In this document: positions 1 through 42,125 of the stretch, in pieces
Layout of the letters: the number at the start of each line of letters is the position of its first letter
Position numbering within the stretch: the first letter of the stretch is position 1
Origin: a virus
Lineage: Duplodnaviria; Heunggongvirae; Uroviricota; Caudoviricetes
Virus record (IMG/VR): IMGVR_UViG_2537561991_000019
Location: 1 to 42,125 of that record
DNA length: 42,125 nucleotides
Strand: one strand, 5' to 3'
Notes under the pieces: generated by a model
What the model was told of the DNA's origin: nothing
The model's input: only the letters and a program-made list of their open reading frames with translations
The model's database searches: none
Position numbers and translations under genes: made by a program

Positions 1-935
1 CTTGTTGACGCGGCACTGGCAGACGACGCAGCCGCTGTTTTTGAGCCTGCCGCAGCTGAGGCGCTCTGTCCCGCTGCCGTCTCAGAAGACCTGGCGTTCG
101 TCTCGGACGTTTTTGCCGCCTTCGCGGAATTTGCTGCCGCCGTTGCCGAGGAAGCTGCGCTACTGGCGCTCGAGGATGCGTTCGTTTCTGATGATTTTGC
201 CGCCTCTTTTGAAGCCGACGCATCCCGGGCTGAGGTGGCAGCTTCTGACGCTTTCGTGGTCGCGGTGGATGCAGAAGTGGCGGCTGATTGTTGTGACGCT
301 GCAGCATTCGTTTCTGACGTTTTCGCGGCAGCGGCACTGGTAGCTGCCGCGCTTTTTGAGGACTCTGCAGCGGCAGCACTTTTTTCCGCTTCAGTGGCCT
401 TTGTTGATGCCGTTCCTGCGCTGGAAGACGCTGACTGAGCCGACGAAGCGGCCTGTCCGGCTGACGTGCTGGCTGCACGTGCTGAATCTGCAGCATCAGT
501 CGCATGGGTTGCCGCCTCACGGGCAGATGTGCCGGCATCACTGGCTGACTTCTTCGCGGCTGCCGTGTTCTGTGCCACCACGGACGCGTTACGCGCCACC
601 TCTTCCACCATCTGTTCAAAACGGCGCAGTGCCTCCGGACGGGCATCATCCTCCGTCATGGCACCGAGAAAATCATTCAGCGTACCGGGTTGAGAATCTT
701 CATACACGGTGATGGTCCCGGCATGTGACGGCGGGAATCCTTCCACCAACAGAATAACGCTGTACTGCCCGTACTCAACGTCCATGCTGTAACGCCCGGC
801 TTCATCCGGATTTTCTGAGGCCAGCGTGTTCACCACCACCGTGGTGCTGTTACGTTTTGCTTTCAGCTGGATTGTGCAGTTCTGTACCGGTTTTCCTGTG
901 CCGTCTTTCAGTACACCTGAAATCTTTACTGCCAT
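1..935 (-). CDS. stf: Side tail fibre protein Stf, N-terminal part; gene continues beyond the left edge of the window
   Basis: Minus-strand ATG at 935-933 opens a frame reading MAVKISGVLKDGTGKPVQNCTIQLKAKRNSTTVVVNT..., recognisably the lambda Stf N-terminus, followed by an Ala/Ser/Thr-rich region. Frame checked by hand at both ends and mid-way (around 440). Absent from the ORF track because no stop falls inside the window. Confidence 0.8.
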   Translation of the reverse strand, partial: MAVKISGVLKDGTGKPVQNCTIQLKAKRNSTTVVVNTLASENPDEAGRYSMDVEYGQYSVILLVEGFPPSHAGTITVYEDSQPGTLNDFLGAMTEDDARPEALRRFEQMVEEVARNASVVAQNTAAAKKSASDAGTSAREAATHATDAADSARAASTSAGQAASSAQSASSSAGTASTKATEAEKSAAAAESSKSAAATSAAAAKTSETNAAASQQSAATSASTATTKASEAATSARDASASKEAAKSSETNASSSASSAASSATAAANSAKAAKTSETNARSSETAAGQSASAAAGSKTAAASSASAAST

Positions 936-944
936 ATTCACCCC

Positions 945-975
945 ACAAAAAAGCCCGCCTGAACCGGCGGGCTGT
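945..975 (-). terminator. Rho-independent terminator-like hairpin downstream of lom
   Basis: Minus strand reads AGCCCGCC-GGTTCA-GGCGGGCT followed by TTTTTTG, about 27 nt after the lom stop at 1000-1002. Confidence 0.55.
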
Positions 976-999
976 CATAACACTGTGTTACCTGGCTAA

Positions 1000-1599
1000 T
1001 CAGAACTTATAGCCGACACCCACGATGAAGCCGTCAGTGCGCCAGTCACCACTGCCGGAACCTTCATAAGCAATATCAATGGCCACGGATTCGGTCGGGT
1101 TAAACTGCACGCCAGCCCCCCACGCCAGAGACGTGTTGCTGTGGCGACCGTCATCACTTCCGGTCAGCACGTCGTGCGTTTTCCCCTTGTTGTCAGTTAC
1201 GCGGAGATAATCCCCGGAGAAAGTCGACACACGGCTGTAAGCCACGCCCGCCATCGCATACGCGCTGAACCATTCATTCACGCGCACAGACGGCCCCGCC
1301 ATTACGCTGAACCAGCGGTTACGAACGGAATCTTCATGCCAGCGGGTATCGCTGTAACGGGTAAGCTGGCGATTCCTGTCTCCTGCATAGCTGAATGACG
1401 TCACCAGCCCCAGCGTGTCCGTAAATTCATAACGGTATTTCACGTTAATGCCCTTCAGGTCATCGCTGCCTGGCATATCAGTATGGGTCTGAAGATACCC
1501 GGCGCTTAGTGTGGACTGATGCTCTGCTGCGCTCGCTGGCGTACCAGCGGCAACCAGCCAGACTACTGCGGACAGAATAACAGCACATAATTTACGCAT
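1000..1599 (-). CDS. lom: Lom-like outer membrane protein (Ail/Lom family)
   Basis: 199-aa ORF with N-terminal signal peptide ([24 protein letters not shown]) and C-terminal beta-barrel ending GVGYKF; position immediately after J as in lambda. Confidence 0.9.
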
Positions 1600-1666
1600 A
1601 ATTACCTCTCGCTTTTCTGCAATAAAAAAGGCGCCATTTCTGGCGCCCGTATATGGGTTATAAAAT

Positions 1667-4600
1667 TCAGCTGATACTGATGCCTGCGGTGGCTTTCTTC
1701 ATCACCACAACCAGCAAATCGCTGATACTTGCTGTGGGATACCAGTTATTCACCAGCCATGCTGACACCGAAAACTCCAGCGTCATGTGACCGTGACCGG
1801 CAGGCATATCAATAACGCCACTGTAAATCAGCGTATTATCCAGCGCGGTACGGTTATAAATTTCAGCACCGTTTTTCCGCACTATCAGACGGCATGAGGA
1901 GTAAATATCAGTATGCTCTCTCTCATGTTTAGCGCCGCTGAATGCCACCGCCGGAATAACAATCTGCCGGTCAAACGGCTGATCGTCATAAACCCTGACG
2001 GTAATAGTCCCTGATGGCCACCGTTCCGGTGCACGGGAGTCCCGGGGGAAAGCTTTGCCCACTGTTTTAACGAGATCGCCTTCAATCTGGTTCGCGGACA
2101 GTTTTCCCAGAACCCGGCAGTTCTTGTTAATCGTGACGTTGTTGAGCGTCCCGGCGTTCGCATTCACGTTACCGCTGATATCCGCATTTCTCGCCGTCAG
2201 TCGCCCGTCCGGTGTCAGGGAAAATGCCGGAGGATTGCCACCACTGGTAATGGTGGGGGCCGTCAGGCGTTTCAGGAACACGTCATTCATGAATATCTGA
2301 TCACCCTGCGCCACAAACATCGGCGTTTCATTTCCGTTTGCCGGGTCAATAAACGCGATACGGTTAGCGGCAACCAGGAACTGGCTCAGTTTACCTTCCT
2401 CCGTGTCCTCCATGCTGAGGCCAATACCCGCGACATAATGTTTGCCGTCTTTGGTCTGCTCAATTTTGACGCCCCACATGGCATTCCATTTATCGTTGGC
2501 ATCTTTCCACTCTTTCGAAAACTCCTCCAGTTTGCTGGCGTTATCCTCCGTCAACTCGACTTTTTCCAGCAGCTCTTTACCGAGATGGGATTCGGTTATC
2601 TGGCCTTTGAAAAAATCCAGGTAACCTTCGGCATCATCGCTCGCCCGACCGACAGCCTCCACAAATGCCGATTTGCCAACGGTGTTCACACTGCGGATGT
2701 AAAAATAATAATCATGGCCCGGTTTGATATTGATACTGGCAGCTATCCAGTACAGCGCCGTGCCAAGATAGCGGGCTGTAGTTTCAACCTGCCTGATATC
2801 CGCAATCCGCTTTTCCGAGAACCAGAACTCAAACTGTACCGTCGGATCATAAACGGCAAGATGGGGCGTGGCGGTTATCTGAAAATAGCCCGGCGTCAGC
2901 TCAATCCGCGACGGCGCTGCCGGTGCGGCAATCCGGAACGATACCGATGCAGGATCGCCCTGCTGCCCCCAGGCATTTGCCGCCCGGACTGTCAGCCTGT
3001 AGCTTCCCAGCGCCAGCTGCCTGAAGCGGTATGTGGTTTCCGTCGTCCGGGCCGTGCTGACCAGCCGCTCACTGCCGTCATCCGCTGCCACGGTCAGGCG
3101 AAGCATAAAGCTCACACCCTTCACCACCTTCGGCGTATCCCAGCGCGCCAGCACCTGATATTCCCCGCTGTCTGCGGTGACTTCTGCGGTCAGGTGCTGC
3201 ACCGCTGGCGGCGTGACACCATTCACCGTGCCGCTCTGTTCGCCGTCAAAGTGCGCCCCGTTATCCACGATGGCCTCTTTTTCCGGCACATGCTGCACGG
3301 CGGTGATGGCATACGTGCCGTCGTCGTTCTCACGGATACTCACGCAGCGGAACAGTCGCTGGCGCAGCGTCGGCAGCTTCAGCCCCCATACGCTGTATTC
3401 AGCAACACCGTCAGGAACACGGCTCACTTTCACCTTCACGCCGTCGGTGACGGACTGAACCTCCACGCTGACCGGATTGCCACTTCCGTCAACCAGGCTT
3501 ATCAGCGTGGTACCGGAGGATGGCAGCGTGATTTCACGGTCGAGCGTCAGCGTCCGGGTCTGGCTGTTCACCGCCAGCACACGACCACCGGTGCTGATAC
3601 CGGCATAGTCATCATCACAGATTTCAATAACATCGCCCGGTACATGGCGAAGCCCTTCTGCGCCGACGCTGAAATCCACGGTCTGCGTTTCCAGCAGTTC
3701 TGTTTTAATCAGCCACAGCCCGGCGCGGTGTGCCTGCCCCCGACTGGTACAGCCAAAGGCATCCATCTTCGTGACGTTACGACCGTAACGGGCAATGGCC
3801 TGCGTGTCCTCCACAAGCTCTGTCGCCGTCTCCCAGCCGTTATCCGGGTCAATCCAGTTCACCTCAACGGCATTATGGCGATCCTTCAGGGCGCTGAAGC
3901 TGTAGCGGAACGGCGCGCCATCATCCGGCATCACCACATTACTGCGGTTATAGGTCCATACCTTATCCGATGGCCGGTCCTGCACGAACGTCAGCGTCTG
4001 CCCGTTCCATACCGGCATACAGCGCATCGCCGAACAGAAATCGCTGAGCACATCCCACGCCTTGCGCTGTGTGGTCAGCCAGGCATTACAGGTGATGCGC
4101 GGCTCCGTGCTGCCAAAGCCGTCCGGCACCGACTGGTCGCAGTAGTGGCCGATAACATACAGCGCCCATTTATCCACATCTGCCGCACCAAGACGTTTCC
4201 CCATGCCGTAGCGCGGGTGGGTCAGCATATCCCACAGACACCAGGCCATGTTGTTGCTGTATGCCGGTTTAAACGTTCCGTCCCAGATACCGCTGTATTG
4301 CCGCGTCTGCGGGTTATAGTTCGACGGCACCTGCAGAATACGCCCGCGAAGATGATAATTACGGCTCACCTGCTGGCTGCCGAACTGCTCCGAATCCACC
4401 TTTACGCCGACCAGTGCCGTGTTCGGGTAGCCCTGTTTCACATCGATGATTTCGGTGTATGACGACCAGAGCGTTTTGTTCTGCAGCTGGTCTGTGGTGC
4501 TGTCCGGCGTCATCCTGCGCATCCGGATATTGAACGGGCGCGGAGGCAGGTTATCCACCACCACCGAGGCCAGATACTGCGAGGTGGTTTTGCCCTTAAT

Positions 4601-5062
4601 GGTGATGTCTTTTTCCGTCACCCAGCCACCGTTACGCTGTATCTGAACCAGCAGGCGAACTTCCGACGGATTCCTGTCTCCCTTTGAGGTGGTTTCCACC
4701 AGTGCCTGTACACCGAAGGTAAAGCGCAGACGGTCGATGTTTGCCGACGTGATGGTGCGGGTGATCGGCGTGTCATATTTCACTTCCGTACCCAGCACCG
4801 TCTCGGAGCCGGAGGATTCAAACCCCTCCGGCGGAGTCTGCTCCTGCTCACCTGCCCGGAACACCACCGTGACACCGGAGATGTTGGTATTCCCCTCACT
4901 GTCCAGCACCGGCGTACTGTTCAGCAGCACGCTTTTTAAGCCATCCACCGGACCTTCAATCGGCCCTTCGCTGATGGCATCAATCACACTCAGCAACTGC
5001 GTGGACTTCAGGTTGTCCTTCGCTTCGCGCGGGGTATGCCCCTTACTGCTGCCTTTACCCAT
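1667..5062 (-). CDS. J: Tail tip / host specificity protein J (central tail fibre)
   Basis: 1131-aa ORF starting [24 protein letters not shown], lambda J length and N-terminus; position between I and lom. Confidence 0.95.
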
Positions 5063-5122
5063 TCCTCACGCTCCATAAACGACAAAACCGCCCGCAGGCG
5101 GTTTCACATAAAACATTTTGCA

Positions 5123-5770
5123 TCAGCGACCAATCACCACAACCTGACCACCATCCCCTTCGTCTGCCGTGCTGATCTCCTGAGAAACCACACGTGACCC
5201 CACGCGCATTTCACCGTACAGAACAGGCAGAACATTGCCCTGGGCAACCATGTTATCCAGTGAGGAGAAATAGGTGTTCTGTTTGCCGTTATCTGTACTG
5301 GCTGCCGTGGGCGTCCTGGCTTTCGGTGCCAGCATCTGCGCCACACCGCCCAGGATCATACTGGCCCCTGCCGCATACATGCCCGATACAGCCGCGGCAC
5401 CCAGCCAGCCCACAGGGTTCCACCATGCCACCGCAATCAACGCCGCCCCCAGCACCACCTGAAATACACCGCCACTTTTAGCTCCCGCCAGACGCGGCAC
5501 GATATGGATCACGGCACCATTTGCCAGCGGCTCATTAAGACGGGCAGATAATTCGGTTTCGCCTGCATCACGCCCGGCAATGCGCACCTGATACCAGCCC
5601 TCATTCAGTTTCTGACGAAACACCGGGAGCTGTGTGGCCAGTGCCCGGATGGCTTCAGCCCCCGTTTTCACACGAAGGTCGATACGGCGACCAAATCGTT
5701 GCAAATCCCCGTAAAGGCAGATGCGTGCCATGCCCGGTGACGCCAGAGGGAGTGTGTGCGTCGCTGCCAT
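5123..5770 (-). CDS. I: Tail assembly protein I
   Basis: 215 aa, MAATHTLPLASPGMARICLYGDLQRFGRRIDLRV... and C-terminus ...GEMRVGSRVVSQEISTADEGDGGQVVVIGR match remembered lambda I. Start could be a downstream Met. Confidence 0.85.
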   Translation of the reverse strand: MAATHTLPLASPGMARICLYGDLQRFGRRIDLRVKTGAEAIRALATQLPVFRQKLNEGWYQVRIAGRDAGETELSARLNEPLANGAVIHIVPRLAGAKSGGVFQVVLGAALIAVAWWNPVGWLGAAAVSGMYAAGASMILGGVAQMLAPKARTPTAASTDNGKQNTYFSSLDNMVAQGNVLPVLYGEMRVGSRVVSQEISTADEGDGGQVVVIGR

Positions 5771-6411
5771 TTGTCGGTGTACCTCTCTCGTTTACTCAGT
5801 TGTTCAGGAATATGGTGCAGCAGCTCGCCGTCGCCACAGTAAATGGCGGCATGATTCGGCACCGATGAACCAAAACAGCACAGCAGCACATCGCCCGGCT
5901 GCGCCGCTGACAACGGCACCTGATACAGCCTTGTGGCCTCCAGATTATCCAGATAGAGATTCTGACCGTGACGCCACCAGTCATCCCCGCGATGAAAATC
6001 CGGCATCTCAATTCCCGCCAGATGATAAGCATCCCGGAACAGCGTGTAACAGTCCGTCACCCCGTGCTCAAAGCGACGCCCGGTAAGATGCGGCACACAG
6101 CGGAATTTATGAATCTCACCCCGGCAGACCAGCCACCAAGGCAAATCGCTCTGCACCTGCAGCCGCCTGTCAGCCTCACTCAGCCAGGGCAGACCACCGG
6201 GGTGGCTGTGGACCAGCGCCACAATCTCACCCTGCATCTCTGCCCGCAGCCAGTCCTCCGGCGACATACGGAAATACGCCTCCGGCTCACCGGAGATATT
6301 CACGCAGGGAAAATATCTTTCCCCCTCCGGCGTTCTCACCACGAAGCCGCACGACTCCGCTGGCGCACATCGCCGGGCGTGCGCCAGAATCGCTGATTCT
6401 GTCTGTGTCAT
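5668..6411 (-). CDS. K: Tail assembly protein K (JAMM/MPN plus NlpC/P60 domains)
   Basis: Internal start MTQTESAILAHARRC at 6411, 4 nt after the L stop. HSHPGG JAMM-like motif and a downstream Cys/His NlpC/P60-like region. The 3' end overlaps the I start by about 100 nt, so one of the two boundaries is uncertain. Confidence 0.8.
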   Translation of the reverse strand: MTQTESAILAHARRCAPAESCGFVVRTPEGERYFPCVNISGEPEAYFRMSPEDWLRAEMQGEIVALVHSHPGGLPWLSEADRRLQVQSDLPWWLVCRGEIHKFRCVPHLTGRRFEHGVTDCYTLFRDAYHLAGIEMPDFHRGDDWWRHGQNLYLDNLEATRLYQVPLSAAQPGDVLLCCFGSSVPNHAAIYCGDGELLHHIPEQLSKRERYTDKWQRRTHSLWRHRAWHASAFTGICNDLVAVSTFV

Positions 6412-6415
6412 GGGA

Positions 6416-7114
6416 TTACTGCGAAAGTTTGTTAATGGAAAGGAAGCCGCCAAAGTTGCCGACGTTATTGCGAAACTTACAACCACTCAGGCATTTGCTG
6501 CATTTATCCTTCGTGATATCGGACGTCGGCTGGTCATATTCATCAGCGACAGCCGGACCGTGATAACCGCACTCATCACCGCGATAGGTCCAGGTGCAGG
6601 TATTAGCCAGCATGATGCGCCCCGGAAAAACAGCACCGTCCGTTTCCGTCGGCGTGGACAGTACAAAAGAGGCACTGACCGCGCTCAGTTCGCTGCACTG
6701 CTCGATGCGCCAGCGGCTGATCACCTCCTGCTCCGGATCGGCGTCACTGTTTCCGTTGACGAAGTTCACCGCATCCAGAAAACGGGCGTAAACCTTACGC
6801 CTGACCACCGTTCCGCCGACCAGACTCTGCAGGTCTTCCGCCATCCCGGTGACCATTCCGTGCAGGTTAGAAACCGTCAGTGTCGGACGGGCAGCACTGC
6901 CCTTGCCGTTCAGTTCAAATCCCGCCCCCTGAATGGGGTATGCCTGATACTGCCGCCCCTGCCAGGTAACCGGCTCACCTTTTTCGTTCTGCTCATTACA
7001 GAAAAAATAACGTTCACCACCGACCTCTGTCAGATCGATTTCCCAGAGCACCACCTGGGCTGACTGAGTGAGGCGTGTCGTCTCATGATGTGTTTCCTGT
7101 GGAATATCCTGCAT
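6416..7114 (-). CDS. L: Tail tip protein L
   Basis: 232 aa, MQDIPQETHHETTRLTQSAQVVLWEIDLTEVGGERYFF..., lambda L-like including the C-terminal Cys cluster. Confidence 0.9.
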   Translation of the reverse strand: MQDIPQETHHETTRLTQSAQVVLWEIDLTEVGGERYFFCNEQNEKGEPVTWQGRQYQAYPIQGAGFELNGKGSAARPTLTVSNLHGMVTGMAEDLQSLVGGTVVRRKVYARFLDAVNFVNGNSDADPEQEVISRWRIEQCSELSAVSASFVLSTPTETDGAVFPGRIMLANTCTWTYRGDECGYHGPAVADEYDQPTSDITKDKCSKCLSGCKFRNNVGNFGGFLSINKLSQ

Positions 7115-7123
7115 CAGAGCCTC

Positions 7124-7453
7124 CTATGCCACGACCTGTTCAAAATCTGCCGTTATGGTTACCCACAACGCCCCCACGCTTGCCGACCATTTACGACAAA
7201 CCACCCTGATCGGCTTCCAGTCATAAGGTGGCGTCCACTGAAATGCGCGGACGCCGCCGTGCCGTTCCAGAAAAGCTTTTAAAGATGGGTGTTCACATTT
7301 ACGAACACGTATCGTCACGCTGTAAGTCGACAACTGGTTATTCAGTCCCGCCGCACGACGCTGTTCATAACCATCGCCCAGCTTCACTGTCACCACTTTC
7401 GGCTCTGATACCACATTCATATCCGGGCGCACTTTCCAGTGAAACGTCTCCAT
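7124..7453 (-). CDS. M: Tail tip protein M
   Basis: 109 aa, METFHWKVRPDMNVVSEPKVVTVKLGDGYEQRRAAGLN..., lambda M-like; position between H and L. Confidence 0.9.
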   Translation of the reverse strand: METFHWKVRPDMNVVSEPKVVTVKLGDGYEQRRAAGLNNQLSTYSVTIRVRKCEHPSLKAFLERHGGVRAFQWTPPYDWKPIRVVCRKWSASVGALWVTITADFEQVVA

Positions 7454-10400
7454 TACCGATATGCTCCACTTAACCGACCACCATCACGGGCCTGCTGTTG
7501 CATAAAGTCCGCTGCCGCTTTTTTCCCAAGGTCATAAACCACCTTCAGGGCAGCCGGACCTATCTGCCCGTTCGTGCCATCGTTATTGATCTCGATGTTG
7601 TACTGCGGGGCAAACATCGCCATACCTGAACCACCAATATCCGCCACAACCCCCAGCTTACCGTCAGCACCACGACGCAGTGGCAGAATGGCTTCAGGTC
7701 CAGCTTCCCCCATCACACCCGCGCCTTTTGCAAAAGCAAAAAACGTCGGACGGTTAACCACCGTGCCACTGTAGCGACTCAAATCAGCAGACTGATAAAC
7801 ACCGCCATCCGCATTTGGTGTCACACTGGCAGCTGCTGCACTCCCCCAGCCAAACGCCGAACCAATCCCCTTCACTGCCTGCATCATGACCATCTGCGAC
7901 ATGATTTTTGCCAGATCAGAAAGGAGCGAGGCGGTAAAAGATCTGAAGTTCAGTTTTCCGGTGGTACAGAACGTCGCCAGTGCATTACCTGCACTGTTAA
8001 ATGCCGCTGTAAACATCTGCTCAGCGGTACCTGCTGCGTTATCCGCACTCTCTGTAAAATTCTGAAACGCCCGCATGGCACCGTTTTTCCAGTCTGCCTG
8101 CATCAGTTCCTGTTCCTGCCAGTAGCGTCTGTTTTCGTTCAGTTGCCGGTTAAGGCTGTCTGTCAGCATCTGCTCAGCATTCCGGTATTCATCTGTGCCG
8201 TATGTTCCTTTCTGTTTACTGTCACGCTCCAGTTGCTCCATCTGCTGCTGATATTTTTGCTGCAGGCTGAACTGTGTCTGGTACCGCTGACGCTGCTTAT
8301 CTCCCATTCCTGTTGTGGCGATATCCAGGTCATGTTGCTGACGCAGAGCCCGTTCCTCTTCCGCCAGCTGGCTGGCAAGCTGAATGGATTTTTTCTTCAG
8401 GTCATTCAGCGCCGTCTGCTTCTGCAGCTCCTGCTGTTTTGCATCCAGCAGCGTCAGTGCCTGAATCAGCTCATCCTTATGCGCCAGCACGCTTTTTTCA
8501 TCTGCTGTCAGCTTTTTACCCGCCAGGTCACTGATACGCTGCTGCAGGGCCAGAAGCTGCTTATGCGCCTCTGTCATTTTTTCCGTGGTCAGTCCCGCGG
8601 ACTGTCTGGCGGCGGCGATCTGCCCCTCCACCTGCGCCTGCTGCTGACTGTACTGCAACAGCAACCGGGTGGCTTCATCATTGCGGTTTTCAGATGTTTT
8701 TTTCTTAATGGCTTTCTCGTAACGTTCATTTTCACGTTGTATCGCCGCATCCCTGACAGCCTGATCGGCGTACTGCATGGCATTAATACGCGCAATTTCA
8801 CGCTGATGTCGTGCTGCTTCCGTTTCATTCATCCGGTTCAGTGCAGCATTTTCAGCATTACGGCGTTTCTGTTGCTCCTGATAATTCCGCTCTGCCTGCT
8901 CTTTTGCATCCTGCAAATCCTTCTGGCGTTTTTTCTCCTGAAGATCGTTAAGACGCTGCTGATCGTATTCAACCTGAGAAGATGATGCCGTCCAGGGGAG
9001 TCTTTTCGCCCGCGACACTTTCTCCTGTAAAGCGGCAATCTGTTCATCCAGCGAGTCTTCACGACCAATATTCATGGCCGCATCCCAGAAACGACTCCAT
9101 AAATCAGACAGATACTTCAGCGTACTGCCCAGCGCATTGAGGTTATTATCAATATCCGCAGTACGCCGACCGGTTTCCTCTGCCAGTGCAGACATGGCTA
9201 TCCGTGCCGCATCACTGGACCGCCCCTGATCCCCAAGGACGCGTATCTGCTCAAGCTGAGTGGCAGTAAGAAAATGCAGCTCATTGTCCAGAGCCTTCGC
9301 GGCATTTACAGGATCATCCTTCAGCCGCTTAAACTGATTTATGGTATCGCTGACCGACTGGCCAACCGATCGCTCCATCTTTGCGGCAGCTCTCGCCACC
9401 ATACCGATATCGTTTCCACGAAATGCACCACTCCCCACCACCTGAGCCAGCGCACCGGCTGCAGCATGTTGCGTGATACCATTCCCGGAAATAGCACGAC
9501 TGAGCGTCCACAGCTGCCCGGCAGTGACTCCGGCATAATGCCCCGTCAGTGACAGCTGGCGGTTAAATTCTTCCCCCTCCTTCTGACCGTCATACCAGGC
9601 TTTACCCAGACCATAGACGGCCGCGGCAATACCGCCAATAACCCCGCCCAGCATCATGCCTTTCGGTGACATCAATGTGTCTATCCACCCGGCACGGTTA
9701 GCCAGCGTTATTCCGGATCCCCTCAGCGCACCTAAATTTCCGCGGGCCAGTTCACCTATCAGAACGCCTATCTCCTGACGGGCCGCTGCACTTTTCAGAC
9801 CCAGCGAATGCGTGGCTTTTCCTGCCTGCTCCATTTTGCGGATATACACTTCTGCAGCACTGCTTACCCCCAGCTGGGCAGCCTTAGCACGAAGCAACTC
9901 AGAAGAAGAAAGATTCTGGCGGGTTGCCTGCTCTTTAAGCTGACGGATAAACGCCACTTTCTGTCGGGTAGCCTCTTCCTCAGCCTGTGTAAGAACACGG
10001 GTTTTCGCCGTAACCTCAGAAATCAGCGCCAGATAATCCTGCTGACCAATCCCGCCACTGTTTCTGGCCTGTCGGATCTGCTGCTGAATACGCTGTAATT
10101 CCTGCAGCCCCGCACTGGCCTGTTTCACACTGTCAATCTGACGATAAAACGCAGCAGCCGCTTTATCCTGAGCCTCCGCCAGAGCCATGGCCTGCGCCTG
10201 TTCCTCGCGCATTTTCTGGCTCAGCGCCTCCATGCGCTGGCGGGTTTTCTCCACCTCGCGGGCCATGCGTTCATGAGCCTGTGCGTTCTTCTCCACCGTC
10301 TGCGCATGGACGGATGCGGCTGTTGCAGCCGAAGAAGCCGCCTGCGTTGTCTGCCGGGCGGCCTGAGTCTGACGCTCCATAAAACGCTGCATACGGGCAG

Positions 10401-10518
10401 AAGACCGTTCTGCATCGCTGGCTGCACCATTCAGAAGGTTTTTGATACGGGGAATTTCATTTTTAAACTCTGCCGCATCAATCCCCAAATCAATGACCAG
10501 GTTGGCTATCTGGTCCAT
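7453..10518 (-). CDS. H: Tail tape measure protein H
   Basis: Start set at the internal Met (MDQIANLVIDLGIDAAEF) preceded by GGAGG 8 nt upstream. Long coiled-coil-rich middle; C-terminus ...EINNDGTNGQIGPAALKVVYDL... matches the lambda H C-terminus. About 1021 aa. Confidence 0.9.
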   Translation of the reverse strand: MDQIANLVIDLGIDAAEFKNEIPRIKNLLNGAASDAERSSARMQRFMERQTQAARQTTQAASSAATAASVHAQTVEKNAQAHERMAREVEKTRQRMEALSQKMREEQAQAMALAEAQDKAAAAFYRQIDSVKQASAGLQELQRIQQQIRQARNSGGIGQQDYLALISEVTAKTRVLTQAEEEATRQKVAFIRQLKEQATRQNLSSSELLRAKAAQLGVSSAAEVYIRKMEQAGKATHSLGLKSAAARQEIGVLIGELARGNLGALRGSGITLANRAGWIDTLMSPKGMMLGGVIGGIAAAVYGLGKAWYDGQKEGEEFNRQLSLTGHYAGVTAGQLWTLSRAISGNGITQHAAAGALAQVVGSGAFRGNDIGMVARAAAKMERSVGQSVSDTINQFKRLKDDPVNAAKALDNELHFLTATQLEQIRVLGDQGRSSDAARIAMSALAEETGRRTADIDNNLNALGSTLKYLSDLWSRFWDAAMNIGREDSLDEQIAALQEKVSRAKRLPWTASSSQVEYDQQRLNDLQEKKRQKDLQDAKEQAERNYQEQQKRRNAENAALNRMNETEAARHQREIARINAMQYADQAVRDAAIQRENERYEKAIKKKTSENRNDEATRLLLQYSQQQAQVEGQIAAARQSAGLTTEKMTEAHKQLLALQQRISDLAGKKLTADEKSVLAHKDELIQALTLLDAKQQELQKQTALNDLKKKSIQLASQLAEEERALRQQHDLDIATTGMGDKQRQRYQTQFSLQQKYQQQMEQLERDSKQKGTYGTDEYRNAEQMLTDSLNRQLNENRRYWQEQELMQADWKNGAMRAFQNFTESADNAAGTAEQMFTAAFNSAGNALATFCTTGKLNFRSFTASLLSDLAKIMSQMVMMQAVKGIGSAFGWGSAAAASVTPNADGGVYQSADLSRYSGTVVNRPTFFAFAKGAGVMGEAGPEAILPLRRGADGKLGVVADIGGSGMAMFAPQYNIEINNDGTNGQIGPAALKVVYDLGKKAAADFMQQQARDGGRLSGAYR

Positions 10519-10842
10519 AACGCACACCTCCGGAAATACCTTCCCCAAGATGCATCAGTTCTTCGTCCGTTCGCTCCGGTATCCCGTTCTCTTCCGGTAA
10601 AAGGCTGAAATCAGCCACCGCAGCATCACTGCTGCCGGACACCATTCTCACGATCAATGCCTTCAGCGAGGCAAACTGCGCATCCATCCACACATCACTG
10701 AAGCTCTGCATCCGGAAATAATCGCCCCACTCCCCAAGCTCAGTGGCCGACATTTCCGACAGCATCCGCCGCCAGTCTGCCCGCCGGAACTCCCGGGCAA
10801 GCCGCATGACAAACTGCATTTCCCGCGTCAGGACTTTTCCGG
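10490..10842 (-). CDS. T: T segment of the tail assembly chaperone GT, reached by programmed -1 frameshift from G
   Basis: 109-aa ORF in the -1 frame relative to G. The T frame is open from just inside the 3' end of G. A GGAAAAG-type slippery motif sits on the minus strand (plus-strand cttttccgg, 10834-10842) immediately before the G stop. Confidence 0.7.
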
Positions 10843-11214
10843 CGTCAGCACCTCATGCTCCAAATCCCCGGCATTCTCAATGGCTCCCATACCGCTCAGC
10901 GACAGAACCATCTCCGCCCCCGCACCCAGGGCATCATACGACCATGTTGTAATTACGGATGCGCAAAGCGTCTCAACATCCTGAGACTGTTCCGCATTCC
11001 ACAGTGAGCGGGAAACCAGCCAGGCATTGATATCCATCCCCATCCGCAGAAAAGCAATCTGTCGTTCAGCCTCCGGCAGTTCTCCCTCTTCGGCATCAAA
11101 CTTTGCCGTTCGCTGCTGAACAAACGCCAGATATTCAATTCTCTGCAGCCCGGACAGCTCACTGAGCACCACGGACTGCTTTTCATAATTAAACGTGCCC
11201 TGTTTCAGAAACAT
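10828..11214 (-). CDS. G: Tail assembly chaperone G
   Basis: MFLKQGTFNYEKQSVVLSELSGLQRIEYLAF... resembles lambda G; GGTGGAG Shine-Dalgarno upstream of tandem ATGs; position between V and H. Confidence 0.85.
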   Translation of the reverse strand: MFLKQGTFNYEKQSVVLSELSGLQRIEYLAFVQQRTAKFDAEEGELPEAERQIAFLRMGMDINAWLVSRSLWNAEQSQDVETLCASVITTWSYDALGAGAEMVLSLSGMGAIENAGDLEHEVLTPEKS

Positions 11215-11274
11215 CATGTTCTCCACCTGCAAAAAAGCCCCGGATAACCGGGGCAAATGATGAGTATCGTCCTG

Positions 11275-12018
11275 TTAACCTGCGGCGCTGACAGTCACCG
11301 TAGCCACTGCCACAAAATCGCCGTCAGAAGTCATGCCCACAATGCTGACACTGCCCTGCTTCACGCCTTTCACCGTGGCCACAAGCCCGTTCAGGGTCAC
11401 CGTGGCAGTCTGTGGATCTGTCGAATGCACACTGATCGCTTTGTCACTGGCTCCGTCAGGTTTTACTGTAAAGGTCAGCGTGGTGGTTGCTCCCACATTG
11501 ACACTGGCGGATGCCGGTGCCACCGTCAGCCCGGTAACGCCCACAGTTTGAGTGCCCTCCTCTGCCAGATATGGACGCCCCACACCGCTGATTTTCACGG
11601 TGCGGGTCATCACGTCTTTTGAGGCAATGGTTTTACCCAGTGAACTCAGCCAGCCACGGAAAACATCAACAGTGCCGTTGGGATATTTGATACGAAACGC
11701 GCAGACTTCACCGGAGTCGAACAACTGAACCAGTTTTTTCTGCCCGCTGTCACCCGGACGCCAGGCCAGCGTCGCCGAAGTATCACCGACGGATTTCTGC
11801 CCCTGGGTTGTCGTTTTCCAGTCTGCATCTTCATCATCGAGATAAGTGTCATCTTCTGCATCAGCGGTCATTTCGCCAGGTTGCAGATCCTTCACCATCG
11901 CAAGACGCAGCCAGTCAGTGTCCGACAGAGGATTCGCAAACGCATCGCCGTTGCCGGTATACATCCAGAACGTCGTCCCCGCACCTTTCGTCTTTGCCAG
12001 TGGATTTGGTGTGGTCAT
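11275..12018 (-). CDS. V: Major tail protein V with C-terminal Ig-like domain
   Basis: Start at internal Met MTTPNPLAKTKGAGTTFWMYTGNGDAFANPLSD..., closely resembling lambda V; C-terminal Thr/Val-rich Ig-like region. Confidence 0.9.
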   Translation of the reverse strand: MTTPNPLAKTKGAGTTFWMYTGNGDAFANPLSDTDWLRLAMVKDLQPGEMTADAEDDTYLDDEDADWKTTTQGQKSVGDTSATLAWRPGDSGQKKLVQLFDSGEVCAFRIKYPNGTVDVFRGWLSSLGKTIASKDVMTRTVKISGVGRPYLAEEGTQTVGVTGLTVAPASASVNVGATTTLTFTVKPDGASDKAISVHSTDPQTATVTLNGLVATVKGVKQGSVSIVGMTSDGDFVAVATVTVSAAG

Positions 12019-12028
12019 TACCACCTCC

Positions 12029-12430
12029 TTAATTCGTGTACGTGATCTGGTACGTGATTTCCGCCATCGCCCAGGTGGCCATCTCATTATCACGTTGATA
12101 GTTAAAACCGAGTGGGATCAGGGTGTCGATGAGTCCGGAAAGTGCCGGTACATCATTCAGAGCCGGGAAAATGGTGCTCTCCATCCACATATCCAGCTCT
12201 GAATCCGGTGCCTGTGCCCGGATGAAGACGGCAATATGCAGAACAGCCTGCCAGTCATCTTCATCCGTCATTTTTCCGGTGTACTGAGCATCACTCAGCC
12301 ACACCGCCACGGCAGGCAGTTCCTGCGCATCAATAAATGCCGGAAGCCCGTCAAAAAACGTGGCGCTGTCTCCACACTGTTCCCGAAGGCGTGCCAGTAC
12401 GACCTGGCGGATTTGTGTATGTCGGTTCAT
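12029..12430 (-). CDS. U: Tail terminator protein U
   Basis: Start chosen at MNRHTQ (ATGA overlap with the Z stop); ...ATFFDGLPAFIDAQELPAVAVWL... resembles lambda U. Confidence 0.8.
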   Translation of the reverse strand: MNRHTQIRQVVLARLREQCGDSATFFDGLPAFIDAQELPAVAVWLSDAQYTGKMTDEDDWQAVLHIAVFIRAQAPDSELDMWMESTIFPALNDVPALSGLIDTLIPLGFNYQRDNEMATWAMAEITYQITYTN

Positions 12431-13017
12431 CGGGTCAGCCATAATCTCAGTTGTTGTTTCAGTACATACCCCAGCTGTTTCGGCATTTCCGCAGCAATGA
12501 TGCGGTCGCGGGCATCTTCAAATGCCTGTGTCAGCGGTCCGGACAGCGGGATTTTCACTACCTCCACAGGAAGACGATTTTTCCTTGGCCTGCCCTGATA
12601 GTCATGCCCTGTTGCAAAACGCGCTTCAGGAAGACGCCTCAGAACATGCCAGCGGCCATTCGCCAGTTGCTGAACAAATGCCCCCCGGAAAAAGTATTTT
12701 CCCACTCTCAGTCCTTCACCAGCACGCCGCCGTGTTGTGTTCAGTTTGATGGCGGGCAGATTGCCCCGGTTAACGCGGATCCTGGCCGTCATTTTTCCTG
12801 ACGGACTGGCTTTAAACACCCGGACACGCTGACGTACCAGTTTCAGGGGGATCCCTTTCACCTGGTTATCTCCCGCAACGGTATTCCCGGCAACCTGCCG
12901 GGTGGCAACCGAGACCGCTTTCTGTGCCACACGGTTTATCGCCCATGCGCTGGCCTGTGGCACCATACGGGTATCAAGGCTGTTCAGATTGCGGATGGCA
13001 TTCTCAAGCCCCTTCAT
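12427..13017 (-). CDS. Z: Minor tail / tail completion protein Z
   Basis: 196 aa; gene order and size match lambda Z (family assignment from memory). Confidence 0.75.
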   Translation of the reverse strand: MKGLENAIRNLNSLDTRMVPQASAWAINRVAQKAVSVATRQVAGNTVAGDNQVKGIPLKLVRQRVRVFKASPSGKMTARIRVNRGNLPAIKLNTTRRRAGEGLRVGKYFFRGAFVQQLANGRWHVLRRLPEARFATGHDYQGRPRKNRLPVEVVKIPLSGPLTQAFEDARDRIIAAEMPKQLGYVLKQQLRLWLTR

Positions 13018-13028
13018 CCCACACCTCT

Positions 13029-13304
13029 TTACTCAATAAAGATCATTGGCTTACCGTTAAAGCGTTCATGCCGTGTGACCGTCCAATGTTGTCCGTCATA
13101 AACAACGCGATCCCCGCGCCGTGGGCGGTATCCCGAAGAAAACACCACCAGAGAGACCGCAGGTCCGGACAGAGCATTCAGCTCTGCCAGTGTTTCTCCC
13201 GGGATCACAGTCATATCGACATCATTAATCGAGGCTGTCTTTCCCATCTTTCTGACCGTGATCGCATCCATACGCGCTGCCAGCCGGGAAAAGGGATCAG
13301 ACAT
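13029..13304 (-). CDS. Small head-tail joining protein (FII-like by position)
   Basis: 91-aa ORF between the head genes and Z; assignment by synteny only. Confidence 0.35.
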   Translation of the reverse strand: MSDPFSRLAARMDAITVRKMGKTASINDVDMTVIPGETLAELNALSGPAVSLVVFSSGYRPRRGDRVVYDGQHWTVTRHERFNGKPMIFIE

Positions 13305-13620
13305 TGAGTTTTACCGGCACTTCTTCTGCACTGGTTCCGGCATCTGCCCAGACAACCCCGACCAGCGGATCAGAGCCGCTGTTAGTCAGCTGAACTTTTC
13401 CGGACTTCAGATAAACCTTCTTACCCGTTTTCATGTCATCCGTTTTCAGCTTAGGCAGCATAAACACACCTTCGGTCAGGCCGTCGCCTGTTTCACCCTG
13501 TGGAATATCGGTCAGCGCCACCGCAAAAACATCACCCACCTGCACCAGGTCTCCGCTGCTGATGGCTGCACTGGCAACAATCGCCACCGTTTTTCCTTCT
13601 TCTACAAAATTCTTTGCCAT
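13297..13620 (-). CDS. Small head-associated protein (DUF2190-like)
   Basis: Start set at MAKNFVEEGKTV, preceded by GGAG; sits directly after the capsid gene. Family recalled from memory. Confidence 0.4.
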   Translation of the reverse strand: MAKNFVEEGKTVAIVASAAISSGDLVQVGDVFAVALTDIPQGETGDGLTEGVFMLPKLKTDDMKTGKKVYLKSGKVQLTNSGSDPLVGVVWADAGTSAEEVPVKLNV

Positions 13621-13706
13621 AACTGTCTCCGCACAGCCCCGTTCAGGGGCTGATTTCAGGTACAAAAAAAGCCCTTACGGGCCATCAGAGTTGTTGTCTG
13701 CGACGT

Positions 13707-15665
13707 TTACGCCGTACATTTCACCAGACCGCGGTGATCAACTGGCGCGACACCGGCGTCAATACGCACTTTCGTTGTCACGCCATCCACACTGAAGCCC
13801 TCCATCTGATCAATATATGGCGTATCCACACCGTTGAGATAAGCCACTTCAATCGTATCGGAGCCTTTTGACGCAGCCAGGTAGAAGGTGGTCTGGCTGT
13901 TATCATCAAGACGAGGCTCTGCAATAACGGTCGCAAAATCTTTCACCGGGTTAATAATACCGGCGTTAATGTCAGCCCCCTTGACACTTGAGGAGCGAAT
14001 GACCTGGTTAGCAACAGACTCCATCGCCGTCGGTACCAGTACGAACGCAGGACGAATATTCAGATGACGCTCCCCCTCTTTCTGAACGCGCATCAACTGG
14101 CGGGCTTTATCCAGCGATGCCACGTCCATTGCAGCGCTCTCCAGTACGTTTGCATGTTTCGCTTTATCGAACAGACTTACATTATCTGTGGAGATTTTCG
14201 GGTTAGACGTCAGAATGGCATAAACCAGATCGGCAATAGTGGATTTCGCCGCACGGCCCAGCTTCATCGGGACATCGGTCAGCATATTCAGATCATCATT
14301 GATAATGGCCTGACGGGTGATACTGAACAGCTCGCCATAGGTCGCCAGTGCAATAGTGGCCTGTTTATCTCCGGTGGTGACGTATTTATATTCCGCCCCT
14401 TCACGCACCTGACGCAGAGCACTGAAGCCCCCCATACCCACACGATGGGCAATTTTAAAATCAGACAACTGACCTTTCCGCGTCCACTGTTCATAGGTTT
14501 CAGGGGCATCTTCCCAGCCCTGCAGAATGGCTTTGTTCGCAACATCCAGCAGAATATTACCGAAGTCAGACGTACTGTGTGTGAACGCCGCACCGACCAT
14601 CTGCATCGGGTTATAACTGGAAATCCCAATACCCCGTTCAGTCAGTGACATACGGGCATATTCACGCAGGGTCATCCCGTTGTAGACATTATCACGTTCG
14701 GTTTTTTCAAATCCGGCACGCGCCATCAGCGCCTGGCGAATCCCGTCCCCCACAAAATTACCGTTACCGGCATAAATATGAGCCGGGGTATTTTTATTGG
14801 ATGGCGTGGACTCGCGCCCCATCTCGTTCAACAGCTTTTCGCGGGCCTGCTCCAGCGAACATTCAGGATCGGCAAGACACTGAGCCTGCAGCGTCTGATA
14901 ACGCCCGCCAAACATGGCAAACAGATCATTAATACCGTTTACACGCGCTTTTTGCTCTGCCAGTACCTGCGCACGGATGCTGTTTTCATCCACCACGGGT
15001 GCTGCTGCCTGCACTGGCGTCCGGGAGGCTGCAGGTTCATCATCCTGTACGCGTGGAGCACTGTTGCGTGGCGGAGTAATCATGTTTCGAATGGATTCCG
15101 GCATCTTTTTAAATTCCTCTGTACGTTTTGACTGAATACATGCCATTGCCTTAACGGCTGGCGTCACCTGATCAGCAAATCCATGTGCCAGACATTCGGC
15201 ACCGGACATCCAGGTCTCATCCGCCAGCATGGCAGCAATTTCATCGGTGGTTTTCCCGGTTTTCTGTGCATAAGCGGGTAACAGAACCGCCTCAACCTTA
15301 TCGAGCAGGTCGGCATAGGTGCGCATGTCCTCCGCATCACCGCCCGTAAAGCCAAATGGTTTATGAATCATCATGAAGGTGTTTTCCGGCATAATGACCG
15401 GGTTTCCCACCATCGCAATGACCGACGCCATTGACGCCGCCACACCGTCGACATAAACGGTAATGGACGCACCATGTGTTTTCAGTGCATTAAAAATGGC
15501 GATGCCTTCAAAGACATCGCCACCCGGTGAATTGATATGGAGATTAATGTGGGTGATATCGCCCAGTGCATTCAGATCACTGATAAACTGCTTCGCTGTA
15601 ACACCCCAGAAACCAATCTCGTCATAAATATAAATATCCGCGTCACTCTGGTGACCAGCCTGCAT
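13707..15665 (-). CDS. Prohead protease (ClpP/S14-like) fused to major capsid protein
   Basis: N-terminal region has a ClpP-like serine protease signature (…INSPGGDVFEGIAIFNALK…MASVIAMVG…MMIHKP…); the C-terminal ~350 aa are capsid-like. Start set at the internal Met MQAGHQSDADIYIYDEIG just after the portal stop. Confidence 0.8.
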   Translation of the reverse strand: MQAGHQSDADIYIYDEIGFWGVTAKQFISDLNALGDITHINLHINSPGGDVFEGIAIFNALKTHGASITVYVDGVAASMASVIAMVGNPVIMPENTFMMIHKPFGFTGGDAEDMRTYADLLDKVEAVLLPAYAQKTGKTTDEIAAMLADETWMSGAECLAHGFADQVTPAVKAMACIQSKRTEEFKKMPESIRNMITPPRNSAPRVQDDEPAASRTPVQAAAPVVDENSIRAQVLAEQKARVNGINDLFAMFGGRYQTLQAQCLADPECSLEQAREKLLNEMGRESTPSNKNTPAHIYAGNGNFVGDGIRQALMARAGFEKTERDNVYNGMTLREYARMSLTERGIGISSYNPMQMVGAAFTHSTSDFGNILLDVANKAILQGWEDAPETYEQWTRKGQLSDFKIAHRVGMGGFSALRQVREGAEYKYVTTGDKQATIALATYGELFSITRQAIINDDLNMLTDVPMKLGRAAKSTIADLVYAILTSNPKISTDNVSLFDKAKHANVLESAAMDVASLDKARQLMRVQKEGERHLNIRPAFVLVPTAMESVANQVIRSSSVKGADINAGIINPVKDFATVIAEPRLDDNSQTTFYLAASKGSDTIEVAYLNGVDTPYIDQMEGFSVDGVTTKVRIDAGVAPVDHRGLVKCTA

Positions 15666-15678
15666 CCTGAACCAAGAA

Positions 15679-17187
15679 TTATTCTTCGGACTGGTCGTCG
15701 GTGTGCTGCGGCTCCTGTCGTTTCGTTGCGGCACTGCTGCCTCCTTTATCACTGGCCGGATCGGTATCAAATACCAGATCCAGCTTGCGGTTTTCATCAA
15801 TTTCGGCCTTGCGCCGACGTTTGACATCATCCGGATTACGACCACCAGCACGTACCCAGTCTGATTCTGTCGCCGCTCCACCACGAATCTGGATTTTCCA
15901 GGCCTCAGCCTCCTTAACAGGGTCAATCCACGGCATCACCGGTCCGGAATACACCGCGGTATACAGTGAAGAACGGTCAAGATCGCGGGGTAGCCTGATA
16001 ACACCGGATGCCACAGCCTGTTTCAGCCAGGCACGATACATCGGGCGGGTGACGGCACCAATAAACCAGTCCTGCAGGATCAGGTAGCCATCTGTGGATT
16101 CAACCAGCTCCTGACGCTGGGCGCTGTAAGTGCCGTTATAGTTGCGTGCCGTACTGGAAAAACTCAGACGACTGCCCGCCGCCACGGCACGCAACTGACC
16201 ATTACGAAAAGTTTCAAGGTTAGGATTGGGACGATCCGACTTCACCATTCCGATTTCTTCGCCGGGTTTCAGATCGTCGTAAATAATGCCTGGCTGAATG
16301 GTAAGCTCGCGTTCATTCTCCTTGCTGCCATTACCATCCGGTTCATAGCTCTGCCCGTCGCCTTTCCGGATGTACATCCCCAGAGCAGCGGCGACCCTTG
16401 CTGCAGTCAGCTCAGAATCTTCATACTCTTTCAGGGCACTGAGGCGGATCAGCACACCGGACAACAAAGACGTCCCGCGCATCTGGTGCAGACGGCGAAC
16501 AAATTTAAGATGCAGCATTCGCTCTGCATCCACTTCTTTGGTTTCCATCTGCCGCCAGGATACGGGACGACTTTTATACACCAGATATTTTTCGGGACGC
16601 CCCCAGTCATCAACAAACACGCCCTGATTCAGCCTGTTGCTCTCATCACTGGTCATGGGAATAAAGTCTGGCTCGAGCGCCTCCAGCCAGAAATGAACAC
16701 CGGCAGAAGGCGTCAGGTTGTTTATGCGCCCGGAAACCATCTGGGCAAACACCTCACCATCGCGCAGCCAGGTACGCAACATCAGACGTTCCAGCATCGG
16801 ACGGGTAAACTGCCCGGTGACTTCCGGGCTGACAGACCATTCACTCCATCGGGTGCGTATCTCCGCTGCCAGATCACGGGCAATGGCCCCATTGCGTAAT
16901 ACCGGATGTGGCTCGACAATAATCCCGTTTTTCCCCACCACCCGTTCTTCCAGCTTGTCAAATACACCAATAACCAGATCGTGGTTGTTATCAAGGTAAC
17001 GGGCCTGCTCACGTAACGACACGGCCCCGTACTGGCTTAACTGGTCGGCAGTTCGGTTTTCCCGCCGGGCTTTGTGTGTCCGCGTCGTTTTTACGGCCTC
17101 ATAAGCCTGGATCACCGCACGGGAACGCAGCCTTGCCGCTTTCCATCCTGGTGAAAAAACGCCAATCACATCATCAAGAATTGCCAT
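15679..17187 (-). CDS. Portal protein
   Basis: About 502 aa between W and the protease/capsid gene. Start ATG overlaps the W stop as TGATG (checked at 17185-17189). Confidence 0.85.
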   Translation of the reverse strand: MAILDDVIGVFSPGWKAARLRSRAVIQAYEAVKTTRTHKARRENRTADQLSQYGAVSLREQARYLDNNHDLVIGVFDKLEERVVGKNGIIVEPHPVLRNGAIARDLAAEIRTRWSEWSVSPEVTGQFTRPMLERLMLRTWLRDGEVFAQMVSGRINNLTPSAGVHFWLEALEPDFIPMTSDESNRLNQGVFVDDWGRPEKYLVYKSRPVSWRQMETKEVDAERMLHLKFVRRLHQMRGTSLLSGVLIRLSALKEYEDSELTAARVAAALGMYIRKGDGQSYEPDGNGSKENERELTIQPGIIYDDLKPGEEIGMVKSDRPNPNLETFRNGQLRAVAAGSRLSFSSTARNYNGTYSAQRQELVESTDGYLILQDWFIGAVTRPMYRAWLKQAVASGVIRLPRDLDRSSLYTAVYSGPVMPWIDPVKEAEAWKIQIRGGAATESDWVRAGGRNPDDVKRRRKAEIDENRKLDLVFDTDPASDKGGSSAATKRQEPQHTDDQSEE

Positions 17188-17405
17188 CAGAACCTCGCCA
17201 GCCGGTACCCGGGATGCCCCCGTCGTCGTGTAATCAGAGCCGCAAGGCGGCGCTCCCACTCCTGCCGTCCCTGCCGGATCTCAGATAAGTTTTCCATGGT
17301 CATCTGCTGACCATTAAAGGTGACGGATTTTCCGTCCAGCACCGCCATTTCAGCTTCCGTATAACGCTGAATCATGGCTTCGATATCATTCTGGTTCATA
17401 ACCAT
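17187..17405 (-). CDS. Head-to-tail joining protein W-like
   Basis: 72-aa ORF between large terminase and portal, overlapping both, as lambda W does. Confidence 0.55.
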   Translation of the reverse strand: MVMNQNDIEAMIQRYTEAEMAVLDGKSVTFNGQQMTMENLSEIRQGRQEWERRLAALITRRRGHPGYRLARF

Positions 17406-19498
17406 CCTCCGGAAGTCAGCCAGGGGTTAACATCGTCAGTTACTGTTTTCTTCCGTTTTTGTTTTTTAACAGGCGTGGATACCGGTTCCGGTGAGGGTGA
17501 CGGTTTGGTACTGTCCGGGACACACTCCAGCCAGGTTTCCCGGCTCGCCCATTCCGGTGCATCCGGCCAGCGGATCTTTTCGTATCCATGCAGAATGACC
17601 AGAGCCTCGGCATACACCATCAGGTCAAAAGCTTCGTTGGCACCGCGACCCGGCTTACTCCATTTCCCGTCACTGCTCCGCTCTTCATACGTCAGTTCGT
17701 CGTAAAACCAGCTCCCCAGCCAGTCAGGGAAATGCACATAGCCGGGACCTGGAGAGTCACGCCATAACGCGTTATTCACCCGGTCTTTCAGGGCATCCGT
17801 CTGAAGAAGCCAGAGCGGCACATCACCTGCGGCCTGCGCCCGTCGGCCCGTTCGTCCGGTGTTATCAGGGAATGTACGGGTGATCAGTTTTGCGCGCCGG
17901 ATGCTGTCGCCCTTAAACAAGTAAATACGTTTACCAAGGCCATCACGACGGCAACGACGCCAGAATTTATAGGCATTATCAGTGACCCCGTCTTCACCGC
18001 CGGAATCCACCGCCATTGCCATCAGTCGCATTTGTTGAGAAGGATCGGAGGCCAGCGGCCAGCTTTTATGAAAAACATCCGTCAGCAGGACATCCCAGTC
18101 TTCCGGATAGCTGGCCGGATCAATTCGCTGGCTCTCCCCGTCGCTGTCACCGCGCAATGACTGCGTGATGTTGTAACGATCAATAATCCAGCGTTCGCCA
18201 CGGCTGCCATAGCCCGTTACCTGAACCACAAAACGGCGATGACGTCCCGCCTGCACATCAACTGTCGCCACCAGGAAATTAACGCCATCCGGCACACTGC
18301 GGGAAGGAACTGGCTCTGCCCGCTGCTCAAGCAGTTCACTTTTTCGTTGCTCCATGCTGGCACGGGGAAGATAAGGTAATCCCCAGTCGGTATTGATAAC
18401 CGTCTTGAGTGTTTCTTCACTTCCGGTTGTCTCGTATTCCTGTTCTGCAGTAAGCAGTTTGTAAACGAGTTGCGAGAGTGTCTGGTAAGCAGCTGCCGGA
18501 CCCTCCATCCAGAATGACGCAATACGTGAGCGTCGGGGATCACCATAACGACTGCCATCCGCATTGATGGATTCACCATCCCGCAACCAGACCCCACGTC
18601 CGTTCAGCTCACGTTTTTGTTCAGGCATAATCCGTCCTGAACAGGAAGGACACTGAATATAAGCCGCCTCACTTGCCAGCACAGGATCGGCAATATCACG
18701 GAAACCAGCAACCACATCGCCGCAGGGCTGAAAATACTCACCACAGTGTGGGCAGGGCCAGTACCAGCGACGTCGATCGCCACGGTTATAGAGTGACAGT
18801 ATCCCCGTGGTTGGTGGAGCCTCATGCGGTGAAGTCCGTCGCCATTTCACATCCTTCACATCCCTGCCGGGGGAACTCTCCACCAGCGTCATACCACTGG
18901 ACATAAATGTGGTGGTACGTTTTGAGGCAAGAGAGAAGGCATCCCCCTCGCCATCAATATCTTCCGGAAAACGGTCATAATCCGTCAGCGCCACGCATTT
19001 ATAATCTGATGAGGACATGATATTGACTGACGGCCAGCCGATTTTCAGGTAGTTGCCAGCAAGGAATGTTCTGTCATAAACGTTGTTGTCATTTTTGTTC
19101 GGACTCAGGCGACTGACCACTTCCGGGCTGACGCGAAACGTTCTGGCAAGTCGTTTTTTGGAGTGTTCGCGGGCTTTTTCCTCCGTCATCTGAATGATCA
19201 GCATATCCGCAGGATCGCAAATCACGTTGTAAATCACCCAGCCGTCAATCAGGCCGATAGTCTTGCCGGTTCGTGCCGGACCAACAAATATCACTGCGTC
19301 GTATTCACGCGAGGCCAGGCAGTTCATCGGCTCAATAACATACGGTGCCACCAGCGGATCCCACGGGACTGAGTTCCCTGCCCCCATGGGCACCCGCATA
19401 TACTGAGCAACGGCATCAGCAACCCGCATTCGTCTCGGTGCGCGAAGGATATAACCTGAATCGGTTCGTGCTGCCTTTGCGGTTTCCTGATTCAGCAT
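17396..19498 (-). CDS. Terminase large subunit (lambda gpA family)
   Basis: 700 aa with a Walker A-like motif (VGPARTGKT) and a C-terminal nuclease region; order Nu1-A-W-B. Confidence 0.9.
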   Translation of the reverse strand: MLNQETAKAARTDSGYILRAPRRMRVADAVAQYMRVPMGAGNSVPWDPLVAPYVIEPMNCLASREYDAVIFVGPARTGKTIGLIDGWVIYNVICDPADMLIIQMTEEKAREHSKKRLARTFRVSPEVVSRLSPNKNDNNVYDRTFLAGNYLKIGWPSVNIMSSSDYKCVALTDYDRFPEDIDGEGDAFSLASKRTTTFMSSGMTLVESSPGRDVKDVKWRRTSPHEAPPTTGILSLYNRGDRRRWYWPCPHCGEYFQPCGDVVAGFRDIADPVLASEAAYIQCPSCSGRIMPEQKRELNGRGVWLRDGESINADGSRYGDPRRSRIASFWMEGPAAAYQTLSQLVYKLLTAEQEYETTGSEETLKTVINTDWGLPYLPRASMEQRKSELLEQRAEPVPSRSVPDGVNFLVATVDVQAGRHRRFVVQVTGYGSRGERWIIDRYNITQSLRGDSDGESQRIDPASYPEDWDVLLTDVFHKSWPLASDPSQQMRLMAMAVDSGGEDGVTDNAYKFWRRCRRDGLGKRIYLFKGDSIRRAKLITRTFPDNTGRTGRRAQAAGDVPLWLLQTDALKDRVNNALWRDSPGPGYVHFPDWLGSWFYDELTYEERSSDGKWSKPGRGANEAFDLMVYAEALVILHGYEKIRWPDAPEWASRETWLECVPDSTKPSPSPEPVSTPVKKQKRKKTVTDDVNPWLTSGGWL

Positions 19499-19992
19499 TA
19501 CTCCTCCTGCTGTAATTCCTCCTCATCATCCGCACCTGCTTCGGTCACCCGCAGGGCTATCTGATCGCGCAGATCATCAATAATGGACTGAACACGGCTC
19601 ACAGCGGCAGGCTGCAGACCGCAGTCACGTTCCAGAATATCCGGTAATGTCTCCAGTACCTGCACGACCGCTTTTGCCCAGATGGCAAACTCCCGTCTGA
19701 CATCACTGGCCGGAATGAGTTGTGCCGTTTCCTGTTCGAACTTAAGACGCTCACGTTCAGACTGATACCAGGCTTTGCGCTCATGCGCGTCCATTTCGCC
19801 TTCTGCAACCGGCGGTGGTAATGCCAGAAATGCCGACACAATATCAACCACCCGATAAAGCTTGAGGTTGCTTTCATGCCCCCCTGCAACGGGTAGATTT
19901 TGCAGCCTTGCCGCAGCAGTCTGGCGATGTACACCTGACAGTGCCGCCAGTTGACTGATATTCAGCGTCAGATTTTTTAACTCTTGATCCAT
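19498..19992 (-). CDS. Terminase small subunit
   Basis: 164 aa with an N-terminal HTH-like segment (LNISQLAALSGVHRQTAAARL) and acidic C-terminus; directly upstream of and overlapping the large subunit. Confidence 0.7.
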   Translation of the reverse strand: MDQELKNLTLNISQLAALSGVHRQTAAARLQNLPVAGGHESNLKLYRVVDIVSAFLALPPPVAEGEMDAHERKAWYQSERERLKFEQETAQLIPASDVRREFAIWAKAVVQVLETLPDILERDCGLQPAAVSRVQSIIDDLRDQIALRVTEAGADDEEELQQEE

Positions 19993-20149
19993 ACCCGCTC
20001 CAGAATGTTTTAAACATGCATCTTGCGAACAACTTTAGGCAAACGGTGTTAGTGATGAACAAAAAACAATCAAAATCGACACCATAAAAATAAAACTAAT
20101 GCAATATCAATGCATTACAGTAGTGGTGATGACGAATGAAATTTCAAAA

Positions 20150-20200
20150 ACTAGCCTTTTTCCGCGCCGCTCCCGCCCCGTGGCAGGCCACCCCACCGGA
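20150..20200 (-). other. Predicted cos site (cosN-like nicking region)
   Basis: Minus strand reads ...CCACGGGGCGGGAGCGGCGCGG..., resembling lambda ACGGGGCGGCGACCTCGCGGG, about 180 bp upstream of the terminase small subunit start, with AT-rich sequence between them. Confidence 0.4.
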
Positions 20201-20445
20201 AGGACCCGCCAAAATGAGAGTGATTATCACCATTGCTGATGAATAAATTGATGAAAATCATTGAAACGCCTTTCAGCAAGATAACGGCGACGGTCGTTGT
20301 TGAACTCCGTAACTCTGCTACTAAGGTTAAAAGCATGGCCATCTTTTGCCACCGGCAAATCTTCAATGGATTTCCCCTGCCGGTTTTTTATTCCTCACAT
20401 TATCGCAGCCCCTCAGTGAAGGGCTGCTGTAATGCCTGCTGTTAC

Positions 20446-20829
20446 TCAGTAACGACCGCGCCTTCCGGTAATTTCATACCGGCAAATACCGGACAGCCCG
20501 GGGATCGTTATCTGCAGCTGGTTAGCCAGGGAGTTAATCTCAGCGACCAACACTGGCTTCGTATAGCGCCATGCCGCCAGCCCTTGTCCACAGAAGCTCG
20601 CCATATCTTTTTTCTGATCAAACTCATGACACTTCATATTGAGCTGCGCACTTAAGCTGTTGCGATGCTGAAGTTCTCCGGTGAAGTAGTCATCCAGGAC
20701 TTTATAGGCTGCATATTTAAATCCGGGGTTTAGCCATGCTGCATAATCATAAGCAACAAACTTCCCGCCATATGTTCCACCGTGTACACCGCGCTCAGTA
20801 AAAACCACAGATTCGTGTTTTTTCTCCAT
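20446..20829 (-). CDS. Hypothetical late-region protein
   Basis: 127-aa ORF immediately downstream of Rz; no family confidently recognised. Confidence 0.45.
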   Translation of the reverse strand: MEKKHESVVFTERGVHGGTYGGKFVAYDYAAWLNPGFKYAAYKVLDDYFTGELQHRNSLSAQLNMKCHEFDQKKDMASFCGQGLAAWRYTKPVLVAEINSLANQLQITIPGLSGICRYEITGRRGRY

Positions 20830-21297
20830 CTACTTAATGCGCTGGGTGCGGATATATTCCTGCGCCCCTTCCAGTTGCTTCTGCATCGTCATCAACCGTT
20901 CTCTGAGGGTGAAATAATCCCGTTCAGCGGTGTCTGCCAGTCGGGGGCTGGTTGCATTATCCATGCTGGTGGGTCCGGTGGCTTCACGCACGGCTGCGGA
21001 GCAACTGGCATTGACCCGCAGGCGCTTACGACCAGCGGCAACATCAGCGCGCAGAGTTTCATTTTCAGTTTTCGCATCGGCTAACTCCTTCGTGTATTTT
21101 GCATCGATCGCAGCAACATCACGCTGACGCTGCTGCATGTCAGCGATGGTGGCGGTCGCCTGCTTCAGCTCACTGACTTTTTTATCACGCTGTTCTTTGT
21201 AGGCGATGGCGTTATCACGGTAATGATTAACAGCCCATGACAGGCAGGCGATGATACAAATAACCAGAGCGGAGATAATCGCGGTTACTCTGCTCAT
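20830..21297 (-). CDS. Rz: Spanin, inner membrane subunit (i-spanin)
   Basis: 155 aa, [34 protein letters not shown]..., near-identical in pattern to lambda Rz. Confidence 0.9.
20892..21077 (-). CDS. Rz1: Spanin, outer membrane lipoprotein subunit (o-spanin), embedded in the +1 frame of Rz
   Basis: [22 protein letters not shown]... has a lipobox (VVSAC) and a Pro-rich body ending ...[15 protein letters not shown], as lambda Rz1. Exact start Met uncertain. Confidence 0.8.
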
Positions 21298-21770
21298 ACC
21301 TCAATCTCTCTGACCGTTCCGCCTGCTTCTTTGAATTTTGCAATCAGGCTGTCAACTTTATGCTCGAACTGACCATAACCAGCGCCCGGTAGTGAAGCCC
21401 AGATATTGCTGCAACGGTCGATAGCCTGACGAATATCACCGCGATCAATCATCGGTAAAGCGCCACGCTCTTTAATCTGCTGCAGAGCTACAGCGTCCTG
21501 GCTTTCTGGAGAAAAATCTTTCAGGCCAAGCTGTTTACGGTAAGCATCCCACCAGCGTGAAAGAAGCTGGTAACGTCCGGCGGCTGTTGATTTGAGTTTG
21601 GGGTTTAGCGTGACAAGTTTGCGAGGATGATCGGAGTAATCCGTGAATAACTCACCACCTACAATAACGTCGTAGCCGTGATTGCGGGTTGGCTGTCGCC
21701 CGTTATCCGTTCCTTCTGACCACGCCAACATATCGAGGAAAGCTTTACGCTGGGAATTTAGTACCTGCAT
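21294..21770 (-). CDS. R: Endolysin (lambda R-type lytic transglycosylase)
   Basis: 158 aa, ...[20 protein letters not shown]...[20 protein letters not shown]..., matching lambda R almost residue for residue. Confidence 0.95.
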
Positions 21771-21773
21771 AAA

Positions 21774-22109
21774 TTACTCCTTAGAGCCACCAAACTTGTT
21801 ACCGATTACTCGCATTGCAGCCCCACGAATAGCATCGACACCGATCAGCCCCACACCGCCACCAATGGCAACAGAAAGTGATTTAGGCCATCCGACATAC
21901 TCAAGAGCGGATGCAAAGGTCAGCGTCAGAGCGCCACAGAGCAAAATCTCGAGCGTTTTTCGCTTCCAGCCACCACCACCGCCAAAATAGGCGATGCGCA
22001 AACCAGCCATAACGATCGACATAATCACTGCACCCAGCGGCGTGTCTCCACGCCACCAGCTCTGAAACAACTCCAGCCAGTCCGGCCAGGTATTTGGGTT
22101 ATGAGGCAT
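21774..22109 (-). CDS. Holin (three predicted transmembrane segments; not lambda S-like)
   Basis: Start at MPHNPNTW preceded by GAGGTGAGAG; three hydrophobic stretches; immediately upstream of the endolysin. Confidence 0.75.
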   Translation of the reverse strand: MPHNPNTWPDWLELFQSWWRGDTPLGAVIMSIVMAGLRIAYFGGGGGWKRKTLEILLCGALTLTFASALEYVGWPKSLSVAIGGGVGLIGVDAIRGAAMRVIGNKFGGSKE

Positions 22110-22140
22110 TTCGTCATCTCTCACCTCGCGATATTTGCGG

Positions 22141-22170
22141 GTGCTGTGTTGGAAATAAAAAGGCCACGCA
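22141..22170 (-). terminator. Intrinsic terminator (tR'-like) between the methyltransferase gene and the holin
   Basis: Minus strand GGCCACG-TTGC-GTGGCC followed by TTTTTATTT (plus-strand hairpin 22152-22168), about 30 nt upstream of the holin start. Confidence 0.55.
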
Positions 22171-22185
22171 ACGTGGCCACCAGAA

Positions 22186-23238
22186 TTATTTCCCCACCAG
22201 TTCACTTACCTCTTTCACCGTCTGATTAAACCGCTCTGACTCAAGTTCAACACCTAACGCCCGACGCCCCAGCGCCATTGCTGCTTTTATTGTGGAACCG
22301 GATCCCATAAAGAAATCAGCAACCAGATCACCAGGGCGACTACTGGCATTGATTATTTGCCGGAGCATATCCGCCGGTTTCTCGCACGGATGTTTACCCG
22401 GGTAGAACTGAACGGGTTTATGCGTCCAGACATCGGTATAAGGCACGGAGACTGATACGGAGAAATAGCGCCGGAGAGATTTAAACTCATCCAGCAATTC
22501 AGAATATTTGCGATTCAGTGAATCATAAGATGCCACCAGCTGGTGGTGTGGTTGTTCCAGTTGTTGTTCCTGAAACTTCTCTGCCGCTATACGGGAAAAC
22601 AGTGCCTGTAACTTCCGATAGTCAGCCTCATTCGGCAACTGCCACTGACTGGCACCAAACCAGTGGGAAACCATATTTTTCTTACCTGTGGCTTCGGCAA
22701 TTTGTTTTGCCGTTATACCCAGTTCGGCACGAGCATCCCTGAAATACGATATCAGCGGTGCCATTATGTGCTGTTTGAGTTCCCTTTCTTTTGCTGCATA
22801 GCCGTCACTTTTGCCGCGATATGGCCCCTGGTAATGTTCAGCAAACAGAACGCGCTCTGTGGCAGGAAAATATGCGCGCAGACTTTCTTTATTACACCCA
22901 TTCCAACGTCCGGACGGCTTCGCCCAGATGATATGGTTAAGCACGTTGAAACGTTCACGCATCATGATCTCAATATCAGATGCCAGGCGATGCCCACAGA
23001 ACAGATAAAGGCTTCCGGCAGGTTTTAACACCCGCCAGAACTGGGCCAGACAGTGGTCCAGCCACTTAAGGTAATCTTCGTCCCCTTTCCACTGATTGTC
23101 CCAACCGTTGGGTTTCACCTTGAAGTACGGCGGATCGGTAACAATCAGGTCAATGGAATCATCAGGCAGGGACTGAATAAAATGCAGGCAATCAGCGTTG
23201 ATTAAATCAACACTGTTTATTTTTACAGTATTTTTCAT
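22186..23238 (-). CDS. DNA methyltransferase, beta-class N6-adenine/N4-cytosine type
   Basis: DPPY motif (VTDPPYF) near the N-terminus and an AdoMet-binding FxGSGST motif (FFMGSGST) near the C-terminus. No Shine-Dalgarno before the only available ATG. Confidence 0.8.
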   Translation of the reverse strand: MKNTVKINSVDLINADCLHFIQSLPDDSIDLIVTDPPYFKVKPNGWDNQWKGDEDYLKWLDHCLAQFWRVLKPAGSLYLFCGHRLASDIEIMMRERFNVLNHIIWAKPSGRWNGCNKESLRAYFPATERVLFAEHYQGPYRGKSDGYAAKERELKQHIMAPLISYFRDARAELGITAKQIAEATGKKNMVSHWFGASQWQLPNEADYRKLQALFSRIAAEKFQEQQLEQPHHQLVASYDSLNRKYSELLDEFKSLRRYFSVSVSVPYTDVWTHKPVQFYPGKHPCEKPADMLRQIINASSRPGDLVADFFMGSGSTIKAAMALGRRALGVELESERFNQTVKEVSELVGK

Positions 23239-23388
23239 GGATCAGTAAGCGTAACTCTGGTAGGCTCACTCTGCTTTTGCGCTAAAGCAGTGGGCCGTGG
23301 TTCGCTTGTGACCAGTAAGCATGAGCGAATGGCTGGCAGGTGCTACCAACACCCACCAGCCGCCCATTTTCACAGCAGGAAACCGCCA

Positions 23389-23616
23389 TTACTGGCAGCG
23401 TCTGAATTTATTCCCGTACCCGCCGTTATCCTTCGCCAGCCCCGCCAGAACTAACTGAGTCAGTATTAACTGGCACCGGGCTTCGCTTACTCCGGTAGTT
23501 CTCGTCATCATGCGTGGCGTTACCCACTTGTCAGCAGGTAAGAAATGAAGGACTGCGGCGGCGGTTTCTGTCATATCTTGCTGTTTTAGCATGTCTTTTT
23601 CCCTTCTGGTTAACAT
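23389..23616 (-). CDS. Small hypothetical protein
   Basis: 75-aa ORF (or shorter from an internal Met with AGGG upstream) between the upstream terminator and the methyltransferase gene. Confidence 0.3.
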   Translation of the reverse strand: MLTRREKDMLKQQDMTETAAAVLHFLPADKWVTPRMMTRTTGVSEARCQLILTQLVLAGLAKDNGGYGNKFRRCQ

Positions 23617-23711
23617 GACATACCAATAACTCTTGTCTAAAAAGCCAGCAAGATAAAAAGTCAGTATTCACGACCACCAGCGTGTTTACTGTACTGCACC
23701 AAGTTTACAGG

Positions 23712-23742
23712 TACAAAAAACCCGCTCAGTGGCGGGTTTAAG
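23712..23742. terminator. Bidirectional intrinsic terminator downstream of the uncharacterised cargo gene
   Basis: AAACCCGC-CACTGA-GCGGGTTTTTTG on the minus strand; the same stem is flanked by an A-run and a shorter T-run on the plus strand. Confidence 0.55.
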
Positions 23743-23868
23743 TTGTGTGGCGAAGTAACCACTCTTAACACACTAATAGCATTTTTGTTATAACACAAGT
23801 AGCTCATTCAGTATTTTTAGAATCTTGACTTTCTTAAGCACGGCGAACTCTGAATACCAAACATAAAA

Positions 23869-24486
23869 TCAATTATCTTCCAGGCCGGATGCTATCAACG
23901 AAAGCCTCTCAAAAAACGCTGTAGCAGCCTTGTCCAAAGTTGAATAAGTACTGTATTCTCCGTGTTCGGGACCAACCACTACCCATGGTCGTCTTTTTGG
24001 GATTCGGGATTTCTCAGAAATCACTGTTCCAGATATACCAATATCAATTGTTACACCTGTTATTATTTTCTCTTCATCTCTTTCCCTGAACTCAATTGCC
24101 ATAAATGCCGTTTTTTTTCGTTTCCCGTTTTTAAAAAAATCAAATAAAGCAAAGCGATGCTCATTAAAATCAACACCCCATCGTCCTTCAGGATAAAGGG
24201 CATGAAAGTTGTCATTTACGCTCTGCATCGTCTCATAAGCTTTAACTTCTAAATCTCCATAATGCATAGATACCGCGCAGGAGTCACTGGGTAACTGTAT
24301 TTTCCCAAGATTGAAAACCTTTACTGCTCCAGAACTATGGCATCTTGCCCGCAACTTATCCCCATTTATACTAATCGGAGAAATATTCCTTAATGTTCCG
24401 GGCTGGCTCCCTCCTAAGTAAACGACTGTTAAAGATTGCTTATTTTCAATTGCATCAACTAATACATGCTCTACATTTTTATCCAT
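23869..24486 (-). CDS. Uncharacterised protein (~205 aa) in AT-rich cargo DNA between Q and the lysis genes
   Basis: Start at MDKNVEHVLVD preceded by GGGAGG; region visibly more AT-rich than the flanks; followed by its own terminator. No recognisable catalytic motif. Confidence 0.6.
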   Translation of the reverse strand: MDKNVEHVLVDAIENKQSLTVVYLGGSQPGTLRNISPISINGDKLRARCHSSGAVKVFNLGKIQLPSDSCAVSMHYGDLEVKAYETMQSVNDNFHALYPEGRWGVDFNEHRFALFDFFKNGKRKKTAFMAIEFRERDEEKIITGVTIDIGISGTVISEKSRIPKRRPWVVVGPEHGEYSTYSTLDKAATAFFERLSLIASGLEDN

Positions 24487-24561
24487 AATAACCTCCCAAT
24501 GAACAGGTATCATCAGGAGGTTATTATAAAATATGATTATTTACTTTGATTGAATTTATTA

Positions 24562-24948
24562 CTATATGTAACAATCAATTTCTAAAGATACCCCCAACAT
24601 TGCCAGACAACCGTCAATAAACCCTTCAGCTTTCTGCAGTCTGATAACAACCTGATTAAGTGATATCCCCAGTTTTACCCCCAACGCCCGTAATGTAACC
24701 CCATACACATAATACATTTCCAGTAATTCGTATTGATACGGTTCCTTTTTCTTAAGAACTGTCATCGCAGAGCTAATGATCAGGCCATCGTCATCGCTAC
24801 ATTGCGGGCGGGATTTTACTTTCGAAGGAATTAATCCCTTAAAACCTGCAGCAACAGATGACCATTCCACATCCTCGTGATTATTTGCCACCCATGCCCC
24901 CCAACGTTCAAGAACCATTTGAGTATCACGCATCAACTTTCTCCACAA
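24562..24948 (-). CDS. Late-gene antiterminator Q (QuuD-like short Q family)
   Basis: ~123-128 aa, ...MRDTQMVLERWGAWVANNHEDVEWSSVAAGFKGL..., resembling the remembered DLP12 QuuD; sits just upstream of the late region. Start could be the Met at 24933. Confidence 0.7.
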   Translation of the reverse strand: MWRKLMRDTQMVLERWGAWVANNHEDVEWSSVAAGFKGLIPSKVKSRPQCSDDDGLIISSAMTVLKKKEPYQYELLEMYYVYGVTLRALGVKLGISLNQVVIRLQKAEGFIDGCLAMLGVSLEIDCYI

Positions 24949-24950
24949 AA

Positions 24951-25946
24951 TCAGGGCAGCACGCCTATTGCCAGCGCACGATCGATAAAACGAAATATCA
25001 GCTCCAGCTGGGAGCCATACTTCTCTTCAAATGCCACGGTATCCGCATGCAGCTCGTCGTGATGCTTTCTGCACAAAGGCAACACAAAAAGGTCATGCGC
25101 TTTTGTAGCCATTCCACCCTGACCGTGACCTATCAGGTGGTGGGGATCATCAGCAGGCTTTCCACAACATGCACACGGCTGTGTCTTAACCCAGCGCGTG
25201 TACTTTTCATTAACCCAGCGGCGACGTTTTGGGCGTAACATAAAAGACTCCGGCGACTCCGGATCCACTTTCAGCGCCAGCACCTTTTTCGCTTTATCCT
25301 GGATGATGCTGGTGGCAGGAACCGAAGGCACAAGGTCACTTTCCCGGGTGACAGACGGCACAACAGGCTTCGGTAATCTCAGTGCCTTACGGGCTGCACT
25401 TTCCGGTAAGGCATCCGCCAGGTCATTACGAATCAGCCACCAGCACAGTTCCGGCATTGTCACAACGTGACTGTCATCAAAACCGAGATCCCGACGCACA
25501 ACAGACAACACCCAGCGGGTACAGTTATCCGTTGCCATTGATTCCAGTCGTTCCGTGAACTGATCGCGCAGCTGGTTATCGCAGTGCCAGCACAGACGGA
25601 TTGCACCCGGAGCGTGTCGCATTGTGGTCATGTTCTCGCTGTGCCAGTCGGAATGAGGCCACTGGCAGCCTTTTTCACGAAGTAACCAGCTTTCAAGACA
25701 TTCCACGCCACCAGCACGACGGATCACTGCCTCATTGCGGAACACGGCCCGAACGGCAGGATCATCCGCCAGCGGTTGTGATGCCGCCGGAACGGCACCA
25801 CTGGCGAAAGATGAATAACGCTCCGGCTCAGGCTCCAGCAGGACACGCCCCTGCATAAACAGGGGCATCAGCTCTGAACCTGGCCTGAACAATACGATCC
25901 CCATACGCGGGGCAATTTCAGGGGTCAGTAGTGCTCTCACGGTCAC
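24951..25946 (-). CDS. DUF968-like phage protein with C-terminal HNH-like Cys/His motif
   Basis: 331 aa; C-terminal ...CACCGKPADDPHHLIGHG...LPLCRKHHDELH... resembles an HNH/zinc-finger motif; adjacent to Q. Confidence 0.5.
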   Translation of the reverse strand: MTVRALLTPEIAPRMGIVLFRPGSELMPLFMQGRVLLEPEPERYSSFASGAVPAASQPLADDPAVRAVFRNEAVIRRAGGVECLESWLLREKGCQWPHSDWHSENMTTMRHAPGAIRLCWHCDNQLRDQFTERLESMATDNCTRWVLSVVRRDLGFDDSHVVTMPELCWWLIRNDLADALPESAARKALRLPKPVVPSVTRESDLVPSVPATSIIQDKAKKVLALKVDPESPESFMLRPKRRRWVNEKYTRWVKTQPCACCGKPADDPHHLIGHGQGGMATKAHDLFVLPLCRKHHDELHADTVAFEEKYGSQLELIFRFIDRALAIGVLP

Positions 25947-25947
25947 C

Positions 25948-26757
25948 TCAATGAACGGTATCGAGCAGCTTTAACAGCTCAGGGAATCGGGATTCGAAGA
26001 AATGCGGCTGTGTCTCGCGCGGATTTGCGGGACTGGTGATGTTCTTGCCGAACATGCAACCTTTCGCTGTCAGCGACCAGAATTTTTTGATGTTGTTAAT
26101 CGCAGTGCGGCTGTATCGTTCGCGCTGCTCGACGATCCCCAGTTTCACCATCTGGTGATATGCCTGATTAGCCGTCAGGCGTATACCATACTGCTTCAGC
26201 AGTGCACTCAGTGACAGTGTCGGGCGACTTGAGCCATCAGGCGCGTCAGCAGGAGCATCAATGGCATAGCGCGGTGCCAGATTCGGTAAGCCAACAGCCT
26301 CCTGGAGTTTCTGACAGGCACCAAGCACTGAAGAGTTAGACAGGTTTAATTCCCGGCGCATAAAGTCCAGCAGAATCACACCAGCCTGCATCTTGTCAGC
26401 AGCCTGTCCGGATAATTTTTCCGGTGCGCTGGTTACCATGTCGAAAGTACGGATCACCTTCAGATGGAATGACGGGCTGATCCACATTGCATAGGCATAC
26501 ACCAGTTCCTTGCAGACATACGTTCCCCGTTCATTTCCCCCATGAATCACACTCACCGGGTCAACACCCAAATTCTGGGTGTTGGTCAATTCATGAACAA
26601 GCTCAACAGTTTGTTGGCTGGAAAGAAACTTTCCTGGCTCCTTGGTTCTGGCATTTGCACCAGATGCTACTGCTGCGCGATGCAGATCGTTCAGGCTGTA
26701 ACGCCCATAAGCATCACGACGAACTTCAATACCATCAATGACCATCAGATTATTCAT
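25948..26757 (-). CDS. Phage protein with possible KilA-N-type N-terminal DNA-binding domain
   Basis: 269 aa beginning MNNLMVIDGIEVRRDAYGRYSLNDLHRAA; assignment weak. Confidence 0.35.
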   Translation of the reverse strand: MNNLMVIDGIEVRRDAYGRYSLNDLHRAAVASGANARTKEPGKFLSSQQTVELVHELTNTQNLGVDPVSVIHGGNERGTYVCKELVYAYAMWISPSFHLKVIRTFDMVTSAPEKLSGQAADKMQAGVILLDFMRRELNLSNSSVLGACQKLQEAVGLPNLAPRYAIDAPADAPDGSSRPTLSLSALLKQYGIRLTANQAYHQMVKLGIVEQRERYSRTAINNIKKFWSLTAKGCMFGKNITSPANPRETQPHFFESRFPELLKLLDTVH

Positions 26758-26776
26758 ACTTCGTTTCTCCTCTTAA

Positions 26777-27166
26777 TCAGGCGGCTGCACCCGCCGTTTT
26801 CTCGTACTTACTGATAGTGATCTCGACCTTCCCTTTCGGGATAACCGGTCCCCACTCCACCAGCATTCTTTTCACCTGTCTGTCGTCTTCCCACACACCC
26901 GCGTGGGTCAGGGCGTCAAACAGCGCCTTGTTATAGTTGTCCAGATCACGGATCCGGTTATCCGGCGGAAACAACACGATCTCCACTGAAGCAGGTGCCG
27001 ACGTTGGTTTCGGCAGACGACGTAACTGCTCAACTATTGCTGCGCACGCCGCGCTCTGAAATTTTCGCCCCGCCTCGCTTATCAGGCTCTTACCAGCAAA
27101 TGCCCCTTTGTTGGGGTGTCGCCAGTACGTGTTCACACTGGGCGGGAAAGGAAGGATCAACTTCAT
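26777..27166 (-). CDS. rusA: Holliday junction resolvase RusA
   Basis: 129 aa with the RusA pattern ...DNRIRDLDNYNKALFDALTHAGVWEDDRQV... Confidence 0.85.
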   Translation of the reverse strand: MKLILPFPPSVNTYWRHPNKGAFAGKSLISEAGRKFQSAACAAIVEQLRRLPKPTSAPASVEIVLFPPDNRIRDLDNYNKALFDALTHAGVWEDDRQVKRMLVEWGPVIPKGKVEITISKYEKTAGAAA

Positions 27167-27489
27167 ACTTTCAGGCCCCTCTCATGTAACCAGTGGGCTG
27201 CACGCAACCTGGCGCTCTCCTCACCGGCAAGCAGTGCGCGGATGATACCGACCGCTTCGCTGTCGTCGTCCTTCACTGCGGTATGAAGCGTGATCCCCCG
27301 GGCCACGCCACGCTTTATCGTGATGACGCCTTTTTTCTCCAGTGCGCGAAGATGCTCCACCGCTGCATTCACTGAACGGTATCCCAGCATGGTTGCCACC
27401 TCCTGATTGGTTGGCGGAAAGCCACGCTCTTGCTGGTAAGAAATCAGCATATCCAGCACCTGCTGCTGGCATTGAGTTAACGTCGTCAT
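27163..27489 (-). CDS. LexA-like winged-helix DNA-binding domain protein lacking the S24 peptidase domain
   Basis: 108 aa; LTQCQQQVLDMLISYQQERGFPPTNQEVATMLGYRSVNAAVEHLRALEKKGVITIKRGVARGITL aligns with the LexA N-terminal domain; no C-terminal Ser-Lys peptidase region. Confidence 0.6.
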   Translation of the reverse strand: MTTLTQCQQQVLDMLISYQQERGFPPTNQEVATMLGYRSVNAAVEHLRALEKKGVITIKRGVARGITLHTAVKDDDSEAVGIIRALLAGEESARLRAAHWLHERGLKV

Positions 27490-28139
27490 GCCGCCATCTC
27501 CCTGACAAGTTTTTCTGCCTGCTGGCGAACCTGCGCCAGAAACGCCTCACCACATGCCTCAAGTTCATCGCGCCCGATGTAGCTGATTGCCGGTCCCTTC
27601 CAGGTCTTGTCGAAAACAGCAATAGCACCAGCGAAGAAAGCGCCTGTCGGCACCTGCTTCTCGTCCTTCGGGATAAACCAGGCTGGCAGTTCAAAACCAA
27701 TACGCCCGCGAATAAAAGCAATATGGTCTGCATCTTCCGGCCACCACACTTCGCTGGTGGCAGCTTTGATCAGGAAAACATAGCGCCCGCCTTTATCACG
27801 CATAGCACTGGCATGTTTCATGATGTAACGCATGCCGGTGATGTATTGCCCCTCATGCTGACTGGCGCGGCTGTACGGGGGATTACCAAAGGCAGCACCT
27901 TTAAGCTCCGCAAGACGTTCTGACCAGTCATGCGCCAGCGCGTTGTCTTCCGCAGTGTAATAAGCGGCACATTTGGCGTTATCACCATCAGTGAACAGAT
28001 CCAGAACAAACGGGCCAAACAGGGTGTTAATTCCCCAGAAAATGTTGTCCGGCGTGCGCCACTGATCGCCCACTTCCTTCAGTTCATGGGCTGGTTTGTT
28101 CCGCAGTTCCACCAGCGCCTGGCAATATTTATTACTCAT
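27486..28139 (-). CDS. Phage Dam-family N6-adenine DNA methyltransferase
   Basis: Start at MSNKYCQALVEL (TAATG overlap with the upstream stop); NPPY motif (AFGNPPYS). Confidence 0.75.
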   Translation of the reverse strand: MSNKYCQALVELRNKPAHELKEVGDQWRTPDNIFWGINTLFGPFVLDLFTDGDNAKCAAYYTAEDNALAHDWSERLAELKGAAFGNPPYSRASQHEGQYITGMRYIMKHASAMRDKGGRYVFLIKAATSEVWWPEDADHIAFIRGRIGFELPAWFIPKDEKQVPTGAFFAGAIAVFDKTWKGPAISYIGRDELEACGEAFLAQVRQQAEKLVREMAA

Positions 28140-28633
28140 TAAGCCCCCACGTAATTCCCTGATAGATACCACTCTTCACCTGATGCAGCGCGCTTGCTGC
28201 TTTTCCGTAAGCACCGCTCACGACGCGCCAGAAAATTGTTTCGTTCTGGCTGGGAGTGGCTTTCACGGAATGCCGCCATCCACACGGTTGCAGCACGACG
28301 GTATAAGCCCCTTGACTCCAGTTCTTCAGCCTGGCGGGTCAGGCACAAAATCACCCGGGGATCGTTAGTGCCGACATAGAAATTGCGCACAGGTCTGGTT
28401 TCACGAACTGGTTGTGGTTCCGGCTCCTGCGCTCTCTCAGTCAGGCGTGGGAAATGTCTGCGTGTATCTCCTTCACAACGGTGAGCCACACGCCCACTCT
28501 GACGTAACTTGCTTGCAGACTGCAGAACGCGCTGCCGTGAGTAACCTGCAAAAGCATCCGCAATGTCTCCGGAAGTACACCCCGGATGGGCTTCAATGAA
28601 TTTCTGAACTTCATTCAAAAGACTCATGATCAC
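28139..28633 (-). CDS. Hypothetical protein, possibly with a PerC-like regulator C-terminal region
   Basis: 164 aa; ...GLYRRAATVWMAAF... recalls PerC-family regulators (weak); translationally coupled to flanking genes. Confidence 0.35.
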   Translation of the reverse strand: MIMSLLNEVQKFIEAHPGCTSGDIADAFAGYSRQRVLQSASKLRQSGRVAHRCEGDTRRHFPRLTERAQEPEPQPVRETRPVRNFYVGTNDPRVILCLTRQAEELESRGLYRRAATVWMAAFRESHSQPERNNFLARRERCLRKSSKRAASGEEWYLSGNYVGA

Positions 28634-29448
28634 CCCCTGAATCCTACCGGGATCTGGCTGTAGTCCACATTGTCGTAACTGGCTTTGAAGTACGGGTCCT
28701 CGCGTCTGGCTGCAGATACCGCAGGAACTTCCCAGGATTCTTCGAAATGACGATCCGGACCAAAGAACGTGACAGCCTGTTTCACAAATTGTGTGCCGCT
28801 GTTACCCATCGCAGATACCCAGCCCGCGTAGCGTTTCACACCTTCCAGCATGGTTTCGGGGTTTACCCCCTCATTCAAACGGGCTTTCCAGGCTTTGAAG
28901 GCTGCAGATTTTGAATTGCCACCAGCACGTTTGGGATATACCAGCCATGCCTGCTCAAACTCCGGAGAGTATTCCGGTCGGTTTGAACGAACTCGCACAG
29001 ACTCATCAGCAGATGCACCAACAGCTATTGGTTCATTGACTGGTTCTTTGACTGGTTCAAAAGAGTGACTGGTTCTGGGTGAATCTCCTGCACTACCCCC
29101 TGGTGCAACTCCTGCACTACCTGGTGAATTTGCTGCACCAGATAGTGAATTATTTGCACTACCCCCTAGTGAATCTCCTGCACCATCCAGATGAAGGAGA
29201 TAGATATTACTTGAGTTACCTTTTTCACCTTTCCGGGTGACTTTTTTTACCAGCCCGGACTCACAAAGGGCCGCAATATGATTCATCACAGAACGTTTGC
29301 TAATCTCGCACTGGTCAGCAATATGCTGGTAGCTGGGCCAGCACTCCCCCTGATCGCTGGCATTATCAGCCAGCTTGATCAGAACCAGTTTTCGCAATGG
29401 ATTTCCCACTCGAATTTTCATCGCTTTAACCATCAGCTCCATACTCAT
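28630..29448 (-). CDS. Replication initiator (lambda O-like) with internal origin iterons
   Basis: N-terminal HTH/winged-helix region; Gly/Ser/Ala-rich linker encoded by the repeat array; conserved C-terminal domain. Confidence 0.65.
   Translation of the reverse strand: MSMELMVKAMKIRVGNPLRKLVLIKLADNASDQGECWPSYQHIADQCEISKRSVMNHIAALCESGLVKKVTRKGEKGNSSNIYLLHLDGAGDSLGGSANNSLSGAANSPGSAGVAPGGSAGDSPRTSHSFEPVKEPVNEPIAVGASADESVRVRSNRPEYSPEFEQAWLVYPKRAGGNSKSAAFKAWKARLNEGVNPETMLEGVKRYAGWVSAMGNSGTQFVKQAVTFFGPDRHFEESWEVPAVSAARREDPYFKASYDNVDYSQIPVGFRG
29078..29188. repeat. Candidate replication-origin iterons: about five ~21-23 bp direct repeats inside the O-like gene
   Basis: Plus-strand units ggtgaatctcctgcactaccccc / tggtgcaactcctgcactacc / tggtgaatttgctgcaccag / atagtgaattatttgcactaccccc / tagtgaatctcctgcaccatcc, followed by AT-rich sequence. 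Confidence 0.55.
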
Positions 29449-29669
29449 GCAGCACCTCCGAGATGCTTCATGTTTTTTCCGGAGCGAAAGGCTATAAGCG
29501 GCATACTGACGCGGTAATTACGGCCCAGCGGTTCACAAACCACCTTCTGACATTCACGGTCAACCAGGCTAACACGTAGAACATGCCCTGCAGGCGTGGT
29601 GTACCACTGACCCGGACGAGGACAACGGAAAGTCTGATTGGTAAAACGTTTGAAAATATTCCGGATCAT
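29445..29669 (-). CDS. Small hypothetical protein
   Basis: 74-aa ORF with ATGA-type overlaps to both neighbours. Confidence 0.3.
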   Translation of the reverse strand: MIRNIFKRFTNQTFRCPRPGQWYTTPAGHVLRVSLVDRECQKVVCEPLGRNYRVSMPLIAFRSGKNMKHLGGAA

Positions 29670-30109
29670 TTGCGCCCCCTTACCTCTGAAGAGTTCAGCG
29701 ACGAATGAATAAGACGGGCAAGAAATGCCGCATCGTTAATTCGGTCATACAGACTTACAGCCAGCGGTGATTCAGCTTTTTCCAGCATGGGATAAAGCTG
29801 CTGCAACCAGACCTGATGAATTGATGAAATGTAGGAATAGAGAACGCTGGCGTTATGTGCAACGTCGCTCGGTACAGAGGGCTTTGAAAGCTGTTTCTCC
29901 ATCTGGTTAAAGGCATTGATGTATGCCTCTTTGAACTGGGCAGCACGTTTACCCGTGAAACCCATAGCAAGAAACGCAAAGCCATCGCGGGTTATTTGAT
30001 AGCAAGGTAGTTTGCGAGTACCGCCGTTGGGCTGGCGTACCAAAATTGATGTCTCCGCAAAATTGCGGGCACAAAACTCTGGAGAACAATCCAAAATGCG
30101 AATCTTTTT
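29666..30109 (-). pseudogene. 3' fragment of a Rha-domain regulatory gene split by the IS66 insertion
   Basis: ...YQITRDGFAFLAMGFTGKRAAQFKEAYINAFNQME... is the remembered Rha core; the reading frame rejoins in frame with the fragment at 32809-32931 when the IS and one copy of the target duplication are removed. Confidence 0.7.
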
Positions 30110-30162
30110 GTAACCGGCTCATTTAAACCGTCTGGTCTGTTTCCTCCGGCTCTACAAAAATA

Positions 30163-30840
30163 ATGTCCATCATTTTTAATGGACACTATCGTATGAAACA
30201 CCGGACCTGGATCACTGAAGCTTTACGTCTTCACTTTGAAGAACATTTACCCCGGGTTGTGGCCGGGCGTCGCCTGGGTGTACCAAAATCAACAGTTTGT
30301 AGTATGTTCGTGCGCTTTCGGAGAGCTGGCCTTTCGTGGCCTTTGCCCGCAGGCATGTCGGAGCAGGAACTTGATGCCTGCCTTTACGGACAATTTTCCA
30401 CGGTACCAGTCGTACGTCCTGAAAGCACCGTTATATCCGAAGCCCCCGTGGTAAAAAAACGTCCCCGGCGGCCCAACTTCCCTTATGAGTTTAAAATCGC
30501 CTTAGTGGAGCAGTCACTGCAGCCCGGAGCCTGTGTGGCGCAGATCGCCCGGGAAAACGGAATCAACGATAACCTGCTCTTCAACTGGCGCCATCAATAC
30601 CGGAAAGGTGGCCTGCTGCCTTCCGGAAAAAATATGCCGGCACTGCTTCCCGTGACGTTAACGCCGGAGCCGGATAATAAAATCCCGGCCCCCGCACAGG
30701 AACCAGAGCAGATAAATACACCGTCCGACAGTCTGTGTTGTGAGCTGGTTCTGCCGGCCGGAACTCTCAGGCTTAAAGGTAAACTGACGCCGGCGTTATT
30801 ACAGACACTTATCCGCGAAATAAAAGGGAGCAGCCACTGA
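30163..30840 (+). CDS. IS66-family accessory protein (orfA)
   Basis: First ORF of the element with an HTH-like segment; stop overlaps the orfB start. Confidence 0.65.
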   Translation: MSIIFNGHYRMKHRTWITEALRLHFEEHLPRVVAGRRLGVPKSTVCSMFVRFRRAGLSWPLPAGMSEQELDACLYGQFSTVPVVRPESTVISEAPVVKKRPRRPNFPYEFKIALVEQSLQPGACVAQIARENGINDNLLFNWRHQYRKGGLLPSGKNMPALLPVTLTPEPDNKIPAPAQEPEQINTPSDSLCCELVLPAGTLRLKGKLTPALLQTLIREIKGSSH

Positions 30841-31187
30841 TGATATCTCTCCCTGCAGGTTCGCGTATCTGGCTGGTTGCAGGTATCACCGATATGCGAA
30901 ATGGCTTTAACGGCCTGGCATCAAAAGTTCAGAACGTCCTGAAGGATGACCCGTTCTCCGGACACCTGTTCATCTTCCGCGGACGCCGGGGTGACCAGAT
31001 AAAAGTGTTGTGGGCTGACAGTGACGGACTGTGCCTCTTCACCAAACGCCTGGAGCGGGGCCGCTTCGTCTGGCCAGTCACCCGTGACGGCAAGGTGCAC
31101 CTTACTCCGGCTCAGTTATCCATGCTTCTTGAAGGTATCAACTGGAAGCACCCGAAACGAACGGAACGCGCTGGAATCCGCATATAA
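30840..31187 (+). CDS. IS66-family accessory protein (orfB)
   Basis: 115 aa, MISLPAGSRIWLVAGITDMRNGFNGLA..., characteristic IS66 Orf2. Confidence 0.8.
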   Translation: MISLPAGSRIWLVAGITDMRNGFNGLASKVQNVLKDDPFSGHLFIFRGRRGDQIKVLWADSDGLCLFTKRLERGRFVWPVTRDGKVHLTPAQLSMLLEGINWKHPKRTERAGIRI

Positions 31188-31206
31188 CCCGTTGTAAAGT
31201 GAGGAT

Positions 31207-32779
31207 ATGGACACCTCACTTGCTCATGAGAACGCCCGCCTGCGGGCACTGTTGCAGACGCAACAGGACACCATCCGCCAGATGGCTGAATACAACCGCC
31301 TGCTCTCACAGCGGGTGGCGGCTTATGCTTCCGAAATCAACCGGCTGAAGGCGCTGGTTGCGAAACTGCAACGTATGCAGTTCGGTAAAAGCTCAGAAAA
31401 ACTTCGTGCAAAAACCGAACGGCAGATACAGGAAGCACAGGAGCGAATCAGCGCACTTCAGGAAGAAATGGCGGAAACGCTGGGTGAGCAATATGACCCG
31501 GTACTGCCATCCGCCCTGCGCCAGTCTTCAGCCCGTAAACCGTTACCGGCCTCACTTCCCCGTGAAACCCGGGTTATCCGGCCGGAAGAGGAATGCTGTC
31601 CTGCCTGTGGTGGTGAACTCAGTTCTCTGGGATGTGATGTGTCAGAGCAACTGGAGCTTATCAGCAGCGCCTTTAAGGTTATCGAAACACAACGTCCGAA
31701 ACAGGCCTGTTGCCGGTGCGACCATATCGTGCAGGCACCAGTACCTTCAAAACCCATTGCACGCAGTTATGCCGGAGCGGGGCTTCTGGCCCATGTTGTC
31801 ACCGGGAAATATGCAGACCATCTGCCGTTATACCGCCAGTCAGAAATATACCGTCGTCAGGGAGTGGAGCTGAGCCGTGCCACACTGGGGCGCTGGACAG
31901 GTGCTGTTGCTGAACTGCTGGAGCCGCTGTATGACGTCCTGCGCCAGTATGTGCTGAATGCCCGGTAAAGTCCATGCTGATGATATCCCCGTCCCGGTCC
32001 AGGAGCCGGGCAGCGGTAAAACCCGGACAGCCCGGCTGTGGGTCTACGTCCGTGATGACCGTAACGCCGGTTCACAGATGCCCCCGGCGGTCTGGTTCGC
32101 GTACAGTCCGGACCGGAAAGGTATCCATCCACAAAATCACCTGGCCGGTTACAGCGGTGTGCTTCAGGCCGATGCTTACGGTGGTTACCGGGCGTTATAC
32201 GAATCCGGCAGAATAACGGAAGTCGCGTGTATGGCTCATGCCCGGAGAAAAATCCACGATGTGCATGCAAGAGCGCCCACCTACATCACCACGGAAGCCC
32301 TGCAGCGTATCGGTGAACTGTATGCCATCGAGGCAGAGGTCCGGGGCTGTTCAGCAGAACAGCGTCTGGCGGCAAGAAAAGCCAGAGCCGCGCCACTGAT
32401 GCAGTCACTGTATGACTGGATACAGCAACAGATGAAAACACTGTCGCGTCACTCAGATACGGCAAAAGCGTTCGCATACCTGCTGAAACAGTGGGATGCA
32501 CTGAACGTGTACTGCAGTAATGGCTGGGTGGAAATCGACAACAACATCGCAGAGAACGCCTTACGGGGAGTGGCCGTAGGCCGGAAAAACTGGATGTTCG
32601 CGGGTTCCGACAGCGGTGGTGAACATGCGGCGGTGTTGTACTCGCTGATCGGCACATGCCGTCTGAACAATGTGGAGCCAGAAAAGTGGCTGCGTTACGT
32701 CATTGAACATATCCAGGACTGGCCGGCAAACCGGGTACGCGATCTGTTGCCCTGGAAAGTTGATCTGAGCTCTCAGTAA
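31207..32779 (+). pseudogene. IS66-family transposase (orfC) interrupted by a frameshift near 31958-31968
   Basis: Two overlapping ORFs (253 aa and 273 aa) together have the length and features of one IS66 transposase (leucine-zipper-like N-terminus, CPACGGEL zinc-finger-like motif, catalytic core). Confidence 0.7.
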
Positions 32780-32808
32780 ATATCAATACGGTTCTGACGA
32801 GTCGCTTA

Positions 32809-33537
32809 CATCTTTTTCAGAACATCGTCATGACGTTTAGAGAAGAAGTCAGCAACAGCCAAAGAAGATGTAACAGCCTGACCATCAACGATGGCAATTT
32901 CAGGTTGAGAGAGGGTTGGGAGAGTAGTCATAGTGACAGCCCCGGTAGTCAGTTTTTTAGAAAACTCACCACATGGGACGCCAATCACAGAGGTGGTGAG
33001 ACGTACAGGGTTGGCGTTACCGGAGACTACCGAACCCGGCCCGACCGAAGTCGGCCCTGTACGCCCCACCATAATTTGGGCGTAGCAATGCTCATGACAC
33101 GAAAAAACCGCATGAGCGCGGTTATGCTCAGTAATCAATTTCAGGACGCCAATCCCGGCACCCGCTTTATAAGGTGCCTGAACAGTGTAACGTCCCGGAA
33201 TGGCAGAATCAATGTGCTGGTGGTCCTTCACACTCAACAAAATCACGCCTGAATTTCCACAAAGGACTAAAGCACTCATGCGGGTAGTCTTTGCGAAGAT
33301 AGATAACGCGCTGAGTTTCTGGCTCCCAACGAATAACATGGACATAAAGCCCTCTTCCATCACGAAACCAGCGGTTAAGTTCCTGCACAACTCGCCCCCC
33401 ACAGTCAGGTAAAGTTCTCTGTGGTTACTTACAGCCAGGTGATTTGGTAATCTGCATTCATGCCGTAACAACAGGTGTTCAGCGACACTGACCACCAGCT
33501 GTTGCGACAAACGGTTATTTGCCGTTAAACTGTTCAT
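32809..33537 (-). pseudogene. 5' portion of the IS-disrupted gene; its last 41 codons are the Rha-domain N-terminus
   Basis: MTTLPTLSQPEIAIVDGQAVTSSLAVADFFSKRHDDVLKK runs into the IS inverted repeat. The open frame extends upstream to an ATGA overlap with the preceding gene, so the true start is unclear. Confidence 0.5.
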
Positions 33538-34097
33538 GCGTTAGTTTCTCCACAGACACAAAACGCCACGACGCCCGGAGCTGCACACTCGCGGGCGTCA
33601 CTCTTTTCTAGAGCGCAAAAGATTTTGTAGACCAGTGCTGCATGCTCCTGGAGCTTCGAAATTGACAGATACAACTCATCATTAATTGCTGTCTGCTCGT
33701 GTGGCTCCACTACCCCATCTTCGATTGCCGAACGAATCTGCTTTGAGTAACTCCCGATCTGTTCGATGACTTCCAGCAGGCGCTGGTTTATATCGGCGTT
33801 CTCTACTTCCTCAATTTCAGGAAGCGATACAAACACCCCACCAGCAGACTGTGCGACAGCATCCGCAATGTAGTGAGTGCCAGCCGCGCGCTGTAAAATC
33901 ATTGCCCATCCCAGCGGGAAAATCTGATCGCCATCTGCACGAAGGCGGTTGAATAAAGCGTTCTCTGTTACATCCAGCCACTCAGCAGCTTCAGCGTAAC
34001 CCCCCGGCAACGCCGCGATAGTTTTTCTGACAGCTTTCACGTACCACTCAGGCTGTTTTTCTACTTTCCAGTGATGCTTACCCACGGTTAGCCTCAT
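33534..34097 (-). CDS. Putative CII-like early regulator (assigned by position after cro)
   Basis: 187-aa ORF directly downstream of cro and translationally coupled to the next gene; no confident sequence-level family call. Confidence 0.35.
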   Translation of the reverse strand: MRLTVGKHHWKVEKQPEWYVKAVRKTIAALPGGYAEAAEWLDVTENALFNRLRADGDQIFPLGWAMILQRAAGTHYIADAVAQSAGGVFVSLPEIEEVENADINQRLLEVIEQIGSYSKQIRSAIEDGVVEPHEQTAINDELYLSISKLQEHAALVYKIFCALEKSDARECAAPGVVAFCVCGETNA

Positions 34098-34128
34098 CGT
34101 TCTGTGGTTAAAAATTGAAGGTGTTCTG

Positions 34129-34329
34129 TTAATCTTTCGGATAGATATCCGGTCTTAAGTCAGATTTCGTAATTGCACCTGACGTGCATTGCTCAAGTTT
34201 TTTAGCCAACACAAAACTGGCTTTTTTATAACCATTGAAAACCAGCCGTAAGTAGCCTGATGTTGAGCCAACTTTTCCGGCCAACTCGCCCTGCTGTTCT
34301 TTGGTTAAAGAGTCCCAATACGCTTTCAT
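34129..34329 (-). CDS. cro: Cro-like HTH repressor
   Basis: 66 aa, MKAYWDSLTKEQQGELAGKVGSTSGYLRLVFNGYKK..., HTH pattern; divergent from the cI-like gene; GGAGG 10 nt upstream of the ATG. Confidence 0.7.
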   Translation of the reverse strand: MKAYWDSLTKEQQGELAGKVGSTSGYLRLVFNGYKKASFVLAKKLEQCTSGAITKSDLRPDIYPKD

Positions 34330-34335
34330 ACAATA

Positions 34336-34402
34336 TGTACCTCCGATGTACATATTACATGATTGAGATGAACCTTCAAGATACTTGTACCCTATCGGTA
34401 CA
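34336..34402. promoter_or_regulatory. Right-operator-like region: two 17-bp palindromic operators in the cro/cI divergent promoter region
   Basis: TGTACC-TCCGA-TGTACA at 34336-34352 and TGTACC-CTATC-GGTACA at 34386-34402, between the cro start (34329) and cI start (34420); candidate -10/-35 elements overlap them. Confidence 0.55.
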
Positions 34403-34419
34403 AAGGTTTTAATTTCGTT

Positions 34420-35094
34420 ATGAAAACAGTCCATGACATCCGGCGGTCTAACGCCAGAAAACTGAGAGATGGTGTTGGCGGGAATTCTTCCTTTGCCACC
34501 ATGATTGATCGCGAGCCAACCCAGACCAGCAGGTTTATGGGAGATGGTGCTACTAAAAATATCGGTGACAGCATGGCACGGCACATCGAAAAATGTTTCG
34601 ACCTGCCTGTCGGATGGCTTGATCAAGAACACCAGACAACAAACATCACAAAAAAACCTGATGTTTCAATTACTAACAAACAAATAACGTTAGTCCCTGT
34701 CATATCATGGGTACAGGCCGGAGCATGGAAAGAAGTTGGCTATTCTGAGGTTGATTTGAGCACAGCAGAAACTTATCCCTGCCCTGTACCCTGTGGCGAA
34801 ATGACTTATATCTTGCGGGTGATTGGTGATTCAATGATTGATGAGTACCGCCCGGGAGACATGATTTTTGTTGATCCTGAAGTCCCTGCCTGCCACGGTG
34901 ACGACGTTATTGCATTGATGCACGATACAGGCGAAACCACCTTCAAGCGGTTGATAGAAGATGGAACACAGCGTTATCTCAAAGCATTAAACCCAAACTG
35001 GCCTGAGCCTTACATTAAGATTAACGGTAATTGCTCTATAATTGGTACAGTAATTTTCTCAGGAAAACCAAGAAGATACAAAATAAAGGCCTAA
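34420..35094 (+). CDS. cI: CI-type prophage repressor (N-terminal HTH, C-terminal S24 LexA-like autopeptidase domain)
   Basis: 224 aa; C-terminal RVIGDSM serine motif and an Ala-Gly candidate cleavage site (VQAGAW); divergent from cro; essentially leaderless. Confidence 0.85.
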   Translation: MKTVHDIRRSNARKLRDGVGGNSSFATMIDREPTQTSRFMGDGATKNIGDSMARHIEKCFDLPVGWLDQEHQTTNITKKPDVSITNKQITLVPVISWVQAGAWKEVGYSEVDLSTAETYPCPVPCGEMTYILRVIGDSMIDEYRPGDMIFVDPEVPACHGDDVIALMHDTGETTFKRLIEDGTQRYLKALNPNWPEPYIKINGNCSIIGTVIFSGKPRRYKIKA

Positions 35095-35106
35095 TCAATA
35101 TTTATA

Positions 35107-35129
35107 ACCTGCTTCGGCAGGTTTTTTTA
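35107..35129 (+). terminator. Intrinsic terminator after cI
   Basis: ACCTGC-TTCG-GCAGGT followed by TTTTTTT, 13 nt after the cI stop. Confidence 0.65.
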
Positions 35130-35132
35130 TAC

Positions 35133-35160
35133 TTGACAATGTACCCTTGAGATACATAAT
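35133..35160 (+). promoter_or_regulatory. PL-like early-left promoter with embedded operator
   Basis: -35 TTGACA (35133-35138), 16-nt spacer, -10 CATAAT (35155-35160); third operator copy TGTACC-CTTGA-GATACA at 35140-35156 overlaps spacer and -10. Confidence 0.5.
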
Positions 35161-35760
35161 GTATCTAAAAGAAACATGCCACAGGCAAGATTAAACAAAA
35201 TTTGCTTGTAACACGGCGTATGGCACATGCGTCGTTAGCGGTCTGGGGACGTTAAAGGGGACAATCCACTCCTTGCTCGGGCAAACAAACCAGGTAGCCG
35301 GAATGTGCAAGTCAATGAGGATGCTGATAAGACGCCTAACCAGCGTGGCGATTCGGTTTGACGCCTGGGAAGAGACCAGGGTGCAACGATGAGGGCATTT
35401 ATGGAGCCGCGACAAAGTGTGGTGCCGTAACTGGCTAAGTGCTCTCAGCGTTGTGGTAATCCGCGAAATGGCGCGGCGGTAAGTATGGCGGGGTTACTCT
35501 TTCCCCGTTGAGGACACCGGATTGTCAGGTTGACCATACGCCTGAGTGACAACCCCACCACAACAGCCACTGCTTTGGCGGTACCAGTTTGTGCACTTGC
35601 TTCCGGCTGGTACCGCTCTTTTTACAAAACAGAGAAGAGCATCACCGGACGACGGGCTCATAACCCAATCCATCCGGGCGGCTGCCACCGCAGGTGTTCT
35701 TCTCTGTTTTGTGGAGAAACCAACCGACCTTGCAGGGTCGATATGATGAGGAGCAGCAAA

Positions 35761-36123
35761 ATGGCTAGCGAACGCAGTACTGATGTGCAGGCATTTATCG
35801 GGGAGTTGGACGGCGGCGTATTTGAAACCAAAATCGGCGCAGTTCTCAGTGAAGTCGCTTCAGGTGTGATGAACACGAAAACCAAAGGTAAGGTCTCACT
35901 CAACCTGGAAATCGAACCATTTGATGAGAACCGTGTGAAAATCAAACACAAACTCTCATATGTTCGCCCGACTAACCGCGGGAAAATTTCTGAAGAAGAC
36001 ACCACCGAAACGCCGATGTATGTCAATCGCGGTGGTCGCCTGACTATTCTGCAGGAAGACCAGGGACAATTACTGACTCTTGCCGGTGAACCTGACGGAA
36101 AACTCCGCGCAGCAGGTCATTAA
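35761..36123 (+). CDS. Hypothetical early-left protein (yfdP-like by position)
   Basis: 120 aa from MASERSTDVQAF with GAGGAG upstream; first clear gene after a ~600-nt leader. Confidence 0.45.
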   Translation: MASERSTDVQAFIGELDGGVFETKIGAVLSEVASGVMNTKTKGKVSLNLEIEPFDENRVKIKHKLSYVRPTNRGKISEEDTTETPMYVNRGGRLTILQEDQGQLLTLAGEPDGKLRAAGH

Positions 36124-36188
36124 TATCGTTCTTAATTAACTGATTATTTATCTCATCACTGAATATCTTTATATAGTGAGGACTTATT

Positions 36189-37013
36189 ATGTCTCAGAAC
36201 TTAGACGCAACCGCAATTAATCAAATCCATGCTCTTATTTCTGCTCAGGGTGTTAATGAAATTATCAGTAAGATTGGTGCCGATGCTGTGGCATTGCCTG
36301 AGAATTTCCGCATTCATGATCTGGAAAAATTTAATTTAAATCGCTTCCGTTTCCGTGGTGCGCTTTCCACTGCCAGCATCGATGACTTTACCCGTTATTC
36401 TAAAGATCTTGCAGATGAAGGCACCCGCTGCTTTATCGACGCCGATAATATGCGTGCCGTCAGTGTACTTAACCTGGGTACTATCGATGAACCAGGTCAC
36501 GCAGATAACACCGCCACTCTCAAACTGAAAAAGACAGCACCGTTCTCTGCCCTGTTGTCTGTTAACGGCGAGCGTAACTCCCAGAAGTCACTGGCAGAAT
36601 GGATTGAAGACTGGGCCGACTACCTTGTGGGCTTTGATGCTAATGGTGACGCCATTCAGGCAACCAAAGCGGCTGCGGCGATCCGTAAAATCACAATTGA
36701 AGCGAACCAGACAGCTGATTTTGAAGATAATGACTTCAGCGGCAAACGCTCCCTGATGGAGTCAGTCGAAGCGAAGACCAAAGACATTATGCCAGTGGCA
36801 TTTGAATTTAAATGCGTTCCGTTTGAAGGCCTGAAAGAACGTCCGTTTAAATTACGCCTCAGCATTATCACTGGCGATCGTCCTGTACTGGTTCTGCGCA
36901 TTATTCAGCTGGAAGCGGTGCAGGAAGAAATGGCTAACGAATTTCGTGATCTGCTTGTTGAGAAATTCAAAGACAGCAAAGTCGAAACCTTTATTGGTAC
37001 TTTCACCGCCTGA
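36189..37013 (+). CDS. yfdQ: YfdQ-like protein (DUF2303 family)
   Basis: 274 aa; size and position upstream of an HD-domain gene match the remembered CPS-53 yfdQ-yfdR arrangement. Confidence 0.6.
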
Positions 37014-37140
37014 TTTCATTACTGCAAATGCCCCTGCGGGGGCATTTATGGAAACGTAATTAACTCAATAATCACCGGATGGTGAGAGCTTCCTTTTACC
37101 AGAATTCAGCGCGGTGCAGCGCATATACGTGGAGAACAAA

Positions 37141-37677
37141 ATGTCATTTATTAAAACTTTTTCCGGGAAGCATTTTTATTATGACAAGATAAATAAAGAC
37201 GACATCGTGCTTAACGATATCGCAGTTTCCCTCTCAAATATCTGTCGCTTTGCAGGGCATCTTTCACACTTCTACAGCGTCGCCCAACATGCGGTGCTTT
37301 GCAGCCAGCTGGTACCGCAGGAGTTTGCTTTCGAAGCGTTAATGCATGATGCAACAGAAGCATATTGCCAGGACATCCCCGCGCCACTGAAACGACTTCT
37401 TCCTGACTATAAACGGATGGAAGAAAAAATAGACGCCGTAATCCGTGAGAAATACGGGTTACCTCCTGTTATGAGCACGCCAGTGAAATATGCCGATCTC
37501 ATTATGCTGGCAACCGAACGCCGCGATCTCGGGCTTGATGATGGCTCTTTCTGGCCTGTACTGGAAGGCATCCCGGCAACAGAGATGTTCAAAGTTATTC
37601 CACTGTCACCAGGCCATGCCTACGGGATGTTTATGGAACGTTTTAACGAGTTATCGGAATTACGCAAATGTGCATAA
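37141..37677 (+). CDS. yfdR: HD-domain phosphohydrolase (YfdR-like 5'-deoxynucleotidase)
   Basis: Start at MSFIKTF preceded by GGAGAA; HD-type metal-binding pattern (...AQHAVLC...MHDATEAY...). Confidence 0.7.
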   Translation: MSFIKTFSGKHFYYDKINKDDIVLNDIAVSLSNICRFAGHLSHFYSVAQHAVLCSQLVPQEFAFEALMHDATEAYCQDIPAPLKRLLPDYKRMEEKIDAVIREKYGLPPVMSTPVKYADLIMLATERRDLGLDDGSFWPVLEGIPATEMFKVIPLSPGHAYGMFMERFNELSELRKCA

Positions 37678-38546
37678 CTCATGTAGTTAGTTTTTCTGGC
37701 GGGAGAACATCTGCATATCTTGTTCACCTGATGGAAGAACAAAGAAAGACTGGAAATAACGTCTGCTACATCTTTATGGATACCGGTTGCGAACATCCGC
37801 TGACATACCGCTTTATTCGGGAGGTTGTGAAGTTCTGGGGCATACCGCTAACTGTGTTGCAGGTCGATATAAATCCAGAGCTTGGGCAGCCAAATGGTTA
37901 TACGGAATGGGAACCAAAGGATATTCAGACACGAATGCCGGTGCTTAAACCGTTTATGGACATGGTAAAAAAATATGGCACGCCATACATCGGCGGCGCG
38001 TTCTGCACTGACAGATTAAAACTCACCCCCTTCACAAAATACTGCGATGACCATTTCGGACGAGGGAATTACATCACATGGCTGGGTATTCGTGCAGACG
38101 AACCTCGTAGGCTGAAACCGAAATCGGGCGTCCGGTATCTTGCCGAGCTATCTGATTTTGATAAGTCGGATGTTATCCGGTGGTGGCATAAACAACCTTT
38201 TGATTTGCAAATCCCGGAGCACCTCGGGAACTGTGTTTTCTGCATCAAAAAGTCCACGCAAAAGCTGGGGCTTGCATGTAAAGACGAACCTGGTCTGATG
38301 CGAGTTTTTAATGAGCTGGTTACAGGTAAACACGTCCGGGATGGTCACCGAAAGACAAATAAAGACGTTATGTACCGTGGTCATCTGAGCCTTGACGGGA
38401 TTGCCAGAATGTATGCCGACAGCGACTACAGAAATTTGTATCAGGCGATGGTGCAAGCCAGGCGATTCGATACCGGCTCGTGTTCAGAGTCATGTGAAAT
38501 CTGGGGTGATCAATTGGAATTGAAATTCGAAGAGGTGGTGGCATGA
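37668..38546 (+). CDS. PAPS-reductase-like / PP-loop ATP pyrophosphatase family protein
   Basis: N-terminal SFSGGRTS PP-loop-like motif; overlaps the end of the yfdR-like gene. Confidence 0.6.
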   Translation: MCITHVVSFSGGRTSAYLVHLMEEQRKTGNNVCYIFMDTGCEHPLTYRFIREVVKFWGIPLTVLQVDINPELGQPNGYTEWEPKDIQTRMPVLKPFMDMVKKYGTPYIGGAFCTDRLKLTPFTKYCDDHFGRGNYITWLGIRADEPRRLKPKSGVRYLAELSDFDKSDVIRWWHKQPFDLQIPEHLGNCVFCIKKSTQKLGLACKDEPGLMRVFNELVTGKHVRDGHRKTNKDVMYRGHLSLDGIARMYADSDYRNLYQAMVQARRFDTGSCSESCEIWGDQLELKFEEVVA

Positions 38547-38746
38547 CAATCGTAAAAACCCATACCGGCATTGTGATCACCAAAGACGGCCCGCAGGTAA
38601 AAAAACTTCACCAGACAGAGCGGATGTGGGTCGTCGGCAAAAACGAGTTTTACCACAAAGAAACCGGACGCCGCCACTTTGCAGAAAATACGCGCCGCCG
38701 ACTACTGATCGACACCATCAAGCCTATCGAGGTGAAGCATGTTTAA
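38543..38746 (+). CDS. Small hypothetical protein
   Basis: 67-aa ORF overlapping the stops and starts of its neighbours in an operon-like arrangement. Confidence 0.35.
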   Translation: MTIVKTHTGIVITKDGPQVKKLHQTERMWVVGKNEFYHKETGRRHFAENTRRRLLIDTIKPIEVKHV

Positions 38747-38978
38747 ACAGAACGAAAAATCTATCGCTCAAATTGCTGAGTATATCCCGCGTGCGTGCCG
38801 GGGTATGCAGTTGCAGGAAGCCAAAGCACGCCTGGAGAAAAAAATTGCGCTCTATATCGATGACGGCTGTGATGCTGCCGTTCTTAACGCGGCGTTCGCG
38901 CCAGCTCTTAACAGTCATACGCGAGAGTCTTTTTTTTCGTGCATCGCTGCGCAGATCCGTAAAGGAGGCAACCAGTGA
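38739..38978 (+). CDS. Small hypothetical protein
   Basis: 79-aa ORF, translationally coupled to neighbours. Confidence 0.35.
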   Translation: MFKQNEKSIAQIAEYIPRACRGMQLQEAKARLEKKIALYIDDGCDAAVLNAAFAPALNSHTRESFFSCIAAQIRKGGNQ

Positions 38979-39373
38979 GCAAGATTGACTATCAGGCACT
39001 GCGTGAGGCGGCGGAACGTGCAATTCAAGCAATGGAACGCCTGTTAATGTTGCCAGCTGCTGATGATTTGTTAAGTGAACAGGAACTTAAAGATTACGGT
39101 GTGGATATTGATGTGCTCAACGCCTTCAAATTTCTGACCGGACCAGAAACCGTGCTGGCGCTGCTGGATGAACTAGAAGCTAAAAACAAACGCATTACAG
39201 AACTGGAAGCGAGGGAAGTTCAATTACCGACTCGCTACGACCTTCGATATGGGCACCCAATAAATGCTGATAAGCGACATGTCATGATACCTAAAGAAAA
39301 TGGCAGTTGGCTTTGCCTGATTGACTTAGAACACGCACTACGCGTCGCTGGCATTCGCATCAAAGGAGAGTGA
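38975..39373 (+). CDS. Hypothetical protein (possibly Ead/Ea22-like)
   Basis: 132-aa ORF with coiled-coil-like middle; family assignment uncertain. Confidence 0.35.
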   Translation: MSKIDYQALREAAERAIQAMERLLMLPAADDLLSEQELKDYGVDIDVLNAFKFLTGPETVLALLDELEAKNKRITELEAREVQLPTRYDLRYGHPINADKRHVMIPKENGSWLCLIDLEHALRVAGIRIKGE

Positions 39374-39374
39374 T

Positions 39375-39638
39375 ATGGCAACTTTGACAAAAAAGGAACA
39401 GGCATGGTTGAGCGAATTACAGAACGTTCTTGATCGCTGCCCGTCACCGAAAAAAATTGGTTTTTACACCATTGGCGATAAAAGCATTTACCTGTATGAC
39501 CTACGCCGCATGGATGAAATCATGGAGGCTCTTGATGATCGTTCGTCAATGGATTGGTGTGTTGCTGTCCATGATATGAATGCCGGATTTAAAGAAAAGA
39601 TTTTGTTCCCCTCGTCAGTTGAAAGCACTGCGGGTTAA
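39375..39638 (+). CDS. Small hypothetical protein
   Basis: 87-aa ORF in the same operon. Confidence 0.35.
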   Translation: MATLTKKEQAWLSELQNVLDRCPSPKKIGFYTIGDKSIYLYDLRRMDEIMEALDDRSSMDWCVAVHDMNAGFKEKILFPSSVESTAG

Positions 39639-39648
39639 GGAGTAACAC

Positions 39649-40227
39649 ATGACCACTATTACCAAAGAACGTATTGAATTGTTCATTAAAAATCCGCTTG
39701 GAAACGGACTTACCCGTGGCGAACAAATGGAACTGGCACGAATTGCACTGGCATCACTGGCAGCAGTATCGGATGAACGAGCAGCCTATGAATTATTTAT
39801 GGAGAAGCGTTTCGGGGAATCTGTAGATCGCCGCAGGGCGAAAAATGGCGATAGAGAATACATGGCATGGGATATGGCGCTTGGCTGGATTATCTGGTGT
39901 CACCGCGCCGCCATGCTTCAGGCTGGAAACTTTCGGGAAAATAAGGATTCGTCAACCAATAATTTTCGGGAAACCTCGGAAACGTCAACCAACTCTCCGG
40001 TAACTCCGGATAGTTGGATAAGCTGTAGTGAGCGAATGCCTGAGAAGAATCAGAACGTGCTCATTTCGGTGAATTTCGATAGCTCTCTGGTTGAACCGCT
40101 AATATGCTCCGCACGCTATACCGGAAGCACTTTTCGGCGCGGAGATGCAACGATTAAGTCGGGTAATGGTATTGAGCAAGCAACTCACTGGATGCCGCTA
40201 CCGGAACCGCCGCAGGAGGTGAAGTGA
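39649..40227 (+). CDS. Hypothetical protein with C-terminal DUF551-like region
   Basis: 192 aa; C-terminal ...WISCSERMPEKNQNVLIS...HWMPLPEPP... recalls DUF551 prophage proteins. Confidence 0.45.
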   Translation: MTTITKERIELFIKNPLGNGLTRGEQMELARIALASLAAVSDERAAYELFMEKRFGESVDRRRAKNGDREYMAWDMALGWIIWCHRAAMLQAGNFRENKDSSTNNFRETSETSTNSPVTPDSWISCSERMPEKNQNVLISVNFDSSLVEPLICSARYTGSTFRRGDATIKSGNGIEQATHWMPLPEPPQEVK

Positions 40228-40799
40228 TGAACAACTTAATGATCGACCTTGAGACGATGGGGAAAAATAAGGATGCGCCGATCGTTTCTATTGGCGCGGT
40301 GTTCTTCACTCCAGAAACCGGAGACATCGGACAAGAATTCTATGCGGTTGTCAGCCTGGACAGTGCTATGAAGCAAGGAGCTACACCTGACGGCGATACC
40401 ATCCTGTGGTGGTTGAAACAAAGCCCTGAAGCGCGAGCTGCAATCTGTATTGATGATACTTTGTCGATCAGCGATGCTCTCTCAGAACTAAACCATTTCA
40501 TTAACCGGCACGCAGACAATACGAAATATTTAAAAGTCTGGGGTAACGGGGCCACCTTCGACAACGTAATTTTACGTGGAGCTTATGAGCGAGCAGGACA
40601 AATCTGCCCGTGGGCGTACTGGAATGACCACGATGTACGCACGATCGTTACGCTTGGGCGTTCCATCGGATTCGACCCCAAAATGGACATGCCTTTCGAT
40701 GGCGAACGGCACAACGCCCTGGCTGATGCCCGTCATCAGGCAAAATATGTTTCCGCTATCTGGCAGAAATTAATTCCTGCCACCAGCACAGAATTATGA
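40224..40799 (+). CDS. DEDDh-type 3'-5' exonuclease
   Basis: IDLETMG (Exo I-like D-x-E) near the N-terminus and ...GERHNALADA... (Exo III-like H/D) near the C-terminus. Confidence 0.65.
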   Translation: MMNNLMIDLETMGKNKDAPIVSIGAVFFTPETGDIGQEFYAVVSLDSAMKQGATPDGDTILWWLKQSPEARAAICIDDTLSISDALSELNHFINRHADNTKYLKVWGNGATFDNVILRGAYERAGQICPWAYWNDHDVRTIVTLGRSIGFDPKMDMPFDGERHNALADARHQAKYVSAIWQKLIPATSTEL

Positions 40800-40808
40800 T
40801 TTTCCCGG

Positions 40809-41108
40809 GTGCAGCCGGTTTTGATGGAGAAAATTATGAACACCTTGTTTTTACTGATGGCTGAATTCAATACCCCAAACATTGAGCTGTCAGCTGTATG
40901 CCAAAAGTATTTCGGTATGAGCCCTAACACAGCAGAAGCGAAAGCAAATGCATGCCAGTTGCCGATCCCGACTTATCGTGTTGGTACATCACAGAAAGCA
41001 AAGCGCTGCATCAACATTCAGGATCTTGCTGAATATATAGATAAACGGCGTGAAGAAGGCAGAATTGAATGGGAGAGGGTAAGAACAAATAGGAAAATAA
41101 ATAACTAA
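40809..41108 (+). CDS. PrtN-like phage transcriptional activator / excisionase-like DNA-binding protein
   Basis: ...MNTLFLLMAEF...INIQDLAEYIDKRREEGR... resembles the PrtN (pyocin activator) family; last gene of the plus-strand operon. Start Met uncertain. Confidence 0.45.
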   Translation: MQPVLMEKIMNTLFLLMAEFNTPNIELSAVCQKYFGMSPNTAEAKANACQLPIPTYRVGTSQKAKRCINIQDLAEYIDKRREEGRIEWERVRTNRKINN

Positions 41109-41112
41109 TCTC

Positions 41113-41143
41113 ACAAAAAACCCGCTTCGGCGGGTTAGTTTTC
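41113..41143. terminator. Bidirectional intrinsic terminator between the convergent operons
   Basis: CCCGC-TTCG-GCGGG flanked by AAAAAA on one side and TTAGTTTTC on the other; sits between the plus-strand gene ending at 41108 and the minus-strand gene ending at 41135. Confidence 0.6.
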
Positions 41144-41569
41144 ATCTTTATAATTCTGGGCAATTCGCGCCAGATAGCTCATCACATCATGTTTTCTTGC
41201 TTTTTCATGTGCATCGGGATACATAATAGCAATGAGTGAATATTTATTCTCATAAAGCTCACCTTGGACATACACAAGACAAGCATCATTATCAGGATCA
41301 CCTTTCTTGCAGACCCTATCCGGTTGTGGAAGTTTCTCGGGAAACTTGTTTGGCGGTAGACAAAGATGGATATGCATCAACCCAGCCCGAAAAGCACCAT
41401 AAGGCTGAGTATACGCAACGTCCCTACCGAAATAATGCGGAAGCTCACCGGTTGCTTTGTATCTCTTGAAATCATCAATGATAGAAGACTCTAGCTCCGG
41501 GAATTTGAGAAAAACTTCATCAAAAAATTCAGCTCTAGTTTCTGGATTAATAGAGACTTCTAGATGCAT
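41135..41569 (-). CDS. Hypothetical protein, possibly a YafO-family toxin
   Basis: 144 aa; several motifs (...HYFGRD...HIHL...LVYVQG...SLIAIMYPDAHEKAR...) resemble my recollection of YafO-family mRNA interferases; AT-rich locus. Memory-based and unverified. Confidence 0.3.
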   Translation of the reverse strand: MHLEVSINPETRAEFFDEVFLKFPELESSIIDDFKRYKATGELPHYFGRDVAYTQPYGAFRAGLMHIHLCLPPNKFPEKLPQPDRVCKKGDPDNDACLVYVQGELYENKYSLIAIMYPDAHEKARKHDVMSYLARIAQNYKDEN

Positions 41570-41585
41570 GGTCGTCCGCTATCGG

Positions 41586-42125
41586 TTAGTGAAATTGCAT
41601 CGATTTTAGCTTATTTGATGTGTGACTAGCTAGTGCTGCAATTCCAGCAAGATCCGCGCGCCCGCTAAAAGTAACAGTTTCTTTAAATATGCTCTTTATG
41701 TAATTGTTAAGGCGAGTGACAGATGAGCGAGCTTTAGCAATATGACGCCAGTAAACCTTCAGTTCTGACCTGATAAATTCAGGCAGAGGCGATTCAATTG
41801 TACGCTTCACTTCTTCTTCAAAAGCACGCAGGAACATTTCGCATGCCTCTGTCGTATCTGTCCCGTTTTTGGAAACAAACTCGCGAGCATCTTGGCTATT
41901 AAGATCAATCAAACAGATATAGTAGTCATCTGCTGCAATTGTTAACTTTTGCAAGATCTCCTTACCCTCTTCCATTTTGCGTGAGAATTCCTCAACAGAA
42001 GGAGAGTACTCAAAAGGTTTAGCAATCACAGGGGCTGGCTGGATGATGAACTCCTGCGCCATAGCAGCAGGACAAGCCAGAGGCCCGCACAATGCAGCAA
42101 AAGTAATGGCGTTAAACGGATTCAT
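41586..42125 (-). CDS. Hypothetical protein with signal-peptide-like N-terminus, upstream partner of the possible toxin gene
   Basis: 179-aa ORF whose first codon is at the very edge of the window (may extend beyond); 17 nt upstream of the YafO-like ORF. Confidence 0.4.
   Translation of the reverse strand: MNPFNAITFAALCGPLACPAAMAQEFIIQPAPVIAKPFEYSPSVEEFSRKMEEGKEILQKLTIAADDYYICLIDLNSQDAREFVSKNGTDTTEACEMFLRAFEEEVKRTIESPLPEFIRSELKVYWRHIAKARSSVTRLNNYIKSIFKETVTFSGRADLAGIAALASHTSNKLKSMQFH

What the first reader, a model, noticed from the sequence alone, without database searches (positions are those of the whole stretch)
10825..10845. Programmed -1 frameshift site for the G/GT tail chaperone uses GGAAAAG rather than the lambda GGGAAAG
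The T frame is -1 relative to G and opens just inside the 3' end of G. The only slippery-looking heptamer before the G stop is CCG-GAA-AAG (plus-strand cttttccgg, 10834-10842), a variant of the lambda slippery sequence. This is the expected conserved G/GT mechanism, but the variant site may shift with different efficiency.
Basis: partly seen in the sequence, partly recalled or inferred. Interest (0 to 1): 0.35.

Follow-up and report, generated by a model that had tools for sequence, protein, structure and literature searches.

The report
Known-type tail chaperone frameshift site
This is the usual phage tail-chaperone G/GT programmed -1 frameshift of a lambda-like E. coli prophage; its GGAAAAG slip sequence is real and strongly conserved, but phage N15's record already annotates the same sequence, so it is ordinary.

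Summary
On the minus strand, gene G (Pfam Phage_TAC_2) ends CCG GAA AAG TCC TGA. The T reading frame (Pfam Phage_tail_T) is -1 and opens 22 nt before the G stop. G_GAA_AAG (10840..10834) is the only place in that overlap where a tRNA can re-pair.

- The predicted 241-aa GT fusion aligns without a break to lambda GT, junction lysine on junction lysine.
- C-GGAAAAG is invariant in 22 non-redundant relatives although the preceding linker is hypervariable.
- The annotated T start codon is missing in half of them.

It is not new. The N15 GenBank record marks GGAAAAG, in the same frame, as "slippery sequence for -1 translational frameshift". 22 of 23 N15-type lineages keep it, and Gifsy-2 annotates its T homolog as part of a frameshift hybrid.

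Published work treats G_GAA_AAG as less slippery than G_GGA_AAG. One possibly new detail is a Shine-Dalgarno-like GAGGTG 8-10 nt upstream. It is enriched in this clade (18/22) and absent in lambda and N15-type genes. No conserved downstream structure was found.

RefSeq annotates G and T as separate genes in the sampled records; 1,847 of 5,426 complete E. coli genomes carry this allele.

The parts
10828..11214 (-). Gene G, tail assembly chaperone (128 aa plus stop TGA at 10830-10828)
   Evidence: Pfam Phage_TAC_2, E=1.7e-39. RefSeq annotates the identical gene as gpG, phage tail assembly chaperone G.
10834..10840 (-). Slip site G_GAA_AAG. Zero frame reads CCG GAA AAG (P-E-K); the -1 frame reads GGA AAA G (G-K).
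   Evidence: Read directly from the sequence. Invariant in 22 of 22 non-redundant lineages. The same heptamer in the same frame is annotated as the slippery sequence in phage N15.
10849..10854 (-). Shine-Dalgarno-like GAGGTG, 8 nt upstream of the heptamer (GAGG core 10 nt upstream); candidate 5' stimulator
   Evidence: Anti-SD duplex energy is -9.3 kcal/mol, in the best 2% of positions in this G gene. The clade shows a positional peak at 7-10 nt spacing. Synonymous recoding gives P=0.007. At codon -4, GAG:GAA is 15:1 against 113:116 elsewhere. The function is inferred, not shown.
10853..10855 (-). Last stop codon (TGA) in the -1 frame upstream of the slip site; it sets the 5' limit of the G/T overlap
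   Evidence: Three-frame translation and overlap length of 22 nt.
10490..10834 (-). T-frame segment read after the shift (VLTREMQFVMRLAREF...GPDSQPGH, stop at 10492-10490)
   Evidence: Pfam Phage_tail_T, E=5.1e-15. Aligns to the lambda T part of GT.
10490..11214 (-). Predicted GT fusion product, 241 aa, junction ...LTPEK|VLTRE...
   Evidence: BLASTP against lambda GT gives E=4e-42 and is collinear through the junction. The junction K aligns with the lambda junction K, and both have 5 residues before the conserved (L/M)xF..LARE motif.
10817..10819 (-). ATG used by GenBank/RefSeq as the start of a separate T gene; probably not a real start
   Evidence: Present in only 11 of 22 lineages (ATT, CTG, CTT, CAA, CGG and others elsewhere). 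The best anti-SD energy upstream is -0.7 kcal/mol. Gene callers place the T start 6-60 nt after the G stop in different relatives, and 4 nt inside G in one.
11278..12018 (-). Gene V, major tail tube protein (upstream neighbour)
   Evidence: Pfam Phage_TTP_12 at 1.2e-66, plus Big_2.
7456..10518 (-). Gene H, tape measure protein (downstream neighbour); its start overlaps the end of T
   Evidence: Pfam TMP_2, TMP_4 and Tape_meas_lam_C.

Best explanation
The window carries the tail genes of a cdtI/mEp460/phi458-like lambdoid prophage of E. coli. Most ribosomes translating G stop at TGA and make the 128-aa chaperone G.

A minority slip back one nucleotide with GAA in the P site and AAG in the A site. 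tRNA-Lys moves from AAG to the cognate AAA. tRNA-Glu moves from GAA to GGA, tolerating a G.U in the middle position. Alternatively, only the A-site tRNA slips. Translation then continues in the T frame to give a 241-aa GT fusion (...LTPEK-VLTRE...).

By analogy with lambda, GT links the tape-measure-bound G coat to the tail tube protein V. This role is inferred from homology.

G_GAA_AAG is intrinsically weaker than lambda's G_GGA_AAG. I infer, with less confidence, that the GAGGTG 8-10 nt upstream pairs with the 16S rRNA 3' end in the elongating ribosome, as in dnaX and IS911, and raises the slip frequency. That spacing is near or just under the low end of the published 9-14 nt range.

What is shown: gene identities, frames, site, conservation, and enrichment of the SD-like element. 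What is inferred: that the shift occurs, its rate, and the role of the SD-like element.
For: - **Gene identity and order.** G is Phage_TAC_2, T is Phage_tail_T, and they sit between V and H.
- **Frames.** The T frame is -1 and opens 22 nt before the G stop. A_AAG is the only cognate re-pairing site there.
- **Fusion.** The predicted GT is collinear with lambda GT, E=4e-42, with the junction lysines aligned.
- **Protein-level conservation.** Nearly all of the 120 listed G homologs (54-100% identity) end in PEK(S/P/F) after a hypervariable linker. The exceptions are truncated, frame-shifted or internally deleted entries.
- **Nucleotide-level conservation.** At the site, GAA is 22:0 against 117 GAA:128 GAG elsewhere. 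AAG is 22:0 against 62 AAA:26 AAG elsewhere. The third base of the preceding codon is G in 22 of 22.
- **No conserved T start.** The annotated T start is absent in 11 of 22 lineages and has no SD.
- **Precedent.** N15 annotates GGAAAAG as its slippery sequence. 22 of 23 N15-type lineages keep it. Gifsy-2 and HK225 annotate the T homolog as part of, or similar to, a frameshift product.
- **SD-like element.** There is a positional peak of anti-SD complementarity. 18 of 22 lineages are at or below -4.5 kcal/mol against 34% of gene-body positions. Recoding gives P=0.007 and GAG:GAA is 15:1. Lambda and the N15 type lack it. The published spacing for -1 stimulation is 9-14 nt (PMC5009743).
Against: - No experimental data exist for this phage or its near-identical relatives.
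- G GAA AAG gave mainly zero-frame product in a reconstituted system (PMC6924986).
- Tetramer motifs without a stimulator gave about 0.15% in vivo (PMC4066793).
- No conserved downstream structure was found: single-sequence z=-0.84, and consensus energy -3.2 kcal/mol.
- The SD-like statistics treat related lineages as independent.
- 4 of 22 lineages lack a good SD match. The whole N15-type clade conserves the same heptamer without one, so the element is not required in general.
- A Met codon 33 nt downstream of the heptamer start is conserved in 20 of 22 lineages and could in principle start a shorter T.
Confidence: 0.85

Rival explanations
1. T is an independent gene translated from its own ATG (10819), as GenBank and RefSeq annotate it. 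No frameshift is needed.
For: An ATG in the T frame lies 9 nt after the G stop. Phage records and PGAP annotate G and T as separate CDS.
Against: - That ATG is missing in 11 of 22 lineages, and its best upstream anti-SD energy is -0.7 kcal/mol.
- Gene callers pick inconsistent T starts in relatives.
- An independent start would not explain the three invariant synonymous positions in CCG GAA AAG.
- It would not explain why the T frame always stays open back across the heptamer.
- In lambda, T is made only as the GT fusion (PMC5009743).
Confidence: 0.06
2. The P-E-K ending is conserved because the G protein needs those residues, and the heptamer is a by-product.
For: PEK is conserved at the protein level in nearly all homologs.
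Against: - Codon choice is fixed as well. GAA and AAG are each 22:0 although AAG is the minority Lys codon elsewhere (26 against 62), and the preceding third base is always G.
- The preceding residue differs between clades (P, A, L, V) while G_GAA_AAG is kept.
- The following residue varies (S, P, F, Y).
Confidence: 0.03
3. GT arises by RNA polymerase slippage on the A run rather than by ribosomal slippage.
For: The site contains a short A run (AAAA).
Against: Four A residues is shorter than the runs I recall supporting productive transcriptional slippage; this rests on my own knowledge and was not checked against a paper here. The conserved flanking G and G fit tRNA re-pairing, not polymerase slippage. 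The homologous lambda site (GGGAAAG) has only three A residues and is treated in the review read here as ribosomal -1 frameshifting (PMC5009743).
Confidence: 0.02
4. The frameshift is real, but the upstream GAGG is not a stimulator. It is a by-product of an acidic linker (Glu followed by Ala or Val) and shared ancestry.
For: - The linker is rich in GAx and GGx codons, and 34% of gene-body positions already reach -4.5 kcal/mol.
- Synonymous recoding still gives 57%.
- The lineages are related.
- The N15-type clade uses the same heptamer with no SD-like element.
Against: - The peak is positional, at 7-10 nt, within a linker that is otherwise variable.
- GAG:GAA is 15:1 at codon -4 against 113:116 elsewhere, Fisher 3e-4.
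- Several different sequence contexts produce the match: GAGGTG, GGAGGCT, AAGGAGGTG, CAGGAGGAT, AGGTGA.
Confidence: 0.5

Closest known systems
Bacteriophage lambda G/GT programmed -1 frameshift (G_GGA_AAG)
   Same: The genes are homologous (Phage_TAC_2, Phage_tail_T) and in the same order, V-G-T-H. The -1 relationship is the same. The slip site is at the homologous position: the junction K aligns and 5 residues precede the conserved T motif.
   Different: One base differs (GGGAAAG against GGAAAAG), so the P-site codon is GAA (Glu) and not GGA (Gly), and re-pairing needs a G.U at the middle position. G ends 1 codon after the site and not 6. An SD-like GAGGTG lies upstream here; lambda has none.
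Phage N15 genes 14/15 and the N15-type clade (HK225, mEp237 and others)
   Same: The heptamer GGAAAAG is identical and in the same frame. N15 annotates it explicitly as 'slippery sequence for -1 translational frameshift'. It is conserved in 22 of 23 lineages.
   Different: G is only distantly related. The N15 type keeps the lambda-like 6-codon tail (CCC TCG CCA GTG AGC TGA) after the site. It has no upstream SD-like element: mean -2.0 against -6.9 kcal/mol.
Salmonella phage Gifsy-2 gpG/gpT homologs
   Same: It belongs to the same clade (54% identity for GT). It has the same CCGGAAAAGTCCTGA and GAGG 10 nt upstream. Its T homolog is annotated as part of a frameshift hybrid protein.
   Different: The linker and T sequences differ, and the slip site itself is not marked in that record.
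E. coli dnaX and IS911 -1 frameshift cassettes
   Same: The A-site codon is AAG, read by the single tRNA-Lys. An internal Shine-Dalgarno-like sequence lies near the published 9-14 nt spacing upstream (PMC5009743; PMC6924986).
   Different: dnaX has the fully slippery A_AAA_AAG and a strong 3' stem-loop. No conserved 3' structure was found here. The stimulatory role of the SD-like element here is untested.
NNA_AAG / A_AAG single-tRNA -1 sites (IS1222 G_CGA_AAG, Bacillus cdd A_CGA_AAG)
   Same: The shift relies on A_AAG with a P-site codon that cannot re-pair cognately (PMC5009743).
   Different: The P-site codon here is GAA and not CGA. The efficiency for GAA_AAG in vivo could not be retrieved; the paper by Licznar and colleagues is not held.

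Membership tests
Lambda-type G/GT tail assembly chaperone frameshift | Two overlapping ORFs located between the major tail protein gene and the tape measure gene | tested here: met
   The order V (Phage_TTP_12), G, T, H (TMP_2, Tape_meas_lam_C) is found on the minus strand.
Lambda-type G/GT tail assembly chaperone frameshift | The upstream ORF is homologous to gpG and the downstream ORF to gpT | tested here: met
   Phage_TAC_2 at 1.7e-39 and Phage_tail_T at 5.1e-15. The fusion aligns to lambda GT at 4e-42.
Lambda-type G/GT tail assembly chaperone frameshift | The downstream ORF is in the -1 frame, opens inside the 3' end of G, and has no conserved start of its own | tested here: met
   There is a 22-nt overlap. 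The annotated ATG is absent in 11 of 22 lineages and has no SD.
Lambda-type G/GT tail assembly chaperone frameshift | Canonical X_XXY_YYZ slippery heptamer in the overlap | tested here: not met
   G_GAA_AAG has XXY = GAA. Only the A-site A_AAG re-pairs cognately, and the P site needs a middle-position G.U. This is the same departure as in N15.
Lambda-type G/GT tail assembly chaperone frameshift | The slip site is conserved among relatives beyond what protein coding requires | tested here: met
   Invariant in 22 of 22 lineages, including three synonymous positions.
Lambda-type G/GT tail assembly chaperone frameshift | A GT fusion protein is made at a low fixed ratio to G and is required for tail assembly | not testable with these tools
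   This needs protein detection and genetics. It is known for lambda only (PMC5009743).
SD-stimulated bacterial -1 frameshift (dnaX / IS911 type) | Anti-SD-complementary sequence 9-14 nt 5' of the shift site | tested here: met
   GAGGTG lies at 10854-10849 with -9.3 kcal/mol; the GAGG core is 10 nt upstream. 18 of 22 lineages are at or below -4.5 kcal/mol. The spacing rule is from PMC5009743.
SD-stimulated bacterial -1 frameshift (dnaX / IS911 type) | The SD-like element raises frameshift frequency through pairing with 16S rRNA | not testable with these tools
   This requires reporter assays with SD and anti-SD mutants.
SD-stimulated bacterial -1 frameshift (dnaX / IS911 type) | 3' stem-loop or pseudoknot 5-9 nt after the shift site | tested here: not met
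   The downstream 90 nt fold no better than shuffles (z=-0.84). The consensus structure of 21 lineages is -3.2 kcal/mol with no helix near the site. There was no Rfam hit.

The most novel reading that the evidence does not exclude
Within one homologous G/GT cassette, the stimulatory context has been swapped. Lambda and N15-type genes keep a conserved 3' segment (TCG CCA GTG AGC TGA) after the slip site. The cdtI/mEp460/Gifsy-2 clade, to which this window belongs, terminates G one codon after a weak G_GAA_AAG. It has instead acquired a dnaX-like internal Shine-Dalgarno element 8-10 nt upstream that sets the G:GT ratio.
Probability: 0.35. Interest if true: 0.45.

Novelty: new member of a known kind. 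Interest (0 to 1): 0.22.

Why it matters
**Annotation.** This G/T allele sits in 1,847 of 5,426 complete E. coli genomes. Every record examined in detail (Ayreon, mEp460, one RefSeq E. coli chromosome) lists G and T as two separate proteins with an arbitrary T start, and the feature names of the other near-identical phage records do the same. The real product is very probably a 241-aa GT fusion.

**Biology.** The mechanism and even the heptamer are already known, so little changes. The one open point is how a sequence that biochemists use as a poorly slippery control is kept as the productive site across two large phage clades. The clade-specific SD-like element offers a cheap, testable answer for one of them.

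Tried and rejected
- **Downstream stimulatory structure.** The single-sequence fold was no better than shuffles. The consensus fold of 21 lineages was essentially unstructured. A 5-bp long-range pairing (alignment columns 24-28 with 119-123) shows two-state covariation only between the E. coli and Salmonella groups, so I did not accept it.
- **Rfam.** No match.
- **Finding diverse relatives.** The first viral-contig scan returned only near-identical copies. The genome-contig scan gave only 12 loci. Diversity had to come from look-ups of individual homologs and further scans.
- **Literature.** Searches for G GAA AAG in a phage-tail context found nothing specific. The paper by Licznar and colleagues on NNA_AAG motifs was not held, and the paper by Xu and colleagues on tail frameshifts could not be consulted: it appears only as a reference in papers read here. 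Their tables could not be checked.
- **Other ideas rejected.** Transcriptional slippage, and independent initiation of T at 10819 (see the rival explanations).
- **Database G-T fusion proteins.** P0032 and P0049 turned out to be internal-deletion alleles, not evidence on the junction.

Full report
**What is there.** On the minus strand the window encodes a lambda-like tail module.
- V runs 11278-12018 (Phage_TTP_12 plus Big_2).
- G runs 11214-10828 (Phage_TAC_2, E=1.7e-39).
- An ORF in the -1 frame matches Phage_tail_T (E=5.1e-15).
- The tape measure gene H starts at 10518.

The region is 98-99% identical to E. coli phages phi458, Ayreon, mEp460 and cdtI. This allele is present in 1,847 of 5,426 complete E. 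coli genomes.

**Check of the observation.** G ends ...GAG GTG CTG ACG CCG GAA AAG TCC TGA.
- The heptamer GGAAAAG is at 10840..10834 and the stop at 10830..10828.
- The -1 frame has a TGA at 10855-10853 and is open from 10852 to 10493. The overlap with G is therefore 22 nt.
- Of the seven zero-frame codons in that overlap, only AAG can re-pair cognately one base back (AAA). GAA re-pairs to GGA with a G.U in the middle position.
- GGAAAAG alone is not unusual: 7 copies in the window against 6.1 expected. Its significance comes from position and conservation.

**Homology of the site.** Joining G through AAG to the -1 frame gives a 241-aa protein. It aligns to lambda GT over its whole length without a gap at the junction (E=4e-42). 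The junction lysine falls on lambda's junction lysine, and five residues follow in both before the conserved (L/M)xF..LARE motif of T. The site is thus the positional homolog of lambda's G_GGA_AAG and differs by one base.

**Conservation.**
- Nearly all of the 120 listed G homologs (54-100% identity) end in (T/S)PEK(S/P/F), although the preceding 20 or so residues are hypervariable. The exceptions are truncated, frame-shifted or internally deleted entries.
- I assembled 22 non-redundant lineages (<97% identity around the site) from E. coli, Shigella, Salmonella, Citrobacter and Symbiopectobacterium.
- All 22 have C-GGAAAAG, then one sense codon, then a stop.
- Codon choice is fixed: GAA 22:0 against 117 GAA:128 GAG elsewhere in the same genes, and AAG 22:0 against 62 AAA:26 AAG elsewhere. 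The third base of the preceding codon is always G. The 12 codons upstream show 6-14 different codons per position.
- The ATG that databases use as the T start (10819) is absent in 11 of 22 lineages and has no Shine-Dalgarno sequence (-0.7 kcal/mol). Gene callers place the T start 6-60 nt after the G stop in different relatives, and 4 nt inside G in one.

These facts fit a selected recoding site and do not fit an independent T gene.

**Is the variant new? No.**
- The GenBank record of phage N15 carries a misc_feature 'slippery sequence for -1 translational frameshift' at 10027-10033. That sequence is GGAAAAG in the frame GCG GAA AAG.
- In 23 non-redundant N15-type lineages the heptamer is kept in 22, with the preceding codon GCG, CTG or GTG.
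- HK225 labels its T homolog 'tail assembly protein GT'.
- Gifsy-2 belongs to the window's own clade and has CCGGAAAAGTCCTGA. Its record labels the T homolog 'part of G+G' frameshift hybrid protein'.
- PRFect also lists a 'twofour' motif class, which by its naming scheme (a base repeated twice, then another repeated four times) would include GGAAAA, among annotated tail chaperone frameshifts (PMC10885494).
- What is missing is annotation. The three records examined in detail (Ayreon, mEp460, one RefSeq E. coli chromosome) list G and T separately.

**How slippery is it?**
- Peng et al. 2019 chose AUG GAA AAG as the unfavourable comparison to G GGA AAG, because tRNA-Glu would face a second-position mismatch on GGA. 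They saw mainly zero-frame product (PMC6924986).
- Sharma et al. 2014 found tetramer motifs without a stimulator to be about 0.15%, barely above background. A_AAG was the best tetramer, at 5.6% with a strong pseudoknot (PMC4066793).
- The review by Atkins et al. describes productive use of NNA_AAG sites (IS1222, cdd) whose efficiency depends on the 5' codon (PMC5009743).
It raises the question of what helps the site.

**Search for stimulators: downstream.**
- The 90 nt after the site fold no better than shuffled sequence (z=-0.84).
- The consensus fold of 21 lineages is -3.2 kcal/mol with no helix next to the site.
- Rfam finds nothing.

**Search for stimulators: upstream.**
- The window has GAGGTG at 10854-10849, 8 nt from the heptamer; the GAGG core is 10 nt away.
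- Its predicted pairing to the 16S 3' end is -9.3 kcal/mol, in the best 2% of positions in its gene.
- Across the 22 lineages, anti-SD complementarity peaks for 8-mers ending 7-10 nt upstream. The mean there is -6.1 to -6.4 kcal/mol against -2 to -4 elsewhere in the linker.
- 18 of 22 lineages reach -4.5 kcal/mol, against 34% of gene-body positions.
- Synonymous recoding of the eight upstream codons gives a mean of -5.4 +/- 0.6 against -6.9 observed (P=0.007).
- The Glu codon four codons before the Pro is GAG 15 times and GAA once, against 113:116 elsewhere (Fisher 3e-4).
- Lambda has nothing comparable (at best -2.1 kcal/mol). Neither does the N15-type clade (mean -2.0; 2 of 23).
- The published spacing for SD stimulation of -1 shifts is 9-14 nt (PMC5009743).

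**Caveats on the SD-like element.** The lineages are related. The linker is acidic and G-rich, so chance matches are common. Four lineages lack the element. The N15-type clade shows the heptamer can be maintained without it. I rate the SD-like stimulator at roughly even odds.

**Mechanism proposed.**
1. Ribosomes reach GAA (P site) and AAG (A site).
2. A small fraction shift -1. This happens either as a tandem slip, with near-cognate tRNA-Glu on GGA and cognate tRNA-Lys on AAA, or as a slip of tRNA-Lys alone.
3. They then read GUC CUG ACG..., producing ...LTPEK-VLTREMQF....
4. All routes give the same peptide, so sequence analysis cannot separate them.
5. The remaining ribosomes read UCC and terminate at UGA.

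The role of GT (its G part binds the tape measure, its T part recruits V) is taken from lambda (PMC5009743) and inferred here from homology.

**Verdict.** The variant heptamer is already annotated in N15 and widespread, so this is an ordinary member of a known system with an annotation gap. The only possibly new element is the clade-specific upstream SD-like sequence.

Noticed in passing
window 11231-11254 (minus strand): A strong intrinsic-terminator-like hairpin (GCCCCGG TTAT CCGGGGC followed by TTTTTT) lies between V and G. It is annotated as a terminator in the Ayreon and mEp460 records, and N15 and HK225 have a stem-loop at the same place. It would lower G/GT/H transcription relative to V.
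   Followed up: partly
L108-L111 (viral contigs, G about 40% identical): A third clade ends G with CTG GCA AAA TAG, and the T frame reads GGC AAA ATA. The site is G_GCA_AAA directly abutting the stop codon, another non-canonical A_AAA-type site.
   Followed up: partly
L285-L365 (N15-type loci) and L083 (lambda): After the slip site, N15-type genes and lambda share a nearly invariant TCG (C/A)C(A/G) G(T/C)G AGC TGA segment that the window's clade lacks. It could be a 3' element or just dual-coding constraint.
   Followed up: no
proteins P0032 and P0049: Two database proteins are in-frame G-T fusions created by internal deletions. One example is ...SYDA|GKVLTREMQF..., which enters the T frame upstream of the heptamer. 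They are probably from decaying prophages.
   Followed up: partly
alignment A2, columns 24-28 with 119-123 (window about 10846-10850 with 10751-10755): A 5-bp long-range pairing brackets the slip site, with both-sides changes between the E. coli-type and Salmonella-type sequences. There are only two states, so this is at most one compensatory event, and I did not accept it as structure.
   Followed up: partly
L084 and L089 (genome contigs): Contigs labelled 'MAG: Bacillota bacterium' and 'MAG: Proteobacteria bacterium' carry this E. coli prophage G gene at 99% and 94% identity. This suggests mis-binned or contaminating Enterobacteriaceae prophage DNA.
   Followed up: no
window 10490-10518 (minus strand): The tape measure gene H starts (ATG at 10518) 29 nt before the T-frame stop, so the end of GT and the start of H overlap. 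The longest ORF call begins further upstream at a TTG (10548).
   Followed up: no
window 13707-15926 (minus strand): A 739-aa ORF lies upstream of the tail genes. From its length and position I guessed it to be a head protease-capsid fusion, but it was not checked against any library.
   Followed up: no

Follow-up and report, generated by a model that had tools for sequence, protein, structure and literature searches.

The locus raises the question of where the DNA of this prophage is cut for packaging and which bases its cohesive end carries. The window, that is, the whole stretch of 42,125 nt that was analysed, carries a lambdoid prophage with its late genes on the minus strand. An earlier note had pointed to a GC-rich minus-strand block, CCACGGGGCGGGAGCGGCGCGG, between 20140 and 20200 as a cos site with a cohesive end differing from that of lambda. 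In this study, we found CCACGGGGCGGGAGCGGCGCGG at 20183..20162, within that interval. The comparisons described below make it very probable that this minus-strand site is the cos (the DNA-packaging cut site) of a lambda-like E. coli prophage. The exact 12-base overhang, GGGCGGGAGCGG, is the best prediction available, and our confidence in it is somewhat lower than our confidence in the identity of the site.

The minus-strand stretch around the site reads ...GGCGGGTCCTTCCGGTGGGGTGGCCTGCCACGGGGCGGGAGCGGCGCGGAAAAAGG..., and positions 20162-20183 consist of CCACG, GGGCGGGAGCGG and CGCGG. From 20232 to 20139, the minus strand runs through GGTGATAATCACTCTCATTTTGGC, GGGTCCT, TCCGGTGGGGTGGCCTGCCACG, GGGCGGGAGCGG and CGCGGAAAAAGGCTAGTTTTTGAAATTT in this order. 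The first of these, the conserved block GGTGATAATCACTCTCATTTTGGC (20208..20231, minus strand), lies just upstream of cosQ and is homologous to the lambda sequence at the equivalent spot. The heptamer GGGTCCT (20201..20207, minus strand) is identical to lambda 48473-48479 and corresponds to cosQ, the packaging-termination signal (PMC4669245). The cosN segment, CG|GGGCGGGAGCGG|CG (20165..20180, minus strand), shares with lambda the left half GGGCGG and both CG flanks. Alignment with lambda places the predicted 12-nt 5' cohesive end at 20167..20178 (minus strand), which is exactly the overhang that had been proposed in the earlier note. It is followed by an I2-like spacer, CGCGGAAAAAGGCTAGTTTTTGAAATTT (20139..20166, minus strand; phage bp 13-40). 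This spacer is recognisable in lambda and in the cyanophage Cr-LKS3 and is kept across all lineages with a DUF1441 terminase that we examined.

According to this alignment, the top strand would be nicked between 20179 and 20178, after ...CCACG, and the bottom strand between 20167 and 20166. The predicted 5' ends of the virion DNA are GGGCGG... on the top strand and CCGCTCCCGCCC on the bottom strand. The lambda record has ...TTACGGGTCCTTTCCGGTGATCCGACAGGTTACG (...GGTTACG) at its right terminus and GGGCGGCGACCTCGCGGGTTTTCGC at its left terminus; the lambda cosN string on which the earlier comparison relied, in which the record ends with ...GGTTACG and begins with GGGCGGCGACCTCGCGGG, was quoted correctly. 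The gap between cosQ and the predicted top-strand nick is 22 nt in the window and 23 nt in lambda. Identity to lambda was 38/54 positions left of the nick, counted from the GGTGATAATCACTCTCATTTTGGC block, and 29/45 positions right of it. The dyad symmetry of cosN extends over 12 of 22 positions here compared to 10 of 22 in lambda.

We then searched the window with a pattern, ACGGGGCGGNNNNNNCGCGG, that retains only the positions shared with lambda, namely ACGGGGCGG, six free bases and CGCGG (ACG|GGGCGG......|CGCGG). The pattern had a single match in the 42 kb, at 20162-20181 on the minus strand, with 0 mismatches, while 0.03 matches would be expected by chance even with one mismatch allowed. 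The combination of cosQ with cosN's left half (GGGCGG) at a lambda-like spacing also occurred once in the window, against an expectation of 0.06.

The predicted overhang differs from that of lambda, GGGCGGCGACCT, at bp 7, 8, 9, 11 and 12, and the cohesive end is indeed unlike lambda's, as the earlier note had claimed. Previous work showed that natural cosN variation in lambda-like phages is concentrated at bp 7-12 and that changes in the right half are tolerated by lambda terminase (PMC4669245). The Feiss laboratory also reported conservation, among lambda-like phages, of cosQ and of the CG pairs on either side of the nicks (PMC4669245). The variant positions are 9 and 12 in N15 and 8, 9 and 11 in Gifsy-1 (PMC4669245). 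All five differences between the window and lambda lie inside bp 7-12, in exact agreement with the published rule. N15, phiD326 and Gifsy-1 are natural variants of the same kind, with cosQ and the CG flanks kept as in the window, but they carry two to three changes compared to five here. Since such phages are documented to vary at bp 7-12 as a rule (PMC4669245), the difference from the lambda end is unremarkable. The site adds one more case to a known pattern: cosQ, the CG flanks and cosN's left half stay constant, while the right half and cosB vary. By itself it raises no new question. The constancy holds although the large terminase is only distantly similar to gpA and the small subunit belongs to a different Pfam family.

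The gene order around the site was examined as well. Upstream of cos on the minus strand lie a holin gene (21774-22205), a 158-aa ORF at the expected place of the endolysin that had no Pfam match (21294-21770), Rz (20830-21297) and a 127-aa ORF (20446-20829), which is the last gene upstream of cos. Downstream follow the small terminase, the large terminase, a small ORF and a portal gene of the lambda family. The site therefore occupies the position expected for a lambda-type cos, after the lysis cassette and before the small terminase. The ATG of the small terminase is at phage bp 187 (191 in lambda), that is, 186 nt past the predicted top-strand nick (190 in lambda), close to the distance of about 180 bp given in the earlier note. 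The block from bp -4 to +17 has 91% GC and the next 162 bp, up to the ATG, 34%, while the window as a whole has 52%. The likeness to lambda cosN that the earlier note had perceived thus extends to GGGCGG, the CG flanks and cosQ, in the right order and spacing and beside a gpA-family terminase, and the AT-rich stretch in which it had anticipated cosB and IHF sites contains a consensus site for IHF as well as a repeat, TCRWCAC, in three copies.

The large terminase subunit (17396..19498, minus strand; 700 aa) belongs to the gpA family, with ATPase and endonuclease domains (PF05876, 8.5e-72; PF20454, 1.1e-85), and matches gpA-specific Pfam domains only. Its identity to lambda gpA was 25% over 623 aa (E 6e-19). 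The gpA-family large terminase and the lambda-family portal are thus shared with lambda, whereas the small subunit (19498..19992, minus strand; 164 aa) differs, as it is a Pfam DUF1441 protein (PF07278, 2.7e-41; phrog_141, annotated as terminase small subunit, 5e-74) and not Phage_Nu1. BLASTP of the small subunit against lambda Nu1 gave no match, and of the two Pfam families only DUF1441, not Phage_Nu1, was matched. When 11 DUF1441 proteins were compared with Nu1 by hhalign, the probability was no more than 13%. No meaningful match came from searching the PDB sequences with a profile of the small subunit, and the full-length model (pTM 0.36) yielded nothing informative in Foldseek. Among PHROG profiles, the small subunit also matched phrog_57, the family of Nu1, at 6e-10, and lambda Nu1 matched phrog_57 at 1e-76 and phrog_141 at 6e-8; the cross-matches covered most of the length in both directions.

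The AlphaFold model of residues 1-65 was better defined (pLDDT 87.5, pTM 0.69) and showed a strand-helix-helix-strand-helix winged-helix arrangement. Its best PDB matches were the DNA-binding domains of small terminases, 7lwr, 7lw0 and 6hn7 chain B, the last from a study of PICI hijacking. The comparison with lambda gpNu1 (1j9i) gave a TM of 0.54 and an rmsd of 2.7 A. The E-values of the fold search were weak (0.04-0.35), as expected for a domain of 50 residues. Of the comparisons with Nu1, only the weak reciprocal PHROG matches, which link the two families, and the N-terminal domain modelled on its own were of use. They suggest that the small subunit likely works like Nu1 and may be a remote relative of it and a member of its family.

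A motif, TCRWCAC, was defined after inspecting the AT-rich stretch. It has 26 occurrences in the window, and only at cosB do three fall within 100 bp; this count is only descriptive because the motif was defined after the region had been seen. The first copy, at bp 47 on the top strand, marks candidate R3, TCATCACCAC (20123..20132, minus strand; phage bp 47-56), a putative site of the small terminase. Its position is comparable to that of lambda R3 at bp 50-65 (PMC9026076). The second copy, on the bottom strand at bp 97-103, marks candidate R2, TCGACACCAT (20076..20085, plus strand; phage bp 94-103), which is inverted relative to R3 and R1. The third, at bp 121 on the top strand, marks candidate R1, TCATCACTAA (20049..20058, minus strand; phage bp 121-130), which is preceded by a conserved TGTTTTTTGTTC. 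Between R3 and R2 lies candidate I1, an exact match to the IHF consensus, TATCAATGCATTA (20105..20117, plus strand; phage bp 62-74). Exact matches to WATCAANNNNTTR number four in the 42 kb, one of them being candidate I1. Lambda I1 is at bp 79-91 and on the same relative strand, and the window's I1 is 17 bp closer to cosN.

The order is therefore R3-I1-R2(inverted)-R1, as in lambda, although the repeats themselves are unrelated to the lambda R sites. The layout recurs, with lineage-specific repeats, in seven further lineages that carry this type of terminase (PhiR40_1, CP-1639, mEp043/LLS, Fels-1, Gifsy-2, VT1-Sakai and Chris1/yong2), and these support it independently of the motif count. In the relatives, CATCATCATCAT-type blocks occur at the position of candidate R3, and GTGTCGA or GATGATGA blocks are kept at that of candidate R2. 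At candidate R1, TTGTTC(A/G)(T/A)CA(C/T) is conserved in all aligned lineages. The cosB of Gifsy-2 has TTCGACACTGAA twice, in inverted orientation, together with a related GTCAGCACTGAA at the R3 position, and that of Fels-1 has CATCATCATCAT and ATGATGAT. N15 has been reported to have a single-R cosB (PMC4669245, PMC9026076). These results indicate a cosB of the lambda type by layout, in which the candidate sites may be bound by the small subunit and by IHF.

Relatives were found by a search of phage records. Left of the predicted nick, the record of phage cdtI (AB285204) matches the window at 99% identity, and it stops exactly at that nick; it ends with ...GGCCTGCCACG and starts with GGGCGGGAGCGTCGCGG. 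Tritos (OV696610), a linear record of a prophage of E. coli LF82, has the same ends despite an unrelated left flank. Both deposited records start with GGGCGGGAGCGT CGCGG and finish with ...CCACG, that is, at the predicted top-strand nick. Both phages are nearly identical to the window in cosQ, in cosN and over the ~20 bp that follow, and in cdtI the identity of 99% extends over the whole 272 bp left of the nick. They differ from the window in having T instead of G at bp 12 and, from about bp 34 rightward, another allele of cosB and of the small subunit (42% identical, 179 aa). The module boundary is of the same kind as the mosaic junction between lambda and phage 21. The record of the Hafnia phage yong2 begins with CGCGGG, at the predicted bottom-strand nick. 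The cos lineage has been implicitly recognised in GenBank since the deposit of cdtI. The papers on yong2, Ahp2 and LF82/Tritos give no cos-end data. Among the papers listed by a full-text search for GGGCGGGAGCG, none was on phages; they dealt with other topics, such as G-quadruplex DNA and VSV constructs.

An annotated end was found in the LLS record, which gives a 12-nt 5' end, GGGCGGCGCGCT, within the same flanks. mEp213, mEp043 and LLS have the same terminase type (small subunit 57-59% identical), flanks, cosQ and cosB layout as the window. The LLS paper explicitly derives this end from similarity to the putative mEp213 cos, citing Vahanian et al. 2017 (PMC12315714). The mEp213-type end is already treated in the literature as a putative lambda-like cosN variant, attributed to Vahanian et al. 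2017 (PMC12315714).

Closer relatives were also available. The small terminases of the plaque-forming lambdoid phages mEp460, phi458 and Ayreon are 99% identical to that of the window. Their cos regions are 94-98% identical in mEp460 and phi458, and likewise in Ayreon outside cosN only. The cosN 12-mer of mEp460, a plaque-forming phage with its own complete genome record, is GGGCGGGAGCGG, identical to that of the window, whereas phi458 has T at bp 12. In none of the three records was a cos annotated, nor were ends reported for these phages. The Ayreon assembly derives from virion DNA and involved scaffolding and gap filling; the Ayreon paper only predicts cos packaging, the large terminase being grouped with cos packagers by phylogeny. 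We found that the Ayreon record is intact up to ...CCACGGGG. About 140 nt of chimeric filler follow, among them an internal stretch of the phage's own small terminase gene, before the record resumes at CCGTGGAAAAAGG. The chimera spans bp +3 to about +13, that is, cosN. A failure of the assembly precisely across these 12 bases is what would be expected from physical ends at cosN. The site marks where assemblies of virion DNA will probably break, as in the Ayreon record, and would define the left terminus of the virion map in this family of prophages.

We also examined the conservation of the site in the population. Loci were fetched from IMG/VR (80 loci) on the criterion that the small terminase was at least 99% identical. 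Among 81 relatives, almost no variation was seen in cosQ, at bp -5 to +11 or at bp 13-40, and none in the TTGATATT core of the IHF site. Position 12 was polymorphic, with G in 18/81 and T in 63/81, and rare variants were seen at bp 7 and 11. The exact 12-mer of the window is a minority allele, present in 14 of the 76 typable loci.

Taken together, and by homology with lambda, these elements suggest how the prophage DNA may be packaged. Candidate R3, inverted R2 and R1, the three short repeats of the AT-rich cosB, would be bound by dimers of the small terminase (19498-19992), and IHF would bend the DNA at the consensus site between R3 and R2. With the R sites bound and the DNA bent, the large subunit of the gpA family (17396-19498) would be placed on cosN. 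It would then nick the top strand after ...CCACG, between 20179/20178, and, at a distance of 12 bp, the bottom strand between 20167/20166. The virion chromosome would thereby carry the 5' overhang GGGCGGGAGCGG at its left end. Once the following cos of the concatemer is reached, packaging would be stopped by cosQ (20201-20207) together with cosN.

It is possible, though in our judgement doubtful, that the site is a cos by descent but idle, because the prophage has been crippled by an insertion in the early right operon and the cut needs proteins supplied by a co-resident or superinfecting phage whose terminase is compatible. An IS66-family element (about 30095-32805) splits the gene of a phrog_821 regulator, with profile positions 2-184 at 32806-33537 and 187-324 at 29666-30094. 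In the common direction of transcription, the replication genes, any late-gene activator and the late genes all follow after the element. Since the early regulator is interrupted, a helper may be needed for this copy ever to be cut, and induction may fail for reasons unrelated to cos. However, the interrupted phrog_821 gene is not known as essential. The late region from cos through terminase, portal and head to tail is 99% identical to an apparently complete prophage of strain JE86-ST05, and the cos is intact. The JE86-ST05 prophage adjoins ybhC, the lambda attachment locus. Among the complete E. coli genomes of the collection searched, none covered 80% or more of the early region. Moreover, idleness would concern the activity of the site and not its identity, and is compatible with a lambda-type cos as the best explanation.

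The reading of the block as a lambda-type cos leaves the geometry of the cut to be considered. Because the large terminase has only 25% identity to gpA and the small subunit falls outside Phage_Nu1, the nick geometry taken from lambda is an extrapolation. The overhang might have another length or register (e.g. 9-11 nt), or the nicks might be shifted by a base or two, which we consider very unlikely. The spacing between the conserved flanks is 9 nt in mEp460_4F5, 10 nt in CP-1639 and 11 nt in VT1-Sakai. Cr-LKS3, whose DUF1441-type small terminase is 40% identical to that of the window and whose large terminase is also of the gpA type, has published 5' cohesive ends of 9 nt, GGGCTCGCG, which begin with GGGC (PMC9303873). 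Its end lies between the same CG flanks and is followed by CGCGGAA..GGC.AGTTTTT, while its host and the rest of its genome are unrelated. With these 9-, 10- and 11-nt relatives and the 9-nt end of Cr-LKS3, the overhang length does therefore not appear to be fixed in the clade. Against a different geometry in the window, published and deposited ends always abut the conserved CG flanks, including those of Cr-LKS3, and the flanks of the window are exactly 12 bp apart. The centre of the cosN dyad falls between bp 6 and 7, and the variants with a short spacing could be assembly errors in the G+C-rich end region. These results favour a 12-nt end as predicted. Ends of the HK97 type (3') or of the P2 type (19-nt 5') appear unlikely, given that the large terminase was assigned to the gpA family and that cosQ and cosN resemble those of lambda. 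HK97 and P2 phages use other terminase families.

There is hardly any chance that the block is unrelated to packaging, being instead a chance GC-rich segment, a small coding gene, an RNA element or a transcription terminator. An ORF at 20151-20366 (71 aa, TTG start) spans the block and matches phrog_17397 at 1.7e-8, and an imperfect palindrome followed by a T-run lies 60-95 bp downstream. However, the match to the positions conserved with lambda is far beyond chance. The left half of the 71-aa ORF is swapped for unrelated sequence in relatives that retain cosQ and cosN, its extent is not conserved, and PhiR40_1 has a different ORF call there. ORF calls over the cos are flagged as probably spurious. 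The reading as an RNA or terminator was dropped, as an Rfam search gave no match and no terminator-like site was found. Headful (pac) packaging, with the cosN likeness as a relic, is equally improbable: nothing specific speaks for it beyond its having been named in the earlier note as an outcome that would refute a cos, whereas the large terminase matches both gpA-specific Pfam domains and is not of the P22, T4 or Sf6 type, the phylogeny groups that of Ayreon with cos packagers, cosQ, cosN and the spacer are strongly conserved in the 81 relatives, and the relatives' records are linearised at one defined point.

A separate observation concerns the spacer that separates R3 from R2 (bp 55-96). 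Its nucleotide diversity, measured in 76 near-identical relatives, was 0.112, compared to 0.015-0.020 in flanking non-coding DNA and 0.014 at third codon positions of the small terminase, the last value being depressed because the loci were chosen by small-terminase identity. We counted 48 haplotypes within 57 bp. The invariant TTGATATT core is enclosed by an imperfect palindrome formed by the spacer, in which 90% of cells were paired; the covariation is weak and says little, with only 3 double changes among 46 haplotypes. Two conjectures, to which we give a low probability, are that the length of the cohesive end may be a natural polymorphism of the clade and that the 40-bp R3-R2 spacer may be under diversifying selection or templated quasi-palindrome mutagenesis. 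In the first case, the flanking DNA, and not a fixed geometry of the enzyme, would set where the nicks fall. In the second, selection on the spacer might, for example, tune packaging specificity or evade satellites that hijack the small terminase.

The cosN of the prophage is bounded on its right by a conserved block, CGCGG(A/G)AA..GGC.AGTTTTT, which directly abuts it at window positions 20146-20166 (phage bp 13-33, counted rightwards from the predicted top-strand nick). This block was conserved in phages of E. coli, Salmonella, Citrobacter and Hafnia and in one cyanophage, Cr-LKS3, where it lies at positions 1-35. A similar sequence, CGCGGGTTTTCGCTATTTATG, is found in the I2 region of lambda. 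The Feiss papers reported that the I2 region is required for termination (PMC4669245).

Lambda, the window and most relatives carry GGGTCCT at the cosQ position, whereas the same position in Chris1, Gifsy-2 and Fels-1 reads AAAAGGTACTCC(T/C)GG. Natural cosQ variation has been reported as not apparent (PMC4669245). Since these three phages have AAAAGGTACTCC(T/C)GG instead of GGGTCCT, cosQ varies within the terminase clade. One relative, L054 (IMGVR_UViG_3300007109_000117), retained GGGCGGGAGCGG CGCGGG and the entire cosB. Its left side was unrelated and very G+C-rich, and GGGTCCT was not found within 260 bp. L054 may have been rearranged or be satellite-like, or its contig may stop at a virion terminus.

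The conserved ACG and CGCGG flanks are separated by 12 nt in the window, and the distance was 9 nt in mEp460_4F5, 10 nt in CP-1639 and 11 nt in VT1-Sakai. A cohesive end of 9 nt has been published for Cr-LKS3 (PMC9303873). The 9-11-nt variants reflect either a genuine polymorphism in cohesive-end length or errors of sequencing or assembly in the G+C-rich end region.

Within candidate cosB, the spacer that separates candidate R3 from candidate R2 (phage bp 55-96; window 20083-20124) was a diversity hot spot across loci L012-L091, relatives sampled by 99% identity of the small terminase. Its nucleotide diversity was 0.112, compared with 0.014-0.02 in its surroundings. In the spacer region, 57 bp held 48 haplotypes, and some sites were tri- or tetra-allelic. 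The spacer contains an imperfect palindrome with the consensus ACTACTGTAAT.GATTGATATTACAGTGGT, centred on the invariant core TTGATATT. Covariation within this palindrome was weak.

The deposited genome of Ayreon (MF807953.1, 44300-44708) is chimeric precisely at cosN. Its sequence runs up to CCACGGGG, continues with about 140 nt of filler that contains an internal fragment of Ayreon's own small terminase gene, and resumes with CCGTGGAAAAAGG. A CDS annotated as 'putative late gene regulator' (44298-44582) overlies this artefact. In the window, an ORF of 71 aa that starts with TTG (20151-20366, minus strand) passes through cosQ and cosN, and its cos-encoded C-terminal half matched phrog_17397, a family of unknown function (1.7e-8). 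The cos of PhiR40_1 was overlain by a different ORF call. Both appear to be false gene predictions over conserved cos DNA, which have turned into a protein 'family'.

The late region, from the Rz lysis gene through the tail genes (window 2565-21297), was 99% identical to a prophage of strain JE86-ST05 that adjoins ybhC, the locus at which lambda attaches. The early region (21297-42125) is a mosaic unlike that of the late region, and among the complete E. coli genomes searched, none covered at least 80% of it. It carries a DNA methylase gene (22186-23238) together with PAPS-reductase-like, KilA-N and DUF968/HNH genes. A phage regulator gene of the early right operon is interrupted by an IS66-family element (30095-32805). 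The element comprises ORFs at 30163-30840 and 30840-31187 and a DDE transposase in two pieces (31207-31968 and 31958-32779). The flanking minus-strand ORFs, 29666-30094 and 32806-33537, matched phrog_821 positions 187-324 and 2-184, respectively. The prophage may be defective through this insertion.

Follow-up and report, generated by a model that had tools for sequence, protein, structure and literature searches.

How a phage expresses a DNA methyltransferase gene whose only possible start codon follows no Shine-Dalgarno sequence, and whether that bare upstream region reflects decay, accident or design, is the question raised by a late-operon locus on the minus strand of the 42,125-nucleotide stretch of phage DNA analysed here (the window). 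The initial annotation regarded the gene as cryptic or tightly limited in its expression, transcribed with the late genes and possibly protecting progeny DNA from host restriction.

The protein matches the Pfam N6_N4_Mtase family (PF01555) over residues 29-341 (1.3e-42). Its TDPPYF (residues 34-39) and FFMGSGST (residues 309-316) motifs follow the order motif IV (DPPY), recognition domain, motif I (FxGxG), which is that of beta-class amino-methyltransferases, as had been recognized from the outset. Membership in the M.EcoGII family had escaped notice. Comparison with characterized proteins places the enzyme in a specificity class: over its full length it is 81% identical to M.EcoGII and 89% identical to the reconstructed ancestor Anc291, both experimentally non-specific, although these reference sequences were machine-read from the PDF of Table S1 in PMC11551740 and the true identities may be slightly higher. 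PADLOC assigns the protein to MTase_II (1.6e-152), and Pfam and PADLOC searches of the neighboring genes revealed no nuclease, restriction or defense gene, in agreement with the earlier remark that no cognate restriction gene is visible nearby. Judged by its sequence, the gene is a new allele of the known M.EcoGII-type family, an orphan borne by a prophage.

M.EcoGII methylates adenines in any DNA context, and those of RNA less well (Murray et al. 2018, PMC5778455). Its gene resides in a prophage, is not expressed in the lysogen and is harmful under constitutive expression (PMC5778455), and its presumed role is the protection of phage DNA from restriction (PMC5778455, PMC12707154), which is in keeping with the protection of progeny proposed for the window gene. 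A 2025 review pairs it with Mom of phage Mu as 'silent in lysogens and toxic' (PMC12707154). Non-specific activity was kept by every reconstructed clade ancestor and by all tested members (PMC11551740). The enzyme of the window resembles M.EcoGII/M.EcoGI of the E. coli O104:H4 C227-11 prophage in length, architecture, beta-class organization and status as a prophage-borne orphan (Murray et al. 2018, PMC5778455), and an M.EcoGII-type allele at one of the compared loci (L011) is preceded by the same leader RNA as in the window; it differs in being another allele, known here from sequence. Given its strong homology to the tested M.EcoGII and Anc291, it would be expected to methylate adenines irrespective of sequence context. 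Hia5, Hin1523 and Nma1821 (Drozdz et al. 2012, cited in PMC5778455), set beside it by their description in the citing paper, are likewise prophage adenine methylases with relaxed or no specificity, from other hosts and other phage types.

The order of elements on the minus strand is Q, a 205-residue ORF, t1, an orf47-like ORF, t2, a 150-nt gap, the methylase gene, t3 and the holin gene (Table 1). The initial annotation had placed the methylase gene between Q and the holin. The holin gene is indeed next, its ATG at 22109 lying just beyond t3, which sits between the TAA stop of the methylase gene and that ATG; on the other side, two ORFs and two further hairpins separate the gene from Q. Its late-operon setting, just before the lysis genes, was correctly perceived and recurs elsewhere: the next gene encodes a holin in nine of ten diverse loci from other genera, five Pfam holin families being represented, and this position is the norm for the M.EcoGII family.

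Table 1. Features of the methylase locus (window coordinates)
Feature	Positions	Strand	Sequence or description	Basis
Late antiterminator Q (context)	24562..24948	minus		Pfam PF06530, 5.6e-47
205-aa ORF, function unassigned	23869..24486	minus	between Q and t1	
Intrinsic terminator t1	23714..23739	minus	AAACCCGC-CACUGA-GCGGGUUU + UUUUUG	fold, -13.8 kcal/mol
orf47-like small winged-helix protein (predicted)	23389..23592	minus	67 aa from Met9; Shine-Dalgarno GAAGGG	phrog_331
Hairpin t2	23382..23399	minus	GCUGCCA-GUAA-UGGCGGU + UUUCCU, over orf47 stop codon	fold and locus comparison
Conserved structured 5' leader RNA	23239..23379	minus	~140 nt	covariance model, alignment, conservation, folding
Leader helix P1	23331..23361	minus	GGCUGGUGGGUG / CACCUGCCAGCC, 12 bp, 7-nt loop	covariation
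Leader helix P2	23301..23329	minus	UUCGCU / AGCGAA, 6 bp	covariation
Leader helix P3	23263..23296	minus	GGCCCAC...GCUUU-AGCGCA-AAAGC...GUGAGCC, near-palindrome	alignment
Start region	23236..23244	minus	UGAUC-C-AUG, without purine-rich Shine-Dalgarno	sequence, duplex energies
Putative non-specific N6-adenine DNA methyltransferase, M.EcoGII family	22186..23238	minus	beta class, 350 aa	ORF list, Pfam, M.EcoGII/Anc291 comparison, PADLOC
Intrinsic terminator t3	22153..22178	minus	methylase stop to holin	fold and phage record annotation
Lambda S-type holin (context)	21774..22109	minus	followed by R, Rz, Rz1	Pfam PF05106, 2.6e-27

The strong terminator reported earlier between the methylase stop and the holin start is t3, GGCCACG-TTG-CGTGGCC followed by TTTTTATTT / UUUUUAUUU, whose 7-bp stem contains 6 GC pairs and which folds with -15.2 kcal/mol (z -3.6). 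The SfV and Ayreon records annotate terminators at the positions of both t1 and t3, and, by a strict rule, a terminator with an unrelated stem follows the methylase stop in 34 of 78 loci. The window copy of t2 folds no better than shuffled sequences (-12.2 kcal/mol, z -1.2); the hairpin occurs in 34 of 48 loci, where its stems covary, with long U runs at other loci, and in the window it is a weak terminator.

The arrangement recalls the pR'-6S RNA-tR' late control of phage lambda, with a Q-type antiterminator upstream, lysis genes downstream, and intrinsic terminators that presumably only a Q-modified polymerase can pass. The equation of t3 with tR', made in the initial annotation, had to be abandoned: unlike lambda tR', t3 follows a 1-kb gene, and it is not tR' in position because t1 and t2 precede it, making it the third hairpin downstream of Q at a distance of ~2.4 kb, and because it belongs to, and travels with, the methylase cassette. 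The better-placed t1 is the best-matched candidate for tR', and pR' may lie at a TATAAT closely behind Q (24523..24528). No convincing sigma-70 promoter was found within the cassette by promoter scan or sequence reading, the segment from t1 to the methylase ATG containing a single weak match (9/12) inside orf47.

The cassette is shared by many phages. The same 1.6 kb occurs at 97-99% identity in vB_EcoM-720R4, mEp460, cdtI, Ayreon and SfV, at ~90% identity in Stx2c phages, and at ~78% in Citrobacter and Klebsiella phages. Homology with SfV and Ayreon begins at 23738, t1 forming the upstream edge, and homology with Ayreon, which has a different holin, stops at 22122. Because the shared segment is bounded at these points, t1 to t3 constitute one mobile cassette, in the order t1, an optional winged-helix ORF, hairpin t2, leader, methylase gene and t3, directly upstream of the lysis genes. 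A search through genomes, one for each species, yielded 80 methylase loci from Escherichia to Xenorhabdus, with 61-93% protein identity; when the SfV and Ayreon records are included, the ORF is full-length and intact in 78 of 82 loci, in many genera. Sequenced phage records also carry the cassette, among them the named isolates mEp460, SfV and Ayreon as well as Stx2 phages.

The methylase ATG (23236..23238) directly follows ...TTACGCTTACTGATCC and is the first start codon after a stop. Relative to it, a GATC lies at -5..-2 and an in-frame TGA at -6..-4; owing to the latter, no upstream start is possible, which excludes a longer form of the protein. The gene has no canonical Shine-Dalgarno sequence, that is, no purine-rich stretch 5-10 nt ahead of the start that matches the CCUCC core. 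With the last 3 nt of the upstream region left out, the duplex with the anti-Shine-Dalgarno core amounts to -2.4 kcal/mol, vs. -3.6 to -11.4 kcal/mol at nine neighboring genes, whose values against the full 16S tail are -5.3 to -11.8 kcal/mol. The earlier statement that the only available ATG has no purine-rich ribosome binding site was thus accurate, and it applies to the relatives as well: the energy is weaker than -4 kcal/mol in 70 of the 78 usable homologous loci, drawn from the 80 genome loci, the SfV and Ayreon records and the window. Most leader-bearing loci have NNTGATCY-ATG-AAAAATACTGT in common. From this comparison of loci, the missing Shine-Dalgarno is best read as a conserved design and not as an accident.

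What is missing is only the canonical purine-rich sequence, since UGAUC (-6..-2) is complementary to positions 1530-1534 of 16S rRNA (tail GAUCA; -4.9 kcal/mol), in the register expected for an AUG in the P site. When 28 starts in the window are compared by partition-function folding, the segment AUG..+12 of the methylase has the highest unpaired probability, 0.83, and Shine-Dalgarno-independent initiation is plausible because this start is predicted to be the most open one. On the safest reading, initiation would be Shine-Dalgarno-independent at an open A-rich start, with an efficiency set by the folded leader.

That leader, strongly conserved and structured, occupies the upstream sequence that had been taken as bare in the initial annotation. 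The conserved element extends into the first ~30 nt of the methylase coding sequence, to about 23209. In a comparison of 23 loci, identity per position is 0.75-0.90 in the leader and the 30 coding bases that follow it; 30-nt windows in the remaining coding sequence range over 0.52-0.86, and the values are 0.35-0.6 for most of orf47 and 0.34 for t3. Over some 50 Enterobacterales loci, no other part of the module is as well conserved as the leader with these 30 bases. Stx2c phages have a leader 100% identical to that of the window within a flanking 1.46 kb of ~90% identity. A covariance model (R1) finds a single match per locus, always ending at ATG+15, and none elsewhere in the window, where the match spans 23224..23379 with 179 bits; the leader occurs only in front of the methylase gene. 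About 20% of complete E. coli genomes (1065 of 5426) contain it, as do 60 phage records, where it is nearly always unannotated; Stx2a, Stx2c, Stx2d, cdtI and SfV phages are among its carriers.

The element is undescribed: the records examined lack an annotation for it, and neither Rfam nor the literature searched contains it, although coverage of that literature was incomplete and makes its silence weak evidence. No Rfam 15 family matched at E<=1 at the leader in the window and eight diverse loci. Nearby, Rfam produced only two matches, both sub-threshold, STnc130 upstream and fstAT on the terminator. Neither the leader nor the lack of a Shine-Dalgarno at the start nor the enclosure by terminators is mentioned in the papers on M.EcoGII and Anc291 (PMC5778455, PMC11551740). 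Other sources of the conservation were considered. A tRNA or tRNA-like remnant in the gap before the methylase gene is ruled out by ARAGORN, which found neither tRNA nor tmRNA there, and by Rfam, likewise without a tRNA. A leader peptide, in the form of a 33-codon ORF starting in a conserved AAUGGGC, is contradicted by a 1-nt indel between loci that breaks the frame, and the open frame on the opposite strand differs among loci, which disposes of an antisense ORF.

The window copy of the leader has a minimum free energy of -68.3 kcal/mol (z -3.9), and a structure of three helices, P1, P2 and P3, was built by hand. In P1, 97% of the cells are paired and 6 of the 12 pairs show compensatory double changes, as in Proteus, which has GACUGUAAAAGUG/CACCUUUACAGUC. 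In P2, the pair formed by alignment columns 57 and 81 is C-G (24), A-U (9), U-A (7) or U.G (4), and double changes occur at two further pairs; its loop holds a conserved GGUCACA (23307..23313) that resembles GAUCAC of the 16S 3' tail. P3 has an invariant inner stem; in its outer stem, which is mutually exclusive with a candidate helix, AGUGAGC/GCUUACU, 82% of the cells are paired and one pair is compensatory. In a MAFFT alignment (A2), 92% of the cells are paired, vs. 26-44% with slid partners, and 8 pairs have double changes, vs. 3.1 in shuffles (0/500). In a model-fitted alignment of 49 loci (A5), the paired cells amount to 92.5%, vs. 30-44% in slid controls, and double changes occur at 10 pairs (0/500 shuffles). 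P1 and P2 are supported by compensatory changes, and the G.U pairs, which occur on the sense strand only, point to an RNA of the methylase strand. The long-range helix GGUCACAAGCG / CGCUUACUGAUCC of the minimum-free-energy fold was discarded, as its inner part conflicts with the covariation behind P2.

The AUG and the -6..-2 segment could pair with upstream portions of the leader in near-invariant columns; the AUG is predicted to be open. The pairings compatible with the alignment are UGUGA at the 5' end with UCACA of the P2 loop, GGUCA of the P2 loop with UGAUC at -6..-2, AUGGG with CUCAU in the AUG region, and AGUGAGC with GCUUACU (P4). Over the 49 loci, the leader-start pairings show no double compensatory change; their columns hardly vary, and they are candidates compatible with the sequences. 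The Photorhabdus and Xenorhabdus versions are devoid of P3 and of the UGAUC box, and some relatives use GTG starts.

The small ORF upstream of t2 is homologous to orf47 of SfV, and NCBI names its homologues TrmB-family regulators. An AlphaFold model (pLDDT 86.6) with an H-H-H-wing fold confidently predicts a minimal winged helix, the best structural matches being Zalpha, PefI and TrmBL2. The Zalpha match (E about 3e-3) extends only to the generic winged-helix fold, and a Z-DNA-binding Zalpha domain was rejected. The recognition helix RCQLILTQL is invariant and the remaining protein variable. The ORF accompanies the methylase gene in about two thirds of the loci and is absent from 14 that keep the leader, unrelated genes lying upstream there; because of these 14 loci, it is not required for the role of the leader.

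This arrangement invites comparison with the mom gene of phage Mu, whose translation is additionally controlled by a small ORF upstream of it and by RNA structure at its start. Like mom, the window gene is a late gene and would encode a toxic adenine-modifying enzyme kept silent in lysogens, a parallel between Mom and M.EcoGII being drawn in PMC12707154; the chemistry is different and there is no sequence or Rfam relationship. Moreover, Com of Mu is a zinc-finger protein and an obligatory activator, whereas the orf47 product of the window, a predicted winged helix, is dispensable, so that the 14 leader loci without it rule out an obligatory Com-like partner.

The best explanation of the locus, and probably the right one, is that of a cassette lodged among the late genes of a lambdoid prophage and encoding an orphan non-specific methylase, transcribed late in a Q-dependent manner and translated independently of a Shine-Dalgarno sequence, probably at a low level, under the governance of the leader. 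We infer Q-dependence, the level of translation and the role of the leader from the features above. The cassette would be read only when RNA polymerase modified by Q passes the terminators on its way from the late promoter, given the terminator fencing and the lack of a recognizable sigma-70 promoter, and such a need for Q-modified read-through would account for the silence of these enzymes in lysogens. Initiation would be set by the leader, since a canonical Shine-Dalgarno is absent and the AUG, placed at the leader's 3' edge, runs on into an open A-rich stretch. The likely outcome would be a low level of methylase relative to the structural proteins encoded on the same abundant late transcript, the leader probably setting how much of the toxic enzyme is made. 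By homology, the methylase would modify adenines of replicating phage DNA in any sequence shortly before lysis, when its toxicity would be harmless because the cell is about to lyse, and the progeny would gain protection from many adenine-sensitive restriction systems in the next host.

The notion of tightly limited translation may be wrong, since the open AUG region and the complementarity of UGAUC to 16S rRNA could permit fairly efficient translation. It is conceivable, although rather unlikely, that translation is not especially limited, that UGAUC serves as an unconventional Shine-Dalgarno on 16S positions 1530-1534 helped by the open A-rich start, and that the leader serves RNA stability or processing, for instance as a protective 5' structure or as an RNase III or RNase E site parting the methylase message from upstream RNA. 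The energy of this duplex is close to that of the orf47 Shine-Dalgarno (-5.3 kcal/mol), the aligned spacing, as read from the sequence, is about 6 nt, the box is nearly invariant in Enterobacteriaceae and Morganellaceae, and no other start region in the window is as accessible as that of the methylase; the long stable helices of the leader would suit a role in stability. However, only 1 nt separates the duplex from the AUG, which is unusual by the general geometry of initiation complexes, the box is missing in the Photorhabdus and Xenorhabdus relatives, some of which have GTG starts, and hairpins that confer stability normally have no need of invariant loops.

Another possibility, to be entertained only tentatively, is that the leader does not dampen expression to a fixed extent but acts as a responsive switch, mutually exclusive pairings gating initiation. 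UGUGA at the 5' end and the UGAUC box would compete for the P2 loop, and the outer stem of P3 would alternate with P4; the loop, GAUCAC or GGUCAC, would mimic the 16S 3' tail and compete for the UGAUC box. Candidate triggers are the methylase itself, as an autoregulating RNA-binding enzyme, the winged-helix protein encoded by orf47, or a small ligand. All alternative helices are 88-100% paired over the 49 loci, one-sided changes keeping the pairing, and the invariance of the loop and junction bases exceeds what plain hairpins would need. UGAUC is complementary to both the P2 loop and the 16S tail, M.EcoGII binds and methylates RNA, and the recognition helix of the orf47 protein stands out as invariant amid variable sequence. 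On the other hand, no switch helix shows a double compensatory change, the leader is kept at 14 loci without orf47, the RNA does not resemble a riboswitch or any other Rfam family, and the versions of Photorhabdus and Xenorhabdus do without P3 and the box. That the leader represents a new class of cis-regulatory RNA for the non-specific adenine methyltransferases of Enterobacterales phages, gating initiation by exclusive pairings through a loop that mimics the 16S tail and maybe responding to the methylase, is a speculative proposal.

The prospect that the conserved sequence works as DNA is poorer still. On this view, the orf47 protein or a host factor would bind an operator or promoter that comprises the palindrome GCTTTAGCGCTAAAGC and GATC sites, a situation resembling that of the mom promoter of phage Mu, which is under the control of Dam and OxyR. 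A near-perfect 16-bp palindrome, the GATC at -5..-2 and the adjoining gene for a protein of DNA-binding type with an invariant recognition helix speak for it. Against it, the compensatory changes in P1 and P2 preserve pairing and not sequence, the confinement of G.U pairs to the sense strand points to RNA, no sigma-70-like promoter is present there, the leader is often kept where orf47 is absent, and the center of the palindrome differs in Morganellaceae with the stem retained; an operator function is therefore quite improbable. Finally, that the methylase gene is decaying and without function, left over in cryptic form in a prophage after the loss of its ribosome-binding site, is hardly credible even though the M.EcoGII prophage was called cryptic and its gene found unexpressed (PMC5778455), given the intact ORFs at 61-93% protein identity in 78 of 82 loci and many genera, the presence of the cassette in sequenced phages such as mEp460, SfV, Ayreon and Stx2 phages, and a Shine-Dalgarno-less start that is conserved and not randomly degraded.

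The gene family itself is well characterized; what the present analysis adds is that the missing Shine-Dalgarno is conserved and embedded in a leader RNA supported by covariation. M.EcoGII, the model 'promiscuous' methyltransferase, has found wide use as a reagent in the mapping of chromatin and RNA. How phages restrain it until lysis has so far been described merely as 'silent in lysogens', and a concrete, testable anatomy can now be proposed for that restraint, with terminators on either side, a conserved start that has no Shine-Dalgarno, and a structured leader without annotation. In some Shiga-toxin phages, the leader shares the late transcript that leads to stx. Gating of initiation by the leader, if true, would supply the missing explanation of the way in which phages, Stx2 phages among them, adjust the dose of a lethal enzyme whose late transcript is very strong. 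A leader that controls dosage would count as a new regulatory RNA of phages and might lend itself to keeping the expression of toxic genes low and tight.

Between the late antiterminator gene Q and the methylase gene, which encodes an M.EcoGII-type N6-adenine DNA methyltransferase, lie two ORFs separated by the intrinsic terminator t1. The Q-proximal one matches phrog_8498, with only a sub-threshold match to WYL, and has a strong Shine-Dalgarno sequence, GGGAGG. A perfect TATAAT is found directly past the Q stop; if it represents pR', constitutive transcription from this late promoter would express the ORF in lysogens, as a candidate moron or defence gene. In the orf47 family of winged-helix proteins, the recognition helix RCQLILTQL is invariant while the remaining sequence is variable, and the copy of phage SfV is only 49% identical to that of the window, as against 98% for the flanking DNA. 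On the opposite strand, t1 and the sequence preceding orf47 weakly resemble STnc130, a Salmonella sRNA, in an Rfam hit that stays below threshold (30 bits, E 0.098). The two ORFs with weak PDC-S22 matches share an N-terminal segment, and the shorter of them sits in the lysis region, directly downstream of Rz.

Features of the window and of E. albertii locus L011
Feature	Coordinates	Strand	Remarks
orf47-family winged-helix protein	23389..23592	-	67 aa
205-aa ORF	23869..24486	-	unknown function; between Q and t1
TATAAT	24523..24528
STnc130-like match	23611..23747	+
ORF	25948..26757	-	weak PADLOC PDC-S22 match, 1.7e-5
ORF	20446..20829	-	weak PADLOC PDC-S22 match, 2.8e-4
Two tRNA genes, three STnc100 copies	L011 3600..4683		directly downstream of methylase

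The tRNA genes and STnc100 copies of L011, a locus with an M.EcoGII-type allele, are arranged as in Stx-phage late regions. Stx2a, Stx2c, and Stx2d phages also carry the leader, the conserved folded RNA that precedes the methylase, so that in some of these phages the late transcript includes it 5' of stx.

In Xenorhabdus loci L072, L075, L078, and others, a U run follows the hairpin equivalent to leader helix P1 (for example, GCCGG-UGAAU-GCCGGC-UUUUCG), and therefore the leader of these genera may contain a transcription attenuator. In ten Xenorhabdus loci (L053, L055, L057, L059, L060, L061, L067, L069, L079, and L080), GAA TAG comes after the usual ATG, creating a two-codon mini-ORF approximately 12 nt 5' of the methylase start, which is apparently a GTG four codons past that ATG. 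This arrangement is a further weak or coupled start within the methylase family.

Follow-up and report, generated by a model that had tools for sequence, protein, structure and literature searches.

A stand-alone LexA-type DNA-binding domain, joined to a helical hairpin of its own, is encoded among the early-right genes of the prophage in the window (the whole stretch of DNA analysed, 42,125 nucleotides). The gene is genuine, kept by selection yet dispensable, and encodes a phage regulator. The best explanation of its role, to which we assign a probability of roughly 40%, is that the product acts as a RecA-insensitive surrogate repressor on SOS-type operators after induction. Names for the family exist in RefSeq ('LexA family transcriptional regulator/protein') and in PHROG (PHROG 362), and a full-text literature search brought up no study of function for the LexA-like family of E. 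coli. A 'bully phage' preprint on the gene-carrying phage 1720a-02 ascribes the interference to Cro and does not discuss the LexA-like gene of the phage. What is added here is limited: a conserved hairpin, retention of an SOS-type reading head, cassette behaviour beside rusA and, in a long subfamily, an operon with an SOS box and dinI.

Within the nin region of this lambdoid prophage, the gene belongs to a chain of minus-strand genes:

27163..27489, minus strand: CDS of the stand-alone LexA-like protein, 108 aa, with the ATG at 27489 and the stop codon at 27163-27165
27486..28139, minus strand: Dam-family N6-adenine methyltransferase, the upstream gene (Pfam PF05869, E=1e-45)
26777..27166, minus strand: RusA Holliday-junction resolvase, the downstream gene (Pfam PF05866)
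28139-28633, minus strand: PerC/YfdN-like protein, upstream in the early-right gene chain
28630-29448, minus strand: replication protein (HTH_36/DnaD_N), upstream in the early-right gene chain

The DNA of the LexA-like reading frame is 100% identical to RefSeq loci annotated WP_000210189.1, 'LexA family transcriptional regulator', and the Dam start at 28139 was taken from the RefSeq annotation of the identical region. The stop of Dam overlaps the LexA-like start in an ATGA, and a further ATGA joins the LexA-like stop (TGA) to the start of RusA. The replication gene, the PerC/YfdN-like gene and Dam overlap one another as well. The overlapping genes O-PerC-Dam-LexA-like-RusA, with an ATGA on either side of the LexA-like frame, bear out the coupled chain between Dam and RusA described in the initial annotation. 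Host lexA is followed by dinF, whereas the phage gene resides in the nin region without dinF after it.

Profile, sequence and structure comparisons identify the N-terminal part of the protein as the DNA-binding domain of LexA, and divide the chain into the following parts:

27286..27489, minus strand: LexA-type winged helix-turn-helix, residues 1-68 (Pfam PF01726; AF2 pLDDT ~90; Foldseek)
27334..27375, minus strand: recognition helix, residues 39-52, SVNAAVEHLRALEK, keeping S39, N41, A42 and E45, with E44 replaced by V
27268..27285, minus strand: flexible linker, residues 69-74 (pLDDT <50 for residues 71-75; poorly conserved)
27166..27267, minus strand: two-helix hairpin, residues 75-108 (H75-87, H93-103; AF2 pLDDT ~90; family-specific)

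Residues 1-65 match the complete Pfam LexA_DNA_bind profile (PF01726, positions 1-65 of 65) with E=2.6e-19 and 69 bits, against a cutoff of 23.7. The top phmmer match in the PDB is the DNA-binding domain of E. coli LexA, 1lea (E=6e-16, residues 2-70), and BLASTP against E. coli LexA gives 43% identity over 90 residues. The AlphaFold model, a monomer built with 22 family sequences as input, has a mean pLDDT of 85 and displays the elements of a winged helix (helices at residues 6-22, 28-35 and 40-52, strands at 56-58 and 66-68). Foldseek aligns 68 residues of it with the LexA-DNA complex 3jso at an rmsd of 1.0 Å and ~50% identity. By contrast, Peptidase_S24 (PF00717) has no Pfam match in the 108-aa protein; the domain is readily detected in the prophage's own cI by the same kind of scan. 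The NCBIfam lexA equivalog TIGR00498 scores 70.3 bits, below its cutoff of 110.95, and covers profile positions 1-91 of 203 only. PHROG 362, 'transcriptional repressor', is matched end to end (E=9.4e-59, residues 1-108 against positions 1-106 of 106). The phage protein thus has the N-terminal winged helix in common with E. coli LexA (1lea, 1jhh, 3jso), but is devoid of the S24 protease/dimerisation domain, the Ser/Lys dyad and a functional cleavage loop. These results uphold the initial annotation in its identification of a stand-alone LexA DNA-binding domain without the S24 autopeptidase. They also uphold its statement that the protein could not be inactivated by RecA-stimulated cleavage, as the autopeptidase parts needed for self-cleavage are all missing; for want of the S24 domain, the protein cannot respond to RecA*. 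The accompanying claim of an alignment with the LexA N-terminus along the full length is correct for residues 1 to ~70 and fails for residues 75-103, which form the separate hairpin. The initial annotation did not note this hairpin, the earlier naming and high frequency of the family, or the IS66 element described below.

Mean pairwise identity within the family is 0.56 in the winged helix, 0.42 in the tail and 0.23 in the linker. At 40-58% identity, homologues from Salmonella, Citrobacter, Cronobacter, Klebsiella, Enterobacter, Atlantibacter and Kosakonia still have the hairpin. Its apolar positions 79, 82, 83, 86, 87, 93, 97, 98, 100 and 101 are conserved in nearly all members, with A97 and L101 showing no variation. 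An isolated hairpin of 29 residues could not bury ten such positions, suggesting an oligomerisation or docking surface. Judging from this conservation and from the predicted fold, the hairpin probably represents an oligomerisation or docking module in place of the LexA C-terminal dimerisation domain. A Pfam search with the tail alone returned no significant match, just a non-significant one to NIL. Both HMMER and BLASTP align residues 79-90 (AVGIIRALLAGE) with the hinge/cleavage loop of LexA, LPLVGRVAAGE, with AGE placed on AGE and the dipeptide A88-G89 on LexA A84-G85; in the family, these two positions are A in 14 and G in 13 of the 27 members. A trans-cleavable site at residues 79-90 was considered and ruled out: the Ala-Gly is not a cleavage site, because it is found within a confidently predicted helix and is poorly conserved. 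The AGE alignment may instead reflect an origin in a truncated lexA.

LexA contacts DNA through S39, N41, A42, E44 and E45 (PMC3091678). The window protein preserves four of these five base-contacting residues, position 44 being V, and K53 and R64-G65-I66 of LexA are preserved as well. All 27 family members have S39 and N41, and 21 have A42. At position 45, E is found in 15 members and D in 5, and no member has an acidic residue at position 44. Retention of S39, N41, A42 and E45 suggests that CTGT-type half-sites, i.e. SOS boxes, are the sequences most likely read. The helix is altered in some subfamilies (SVNTIAGH in Citrobacter, SSNAVLLH in Klebsiella); the host SOS box is invariant, and the reading of SOS boxes is therefore not a property of the whole family.

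A scan of the prophage for LexA boxes, one of the checks put forward in the initial annotation, revealed one canonical SOS box, located at the start of a late gene:

23211..23230, no strand assigned: canonical SOS (LexA) box CACTGTTTATTTTTACAGTA, PWM score 22.9, the only one in the window
22186-23238, minus strand: late-region N6_N4 DNA methylase (methylase domain match), with codons 3-9 overlapped by the SOS box

The position weight matrix was compiled from 20 E. coli SOS boxes; applied to a host locus (L002) as a positive control, it detected the two known operators of host lexA. None of 200 simulated windows reached the score of 22.9. Methylases of 68-87% DNA identity from phages of E. coli, Citrobacter, Morganella and Yersinia share the box, in which CTGT and ACAG/CCAG are unbroken, two wobble positions included. 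Several of the phages with an SOS-box methylase are not among the phage records matching the LexA-like protein, indicating that the box is primarily a host-LexA site. The box at 23211..23230 is a candidate phage-borne target for both host LexA and the LexA-like protein. An obligatory link between the LexA-like gene and the SOS-box methylase is ruled out, each being found without the other. Every complete or near-complete gene-carrying phage genome that was scanned (SfV, SfII, SfIV, phiSTEC1575 and PhiR40_1) contains one or more boxes scoring at least 22. Strong boxes are found inside the cI gene of PhiR40_1, SfII and phiSTEC1575 and just 3' of the LexA-like gene in SfIV, and further strong boxes precede dinI-like genes and other morons in gene-carrying phages.

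SOS boxes are also found with a subfamily of longer proteins (130-135 aa). There the gene lies behind a sigma-70 promoter that a canonical SOS box overlaps; the operon order is sigma-70 promoter/SOS box-(dinI)-phrog_1813-LexA-like-phrog_1212-(RusA)-DUF968-Q-like, and the boxes score 20.6 in Enterobacter (L013), 24.3 in a lineage from JGI/Logan (L102/L103) and 27.0 in Klebsiella (L099-101). In the Klebsiella loci the box is located immediately 5' of a dinI homologue. An SOS box at the head of the operon connects the family with SOS circuitry on grounds other than homology. The Gifsy phages reportedly carry LexA-controlled dinI-antirepressor operons, and prophage DinI homologues are said to be other SOS modulators. 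DinI acts on RecA filaments, whereas the LexA-like protein is a predicted DNA binder; in Klebsiella, prophage DinI homologues share the SOS-box-headed operon with the long LexA-like form. No dinI was found in the window itself.

Of 5,426 complete E. coli genomes, 2,233 (41%) contain the DNA of the LexA-like gene, in up to four copies each. It also occurs in 63 phage records, among them SfV (orf42), SfII, SfIV, cdtI, mEp460, Stx2c, Stx2a_1447/WGPS2, Stx2k and 1720a-02. A profile search of genome contigs mostly retrieved host lexA, with family members in Atlantibacter and Kosakonia loci only. Length and both modules are kept down to 40% identity in Escherichia, Salmonella, Citrobacter, Cronobacter, Klebsiella, Enterobacter, Atlantibacter and Kosakonia. 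Compared with alleles of 85% identity, the gene displays a dN/dS of 0.10-0.13; it is under purifying selection. Viral contigs whose RusA is at least 98% identical number 79; the LexA-like gene directly abuts rusA in 73 of them, and the remaining six have a clean Dam-RusA junction without it, which marks the gene as a discrete accessory cassette. Relatives as distant as 44% identity have the gene in the same place, just 5' of rusA, DUF968 and Q, with Dam as an optional neighbour. A gene-free gap 5' of the LexA-like gene in one relative (L096) was considered as a regulatory region and proved to be an uncalled PerC-like gene.

A phage-encoded LexA DNA-binding domain without the cleavage domain is likewise found in the Bacillus thuringiensis tectivirus GIL01, where the truncated LexA homologue gp6 activates the late promoter P3 (PMC6182141). 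The gp6 protein is made from the early operon after SOS induction and recognises GaCACAnnTGTGaC through K38 (PMC6182141). It comprises 66 aa without a helical tail, in contrast to the 108 aa with a tail of the E. coli phage protein. While gp6 activates transcription, the helix of the E. coli phage protein stays LexA-like, and its role is a predicted one. BLASTP of gp6 against the LexA-like protein produced no alignment at E<=100, suggesting independent captures in different host lineages. The nearest functional analogues are the LexA fragment 1-84 and the LexA(Ind-) mutants, DNA-binding heads that RecA* no longer removes. The fragment retains weak operator binding, is monomeric and is cleared by ClpXP; Ind- alleles render SOS non-inducible. 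These analogues are a product or mutants of the host gene, whereas the phage protein derives from a separately evolving gene, has its own conserved tail and ends in -GLKV.

A consensus scan of the coding strand from 27490 to 29700, upstream of the LexA-like gene, detected no sigma-70-like promoter. The dam promoter annotated in SfV was considered as an internal promoter and rejected; its hexamers are weak (TTGCGC/TACGGA), and the -35 in the window reads TGGCGC. The gene is therefore probably read from pR, after induction or infection. We suggest that it would be translated within the chain O-PerC-Dam-LexA-like-RusA from the early-right transcript, in which case the protein would appear after prophage induction or infection, while host LexA is being destroyed. 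The predicted product is a winged helix tethered by a floppy linker to the hairpin, which stands where LexA has its S24 protease/dimerisation domain. A dimer held together by the hairpin could bind CTGT-type half-sites, i.e. SOS boxes, and as a non-cleavable surrogate would re-close SOS-box promoters. Occupation of SOS boxes, as envisaged in the initial annotation, is plausible. The targets of the protein could comprise the host SOS regulon, genes under LexA control in co-resident elements, and SOS-box genes of the phage, for example the late methylase. In its full form, with a surrogate that is made only after host LexA has been cleaved, dimerises via the novel hairpin and re-closes SOS-box promoters, the proposal is rather doubtful.

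Some of the same data would suit a phage-specific transcription factor with an operator of its own, either a repressor or an activator like GIL01 gp6. The E44 to V replacement and the differences in helix 3 among subfamilies point in this direction, as does the absence of an SOS box within 10 kb in 35 of the 73 related loci carrying the gene. The gene also diverges faster than its neighbours, as do specificity-diversifying regulators: its dN is 2-5 times that of the adjoining RusA, and its product shows 44-52% identity to that of more distant prophages, compared with 64-82% for Dam, RusA and DUF968. However, the E. coli-type helix is almost identical to that of LexA, and no candidate operator emerged from a half-site scan: among CTGT-Nx-ACAG and ACAG-Nx-CTGT with spacings x of 0-20, nothing stood out over Markov simulations beyond N8 and N10 (three each). 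An activator, moreover, would find late activation already provided by Q (an antiterminator), and the protein has no detectable sequence relationship to gp6. An own operator is the main rival to the surrogate repressor, if on the unlikely side. The position of the gene raises another alternative: instead of a transcription factor, the protein might be a DNA-binding accessory to recombination by RusA and the DUF968 HNH nuclease that would, for example, target or modulate junction resolution. In a variant of this explanation RuvAB would hinder RusA, and the LexA-regulated ruvAB would be kept shut so that RusA reaches the junctions. In relatives of 44%-100% identity the gene directly precedes rusA, in most cases overlapping it by 4 nt; it accompanies 73 of the 79 close RusA alleles, DUF968 is always near, and one protein (P0153) consists of a LexA-like winged helix fused to the DUF968 C-terminal domain. 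Such an association is nevertheless improbable, given the six loci in which Dam and RusA are cleanly joined, the Klebsiella loci that have the gene but not RusA, and SfIV, where no annotated RusA follows the gene. The gene order of the nin region is conserved anyway, and the lone fusion, found in a prophage whose recA is split, could be an artefact of deletion.

Interference with host LexA itself appears very improbable. The initial annotation had raised the prospect of a dominant-negative effect, and the protein could be imagined to poison LexA through mixed dimers or to act as a decoy for RecA*, for which the homology to LexA is the only argument. The dimer interface of LexA and its RecA*-binding surface sit in the C-terminal S24 domain (structures 1jhh, 3jso and 8trg), and the phage protein lacks this domain. 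Mixing of subunits with LexA is accordingly unsupported, and so is the dominant-negative proposal. The LexA-like stretch LLAGEE is part of a predicted helix, and its Ala-Gly is not conserved. A functionless, decaying remnant of a captured lexA has an equally slight chance of being correct. Decay would agree with the dispensability of the gene, missing in 6 of 79 loci, and with the many database entries that are frameshifted or fused, but it is at odds with the low dN/dS, the preservation of length and both modules down to 40% identity in eight genera, and the occurrence in 2,233 E. coli genomes.

The carriers of the gene include Stx2a, Stx2c and Stx2k converting phages, the Shigella serotype-converting phages SfII, SfIV and SfV, and a cdt phage. 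Binding of the protein to SOS boxes, if it occurs, would mean that the host's DNA-damage response is actively rewritten by induced prophages, with a bearing on Shiga-toxin release under antibiotics, on prophage competition in EHEC, on SOS mutagenesis and on the reading of SOS reporters in lysogens. A surrogate repressor would silence the host SOS regulon together with the LexA-controlled antirepressors, colicin/lysis genes and morons of rival elements, and in Stx phages it would directly modulate toxin output after SOS-inducing antibiotics. The long subfamily, with its own SOS box, dinI and a location 5' of Q, would then constitute an SOS-triggered, RecA-insensitive negative-feedback timer on late-gene commitment. 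Should the protein have its own operator instead, it would add a further regulatory layer to the much-studied nin region.

One more observation concerns the prophage in the window, which has acquired an insertion between pR and the replication/nin genes:

roughly 30100-32800, strand not given: IS66-family element, ~2.7 kb (HTH_Tnp_1, TnpB_IS66, DDE_Tnp_IS66)

The element is inserted in the Ash/Rha gene, which is intact in relatives, and its DDE_Tnp_IS66 transposase is split into two ORFs. Its location between pR and the LexA-like gene makes expression of the latter from pR uncertain in this prophage, where pR-driven expression may be impaired. The LexA-like reading frame is intact despite the insertion, and is 100% identical to the copies in other genomes.

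Prophages of Klebsiella and Enterobacter encode the longer LexA-like proteins in an operon that opens with an SOS-box promoter, continues with an optional dinI gene, phrog_1813, the LexA-like gene (130-135 aa), phrog_1212 and an optional RusA gene, and ends with DUF968 and a Q-like gene. The operon was located in these related contigs:

L099-L101, 3385-6243: SOS-box-headed LexA-like operon
L102, 3530-6584: the same
L013, 4520-7413: the same

Since the Q-like late antiterminator itself lies downstream of the SOS box, the gene order suggests that the late genes of these phages would be under direct SOS control.

SOS boxes also occur within coding sequences. In one lambdoid immunity type, the 693-nt cI gene (Xre/S24) contains a near-perfect box about 210 nt from its start, with weight-matrix scores of 25.8-27.2:

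L001, 25226: PhiR40_1
L106, 29167: SfII
L108, 7725: phiSTEC1575-Stx2k
L097, 206: a further locus of this type

The cI gene of the window (34420-35094) belongs to another type and has no SOS box inside. A canonical box is present in the late region of the window, within codons 3-9 of a DNA methylase gene:

22186-23238, minus strand: N6_N4 DNA methylase
23211-23230: canonical SOS box
23263-23296: imperfect hairpin (GGCCCACTGCTTT...AAAGCAGAGTGAGCC), about 30-60 nt upstream of the methylase ATG

This box is kept in the methylases of Citrobacter phiNP, phiP27, Stx2a_1447 and Morganella and Yersinia phages at 68-87% DNA identity, and the conservation extends to two wobble positions of its CTGT/ACAG cores. 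The stem of the hairpin appears to co-vary among the phages sharing the box. We found no paper in the literature describing LexA control of the N6_N4 methylase. Two ORFs, the first of them small, lie nearby:

23390-23600, minus strand: ORF of about 67 aa, 5' of the methylase
23869-24513, minus strand: 214-aa ORF between Q and the late genes, with a weak WYL-domain match (E=0.0096)

The phiSTEC1575 homologue of the former carries a TrmB-family annotation, and the slot of the latter holds different genes in related phages. Both look like morons or late-region regulators.

The LexA-like gene is itself variable in presence and architecture. Six natural variants (L118, L119, L127, L151, L154 and L156) precisely lack the cassette, Dam being followed directly by RusA, and provide ready-made comparison strains. 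A single contig (L104, 2576-4723) encodes a 240-aa fusion, P0153, of the LexA-like winged helix to the DUF968/HNH C-terminal domain. The fusion could be an artefact of a deletion or reflect a true exchange of domains; ahead of it, the same prophage carries a recA homologue split into RecA_N and RecA_C. P0128, P0135 and about 15 other distant matches carry two tandem LexA_DNA_bind domains per chain and no S24 domain, an arrangement that looks like another route to a 'dimeric' non-cleavable LexA-type binder.

The early-right operon of the window is interrupted in its Ash/Rha regulatory gene:

about 30100-32800: IS66-family element
30163-30840: tnpA
30840-31187: tnpB
31207-31968 and 31958-32779: tnpC, split in two
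32806-33537: Ash part of the interrupted gene
29666-30094: Rha part

Lying antisense, the element separates pR from the replication and nin genes; the prophage may therefore be defective. At the prophage end lies a toxin gene:

41135-41569, minus strand: YafO-family type II toxin (Pfam E=1.9e-21)

The adjoining 179-aa ORF has no Pfam match, and phage PhiR40_1 has the same gene pair, annotated YafO/YafM.

Follow-up and report, generated by a model that had tools for sequence, protein, structure and literature searches.

By its sequence, the gene at positions 27486-28139 of the window (the whole stretch of 42,125 nucleotides that was analysed) is an intact open reading frame encoding a phage DNA adenine methyltransferase of the T1 Dam type, referred to below as Dam. 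Our reading of the evidence as a whole, to which we give a probability of about 0.7, is that it is a functional orphan enzyme which would be made early in the phage cycle, would most likely target GATC, and would serve to complete the methylation of phage DNA.

The open reading frame lies on the minus strand, running from an ATG at 28139 to a stop codon at 27486, and encodes 217 residues. An alternative GTG start at 28172 would make the protein 11 residues longer; the ATG at 28139 is favoured because homologues begin at the MSNKY/MPNKY/MNxY position. The protein matches Pfam family PF05869, ‘DNA N-6-adenine-methyltransferase (Dam)’, with E 9.7e-46 and 156 bits against a cutoff of 28.1 (profile positions 3-167 of 169), and the NCBIfam equivalog TIGR01712 (phage_N6A_met, ‘phage N-6-adenine-methyltransferase’) with E 1.5e-76 and 255.6 bits against a cutoff of 97.05 (positions 1-165 of 165). 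The Type II MTase model PDLC03263 of PADLOC (PADLOC/REBASE-derived) spans it end to end (8e-159). These family matches are far beyond chance, and an identical protein in the database carries the name ‘phage N-6-adenine-methyltransferase’ (P0012). The original prediction of a methyltransferase between 27486 and 28139 is thus right in both its assignment and its coordinates. Catalytic motif IV, (D/N)PPY, is present as N86-P87-P88-Y89. In an alignment of 20 diverse homologues (32-70% identity), D25, W27, T29, D47, N54, N66, NPPY 86-89, G145 and R146 are invariant, and all of them are kept in the window protein; most are also conserved in an alignment with T1 Dam and the Dam of staphylococcal phage 80.

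The features on which the argument depends are the following.

22186-23238, minus strand: beta-class N6 adenine methyltransferase, M.EcoGII-like, 350 aa (PF01555, E 1.3e-42), immediately upstream of the holin gene
24562-24948, minus strand: Q antiterminator (PF06530, E 5.6e-47)
24951-25946, minus strand: DUF968 protein with an HNH-type nuclease signature (PF16784, 2.7e-6; phrog_96)
26777-27166, minus strand: RusA Holliday-junction resolvase (PF05866, E 1e-14)
27163-27489, minus strand: LexA DNA-binding-domain protein, 108 aa (PF01726, E 2.6e-19, residues 1-65)
27486-28139, minus strand: T1-Dam-type phage N6-adenine DNA methyltransferase, 217 aa (PF05869, TIGR01712, NPPY)
28139-28633, minus strand: PerC/YfdN-like protein (PF06069 PerC, E 8e-9), directly upstream of Dam
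28630-29448, minus strand: O-like replication initiator (PF13730, E 1.8e-11; phrog_270 replication initiation protein, 4e-88)
30110-32809, plus strand: IS66-family element of 2,700 bp with Orf1, Orf2 and transposase domains
34420-35094, plus strand: cI-type repressor with an S24 peptidase domain (PF00717, E 1.5e-26)
37668-38546, plus strand: PAPS-reductase-like protein of the early-left region, 292 aa

On the minus strand, Dam is preceded in order by cro/cII-like genes, a split Ash/Rha antirepressor-like gene, the O-like initiator and the PerC/YfdN-like gene, and is followed by the genes for the LexA DNA-binding-domain protein, RusA, a KilA-N protein, DUF968 and Q. After Q come a low-GC gene of 214 codons, the PF01555 methyltransferase gene and the genes for holin, endolysin, Rz and terminase. 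The O-like initiator, which combines a helix-turn-helix with a DnaD-like C-terminal part, heads the replication/nin run that contains Dam, and this tight run from the initiator to Q agrees with the placement of the gene in a replication module, as had been proposed. Q marks the boundary between the early genes, Dam among them, and the late genes, to which that of the beta-class enzyme belongs. The cI-type repressor gene, whose equivalent is annotated as cI in Escherichia phage PhiR40_1, opposes, from the plus strand, the early rightward operon of this lambda-like E. coli prophage.

Neighbouring genes in this run are packed very closely. The TAA stop of the PerC-like gene and the ATG of Dam share one base (TAATG), with a run of five G just upstream of the ATG forming a Shine-Dalgarno-like element. 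The stop codon of Dam in turn overlaps the start of the LexA-like gene by four bases (ATGA), and the same ATGA overlap recurs at the junction of the LexA-like gene and RusA. Overlaps of this kind make Dam a translationally coupled member of the early run. A consensus scan for internal promoters found 11 where 12.4 were expected, nothing above the shuffled background, and a terminator scan gave no signal above shuffled controls.

The beta-class enzyme had been described in the original prediction as lying near the lysis genes, and it does adjoin the holin gene. Profile searches recover a methyltransferase from both open reading frames, through PF05869 and TIGR01712 for Dam and through PF01555 for the second gene. 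The second protein has DPPY at residues 35-38 and FMGSGS near its C-terminus, the beta-class order. It is identical to M.EcoGII at 283 of 349 residues, 81% over the full length, as compared with a machine-read (OCR) copy of Table S1 of PMC11551740 with a few misreadings. The enzyme of phage 1720a-02, which has been named a close relative of M.EcoGII (PMC5778455), is 81% identical to it as well. M.EcoGII methylates adenine whatever the surrounding sequence; it is toxic if constitutive and is unexpressed in the lysogen (PMC5778455). With M.EcoGII and M.EcoGI the window enzyme has in common a prophage location, an N-terminal DPPY and a C-terminal FxGxG; it differs from M.EcoGII by 19% in sequence, and non-specific activity is known for M.EcoGII only. 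The window enzyme is thus a relative of M.EcoGII whose non-specificity would be predicted from the prototype.

The two enzymes had been called unrelated. This holds for their sequences and motif order, an hhalign comparison of the Dam alignment with the 22186-23238 protein giving no relationship (probability 0.4%), but it does not hold for the Rossmann fold and the (D/N)PPY catalytic motif, which they have in common. It had also been noted that neither has an obvious restriction partner, and searches with Pfam, PADLOC and PHROGs found no restriction endonuclease domain near either gene or in the early and early-left genes scanned. Dam consequently qualifies as an orphan (solitary) methyltransferase, there being no cognate restriction endonuclease nearby. 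The DUF968 protein presumably holds the position of the NinG/Rap-type recombination nucleases of lambdoid nin regions, and because of this position it is not counted as a candidate restriction partner.

The target of Dam is suggested by its characterised relatives. T1 Dam (YP_003925.1; M.EcoT1Dam in REBASE style) itself matches PF05869, and is 24% identical to the window protein (E 2e-9). In a host that is dam-, it renders GATC sites DpnI-sensitive; T1 DNA is only partly methylated if host Dam acts alone, and deletion of T1 Dam costs about 40% of the burst size, even where the host is dam+ (PMC10470545). The two proteins share the N-terminal DxWxTP, D47, N54, N66, NPPY and GRxxF, and T1 Dam is likewise an orphan enzyme encoded among DNA-metabolism genes. 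T1, however, is virulent, and its Dam has a 37-residue N-terminal extension, while the window protein, unlike T1 Dam, has additional segments, one following NPPYSR and one near residues 150-165, as well as a C-terminal helix. The second relative is PamA, from a phi11-type S. aureus prophage, which has an NPPY site and confers DpnI sensitivity on DNA, a sign of GATC methylation (PMC12435837). The ‘dam’ gene of staphylococcal phage 80, just after the replication genes, encodes a PF05869 protein with NPPY, and PamA probably belongs to the same family, as this homologue is of equal length (141 aa). Both PamA and phage 80 Dam are without the C-terminal third of the window protein. A further difference is that PamA is expressed in the lysogen, in a species that lacks a Dam of its own. 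The two members with documented specificity, T1 Dam and PamA, are very distant from each other and both target GATC.

A somewhat unlikely alternative is that Dam is active but recognises another short motif, or has a relaxed specificity. Counting against the main reading is that GATC specificity is extrapolated from relatives at 24-41% identity, with T1 Dam at the lower end, and that the literature searched gave no experiment on the lambdoid 217-aa subfamily itself. The insertions specific to this subfamily (at residues about 91-104, after NPPYSR, and 150-165, before the long C-terminal helix), which T1 Dam and phage 80 Dam both lack, could alter recognition. Promiscuity is known among small phage methyltransferases that have no discrete recognition domain, as in Hia5/M.HaeV (PMC3299994) and M.EcoGII (PMC5778455). 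Hia5, however, is of the E. coli Dam-like class, so that Hia5/M.HaeV were rejected as non-specific members of PF05869, and both T1 Dam and PamA retain GATC as their target in spite of their divergence (PMC10470545, PMC12435837), the PF05869 match of PamA's equal-length phage 80 homologue being confirmed. The base composition of the window is of no help here: GATC occurs 148 times, at an observed/expected ratio of 0.72 (Markov estimate) that is ordinary among palindromic tetramers, and these counts say nothing about the specificity of Dam.

PDB searches with the Dam sequence, and then with a 20-sequence profile, returned nothing meaningful, so the fold had to be predicted. The AlphaFold model (pLDDT 94.6) shows a minimal methyltransferase with a class I Rossmann-fold core, in which the motifs follow in unpermuted order and NPPY forms the active site. 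The top structural neighbour of the model in Foldseek is PCIF1. PCIF1 and the DIRS1 methyltransferase domain have been placed by Iyer et al. in the unpermuted M.TaqI/EcoKI-type group (PMC4738411), and the modelled fold of Dam fits that group. A study of fungal DIRS/Ngaro retrotransposons cites PF05869 (PMC3783388). PCIF1/CAPAM is a much larger eukaryotic RNA enzyme, a cap-specific adenosine N6-methyltransferase, and is 12-14% identical to Dam; it was rejected as a family member and is a structural neighbour only. Its catalytic motif is NPPF.

Membership in the family of E. coli Dam was likewise rejected. Pfam gives only PF05869 for the window protein, with no match to PF02086 (the D12 or alpha class, which holds E. 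coli Dam and T4 Dam) at E <= 0.01. The alpha-class enzymes superpose on it over 109 residues at 9% identity, a similarity of the core fold alone, and the inserted DNA-recognition domain of E. coli Dam is absent. The window protein is therefore ‘Dam’ by its Pfam name and probably by its target, while its lineage differs from that of the host enzyme; the label masks this distinct lineage, for which there is no solved structure. In other genomes, a PF05869 domain is found fused to the C-terminus of a C5-cytosine methyltransferase (PF00145) in bifunctional proteins of 640-690 aa (P0126, P0128, P0133).

In the role that we propose, Dam would be silent in the lysogen; induction or infection would switch it on along with the replication and nin proteins. 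It would then methylate GATC on fresh phage DNA, which, on the precedent of T1, host Dam would not be able to saturate. The expected gain is a higher phage yield and the shielding of progeny DNA from enzymes whose substrate is unmethylated GATC. In the late phase, transcription that depends on Q would then yield the M.EcoGII-like enzyme, which would methylate adenines broadly just before packaging and lysis. A GATC enzyme seems redundant in dam+ E. coli, and the benefit proposed for Dam leans on the T1 precedent; the late non-specific enzyme would also cover GATC. Layered protection against restriction, which had been suggested for the pair, remains plausible, although not as two site specificities: because the beta-class partner is a relative of M.EcoGII, with its non-specific prototype, the layering would be temporal, with early site-specific and late blanket methylation. 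Such a probable sequence of adenine methylation bears on the crossing of restriction barriers and on the reading of methylomes of induced cultures.

In the copy analysed here, an IS66-family element lies between the cII-like gene of the immunity region and the replication-Dam-Q run. It is flanked by an 8-bp target duplication, ATCTTTTT, at 30102-30109 and 32810-32817, has terminal inverted repeats of the form GTAA...C, and carries its transposase in two open reading frames (31207-31968 and 31958-32779). Inserted in antisense orientation, it splits an Ash/Rha antirepressor-like gene of roughly 385 codons, and it is absent from phages 1720a-02 and PhiR40_1. The element thus stands between the inferred early promoter region and Dam, where it may reduce or abolish expression, with a polar effect on Dam and Q, and may leave the prophage defective or polar for its early-right genes. 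It is accordingly conceivable, though doubtful, that Dam is intact but functionally idle here in a prophage crippled by the upstream insertion. A terminator-like hairpin within IS66 on the minus strand (30707-30684) adds to the case for this. Against it, Dam and its neighbours show no decay, and an identical protein is encoded by PhiR40_1, which is deposited as a complete phage genome and is free of the element. An idle gene would in any case concern expression in this copy only, not the identity of the gene.

A functional Dam made early in lytic growth also accounts for the evidence better in our judgement than an action on the host, which had been put forward in the original prediction as an epigenetic effect and is poorly supported. 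Epigenetic action of Dam on the host is unlikely, and lysogenic conversion, in which Dam expressed from the prophage would shift host gene expression in the manner of PamA, is very unlikely. PamA, with its NPPY site and GATC target, does change host transcription and virulence in S. aureus when expressed (PMC12435837). That host, however, is without a Dam, whereas GATC in E. coli is already about 99.9% methylated by the host enzyme (PMC6602927). Stop/start overlaps also embed Dam in an early operon under repressor control, in which promoter-like sequences are no more frequent than in the background; this operon and the late one would be expected to be silent in the lysogen. Published methylome studies report homologues of M.EcoGI and M.EcoGII and of phage Dam as transcriptionally silent or undetectable in lysogens (PMC6602927, PMC4659465, PMC5778455).

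Extremely unlikely is a partnership of Dam with the PAPS-reductase-like protein of 37668-38546 in an adenine modification beyond simple methylation: a natural 571-aa fusion of Dam and PAPS reductase does exist in the early-left operon of another prophage (P0143; L088 6001-7716), the 292-aa window protein matches the C-terminal part of this fusion at 53% identity, and both parts occur together in the family PHROG 33262, but T1 Dam and PamA work singly, as plain methyltransferases (PMC10470545, PMC12435837), 1720a-02 has the same Dam but no PAPS-like gene at the equivalent place in the part of its genome examined, and any functional link is not obligatory because only three of the 55 related loci with enough upstream sequence carry that gene. 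As a highly speculative thought, either the lambdoid T1-type Dam installs or primes some other adenine modification with the PAPS-like protein, or the cassette of Dam, LexA DNA-binding domain and RusA couples methylation state to lytic SOS/recombination control.

The label ‘phosphoadenosine phosphosulfate reductase’ sits on the PF05869 Dam gene itself in records of Chi-like phages. The mislabelled gene is a stand-alone Dam in three RefSeq records, namely iEPS5 gp22 (L086 2504-3208), E21 gp35 (L087 2501-3238) and NC_049941.1. The label is an annotation error that probably arose by transfer from the fusion family; in virome surveys, mislabelled Dam genes of this kind can lead to too high a number of sulfur ‘auxiliary metabolic genes’. 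Had the neighbours of the Dam homologue in these phages been PAPS reductases, the adjacency of the two genes would have been conserved, but iEPS5 gp21 and E21 gp36 proved not to be such enzymes.

Dam belongs to a widespread phage module. DNA with 95-100% identity to the gene occurs in 2,102 of 5,426 complete E. coli genomes (about 39%), in up to four copies each, where PGAP names it ‘phage N-6-adenine-methyltransferase’ with flanking genes of the ‘PerC family’ and the ‘LexA family’. The 2.8-kb Dam module is 97-98.5% identical in many Stx2 phages, PhiR40_1 and 1720a-02. Over about 32 kb the window aligns collinearly, but inverted, with the lambda-like PhiR40_1; the Dam of 1720a-02 is the same as the window protein at 216 of 217 residues, and both phages carry both methyltransferases. 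In a survey of 80 IMG/VR viral loci with identical Dam, the LexA-like gene is found at a fixed offset of +650, with its ATGA overlap to Dam, and RusA at +973 in all 80, and the PerC-like gene lies upstream in 73. An M.EcoGII-like gene is present in 20 of the 52 loci with at least 7 kb of downstream sequence. The two genes are therefore often but not always paired, as mosaic modules would lead one to expect, and since only some of the related loci carry the second gene, each enzyme must be useful alone. The Dam gene and the two-methyltransferase layout are very common and already annotated; as the layout is already in published Stx and lambda-like phages, it carries little weight as a discovery.

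Several other observations concern the genes around Dam. A variant with six G in place of five in the run upstream of the Dam ATG (28141-28150; minus-strand junction gtgggggcttaATG) fuses the PerC-like protein to Dam in a single protein of 380 aa (...YVGGLMSNK). Such 380-aa fusions have many database entries, with differing sequence backgrounds. Among the 80 viral loci, six G are found at this junction in one and four G in another one. A designed fusion was rejected on account of this rarity, and the 380-aa form is probably the product of slippage or of a homopolymer sequencing error.

The LexA-like protein of 27163-27489 has only the LexA DNA-binding domain and a short tail, and is without the S24 self-cleavage domain. 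We propose that such a non-cleavable LexA mimic, made in lytic growth, could re-repress SOS genes. The 214-aa gene at 23869-24513 on the minus strand has a GC content of about 0.39, belongs to phrog_8498 and gives a weak WYL-like match. It sits between Q and the beta-class methyltransferase, the slot of stx in Stx phages, is present in 6 of 80 related loci and resembles a moron. At the right end of the window, beside the phage early-left region, a gene for a YafO toxin (PF13957) lies within 41135-42125 on the minus strand, and the adjacent open reading frame is annotated as a YafM antitoxin in PhiR40_1.

Follow-up and report, generated by a model that had tools for sequence, protein, structure and literature searches.

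A putative phage replication origin of phased iterons and an adjoining conserved box within an HTH_36-type initiator gene

Iterons within the gene of the replication initiator are textbook knowledge for the phages lambda, P22 and L, and what is new in the locus described here is the different protein family in which they are found. Origin repeats inside the rep gene are also a feature of RepA_N plasmid initiators (Firmicutes, pSK41 type). Measured in the same way as our locus, lambda has four 18-bp iterons with dyad symmetry inside O, spaced by 20, 24 and 23 bp and followed by an A-rich region. Gene 18 of P22 and gene 18 of phage L, which encode origin-binding proteins, contain phage-specific repeats, and the specificity differs between related phages; these proteins have been reported as distant relatives of lambda O, partnered with the DnaB-type helicase gp12 (PMC8022706). 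In iteron plasmids, winged-helix Rep proteins (RK2 TrfA, RepA of pPS10 and pSC101, R6K pi) act on phased direct repeats of about 20 bp, and the adjoining unwinding element contains short repeats to which Rep can bind when they are single-stranded (PMC4081077, PMC4980987).

For the phages closest to our locus, the published record is thinner. The Eru types of Shiga-toxin (Stx) phages are classified by gene content only, with no iterons or origin mentioned, and it is stated that nothing is known on the replication proteins of Eru phages (PMC8951638). Repeats have been mentioned in passing for Pseudomonas MD8-like phages. The GenBank records of SfV and mEp460 have no origin annotated, and the literature we searched, to which the SfV genome paper (PMID 11889106) did not belong, yielded neither an origin description nor experiments on binding or origin activity for the HTH_36/phrog_270 family.

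The window, by which we mean the whole analysed stretch of 42,125 nucleotides (IMG/VR record IMGVR_UViG_2537561991_000019, Caudoviricetes), carries an array-bearing gene on its minus strand, i.e. running leftward. A sequence-only reading had described it as an O-like initiator gene with internal repeats that mark the likely replication origin in a lambda-like arrangement. We consider it probable, at roughly 70%, that the five repeats are iterons of the initiator encoded by the same gene and that the array, together with a conserved box next to it, is the replication origin of the phage. The gene and the parts of its product are as follows:

28630..29448, minus strand: putative replication initiator gene, 272 aa (ORF; Pfam HTH_36, phrog_270; phage genes about 98% identical)
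29185..29448, minus strand: winged-helix DNA-binding domain, aa 1-88 (AF2, Foldseek, clustering of variable residues)
28984..29184, minus strand: disordered inter-domain linker, aa 89-155, containing the iterons and the box (pLDDT <50 for aa 91-155)
28630..28983, minus strand: C-terminal helical domain, aa ~156-272 (PHROG matches at aa 147-249; modular exchange in relatives)

Residues 17-67 of the protein match Pfam HTH_36 (PF13730; E=1.8e-11, 44.1 bits against a cutoff of 25), and a match to DnaD_N reaches 24.3 bits, under its cutoff of 27. The whole protein matches phrog_270, 'replication initiation protein', with E=4.4e-88. Its N- and C-terminal halves each separately match further PHROG replication families, and the matches of residues 147-249 are to families named 'DnaD-like helicase loader' and 'primosomal protein'. 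The AF2 model has helices at residues 17-28, 40-47 and 51-64, the last being the recognition helix, and a wing at residues 67-85 (pLDDT 76-90); the C-terminal domain is helical, with a pLDDT of only about 50-71. Foldseek searches against PDB returned generic winged-helix folds only, none of them at E<=0.001. Among these many generic matches, weak ones to 2v79 (DnaD-N) and to 4pql and 4pt7, both of which we take to be RepA_N plasmid initiators, had E-values of 0.013-0.036. The entry titles in the PDB are 'N-terminal domain of DNA binding protein' for 4pql and 'structure of initiator' for 4pt7. For the C-terminal domain, which is presumed to recruit the helicase, searches of Pfam (E<=10), NCBIfam and PDB sequences yielded nothing meaningful.

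The 'replication protein' genes of SfV (orf39), mEp460, the cdtI phage, many Stx2c phages and Stx2a_WGPS2 share about 98-99% identity with the gene of the window, at least 80% of which is found in 897 of 5426 complete E. coli genomes. We found no match of the initiator to Phage_rep_O (PF04492) at E<=0.01, compared with 5.7e-36 for lambda O itself, and BLASTP against lambda O gave short off-register matches only, the best having a non-significant E-value of 0.02. On these two results, the initiator is not a homologue of lambda O; the designation 'O-like' is apt in a functional sense, but not as a statement of homology.

The five imperfect direct repeats noticed at the outset do lie within the coding sequence, at 29079-29183 in the ORF 28630-29448, corresponding to nucleotides 266-370 of the 819 in the gene. 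In gene order, and with their sequences on the gene strand, they are:

29169..29183: iteron 1, GTGCAGGAGATTCAC
29145..29159: iteron 2, GTGCAAATAATTCAC
29124..29138: iteron 3, GTGCAGCAAATTCAC
29103..29117: iteron 4, GTGCAGGAGTTGCAC, a perfect 5-N5-5 palindrome
29079..29093: iteron 5, GTGCAGGAGATTCAC, directly adjoining the conserved box

All five are 15-bp quasi-palindromes of the form GTGCA-N5-TTCAC on the gene strand; on the plus strand, the pattern GTGMAWnnnnTGCAC occurs five times, starting at 29079, 29103, 29124, 29145 and 29169. With its flanks, each iteron covers about 19 bp and is roughly palindromic (TAGTGCA-N5-TTCACTA). The start-to-start spacing is 24, 21, 21 and 24 bp, which corrects the period of about 21-23 bp first assigned to the repeats. 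No tandem repeat in the 42-kb window scores higher in Tandem Repeats Finder (TRF) than the array, at 77, a score that was reached by only one of 100 dinucleotide shuffles of the window; the runner-up is an adjoining 12-bp repeat, TGACTGGTTC, at 29029-29059. A degenerate core pattern has six matches in the window against 0.37 expected, a count affected by the pattern itself being derived from the same data. That the repeats also encode a Gly/Ser/Ala-rich linker was correctly seen: the array codes for residues 89-124, GAGDSLGGSANNSLSGAANSPGSAGVAPGGSAGDSP, and AF2 assigns a pLDDT <50 to residues 91-155.

Using the N-terminal 88 residues as tblastn query, we obtained relatives of graded similarity in Vibrio, Klebsiella, Salmonella, Aggregatibacter and other phages. 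The first six relatives examined all have two to four repeats with a period of 21-24 bp, at the equivalent position in the gene and in the 5-N5-5 format, and their iteron sequences differ. Iterons of individual relatives are:

Min27: GGGCAGGAGCTGCCC
Klebsiella relative: TGCCATCTGATGGCA
Aggregatibacter relative: TGCCAGCAGATAGCA
Vibrio 381E49: TGGCAGGAAATGGCA
Vibrio D186: GTGACAAAATGTCAC

When one genome of each GTDB species was scanned, 80 further loci came to light, in Enterobacter, Pseudomonas, Rahnella, Proteus, Xenorhabdus, Aeromonas, Shewanella, Marinomonas, Aliivibrio, Avibacterium, a Cardiobacteriaceae genome and others. With an anchored parser, the array and the box downstream of it were found in 87 of the 89 genes analysed, amounting to 75 distinct arrays, and the relatives with an array range from Enterobacterales to Pseudomonas, Vibrio and Pasteurellaceae. 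Since the parser accepts sites on their outer ten positions, the conservation of these positions is partly built in; the raw sequences of the relatives agree with the picture it gives. The arrays have one to eight sites, with a mode of five, and always start right behind the DNA-binding domain. Their sites are spaced by 21 bp (102 cases), 22 bp (40), 23 bp (43) or 24 bp (81), and by no other distance. Copy number shifts by whole in-frame units, to eight in phage cdtI and six in strain DEC5D; relatives in IMG/VR have five to seven copies, and the protein lengths of relatives, 242-302 aa, imply about 1-10. Distant HTH_36 initiators (SfII, YeP1, Pseudomonas phi2) have repeat arrays of other kinds at the same place.

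The residues that vary between relatives cluster at positions 49-84, which comprise recognition helix and wing, and residues 1-48 are almost invariant. An arginine at position 56 pairs with GTGAC, GTGAT or GTGTC in 54 of 54 half-sites, and it does so in two backgrounds: SKRSVMRH (Erwinia, Izhakiella), which differs from the helix of the window only at N56R, and D[KR]RTAMRH (Vibrio, Aliivibrio). A third background, SKRTAMRA in the E. coli phage mEp044, has GTGAC-type iterons as well. Helices of the type S[KR]RSV[MI]xH with other residues at position 56 pair with GTGCA or GTGAA, the helix [ST]RTTAINH pairs with GTGTA, and still other helices have quite different sites, as in Min27 and the Klebsiella relative (see above). 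These pairings show that the iteron sequence co-varies with the recognition helix. Two recombinants extend this picture. P0064 has an N-terminal domain of the Min27 type and P0072 one of the Klebsiella type, each with its own iteron type, and both are joined at the box to the C-terminal domain of the window. In these mosaics, N-terminal domain and iteron type travel together, with the C-terminus being exchanged.

Directly after the last iteron in gene direction starts an element that is absent from the sequence-only reading:

29025..29078: conserved box; the gene strand reads CCAGAACCAGTCACTCTTTTGAACCAGTCAAAGAACCAGTCAATGAACCAATAG

In the window it contains three full copies and one degenerate copy of GAACCAGTCA, and its family consensus is 37 bp long (CCAGAACCAGTCACTCTTTTGAACCAGTCAATGAACC). 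Pseudomonas phage phi2 has a variant, GAACCGTCA. Compared by eye with consensus sequences, the box did not fit IHF or DnaA and fitted Fis in part, from which we draw no claim.

Among 81 diverged genes, nearly every position of the box carries 1.3-2.0 bits of information. This includes its four-fold degenerate third positions (2.0, 1.83, 1.32 and 1.43 bits), for which the four-fold sites of the N-terminal domain, at about 0.05-0.45 bits, provide a comparison (mean 0.60 over all conserved codons). Conserved codons of the N-terminal domain have reached saturation at their third positions across lineages, and the box has hardly changed even between such distant hosts as Pseudomonas, Vibrio and Pasteurellaceae. 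Translation of the last iteron and of the first copy in the box uses another frame in Shewanella and Parashewanella (PLVNLLHPEPVTLEPVNE versus SPRTSHSFEPV), yet the DNA is kept. The box has a GC content of 0.43 over its 54 bp, compared with 0.50 for the whole gene, and 69 of 75 arrays show a lower GC in the box than in the C-terminal part; this low GC persists in GC-rich Pseudomonas and Aeromonas, unlike that of the upstream flank. The strands of the box are clearly skewed in composition, the gene strand being A/C-rich, and the position of the box is that of the A-rich region in lambda. The count of 12-bp box units differs among close relatives. The distance from the box to the last iteron is fixed, and 65 of 73 arrays have a spacing of 24 bp ahead of that iteron.

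In IMG/VR, 73 of 74 tandem box copies stand behind an N-terminal domain of the window's initiator type, and we therefore rejected the box as a free-standing site for a host factor elsewhere in phage genomes. The lone exception, L240, has the box behind a distant HTH_36-like domain with its own iterons, which weakens the idea that the invariant residues 1-48 read the box. We infer that the box is a candidate unwinding or helicase-entry element. A broader proposal, which we regard as tentative and would not put at even odds, is that CCAGAACCAGTCACTCTTTTGAACCAGTCAATGAACC, the 37-bp box, represents a so far undescribed element of the origin core, for strand opening or helicase entry, in a large superfamily of gammaproteobacterial prophages, irrespective of their iteron specificity or helicase module. 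It may also be the joint at which modules are exchanged and, together with the arrays, would give the 'non-lambdoid' HTH_36-type (Eru5/6/8/11/13) Shiga-toxin phages a defined initiator and origin.

The array had also been said to be followed by AT-rich DNA. Such a stretch is real, if modest, but in gene orientation it flanks the array at its N-terminal (5') end, opposite to that in lambda:

29189..29228: AT-richest and least stable stretch near the array (GC 0.33), encoding the wing of the DNA-binding domain

It falls within the least stable 1% of the window's 40-mers, and the stretch matching it is not AT-rich in GC-rich hosts. A strongly AT-rich element was not found by the array, the flank opposite the box having a GC content of 0.33-0.40 and the box itself that given above. 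There are no DnaA boxes (TTWTNCACA) near the gene, the nearest being at 15265 and 37669, and their total in the window is at chance level. Between 28000 and 30300, a scan for sigma-70 promoters gave no promoter-like site and terminator-like hairpins occur at chance level; an Rfam search of 28000-30200 returned one chance match of 22 bits to a microRNA model.

Upstream of the initiator gene are a 74-aa ORF and a Rha/Ash gene, and downstream of it follow a PerC-like gene, yfdN, as the next gene, and genes for Dam, a LexA-like protein and RusA. We found no gene for P, DnaC, DnaB, a helicase loader or a primase beside the initiator. In relatives, the gene occupies the replication slot, directly upstream of P-like, DnaB-like or primase-helicase genes, and the relatives with such neighbours carry other C-termini.

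This neighbourhood bears on an alternative which we consider unlikely, namely that the repeats are operators for transcription control, acting in autoregulation or as a roadblock in their own gene, and that the origin lies elsewhere or initiation proceeds by another mode. Iteron-binding initiators often autoregulate too, and the NCBI pipeline names the protein merely 'helix-turn-helix domain-containing protein'; the lack of an adjoining helicase or loader gene, of a strong AT-rich element and of a DnaA box nearby would also fit operators. However, relatives combine this N-terminal domain and array with varied C-termini, followed by P-like, DnaB-like or primase-helicase genes, as would be expected of an origin-binding module, and the PHROG families matched by both halves of the protein are replication families. 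Further, lambda, P22 and L are known to have their origins organised as three to eight phased sites within a coding region.

Less likely still, in our estimation, is that the box, and perhaps the array with it, persists chiefly as a recombination joint for swapping modules of origin specificity and helicase recruitment, and not as a functional component of the origin. The box does lie exactly where the conserved N-terminal module gives way to the mosaic C-terminal domains, and it is here that the recombinants P0064 and P0072 are joined. Yet saturated third positions in the neighbouring N-terminal domain, alongside a box that is nearly invariant across distant hosts, call for direct selection on the box sequence, and its fixed distance to the last iteron also speaks against this explanation. 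A role as recombination joint is compatible with origin function and does not exclude it.

The array itself can be examined for whether its DNA or its peptide is conserved. Of the 75 arrays, 46 have sites that differ in reading frame, via a compensated pair of 23- and 22-bp spacings, and identical 15-mers in different frames or orientations encode unrelated peptides, e.g. GSAGDSP versus VVQEIHQ. An asymmetric site is present in both orientations in 22 arrays, as GTGCA..TTCAC and as its reverse complement, GTGAA..TGCAC. The information profile of the sites is palindromic and independent of codon position. Between lineages, the linker peptides are wholly different (GMPADST, PSDKMSP, GGAGAA), whereas the 5-N5-5 format and the 21/24-bp phasing are kept. 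A set of 58 distinct close relatives shows variation at 6 of 75 positions in the 15-bp cores versus 10 of 31 in the spacers (Fisher p=0.005); the spacers have the form yA-(G or C)n-Tr, in which n=2-5 sets the spacing. These comparisons show a constraint that acts on the DNA rather than on the peptide. A slippage-prone low-complexity tract that provides a flexible Gly/Ser/Ala linker and has no DNA function would account for the disordered linker and for copy-number changes in whole in-frame units, but it is highly improbable, being effectively refuted by the same 15-mers in different frames and both orientations, and it conflicts as well with the internal dyad symmetry, which is a property of DNA, with the constant format and phasing underneath differing peptides, and with the better conservation of cores over spacers.

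The lambda-like arrangement originally taken to mark the likely replication origin finds strong comparative support in the conserved position of the array, in the covariation, in the frame and orientation data, in the mosaics and in the gene neighbourhood. If array and box form the origin, each iteron would most likely be occupied by two winged-helix N-terminal domains of the initiator acting as a dimer, and the spacing of about two helical turns (21 or 24 bp) would place the bound proteins on one face of the DNA, in a complex resembling the 'O-some' of lambda. This complex would strain and open an adjacent segment of low stability, for which the strand-asymmetric conserved box at 29025-29078 is a candidate and the AT-rich stretch at 29189-29228 an alternative. 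The exchangeable C-terminal domain would then bring the replicative helicase, here presumably DnaB of the host, since no phage loader or helicase gene is present. Recruitment of host DnaB without a phage-type loader is known from iteron plasmids. The origin would thus lie within the coding sequence of the disordered linker.

In this particular prophage, the origin may be silent. An IS66-family element (about 30017-32827) separates the immunity region from the initiator gene, lying within the Rha/antirepressor gene, and this insertion, taken with the lack of a promoter-like site in 28000-30300, suggests that the origin may not fire here. The hexamer GCTTAC at 32809 is the sole recognised end of the element, and its inverted repeats are not definable.

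The replication gene is very common, occurring in E. coli genomes, in SfV, mEp460 and the cdt phage, and in Stx2c and Stx2a phages, and the locus supplies a candidate initiator and a candidate origin for the 'Eru6' replication type of Stx phages. Beyond this, it offers a conserved putative origin box and what may be a natural code linking recognition helix to half-site. The natural series, in which single changes in the helix accompany changes in the half-site (N56R: GTGCA to GTGAC), should be useful for studies of winged-helix specificity. Initiator, sites and candidate core could be turned into testable constructs, such as ori plasmids, origin decoys and mutants that alter prophage replication and hence toxin dose. 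The array, being in frame and variable in copy number, alters protein length and can confuse assembly and annotation.

In comparison with lambda ori, the locus has the same layout of several dyad iterons of about 19 bp in the initiator's own gene, in the region between two domains and at a spacing of about two turns, with a lower-GC, A/C-rich segment just downstream in gene direction. As in lambda O, the N-terminal domain is proposed to bind the origin and the C-terminal domain to recruit the helicase machinery. The two differ in that the proteins have no detectable sequence relationship, the iteron sequences are unrelated and no P gene follows the initiator of the window; moreover, the downstream segment of the window is a conserved box with a GC content of 0.43 in place of a run strongly rich in AT, and the DNA richest in AT flanks the array on its other side. 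From the origin-binding proteins of P22 and L the initiator is set apart by being of HTH_36 type and by lacking a phage helicase. Iteron plasmids, in contrast to our locus, have their iterons outside the rep gene, usually along with DnaA boxes, of which the window has none nearby. The N-terminal winged helix may resemble DnaD-N, as in RepA_N and DnaD proteins, judging from weak fold matches and a DnaD_N match below the cutoff, although host range and C-terminal domains differ from those of RepA_N initiators. Closest of all is the replication region of the Eru6 type: its reference phage, Stx2a_WGPS2 (AP012537), has the same gene, with 98.5% nucleotide identity to that of the window, and an identical layout of Rha plus HTH_36 gene (PMC8951638).

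The spacers between the iterons of the window (29094-29168) were compared with those of 75 arrays in related loci (L003-L008 and L089-L168). Across these arrays, the spacers take the form yA-(G or C)n-Tr, in which a homopolymer run of 2-5, of G as well as of C, determines the iteron spacing of 21-24 bp. Single-base changes in the runs are paired as compensating 23+22 spacings, and 65 of 73 arrays have a 24-bp spacing ahead of the final iteron. Far from the array, in the tail-gene region, a lone iteron-like 15-mer (GTGCATTACCTGCAC, 7980-7994) has one mismatch to the pattern and is probably due to chance.

The conserved box directly downstream of the last iteron (29025-29078) is built on a 12-bp unit, GAACCAGTCAAx, which encodes the peptide EPVK or EPVN. 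In the window and its relatives (L009-L088), the copy number of this unit differs between otherwise near-identical initiator genes and varies independently of iteron number, with initiator lengths of 268, 272, 276 and 280 residues corresponding to −1, 0, +1 and +2 units.

Natural deletion variants of the initiator also exist (proteins P0040, P0042, P0047-P0050, P0076). P0042 has a single iteron; from P0040, both the final iteron and the entire box are missing. Since HTH_36 and RusA (PF05866) domains are listed together for several of these proteins, their initiator N-terminal part appears to be fused to RusA. These variants, which probably represent prophages in decay, could be used as natural controls for loss of function.

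A small ORF and an insertion element lie upstream of the initiator:

29445-29669, (-) strand, 74-aa ORF (phrog_1153), 4-bp overlap with the initiator start codon
~30017-32827, IS66-family element inserted in the Rha/Ash antirepressor gene, with the initiator gene on one side and the cI/cro region on the other, comprising:
30163-30840, HTH_Tnp_1 ORF
30840-31187, TnpB_IS66
31207-31968 and 31958-32779, DDE_Tnp_IS66 transposase, two overlapping ORFs

The 74-aa ORF accompanies the initiator in SfV (orf38), mEp460, cdtI and DEC5D and is absent beside it in relatives with a phage helicase or loader; its product is a possible accessory replication protein. Downstream, most of the PerC-like yfdN (28155-28549 in the window) is missing from phage cdtI, where dam follows the initiator almost directly. 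The IS66-family element replaces 92 bp of cdtI sequence; a search for its left inverted repeat found none. Because its transposase is split over two ORFs, the element seems to be a frameshifted copy, and its insertion may have severed early-right transcription from the replication genes.

More distant HTH_36 initiators also carry repeats:

L289 1717-1880, SfII, 15-bp unit TCAAAATCTGACNCG
L290 1718-1830, YeP1, 15-bp unit TCAAAATCTGACNCG
L291 1699-1900, Pseudomonas phage phi2 initiator, GCAGGAAATGCAC-type repeats

In SfII and YeP1, 5-6 copies of the unit occupy a position equivalent to the iteron array, and the box has no counterpart in these two loci. The SfII initiator ends in 24 residues that nearly match the C-terminal tail of the window protein, a further sign of mosaicism. 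In the MD8-like phi2, the repeats have a partly 17-bp spacing and are accompanied by a variant box of four GAACCGTMA copies; box variants may go by host clade.

Follow-up and report, generated by a model that had tools for sequence, protein, structure and literature searches.

How does a lambdoid prophage come to carry an insertion sequence in the middle of its early-right operon, and what would the insertion do to the genes beyond it? We examined this in a 42,125-nt stretch of viral DNA (the window), taken at its full length. The host element is an E. coli-type lambdoid prophage with e14/CPS-53-like early genes, and it follows the lambdoid early-right order of divergent cI-like and cro-like genes, with cII-like, replication and Q genes next on one strand: YmfK (LexA/S24-type), YmfT, YmfL (CII-like, Phage_CP76), an O-like initiator and Q. 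The window does not reach the left end of the prophage, and the remainder of the tail fibre gene and, presumably, the integrase lie outside it; a tRNA scan found no tRNA genes in the window. The account that we consider very likely combines a recent jump of ISCro1 into a Rha-type gene, polarity on the early-right genes, and an IS copy that is probably no longer autonomous.

The core of the locus is a 2,700-bp element with ATCTTTTT directly outside each end:

30110-32809, plus strand: ISCro1 (IS66 family), 2,700 bp in this copy, 2,699 bp in the canonical element
30102-30109, no strand: left copy of the target-site duplication, ATCTTTTT, from repeat comparison and the single 8-mer in the PigCaeca_1 empty site
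32810-32817, no strand: right copy of the target-site duplication, ATCTTTTT, from repeat comparison
30110-30131, plus strand: left terminal inverted repeat, GTAACCGGCTCATTTAAACCGT, from a repeat search
32788-32809, minus strand: right terminal inverted repeat, GTAAGCGACTCGTCAGAACCGT, from a repeat search, letters given on the minus strand

The 8-mer occurs four times on the plus strand across the 42-kb window, and the probability that 8 bp match by chance beside two fixed ends is 4^-8 (∼1.5e-5). A chance direct repeat is ruled out by comparison with the empty site in E. coli PigCaeca_1 (NZ_CP039298), to which window positions 24957-30109 and 32810-35464 align at 98-99%. The two matches overlap there by exactly 8 bp, with a single ATCTTTTT (...AATGCGGATCTTTTTCAGAAC...), and the flanks of the element are exactly contiguous. 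Deletion of the IS and one repeat copy from the window gives an in-frame join (...FFSKRHDDVLKKIRILDCSPEFCARNF...). Together, these observations show that one ISCro1 copy landed by transposition in a lambdoid prophage, within its Rha-type regulator gene, and left the 8-bp duplication that the staggered cut of this family typically produces. The event is an ordinary gene disruption, already known in kind. The first-pass annotation had proposed an IS66-family insertion with these boundaries and an intact 8-bp duplication, and had named alignment to an uninterrupted prophage as a check; PigCaeca_1, which joins both flanks and has the 8-mer once, at the same point, bears the proposal out.

ISCro1 was first named in Citrobacter rodentium and is common on E. 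coli chromosomes and plasmids. The window element is identical to the copy on plasmid pE275a_90 at 2,699 of 2,699 aligned bases, plus one inserted A; the plasmid copy has an 8-bp duplication of its own, ACAACTAA. Records from E. coli that match the element at 99% identity or more number 1,779; in the PGAP annotation the transposase is called 'IS66-like element ISCro1 family transposase'. Published insertions of the 2,699-bp ISCro1 likewise carry an 8-bp duplication, for example TAACCTTT (PMC12115866). The inverted repeats GTAACCGGCTCATTTAAACCGT and GTAAGCGACTCGTCAGAACCGT are imperfect (16 of 22 positions matching) and open in the GTAA-type manner of the IS66 family (GTAACCGG... and GTAAGCGA...), as in ISCro1. 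The interior of the element is as follows:

30163-30840, plus strand: tnpA, IS66 accessory protein, 225 aa (Pfam HTH_Tnp_1, E = 8.6e-15)
30840-31187, plus strand: tnpB, IS66 Orf2, 115 aa (Pfam TnpB_IS66, E = 4.7e-40)
31207-31968, plus strand: 5' part of tnpC (Pfam LZ_Tnp_IS66, zf-IS66, and DDE_Tnp_IS66 positions 1-67)
31958-32779, plus strand: 3' part of tnpC, 273 aa (Pfam DDE_Tnp_IS66 positions 69-283, and DDE_Tnp_IS66_C)
31957-31958, plus strand: extra A, frameshift in tnpC (GCTGAATGCC here against GCTGATGCC in the canonical element)

The order tnpA-tnpB-tnpC on the plus strand is shared with annotated ISCro1, as is the length of tnpA, and this Pfam gene set, with an identity to ISCro1 complete save for one base, confirms the family. 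The difference lies in tnpC: canonical TnpC is a single ORF of 523 aa, whereas in the window copy it is split by the extra A. The 5' part encodes native residues 1-250, then the residues NAR before a stop codon, and the 3' ORF encodes native residues 251-523, starting at native Met251. All TnpC domains are present but divided between the two ORFs, so that the leucine-zipper, zinc-finger and DDE_Tnp_IS66 domains do not occur in one polypeptide. This split marks a mutated IS66 member and does not contradict membership of the family. The copy would later have gained, or been sequenced with, the extra A, setting the DNA-binding part of TnpC apart from the catalytic part. Because the extra A splits TnpC, the window copy is probably not autonomous, and would probably be mobile only with transposase supplied by another ISCro1. 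Programmed frameshifting in tnpC is ruled out by the single 523-aa ORF of the canonical element. A 62-nt probe across the extra A matched 5,241 places in 5,426 E. coli genomes, none of them at 99% identity or above and none with the extra A, which rules out a defective ISCro1 lineage with the same frameshift. Neither the name ISCro1 nor the tnpC frameshift had appeared in the first-pass annotation.

Could the element owe its apparent position to assembly, or to IS-mediated recombination instead of simple transposition? Multi-copy repeats are a known source of misassembly, and many E. coli strains carry several copies of ISCro1, at up to 34 places per genome. However, neither a misjoin nor recombination between two IS copies would recreate a matching duplication, and here the duplication is perfect, of exactly the family size, and collapses to one copy between contiguous flanks in PigCaeca_1; such an origin is hardly conceivable. 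A sequencing or assembly error confined to the extra A, which would make the IS an intact and autonomous ISCro1, is unlikely though well within reason. It concerns one base, the other 2,699 bp of the element being identical, and its absence from every other copy is expected of an error as well as of a private mutation. On the other hand, the change is from A to AA, with no long homopolymer at the site, and comparison of ∼50 other window genes with homologues yielded no frameshift, which argues against a generally error-prone assembly.

The gene that received the element now exists as two fragments:

32806-33072, minus strand: 5' fragment of the Rha-type gene, taking the conserved orf45-type ATG (33072) as starting point
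29666-30109, minus strand: 3' fragment of the Rha-type gene, 147 codons plus stop (Pfam Phage_pRha positions 32-91)

The cut lies inside the Rha domain, 41 codons past the Rha-domain ATG (32931). Read from upstream, the frame ends after a single codon of the IS (...DDVLKKM, then a stop), and the insertion leaves the 3' half without a start codon. The joined protein matches Pfam Phage_pRha (PF09669) over positions 1-91 of 91 with 94.6 bits (cutoff 29.9); the C-terminal fragment alone scores 66.2 bits, the domain being split in the window as it stands. The repaired protein also matches phrog_821 over its full length, a subfamily whose presumed role is that of a Rha-type regulator. An intact 321-aa Rha protein in PigCaeca_1 covers both pieces, its residues 1-177 corresponding to 33339-32809 and 175-321 to 30109-29669 at 98-99% identity (99.3% for the 3' fragment against residues 175-321). 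Thus the earlier proposals that the two fragments are parts of one gene, and that their union restores a Rha-type domain in frame, are both upheld. Intact homologues occur in the deposited complete genomes of the named phages 1720a-02 (a 'putative antirepressor', 95.5% identical to the repaired protein), ST64B (Sb41, 77%) and cdtI. The repaired window protein shares the full-length PF09669 domain of the Rha family, but the window gene is broken, unlike rha of phi80 and P22 and the genes of 1720a-02 and Sb41.

The junction was sought in other genomes. A 301-nt probe over the left junction found no place with at least 80% coverage in 5,426 complete E. coli genomes, and an exact 37-mer across the junction is absent from the GTDB representative genomes; a shared or ancestral insertion was rejected on this basis. 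Because of this absence, and because neither the gene halves (98-99% identical to the intact protein) nor ∼50 other window genes (aligned full-length and in a single piece to homologues) have decayed, the event looks recent, in agreement with the first reading of the locus.

Where the interrupted gene begins is a separate matter, and it involves two RNA genes and a possible promoter:

33184-33212, minus strand: candidate PisrK-type promoter (-35 TTGATT, 17-nt spacer, -10 TACACT), 7 nt before the 5' end of IsrK
33101-33177, minus strand: IsrK-like RNA, analogue of P4 seqA (Rfam RF01394, 59.3 bits, gathering 50, full model)
32989-33076, minus strand: C4-type antisense RNA (Rfam RF01695, 82.3 bits, gathering 45, full model)

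The outer coordinate given earlier, 33537, marks only the first ATG in a long frame without stops, and it is very probably not the gene start. In the 243-aa 'N-terminal fragment' (33537-32806), the upstream two-thirds are not established coding sequence: they overlap a DUF4222 gene in another frame and contain the IsrK-like and C4-like RNA genes, a point absent from the first-pass annotation. The likely start of the Rha-type protein is 33072 or 32931. In the homologue, PGAP sets the start at the position equivalent to 33339, and the equivalent of 33246 is where a stand-alone homologue, an 'ash family protein', begins. The IsrK-like RNA has its own terminator hairpin (33123-33106), and the C4-type RNA, an analogue of P4 CI and Gifsy-1 STnc1160, overlaps the orf45-type start codon. 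At 13 of 13 related loci, Gifsy-1 among them, the sense strand carries the IsrK-like and C4-like RNAs in tandem. The candidate promoter lies below the threshold of the consensus promoter scan; it aligns with the region upstream of Gifsy-1 isrK, and T46, A70, A72 and T74 are invariant among 14 sequences. In the multi-locus alignment on which ORFs were compared across loci, all sequences have the orf45-type ATG at the Gifsy-1 +107 position, and the orf45-type frame runs into the Rha ORF without a stop (138 or 141 nt) here and at 10 of 10 Rha-type loci.

The window locus resembles the Gifsy-1 isrK-orf45-anrP module (Hershko-Shalev et al. 2016, PMC4825925) in its tandem RNAs, its conserved candidate promoter, its invariant orf45 start codon, and its spacing. 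As in the RNA immunity systems of P4 (seqA/CI) and P1 (c4) (PMC3632133), the gene lies directly behind the IsrK-like and C4-like RNAs. The modules differ in other respects: the downstream protein of Gifsy-1 is the ORF6N-domain AnrP, whereas that of the window has a Rha domain; orf45 of Gifsy-1 is coupled by an ATGA overlap, whereas the orf45-type frame here is fused in frame to the Rha ORF; and the Gifsy-1 module follows a Q-like gene, whereas the window module precedes the replication genes within the early-right operon. The interrupted protein was considered as an AnrP orthologue and rejected, since BLASTP gave no similarity (E = 0.88) and AnrP has an ORF6N domain. The RNA leader alone is common to the two loci.

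What lies beyond the insertion determines its predicted effect. Leftward from the IS are the replication initiator, a PerC-like activator, methylases, RusA and Q:

29445-29669, minus strand: gene for a 74-aa protein, with an ATGA overlap with the regulator gene
28630-29448, minus strand: replication initiator (phrog_270 'replication initiation protein', E = 4.4e-88; Pfam HTH_36, DnaD_N)
24562-24933, minus strand: Q-type late antiterminator, last gene of the packed leftward string (phrog_79, E = 1.2e-43)

Start/stop overlaps of 4 nt tie the genes at 28630-29669 to the regulator gene; overlaps of 1-4 nt extend from the regulator gene to rusA, followed by gaps of 7-19 nt up to Q. This gene order, with the phrog_270 initiator downstream, places the element inside the early-right operon and upstream of the replication gene, as had been proposed. 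The IS genes are on the plus strand and the operon on the minus strand, and the IS is therefore antisense to the operon. This orientation, and the position of Q downstream of the insertion, were absent from the first-pass annotation. Long untranslated RNA ahead of start/stop-coupled genes is a classic setting for Rho-dependent polarity. Because 2.7 kb of untranslated antisense IS RNA would separate both upstream promoters (the cro-side pR-equivalent, positioned from gene order, and the PisrK-like site at about 33184-33212) from overlapping or abutting downstream genes, transcriptional polarity and lost translational coupling are expected. After induction, replication and late-gene expression would be greatly reduced, locking the prophage in to a large extent. 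The gene arrangement thus makes polarity and a defective prophage plausible, the latter a possibility that the first reading had already raised, and from this arrangement we also infer the degree of polarity; lambda-type antitermination can override IS polarity and could provide a bypass. A similar case is reportedly that of lambda r14 and r32, for which Brachet and colleagues (1970) and Fiandt and colleagues (1972) are said to have located an IS between cII and O, polar on the replication genes. The window IS likewise has the immunity region on one side and the replication genes on the other, with polarity and a replication defect expected, but it belongs to another family and lies inside a coding gene rather than in a spacer.

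Is the insertion instead nearly neutral, the Rha-type gene being accessory, transcription crossing or restarting in the IS, and the prophage still inducible? Mozola and Friedman are said to have found in 1985 that Rha of phi80 and P22 is dispensable outside IHF-defective hosts, and loss of Rha alone may be harmless to the phage. According to a secondary description (PMC4936722), phages grow poorly in IHF-defective hosts because of these Rha products. IS66-family elements do occur in deposited prophage and phage records (ISCro1 in PPwrbA_EC3734, 99.9% identity; ISEc8 in many Stx phages), and a terminator in the antisense IS was sought and rejected: one weak hairpin (30707-30684, phage-sense strand) was found, and 9 sites against 7.7 expected from shuffled sequence, so that the IS has no significant intrinsic terminator in this direction. 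Against neutrality stand the conditions for Rho-dependent polarity described above, the 2.7 kb that the IS adds to a genome already longer than 42 kb, and the one tested case in which ISCro1 reduced downstream transcription: upstream of afaA in E. coli ST131, it lowered both afaA transcription and promoter activity (PMC8764528). A promoter downstream of the IS or reading out of it was also sought, and a consensus scan of the minus strand over 28000-35200 found no promoter-like site, a weak result, as the same scan missed the expected cro-side promoter. On balance we find near-neutrality rather doubtful, though it deserves weight. Less probable still, and quite unlikely in our judgement, is that in this phage group the IsrK/C4 leader is also coding, with the orf45-type frame fused to Rha, so that the IS leaves a possibly functional RNA module and an Ash-only peptide while the lytic programme is locked. 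In that case, what Pfam calls the 'Ash domain' would be a translated RNA-immunity element, the orf45-type frame would be the one unlocked by IsrK in Gifsy-1, and the truncated Ash-only peptide would be close in size to natural stand-alone 'ash family proteins'; the function kept might be superinfection immunity or satellite protection, a step in prophage domestication.

We favour an ISCro1 insertion with probable polar effects, and its value is chiefly for annotation and strain biology. Long ORFs named 'Rha', 'antirepressor', 'peptidase' or 'ash family' in many enterobacterial phages engulf the Rfam genes IsrK and C4, and their annotated starts are probably too far upstream. In the annotation of the prophage itself, the Rha-type regulator should appear as a pseudogene disrupted by ISCro1, and tnpC as a frameshifted pseudogene. 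The junction, which none of the 5,426 complete E. coli genomes contains, is a strain-specific marker. The prophage is likely impaired in replication and late-gene expression, and this predicted impairment bears on whether it should be called 'intact' or inducible.

The left junction of the insertion (30102-30110) runs from AATGCGA through ATCTTTTT into GTAACCGGCTCATTT, and the right junction (32800-32817) runs from GAGTCGCTTAC into a second ATCTTTTT followed by CAGAAC. Between the two repeats lies an element of 2,700 bp (30110-32809), whose termini are imperfect inverted repeats starting GTAA (16 of 22 positions matching). We deleted 30110-32817 in silico and compared the joined 1,693 bp with 5,426 complete E. 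coli genomes: at least 80% of this query is present in 502 of them, and the top match, strain PigCaeca_1, covers 100% of the query at 98.9% identity. In that strain the equivalent region is annotated as a single 321-aa 'Rha family phage regulatory protein'. BLASTN of the window against the PigCaeca_1 prophage locus (L003, from NZ_CP039298) aligns 24957-30109 with L003 15658-20810 and 32810-35464 with L003 20803-23458; these alignments share precisely 8 bp, ATCTTTTT, present in L003 as a single copy. The intact PigCaeca_1 protein maps onto the window in two parts, residues 1-177 and residues 175-321 (98-99% identity). The repaired protein gives full-length matches to Pfam Phage_pRha (94.6 bits) and to phrog_821, 'transcriptional regulator' (E = 3.4e-175). 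Uninterrupted homologues also occur in the deposited complete phage genomes 1720a-02 ('putative antirepressor', 95.5%), ST64B (Sb41) and cdtI (both about 77%). The first-pass annotation had described an 8-bp direct repeat around the element and an in-frame Rha gene restored by its removal; both descriptions are borne out, and the two halves, contiguous in PigCaeca_1, belong to one gene.

The element carries a full IS66 gene set by Pfam, in which tnpC occupies two open reading frames:

30163-30840, plus strand: tnpA (HTH_Tnp_1)
30840-31187, plus strand: tnpB (TnpB_IS66, E = 4.7e-40)
31207-31968, plus strand: tnpC 5' ORF (leucine-zipper, zinc-finger, DDE positions 1-67)
31958-32779, plus strand: tnpC 3' ORF (DDE positions 69-283, IS66 C-terminal element)

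By sequence, the element is ISCro1: 1,779 E. coli records reach at least 99% identity to it, and in PGAP annotation the transposase appears as 'IS66-like element ISCro1 family transposase'. Canonical ISCro1 is 2,699 bp long, and a published insertion has this length and an 8-bp duplication (PMC12115866). The reference copy on plasmid pE275a_90 is likewise flanked by its own 8-bp duplication, ACAACTAA, and differs from the window copy only by an extra A in the latter at 31957/31958 (GCTGAATGCC here, GCTGATGCC in the plasmid). The earlier assignment to the IS66 family therefore stands but is sharpened: the element is specifically ISCro1, with a frameshifted tnpC, and lies antisense to the phage operon. 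Because of the extra A, the 523-aa transposase TnpC is encoded in two pieces: residues 1-250, after which come NAR and a stop codon, and residues 251-523. The second piece begins at the native Met251, whose ATG lies 8 nt upstream of the first ORF's stop (31958-31968). The two TnpC halves could in principle arise by coupled re-initiation.

The extra A is absent from all 5,241 places in E. coli genomes that match a 62-nt probe across the site. It could be a sequencing error, but no frameshift is seen in the roughly 50 further genes of the window that were compared with homologues, and the site is not a long homopolymer; for these reasons we favour a real, private mutation that arose after insertion. 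The insertion itself appears recent, as had been proposed from the intact duplication. The perfect repeat, an IS otherwise identical to circulating copies, a target gene with both halves undecayed and the lack of this junction in the other genomes searched all point to this conclusion: the left junction was found neither in the 5,426 complete E. coli genomes searched nor in GTDB representative genomes.

The surroundings of the interrupted gene are those of a lambdoid early region:

34420-35094, divergent from the minus-strand genes: ymfK, cI-like
34329-34129, minus strand: ymfT, cro-like
34097-33534, minus strand: ymfL, cII-like
33388-33209, minus strand: DUF4222 gene
24933-24562, minus strand: Q, last of the leftward early string

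After the DUF4222 gene, the minus strand carries, in order, the interrupted regulator, a 74-aa protein, an O-like replication initiator (phrog_270), a PerC-like activator, Dam methylase, a LexA-like protein, RusA, KilA-N, DUF968 and Q; lysis, terminase, head and lambda-type tail genes extend beyond Q to the window's left edge. In the stretch between the regulator gene and rusA, each start codon overlaps the previous stop by 1-4 nt, and the remaining gaps up to Q are 7-19 nt, the packing predicted of a single, tightly coupled transcription unit. The IS lies antisense within this unit, upstream of the replication initiator, and splits the early-right operon as first suggested. All other compared genes are full-length, and no lesion apart from the IS can be seen in the window.

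The DUF4222 gene is complete (59 aa, phrog_1343 at full length) and overlaps the long upstream ORF in another frame; PGAP calls its PigCaeca_1 homologue an incomplete pseudogene and stretches the Rha CDS across it. From DUF968 rightward the early region matches the prophage of PigCaeca_1, whose late module encodes a sheathed tail and whose antiterminator is of the ydfT type; the window's Q differs from that of PigCaeca_1, its head and tail genes are lambda-type, like those of strain E189, and a mosaic breakpoint lies around 24940-24957. Directly after ymfK, a terminator-like hairpin is followed by a near-consensus promoter (35106-35160, plus strand; TTGACA, 16-nt spacer, CATAAT; 11/12) that faces the early-left genes and is likely the pL equivalent; about 400-570 nt downstream of it hold no convincing ORF. 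A 292-aa ORF of the early-left operon (37668-38546, plus strand) carries the annotation phosphoadenosine-phosphosulfate reductase domain protein in relatives and is missing from the PigCaeca_1 relative. At its right end (41138-42125) the window closes with the last ORF of the prophage's right arm, on which a PrtN-like gene, a YafO-family toxin and a 179-aa partner are found. Because the next feature in two relatives (L003 27339-28636; locus L005 10622-11919) is a 5' fragment of dusA, integration of this prophage type takes place in dusA; the window does not reach the integrase end.

Within the part of the regulator ORF that PGAP and Pfam treat as N-terminal 'Ash', Rfam identifies two RNA genes, both full-model matches on the sense strand:

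33177-33101, minus strand: IsrK-like RNA (RF01394; 59.3 bits, gathering score 50), terminator hairpin 33123-33106
33076-32989, minus strand: C4-type antisense RNA (RF01695; 82.3 bits, gathering score 45)

The Pfam Phage_ASH match (PF10554; 33189-32902, minus strand) covers exactly IsrK, C4 and their linker, and the tandem is present in all 13 related phage and prophage loci compared, among them the Gifsy-1 isrK locus, which has been studied by experiment. 'Ash family protein' annotations may be largely conceptual translations of this module. In 12 of the 14 aligned loci no stop interrupts the frame across IsrK, a pattern only partly accounted for. Other Phage_ASH matches coincide with IsrK/C4 sites in loci L005 (2565-3110) and L012 (1144-1404). 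In E. coli UTME-12 the gene behind the leader encodes a stand-alone 'ash family protein', and in a P88-like phage it encodes a 'derepression protein'. The presence of this P4-like seqA/CI-type system in lambdoid prophages had been noted before by Barquist et al. (PMC3632133). Translation of Gifsy-1 orf45, to which the antirepressor AnrP is coupled, is unlocked by the short IsrK RNA, and prophage induction results (PMC4825925).

Alignment of the leader from 14 loci reveals a conserved candidate sigma-70 promoter directly upstream of IsrK (in the window, -35 at 33212-33207 and -10 at 33189-33184) and an invariant ATG at window position 33072, corresponding to the Gifsy-1 orf45 start (+107). Whereas orf45 terminates in an ATGA overlap with anrP, the two frames are fused in the Rha-type loci: in 10 of 10, the frame from the 33072-type ATG is stop-free into a downstream ATG (32931 in the window), at a distance of 138 or 141 nt, divisible by three in each case despite the variable linker. 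From this conservation we place the probable start of the real product at 33072, giving 232 aa for the intact gene, or at 32931, giving 185 aa. Starts at 33339, 33246 or 33537 are unlikely, and the first-pass choice of 33537 is probably wrong, given the invariant ATG and the RNA genes in the upstream part. A relationship of the interrupted protein to AnrP was considered and rejected (BLASTP E = 0.88): AnrP has an ORF6N domain, and only the RNA leader is common to the two loci. With the promoters placed in this way, both the inferred cro-side and the PisrK-like promoter are cut off from the replication genes, which strengthens the original argument that the operon is disrupted.

In the interrupted gene, translation ends at 32806; before the next start codon is reached, a transcript would run through about 2.7 kb of antisense IS sequence, untranslated, and then 440 nt of coding sequence orphaned by the insertion. 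Such a transcript would be subject to Rho-dependent polarity and to loss of translational coupling. A crude scan, which also missed the expected cro-side promoter, found no promoter-like site on the minus strand downstream of the IS. In E. coli ST131, ISCro1 upstream of afaA lowered transcription and promoter activity (PMC8764528). It is therefore more likely than not that expression of the replication genes and Q is much reduced and that the prophage is defective for lytic growth. Loss of Rha alone may be tolerated. In IHF-deficient hosts, the rha products of phi80 and P22 are described as harmful to the phage (PMC4936722). In other hosts these genes are reportedly dispensable.

The insertion is of an ordinary, already known kind and represents no new kind of system; deposited records of Stx and other prophages commonly contain IS66-family elements, and the IsrK/C4 RNA module is already described in the literature. 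That IS elements insert into the early regions of prophages is well established. The window copy of ISCro1 behaves as described for the family, and what is specific to this strain is the insertion site and the private tnpC frameshift.
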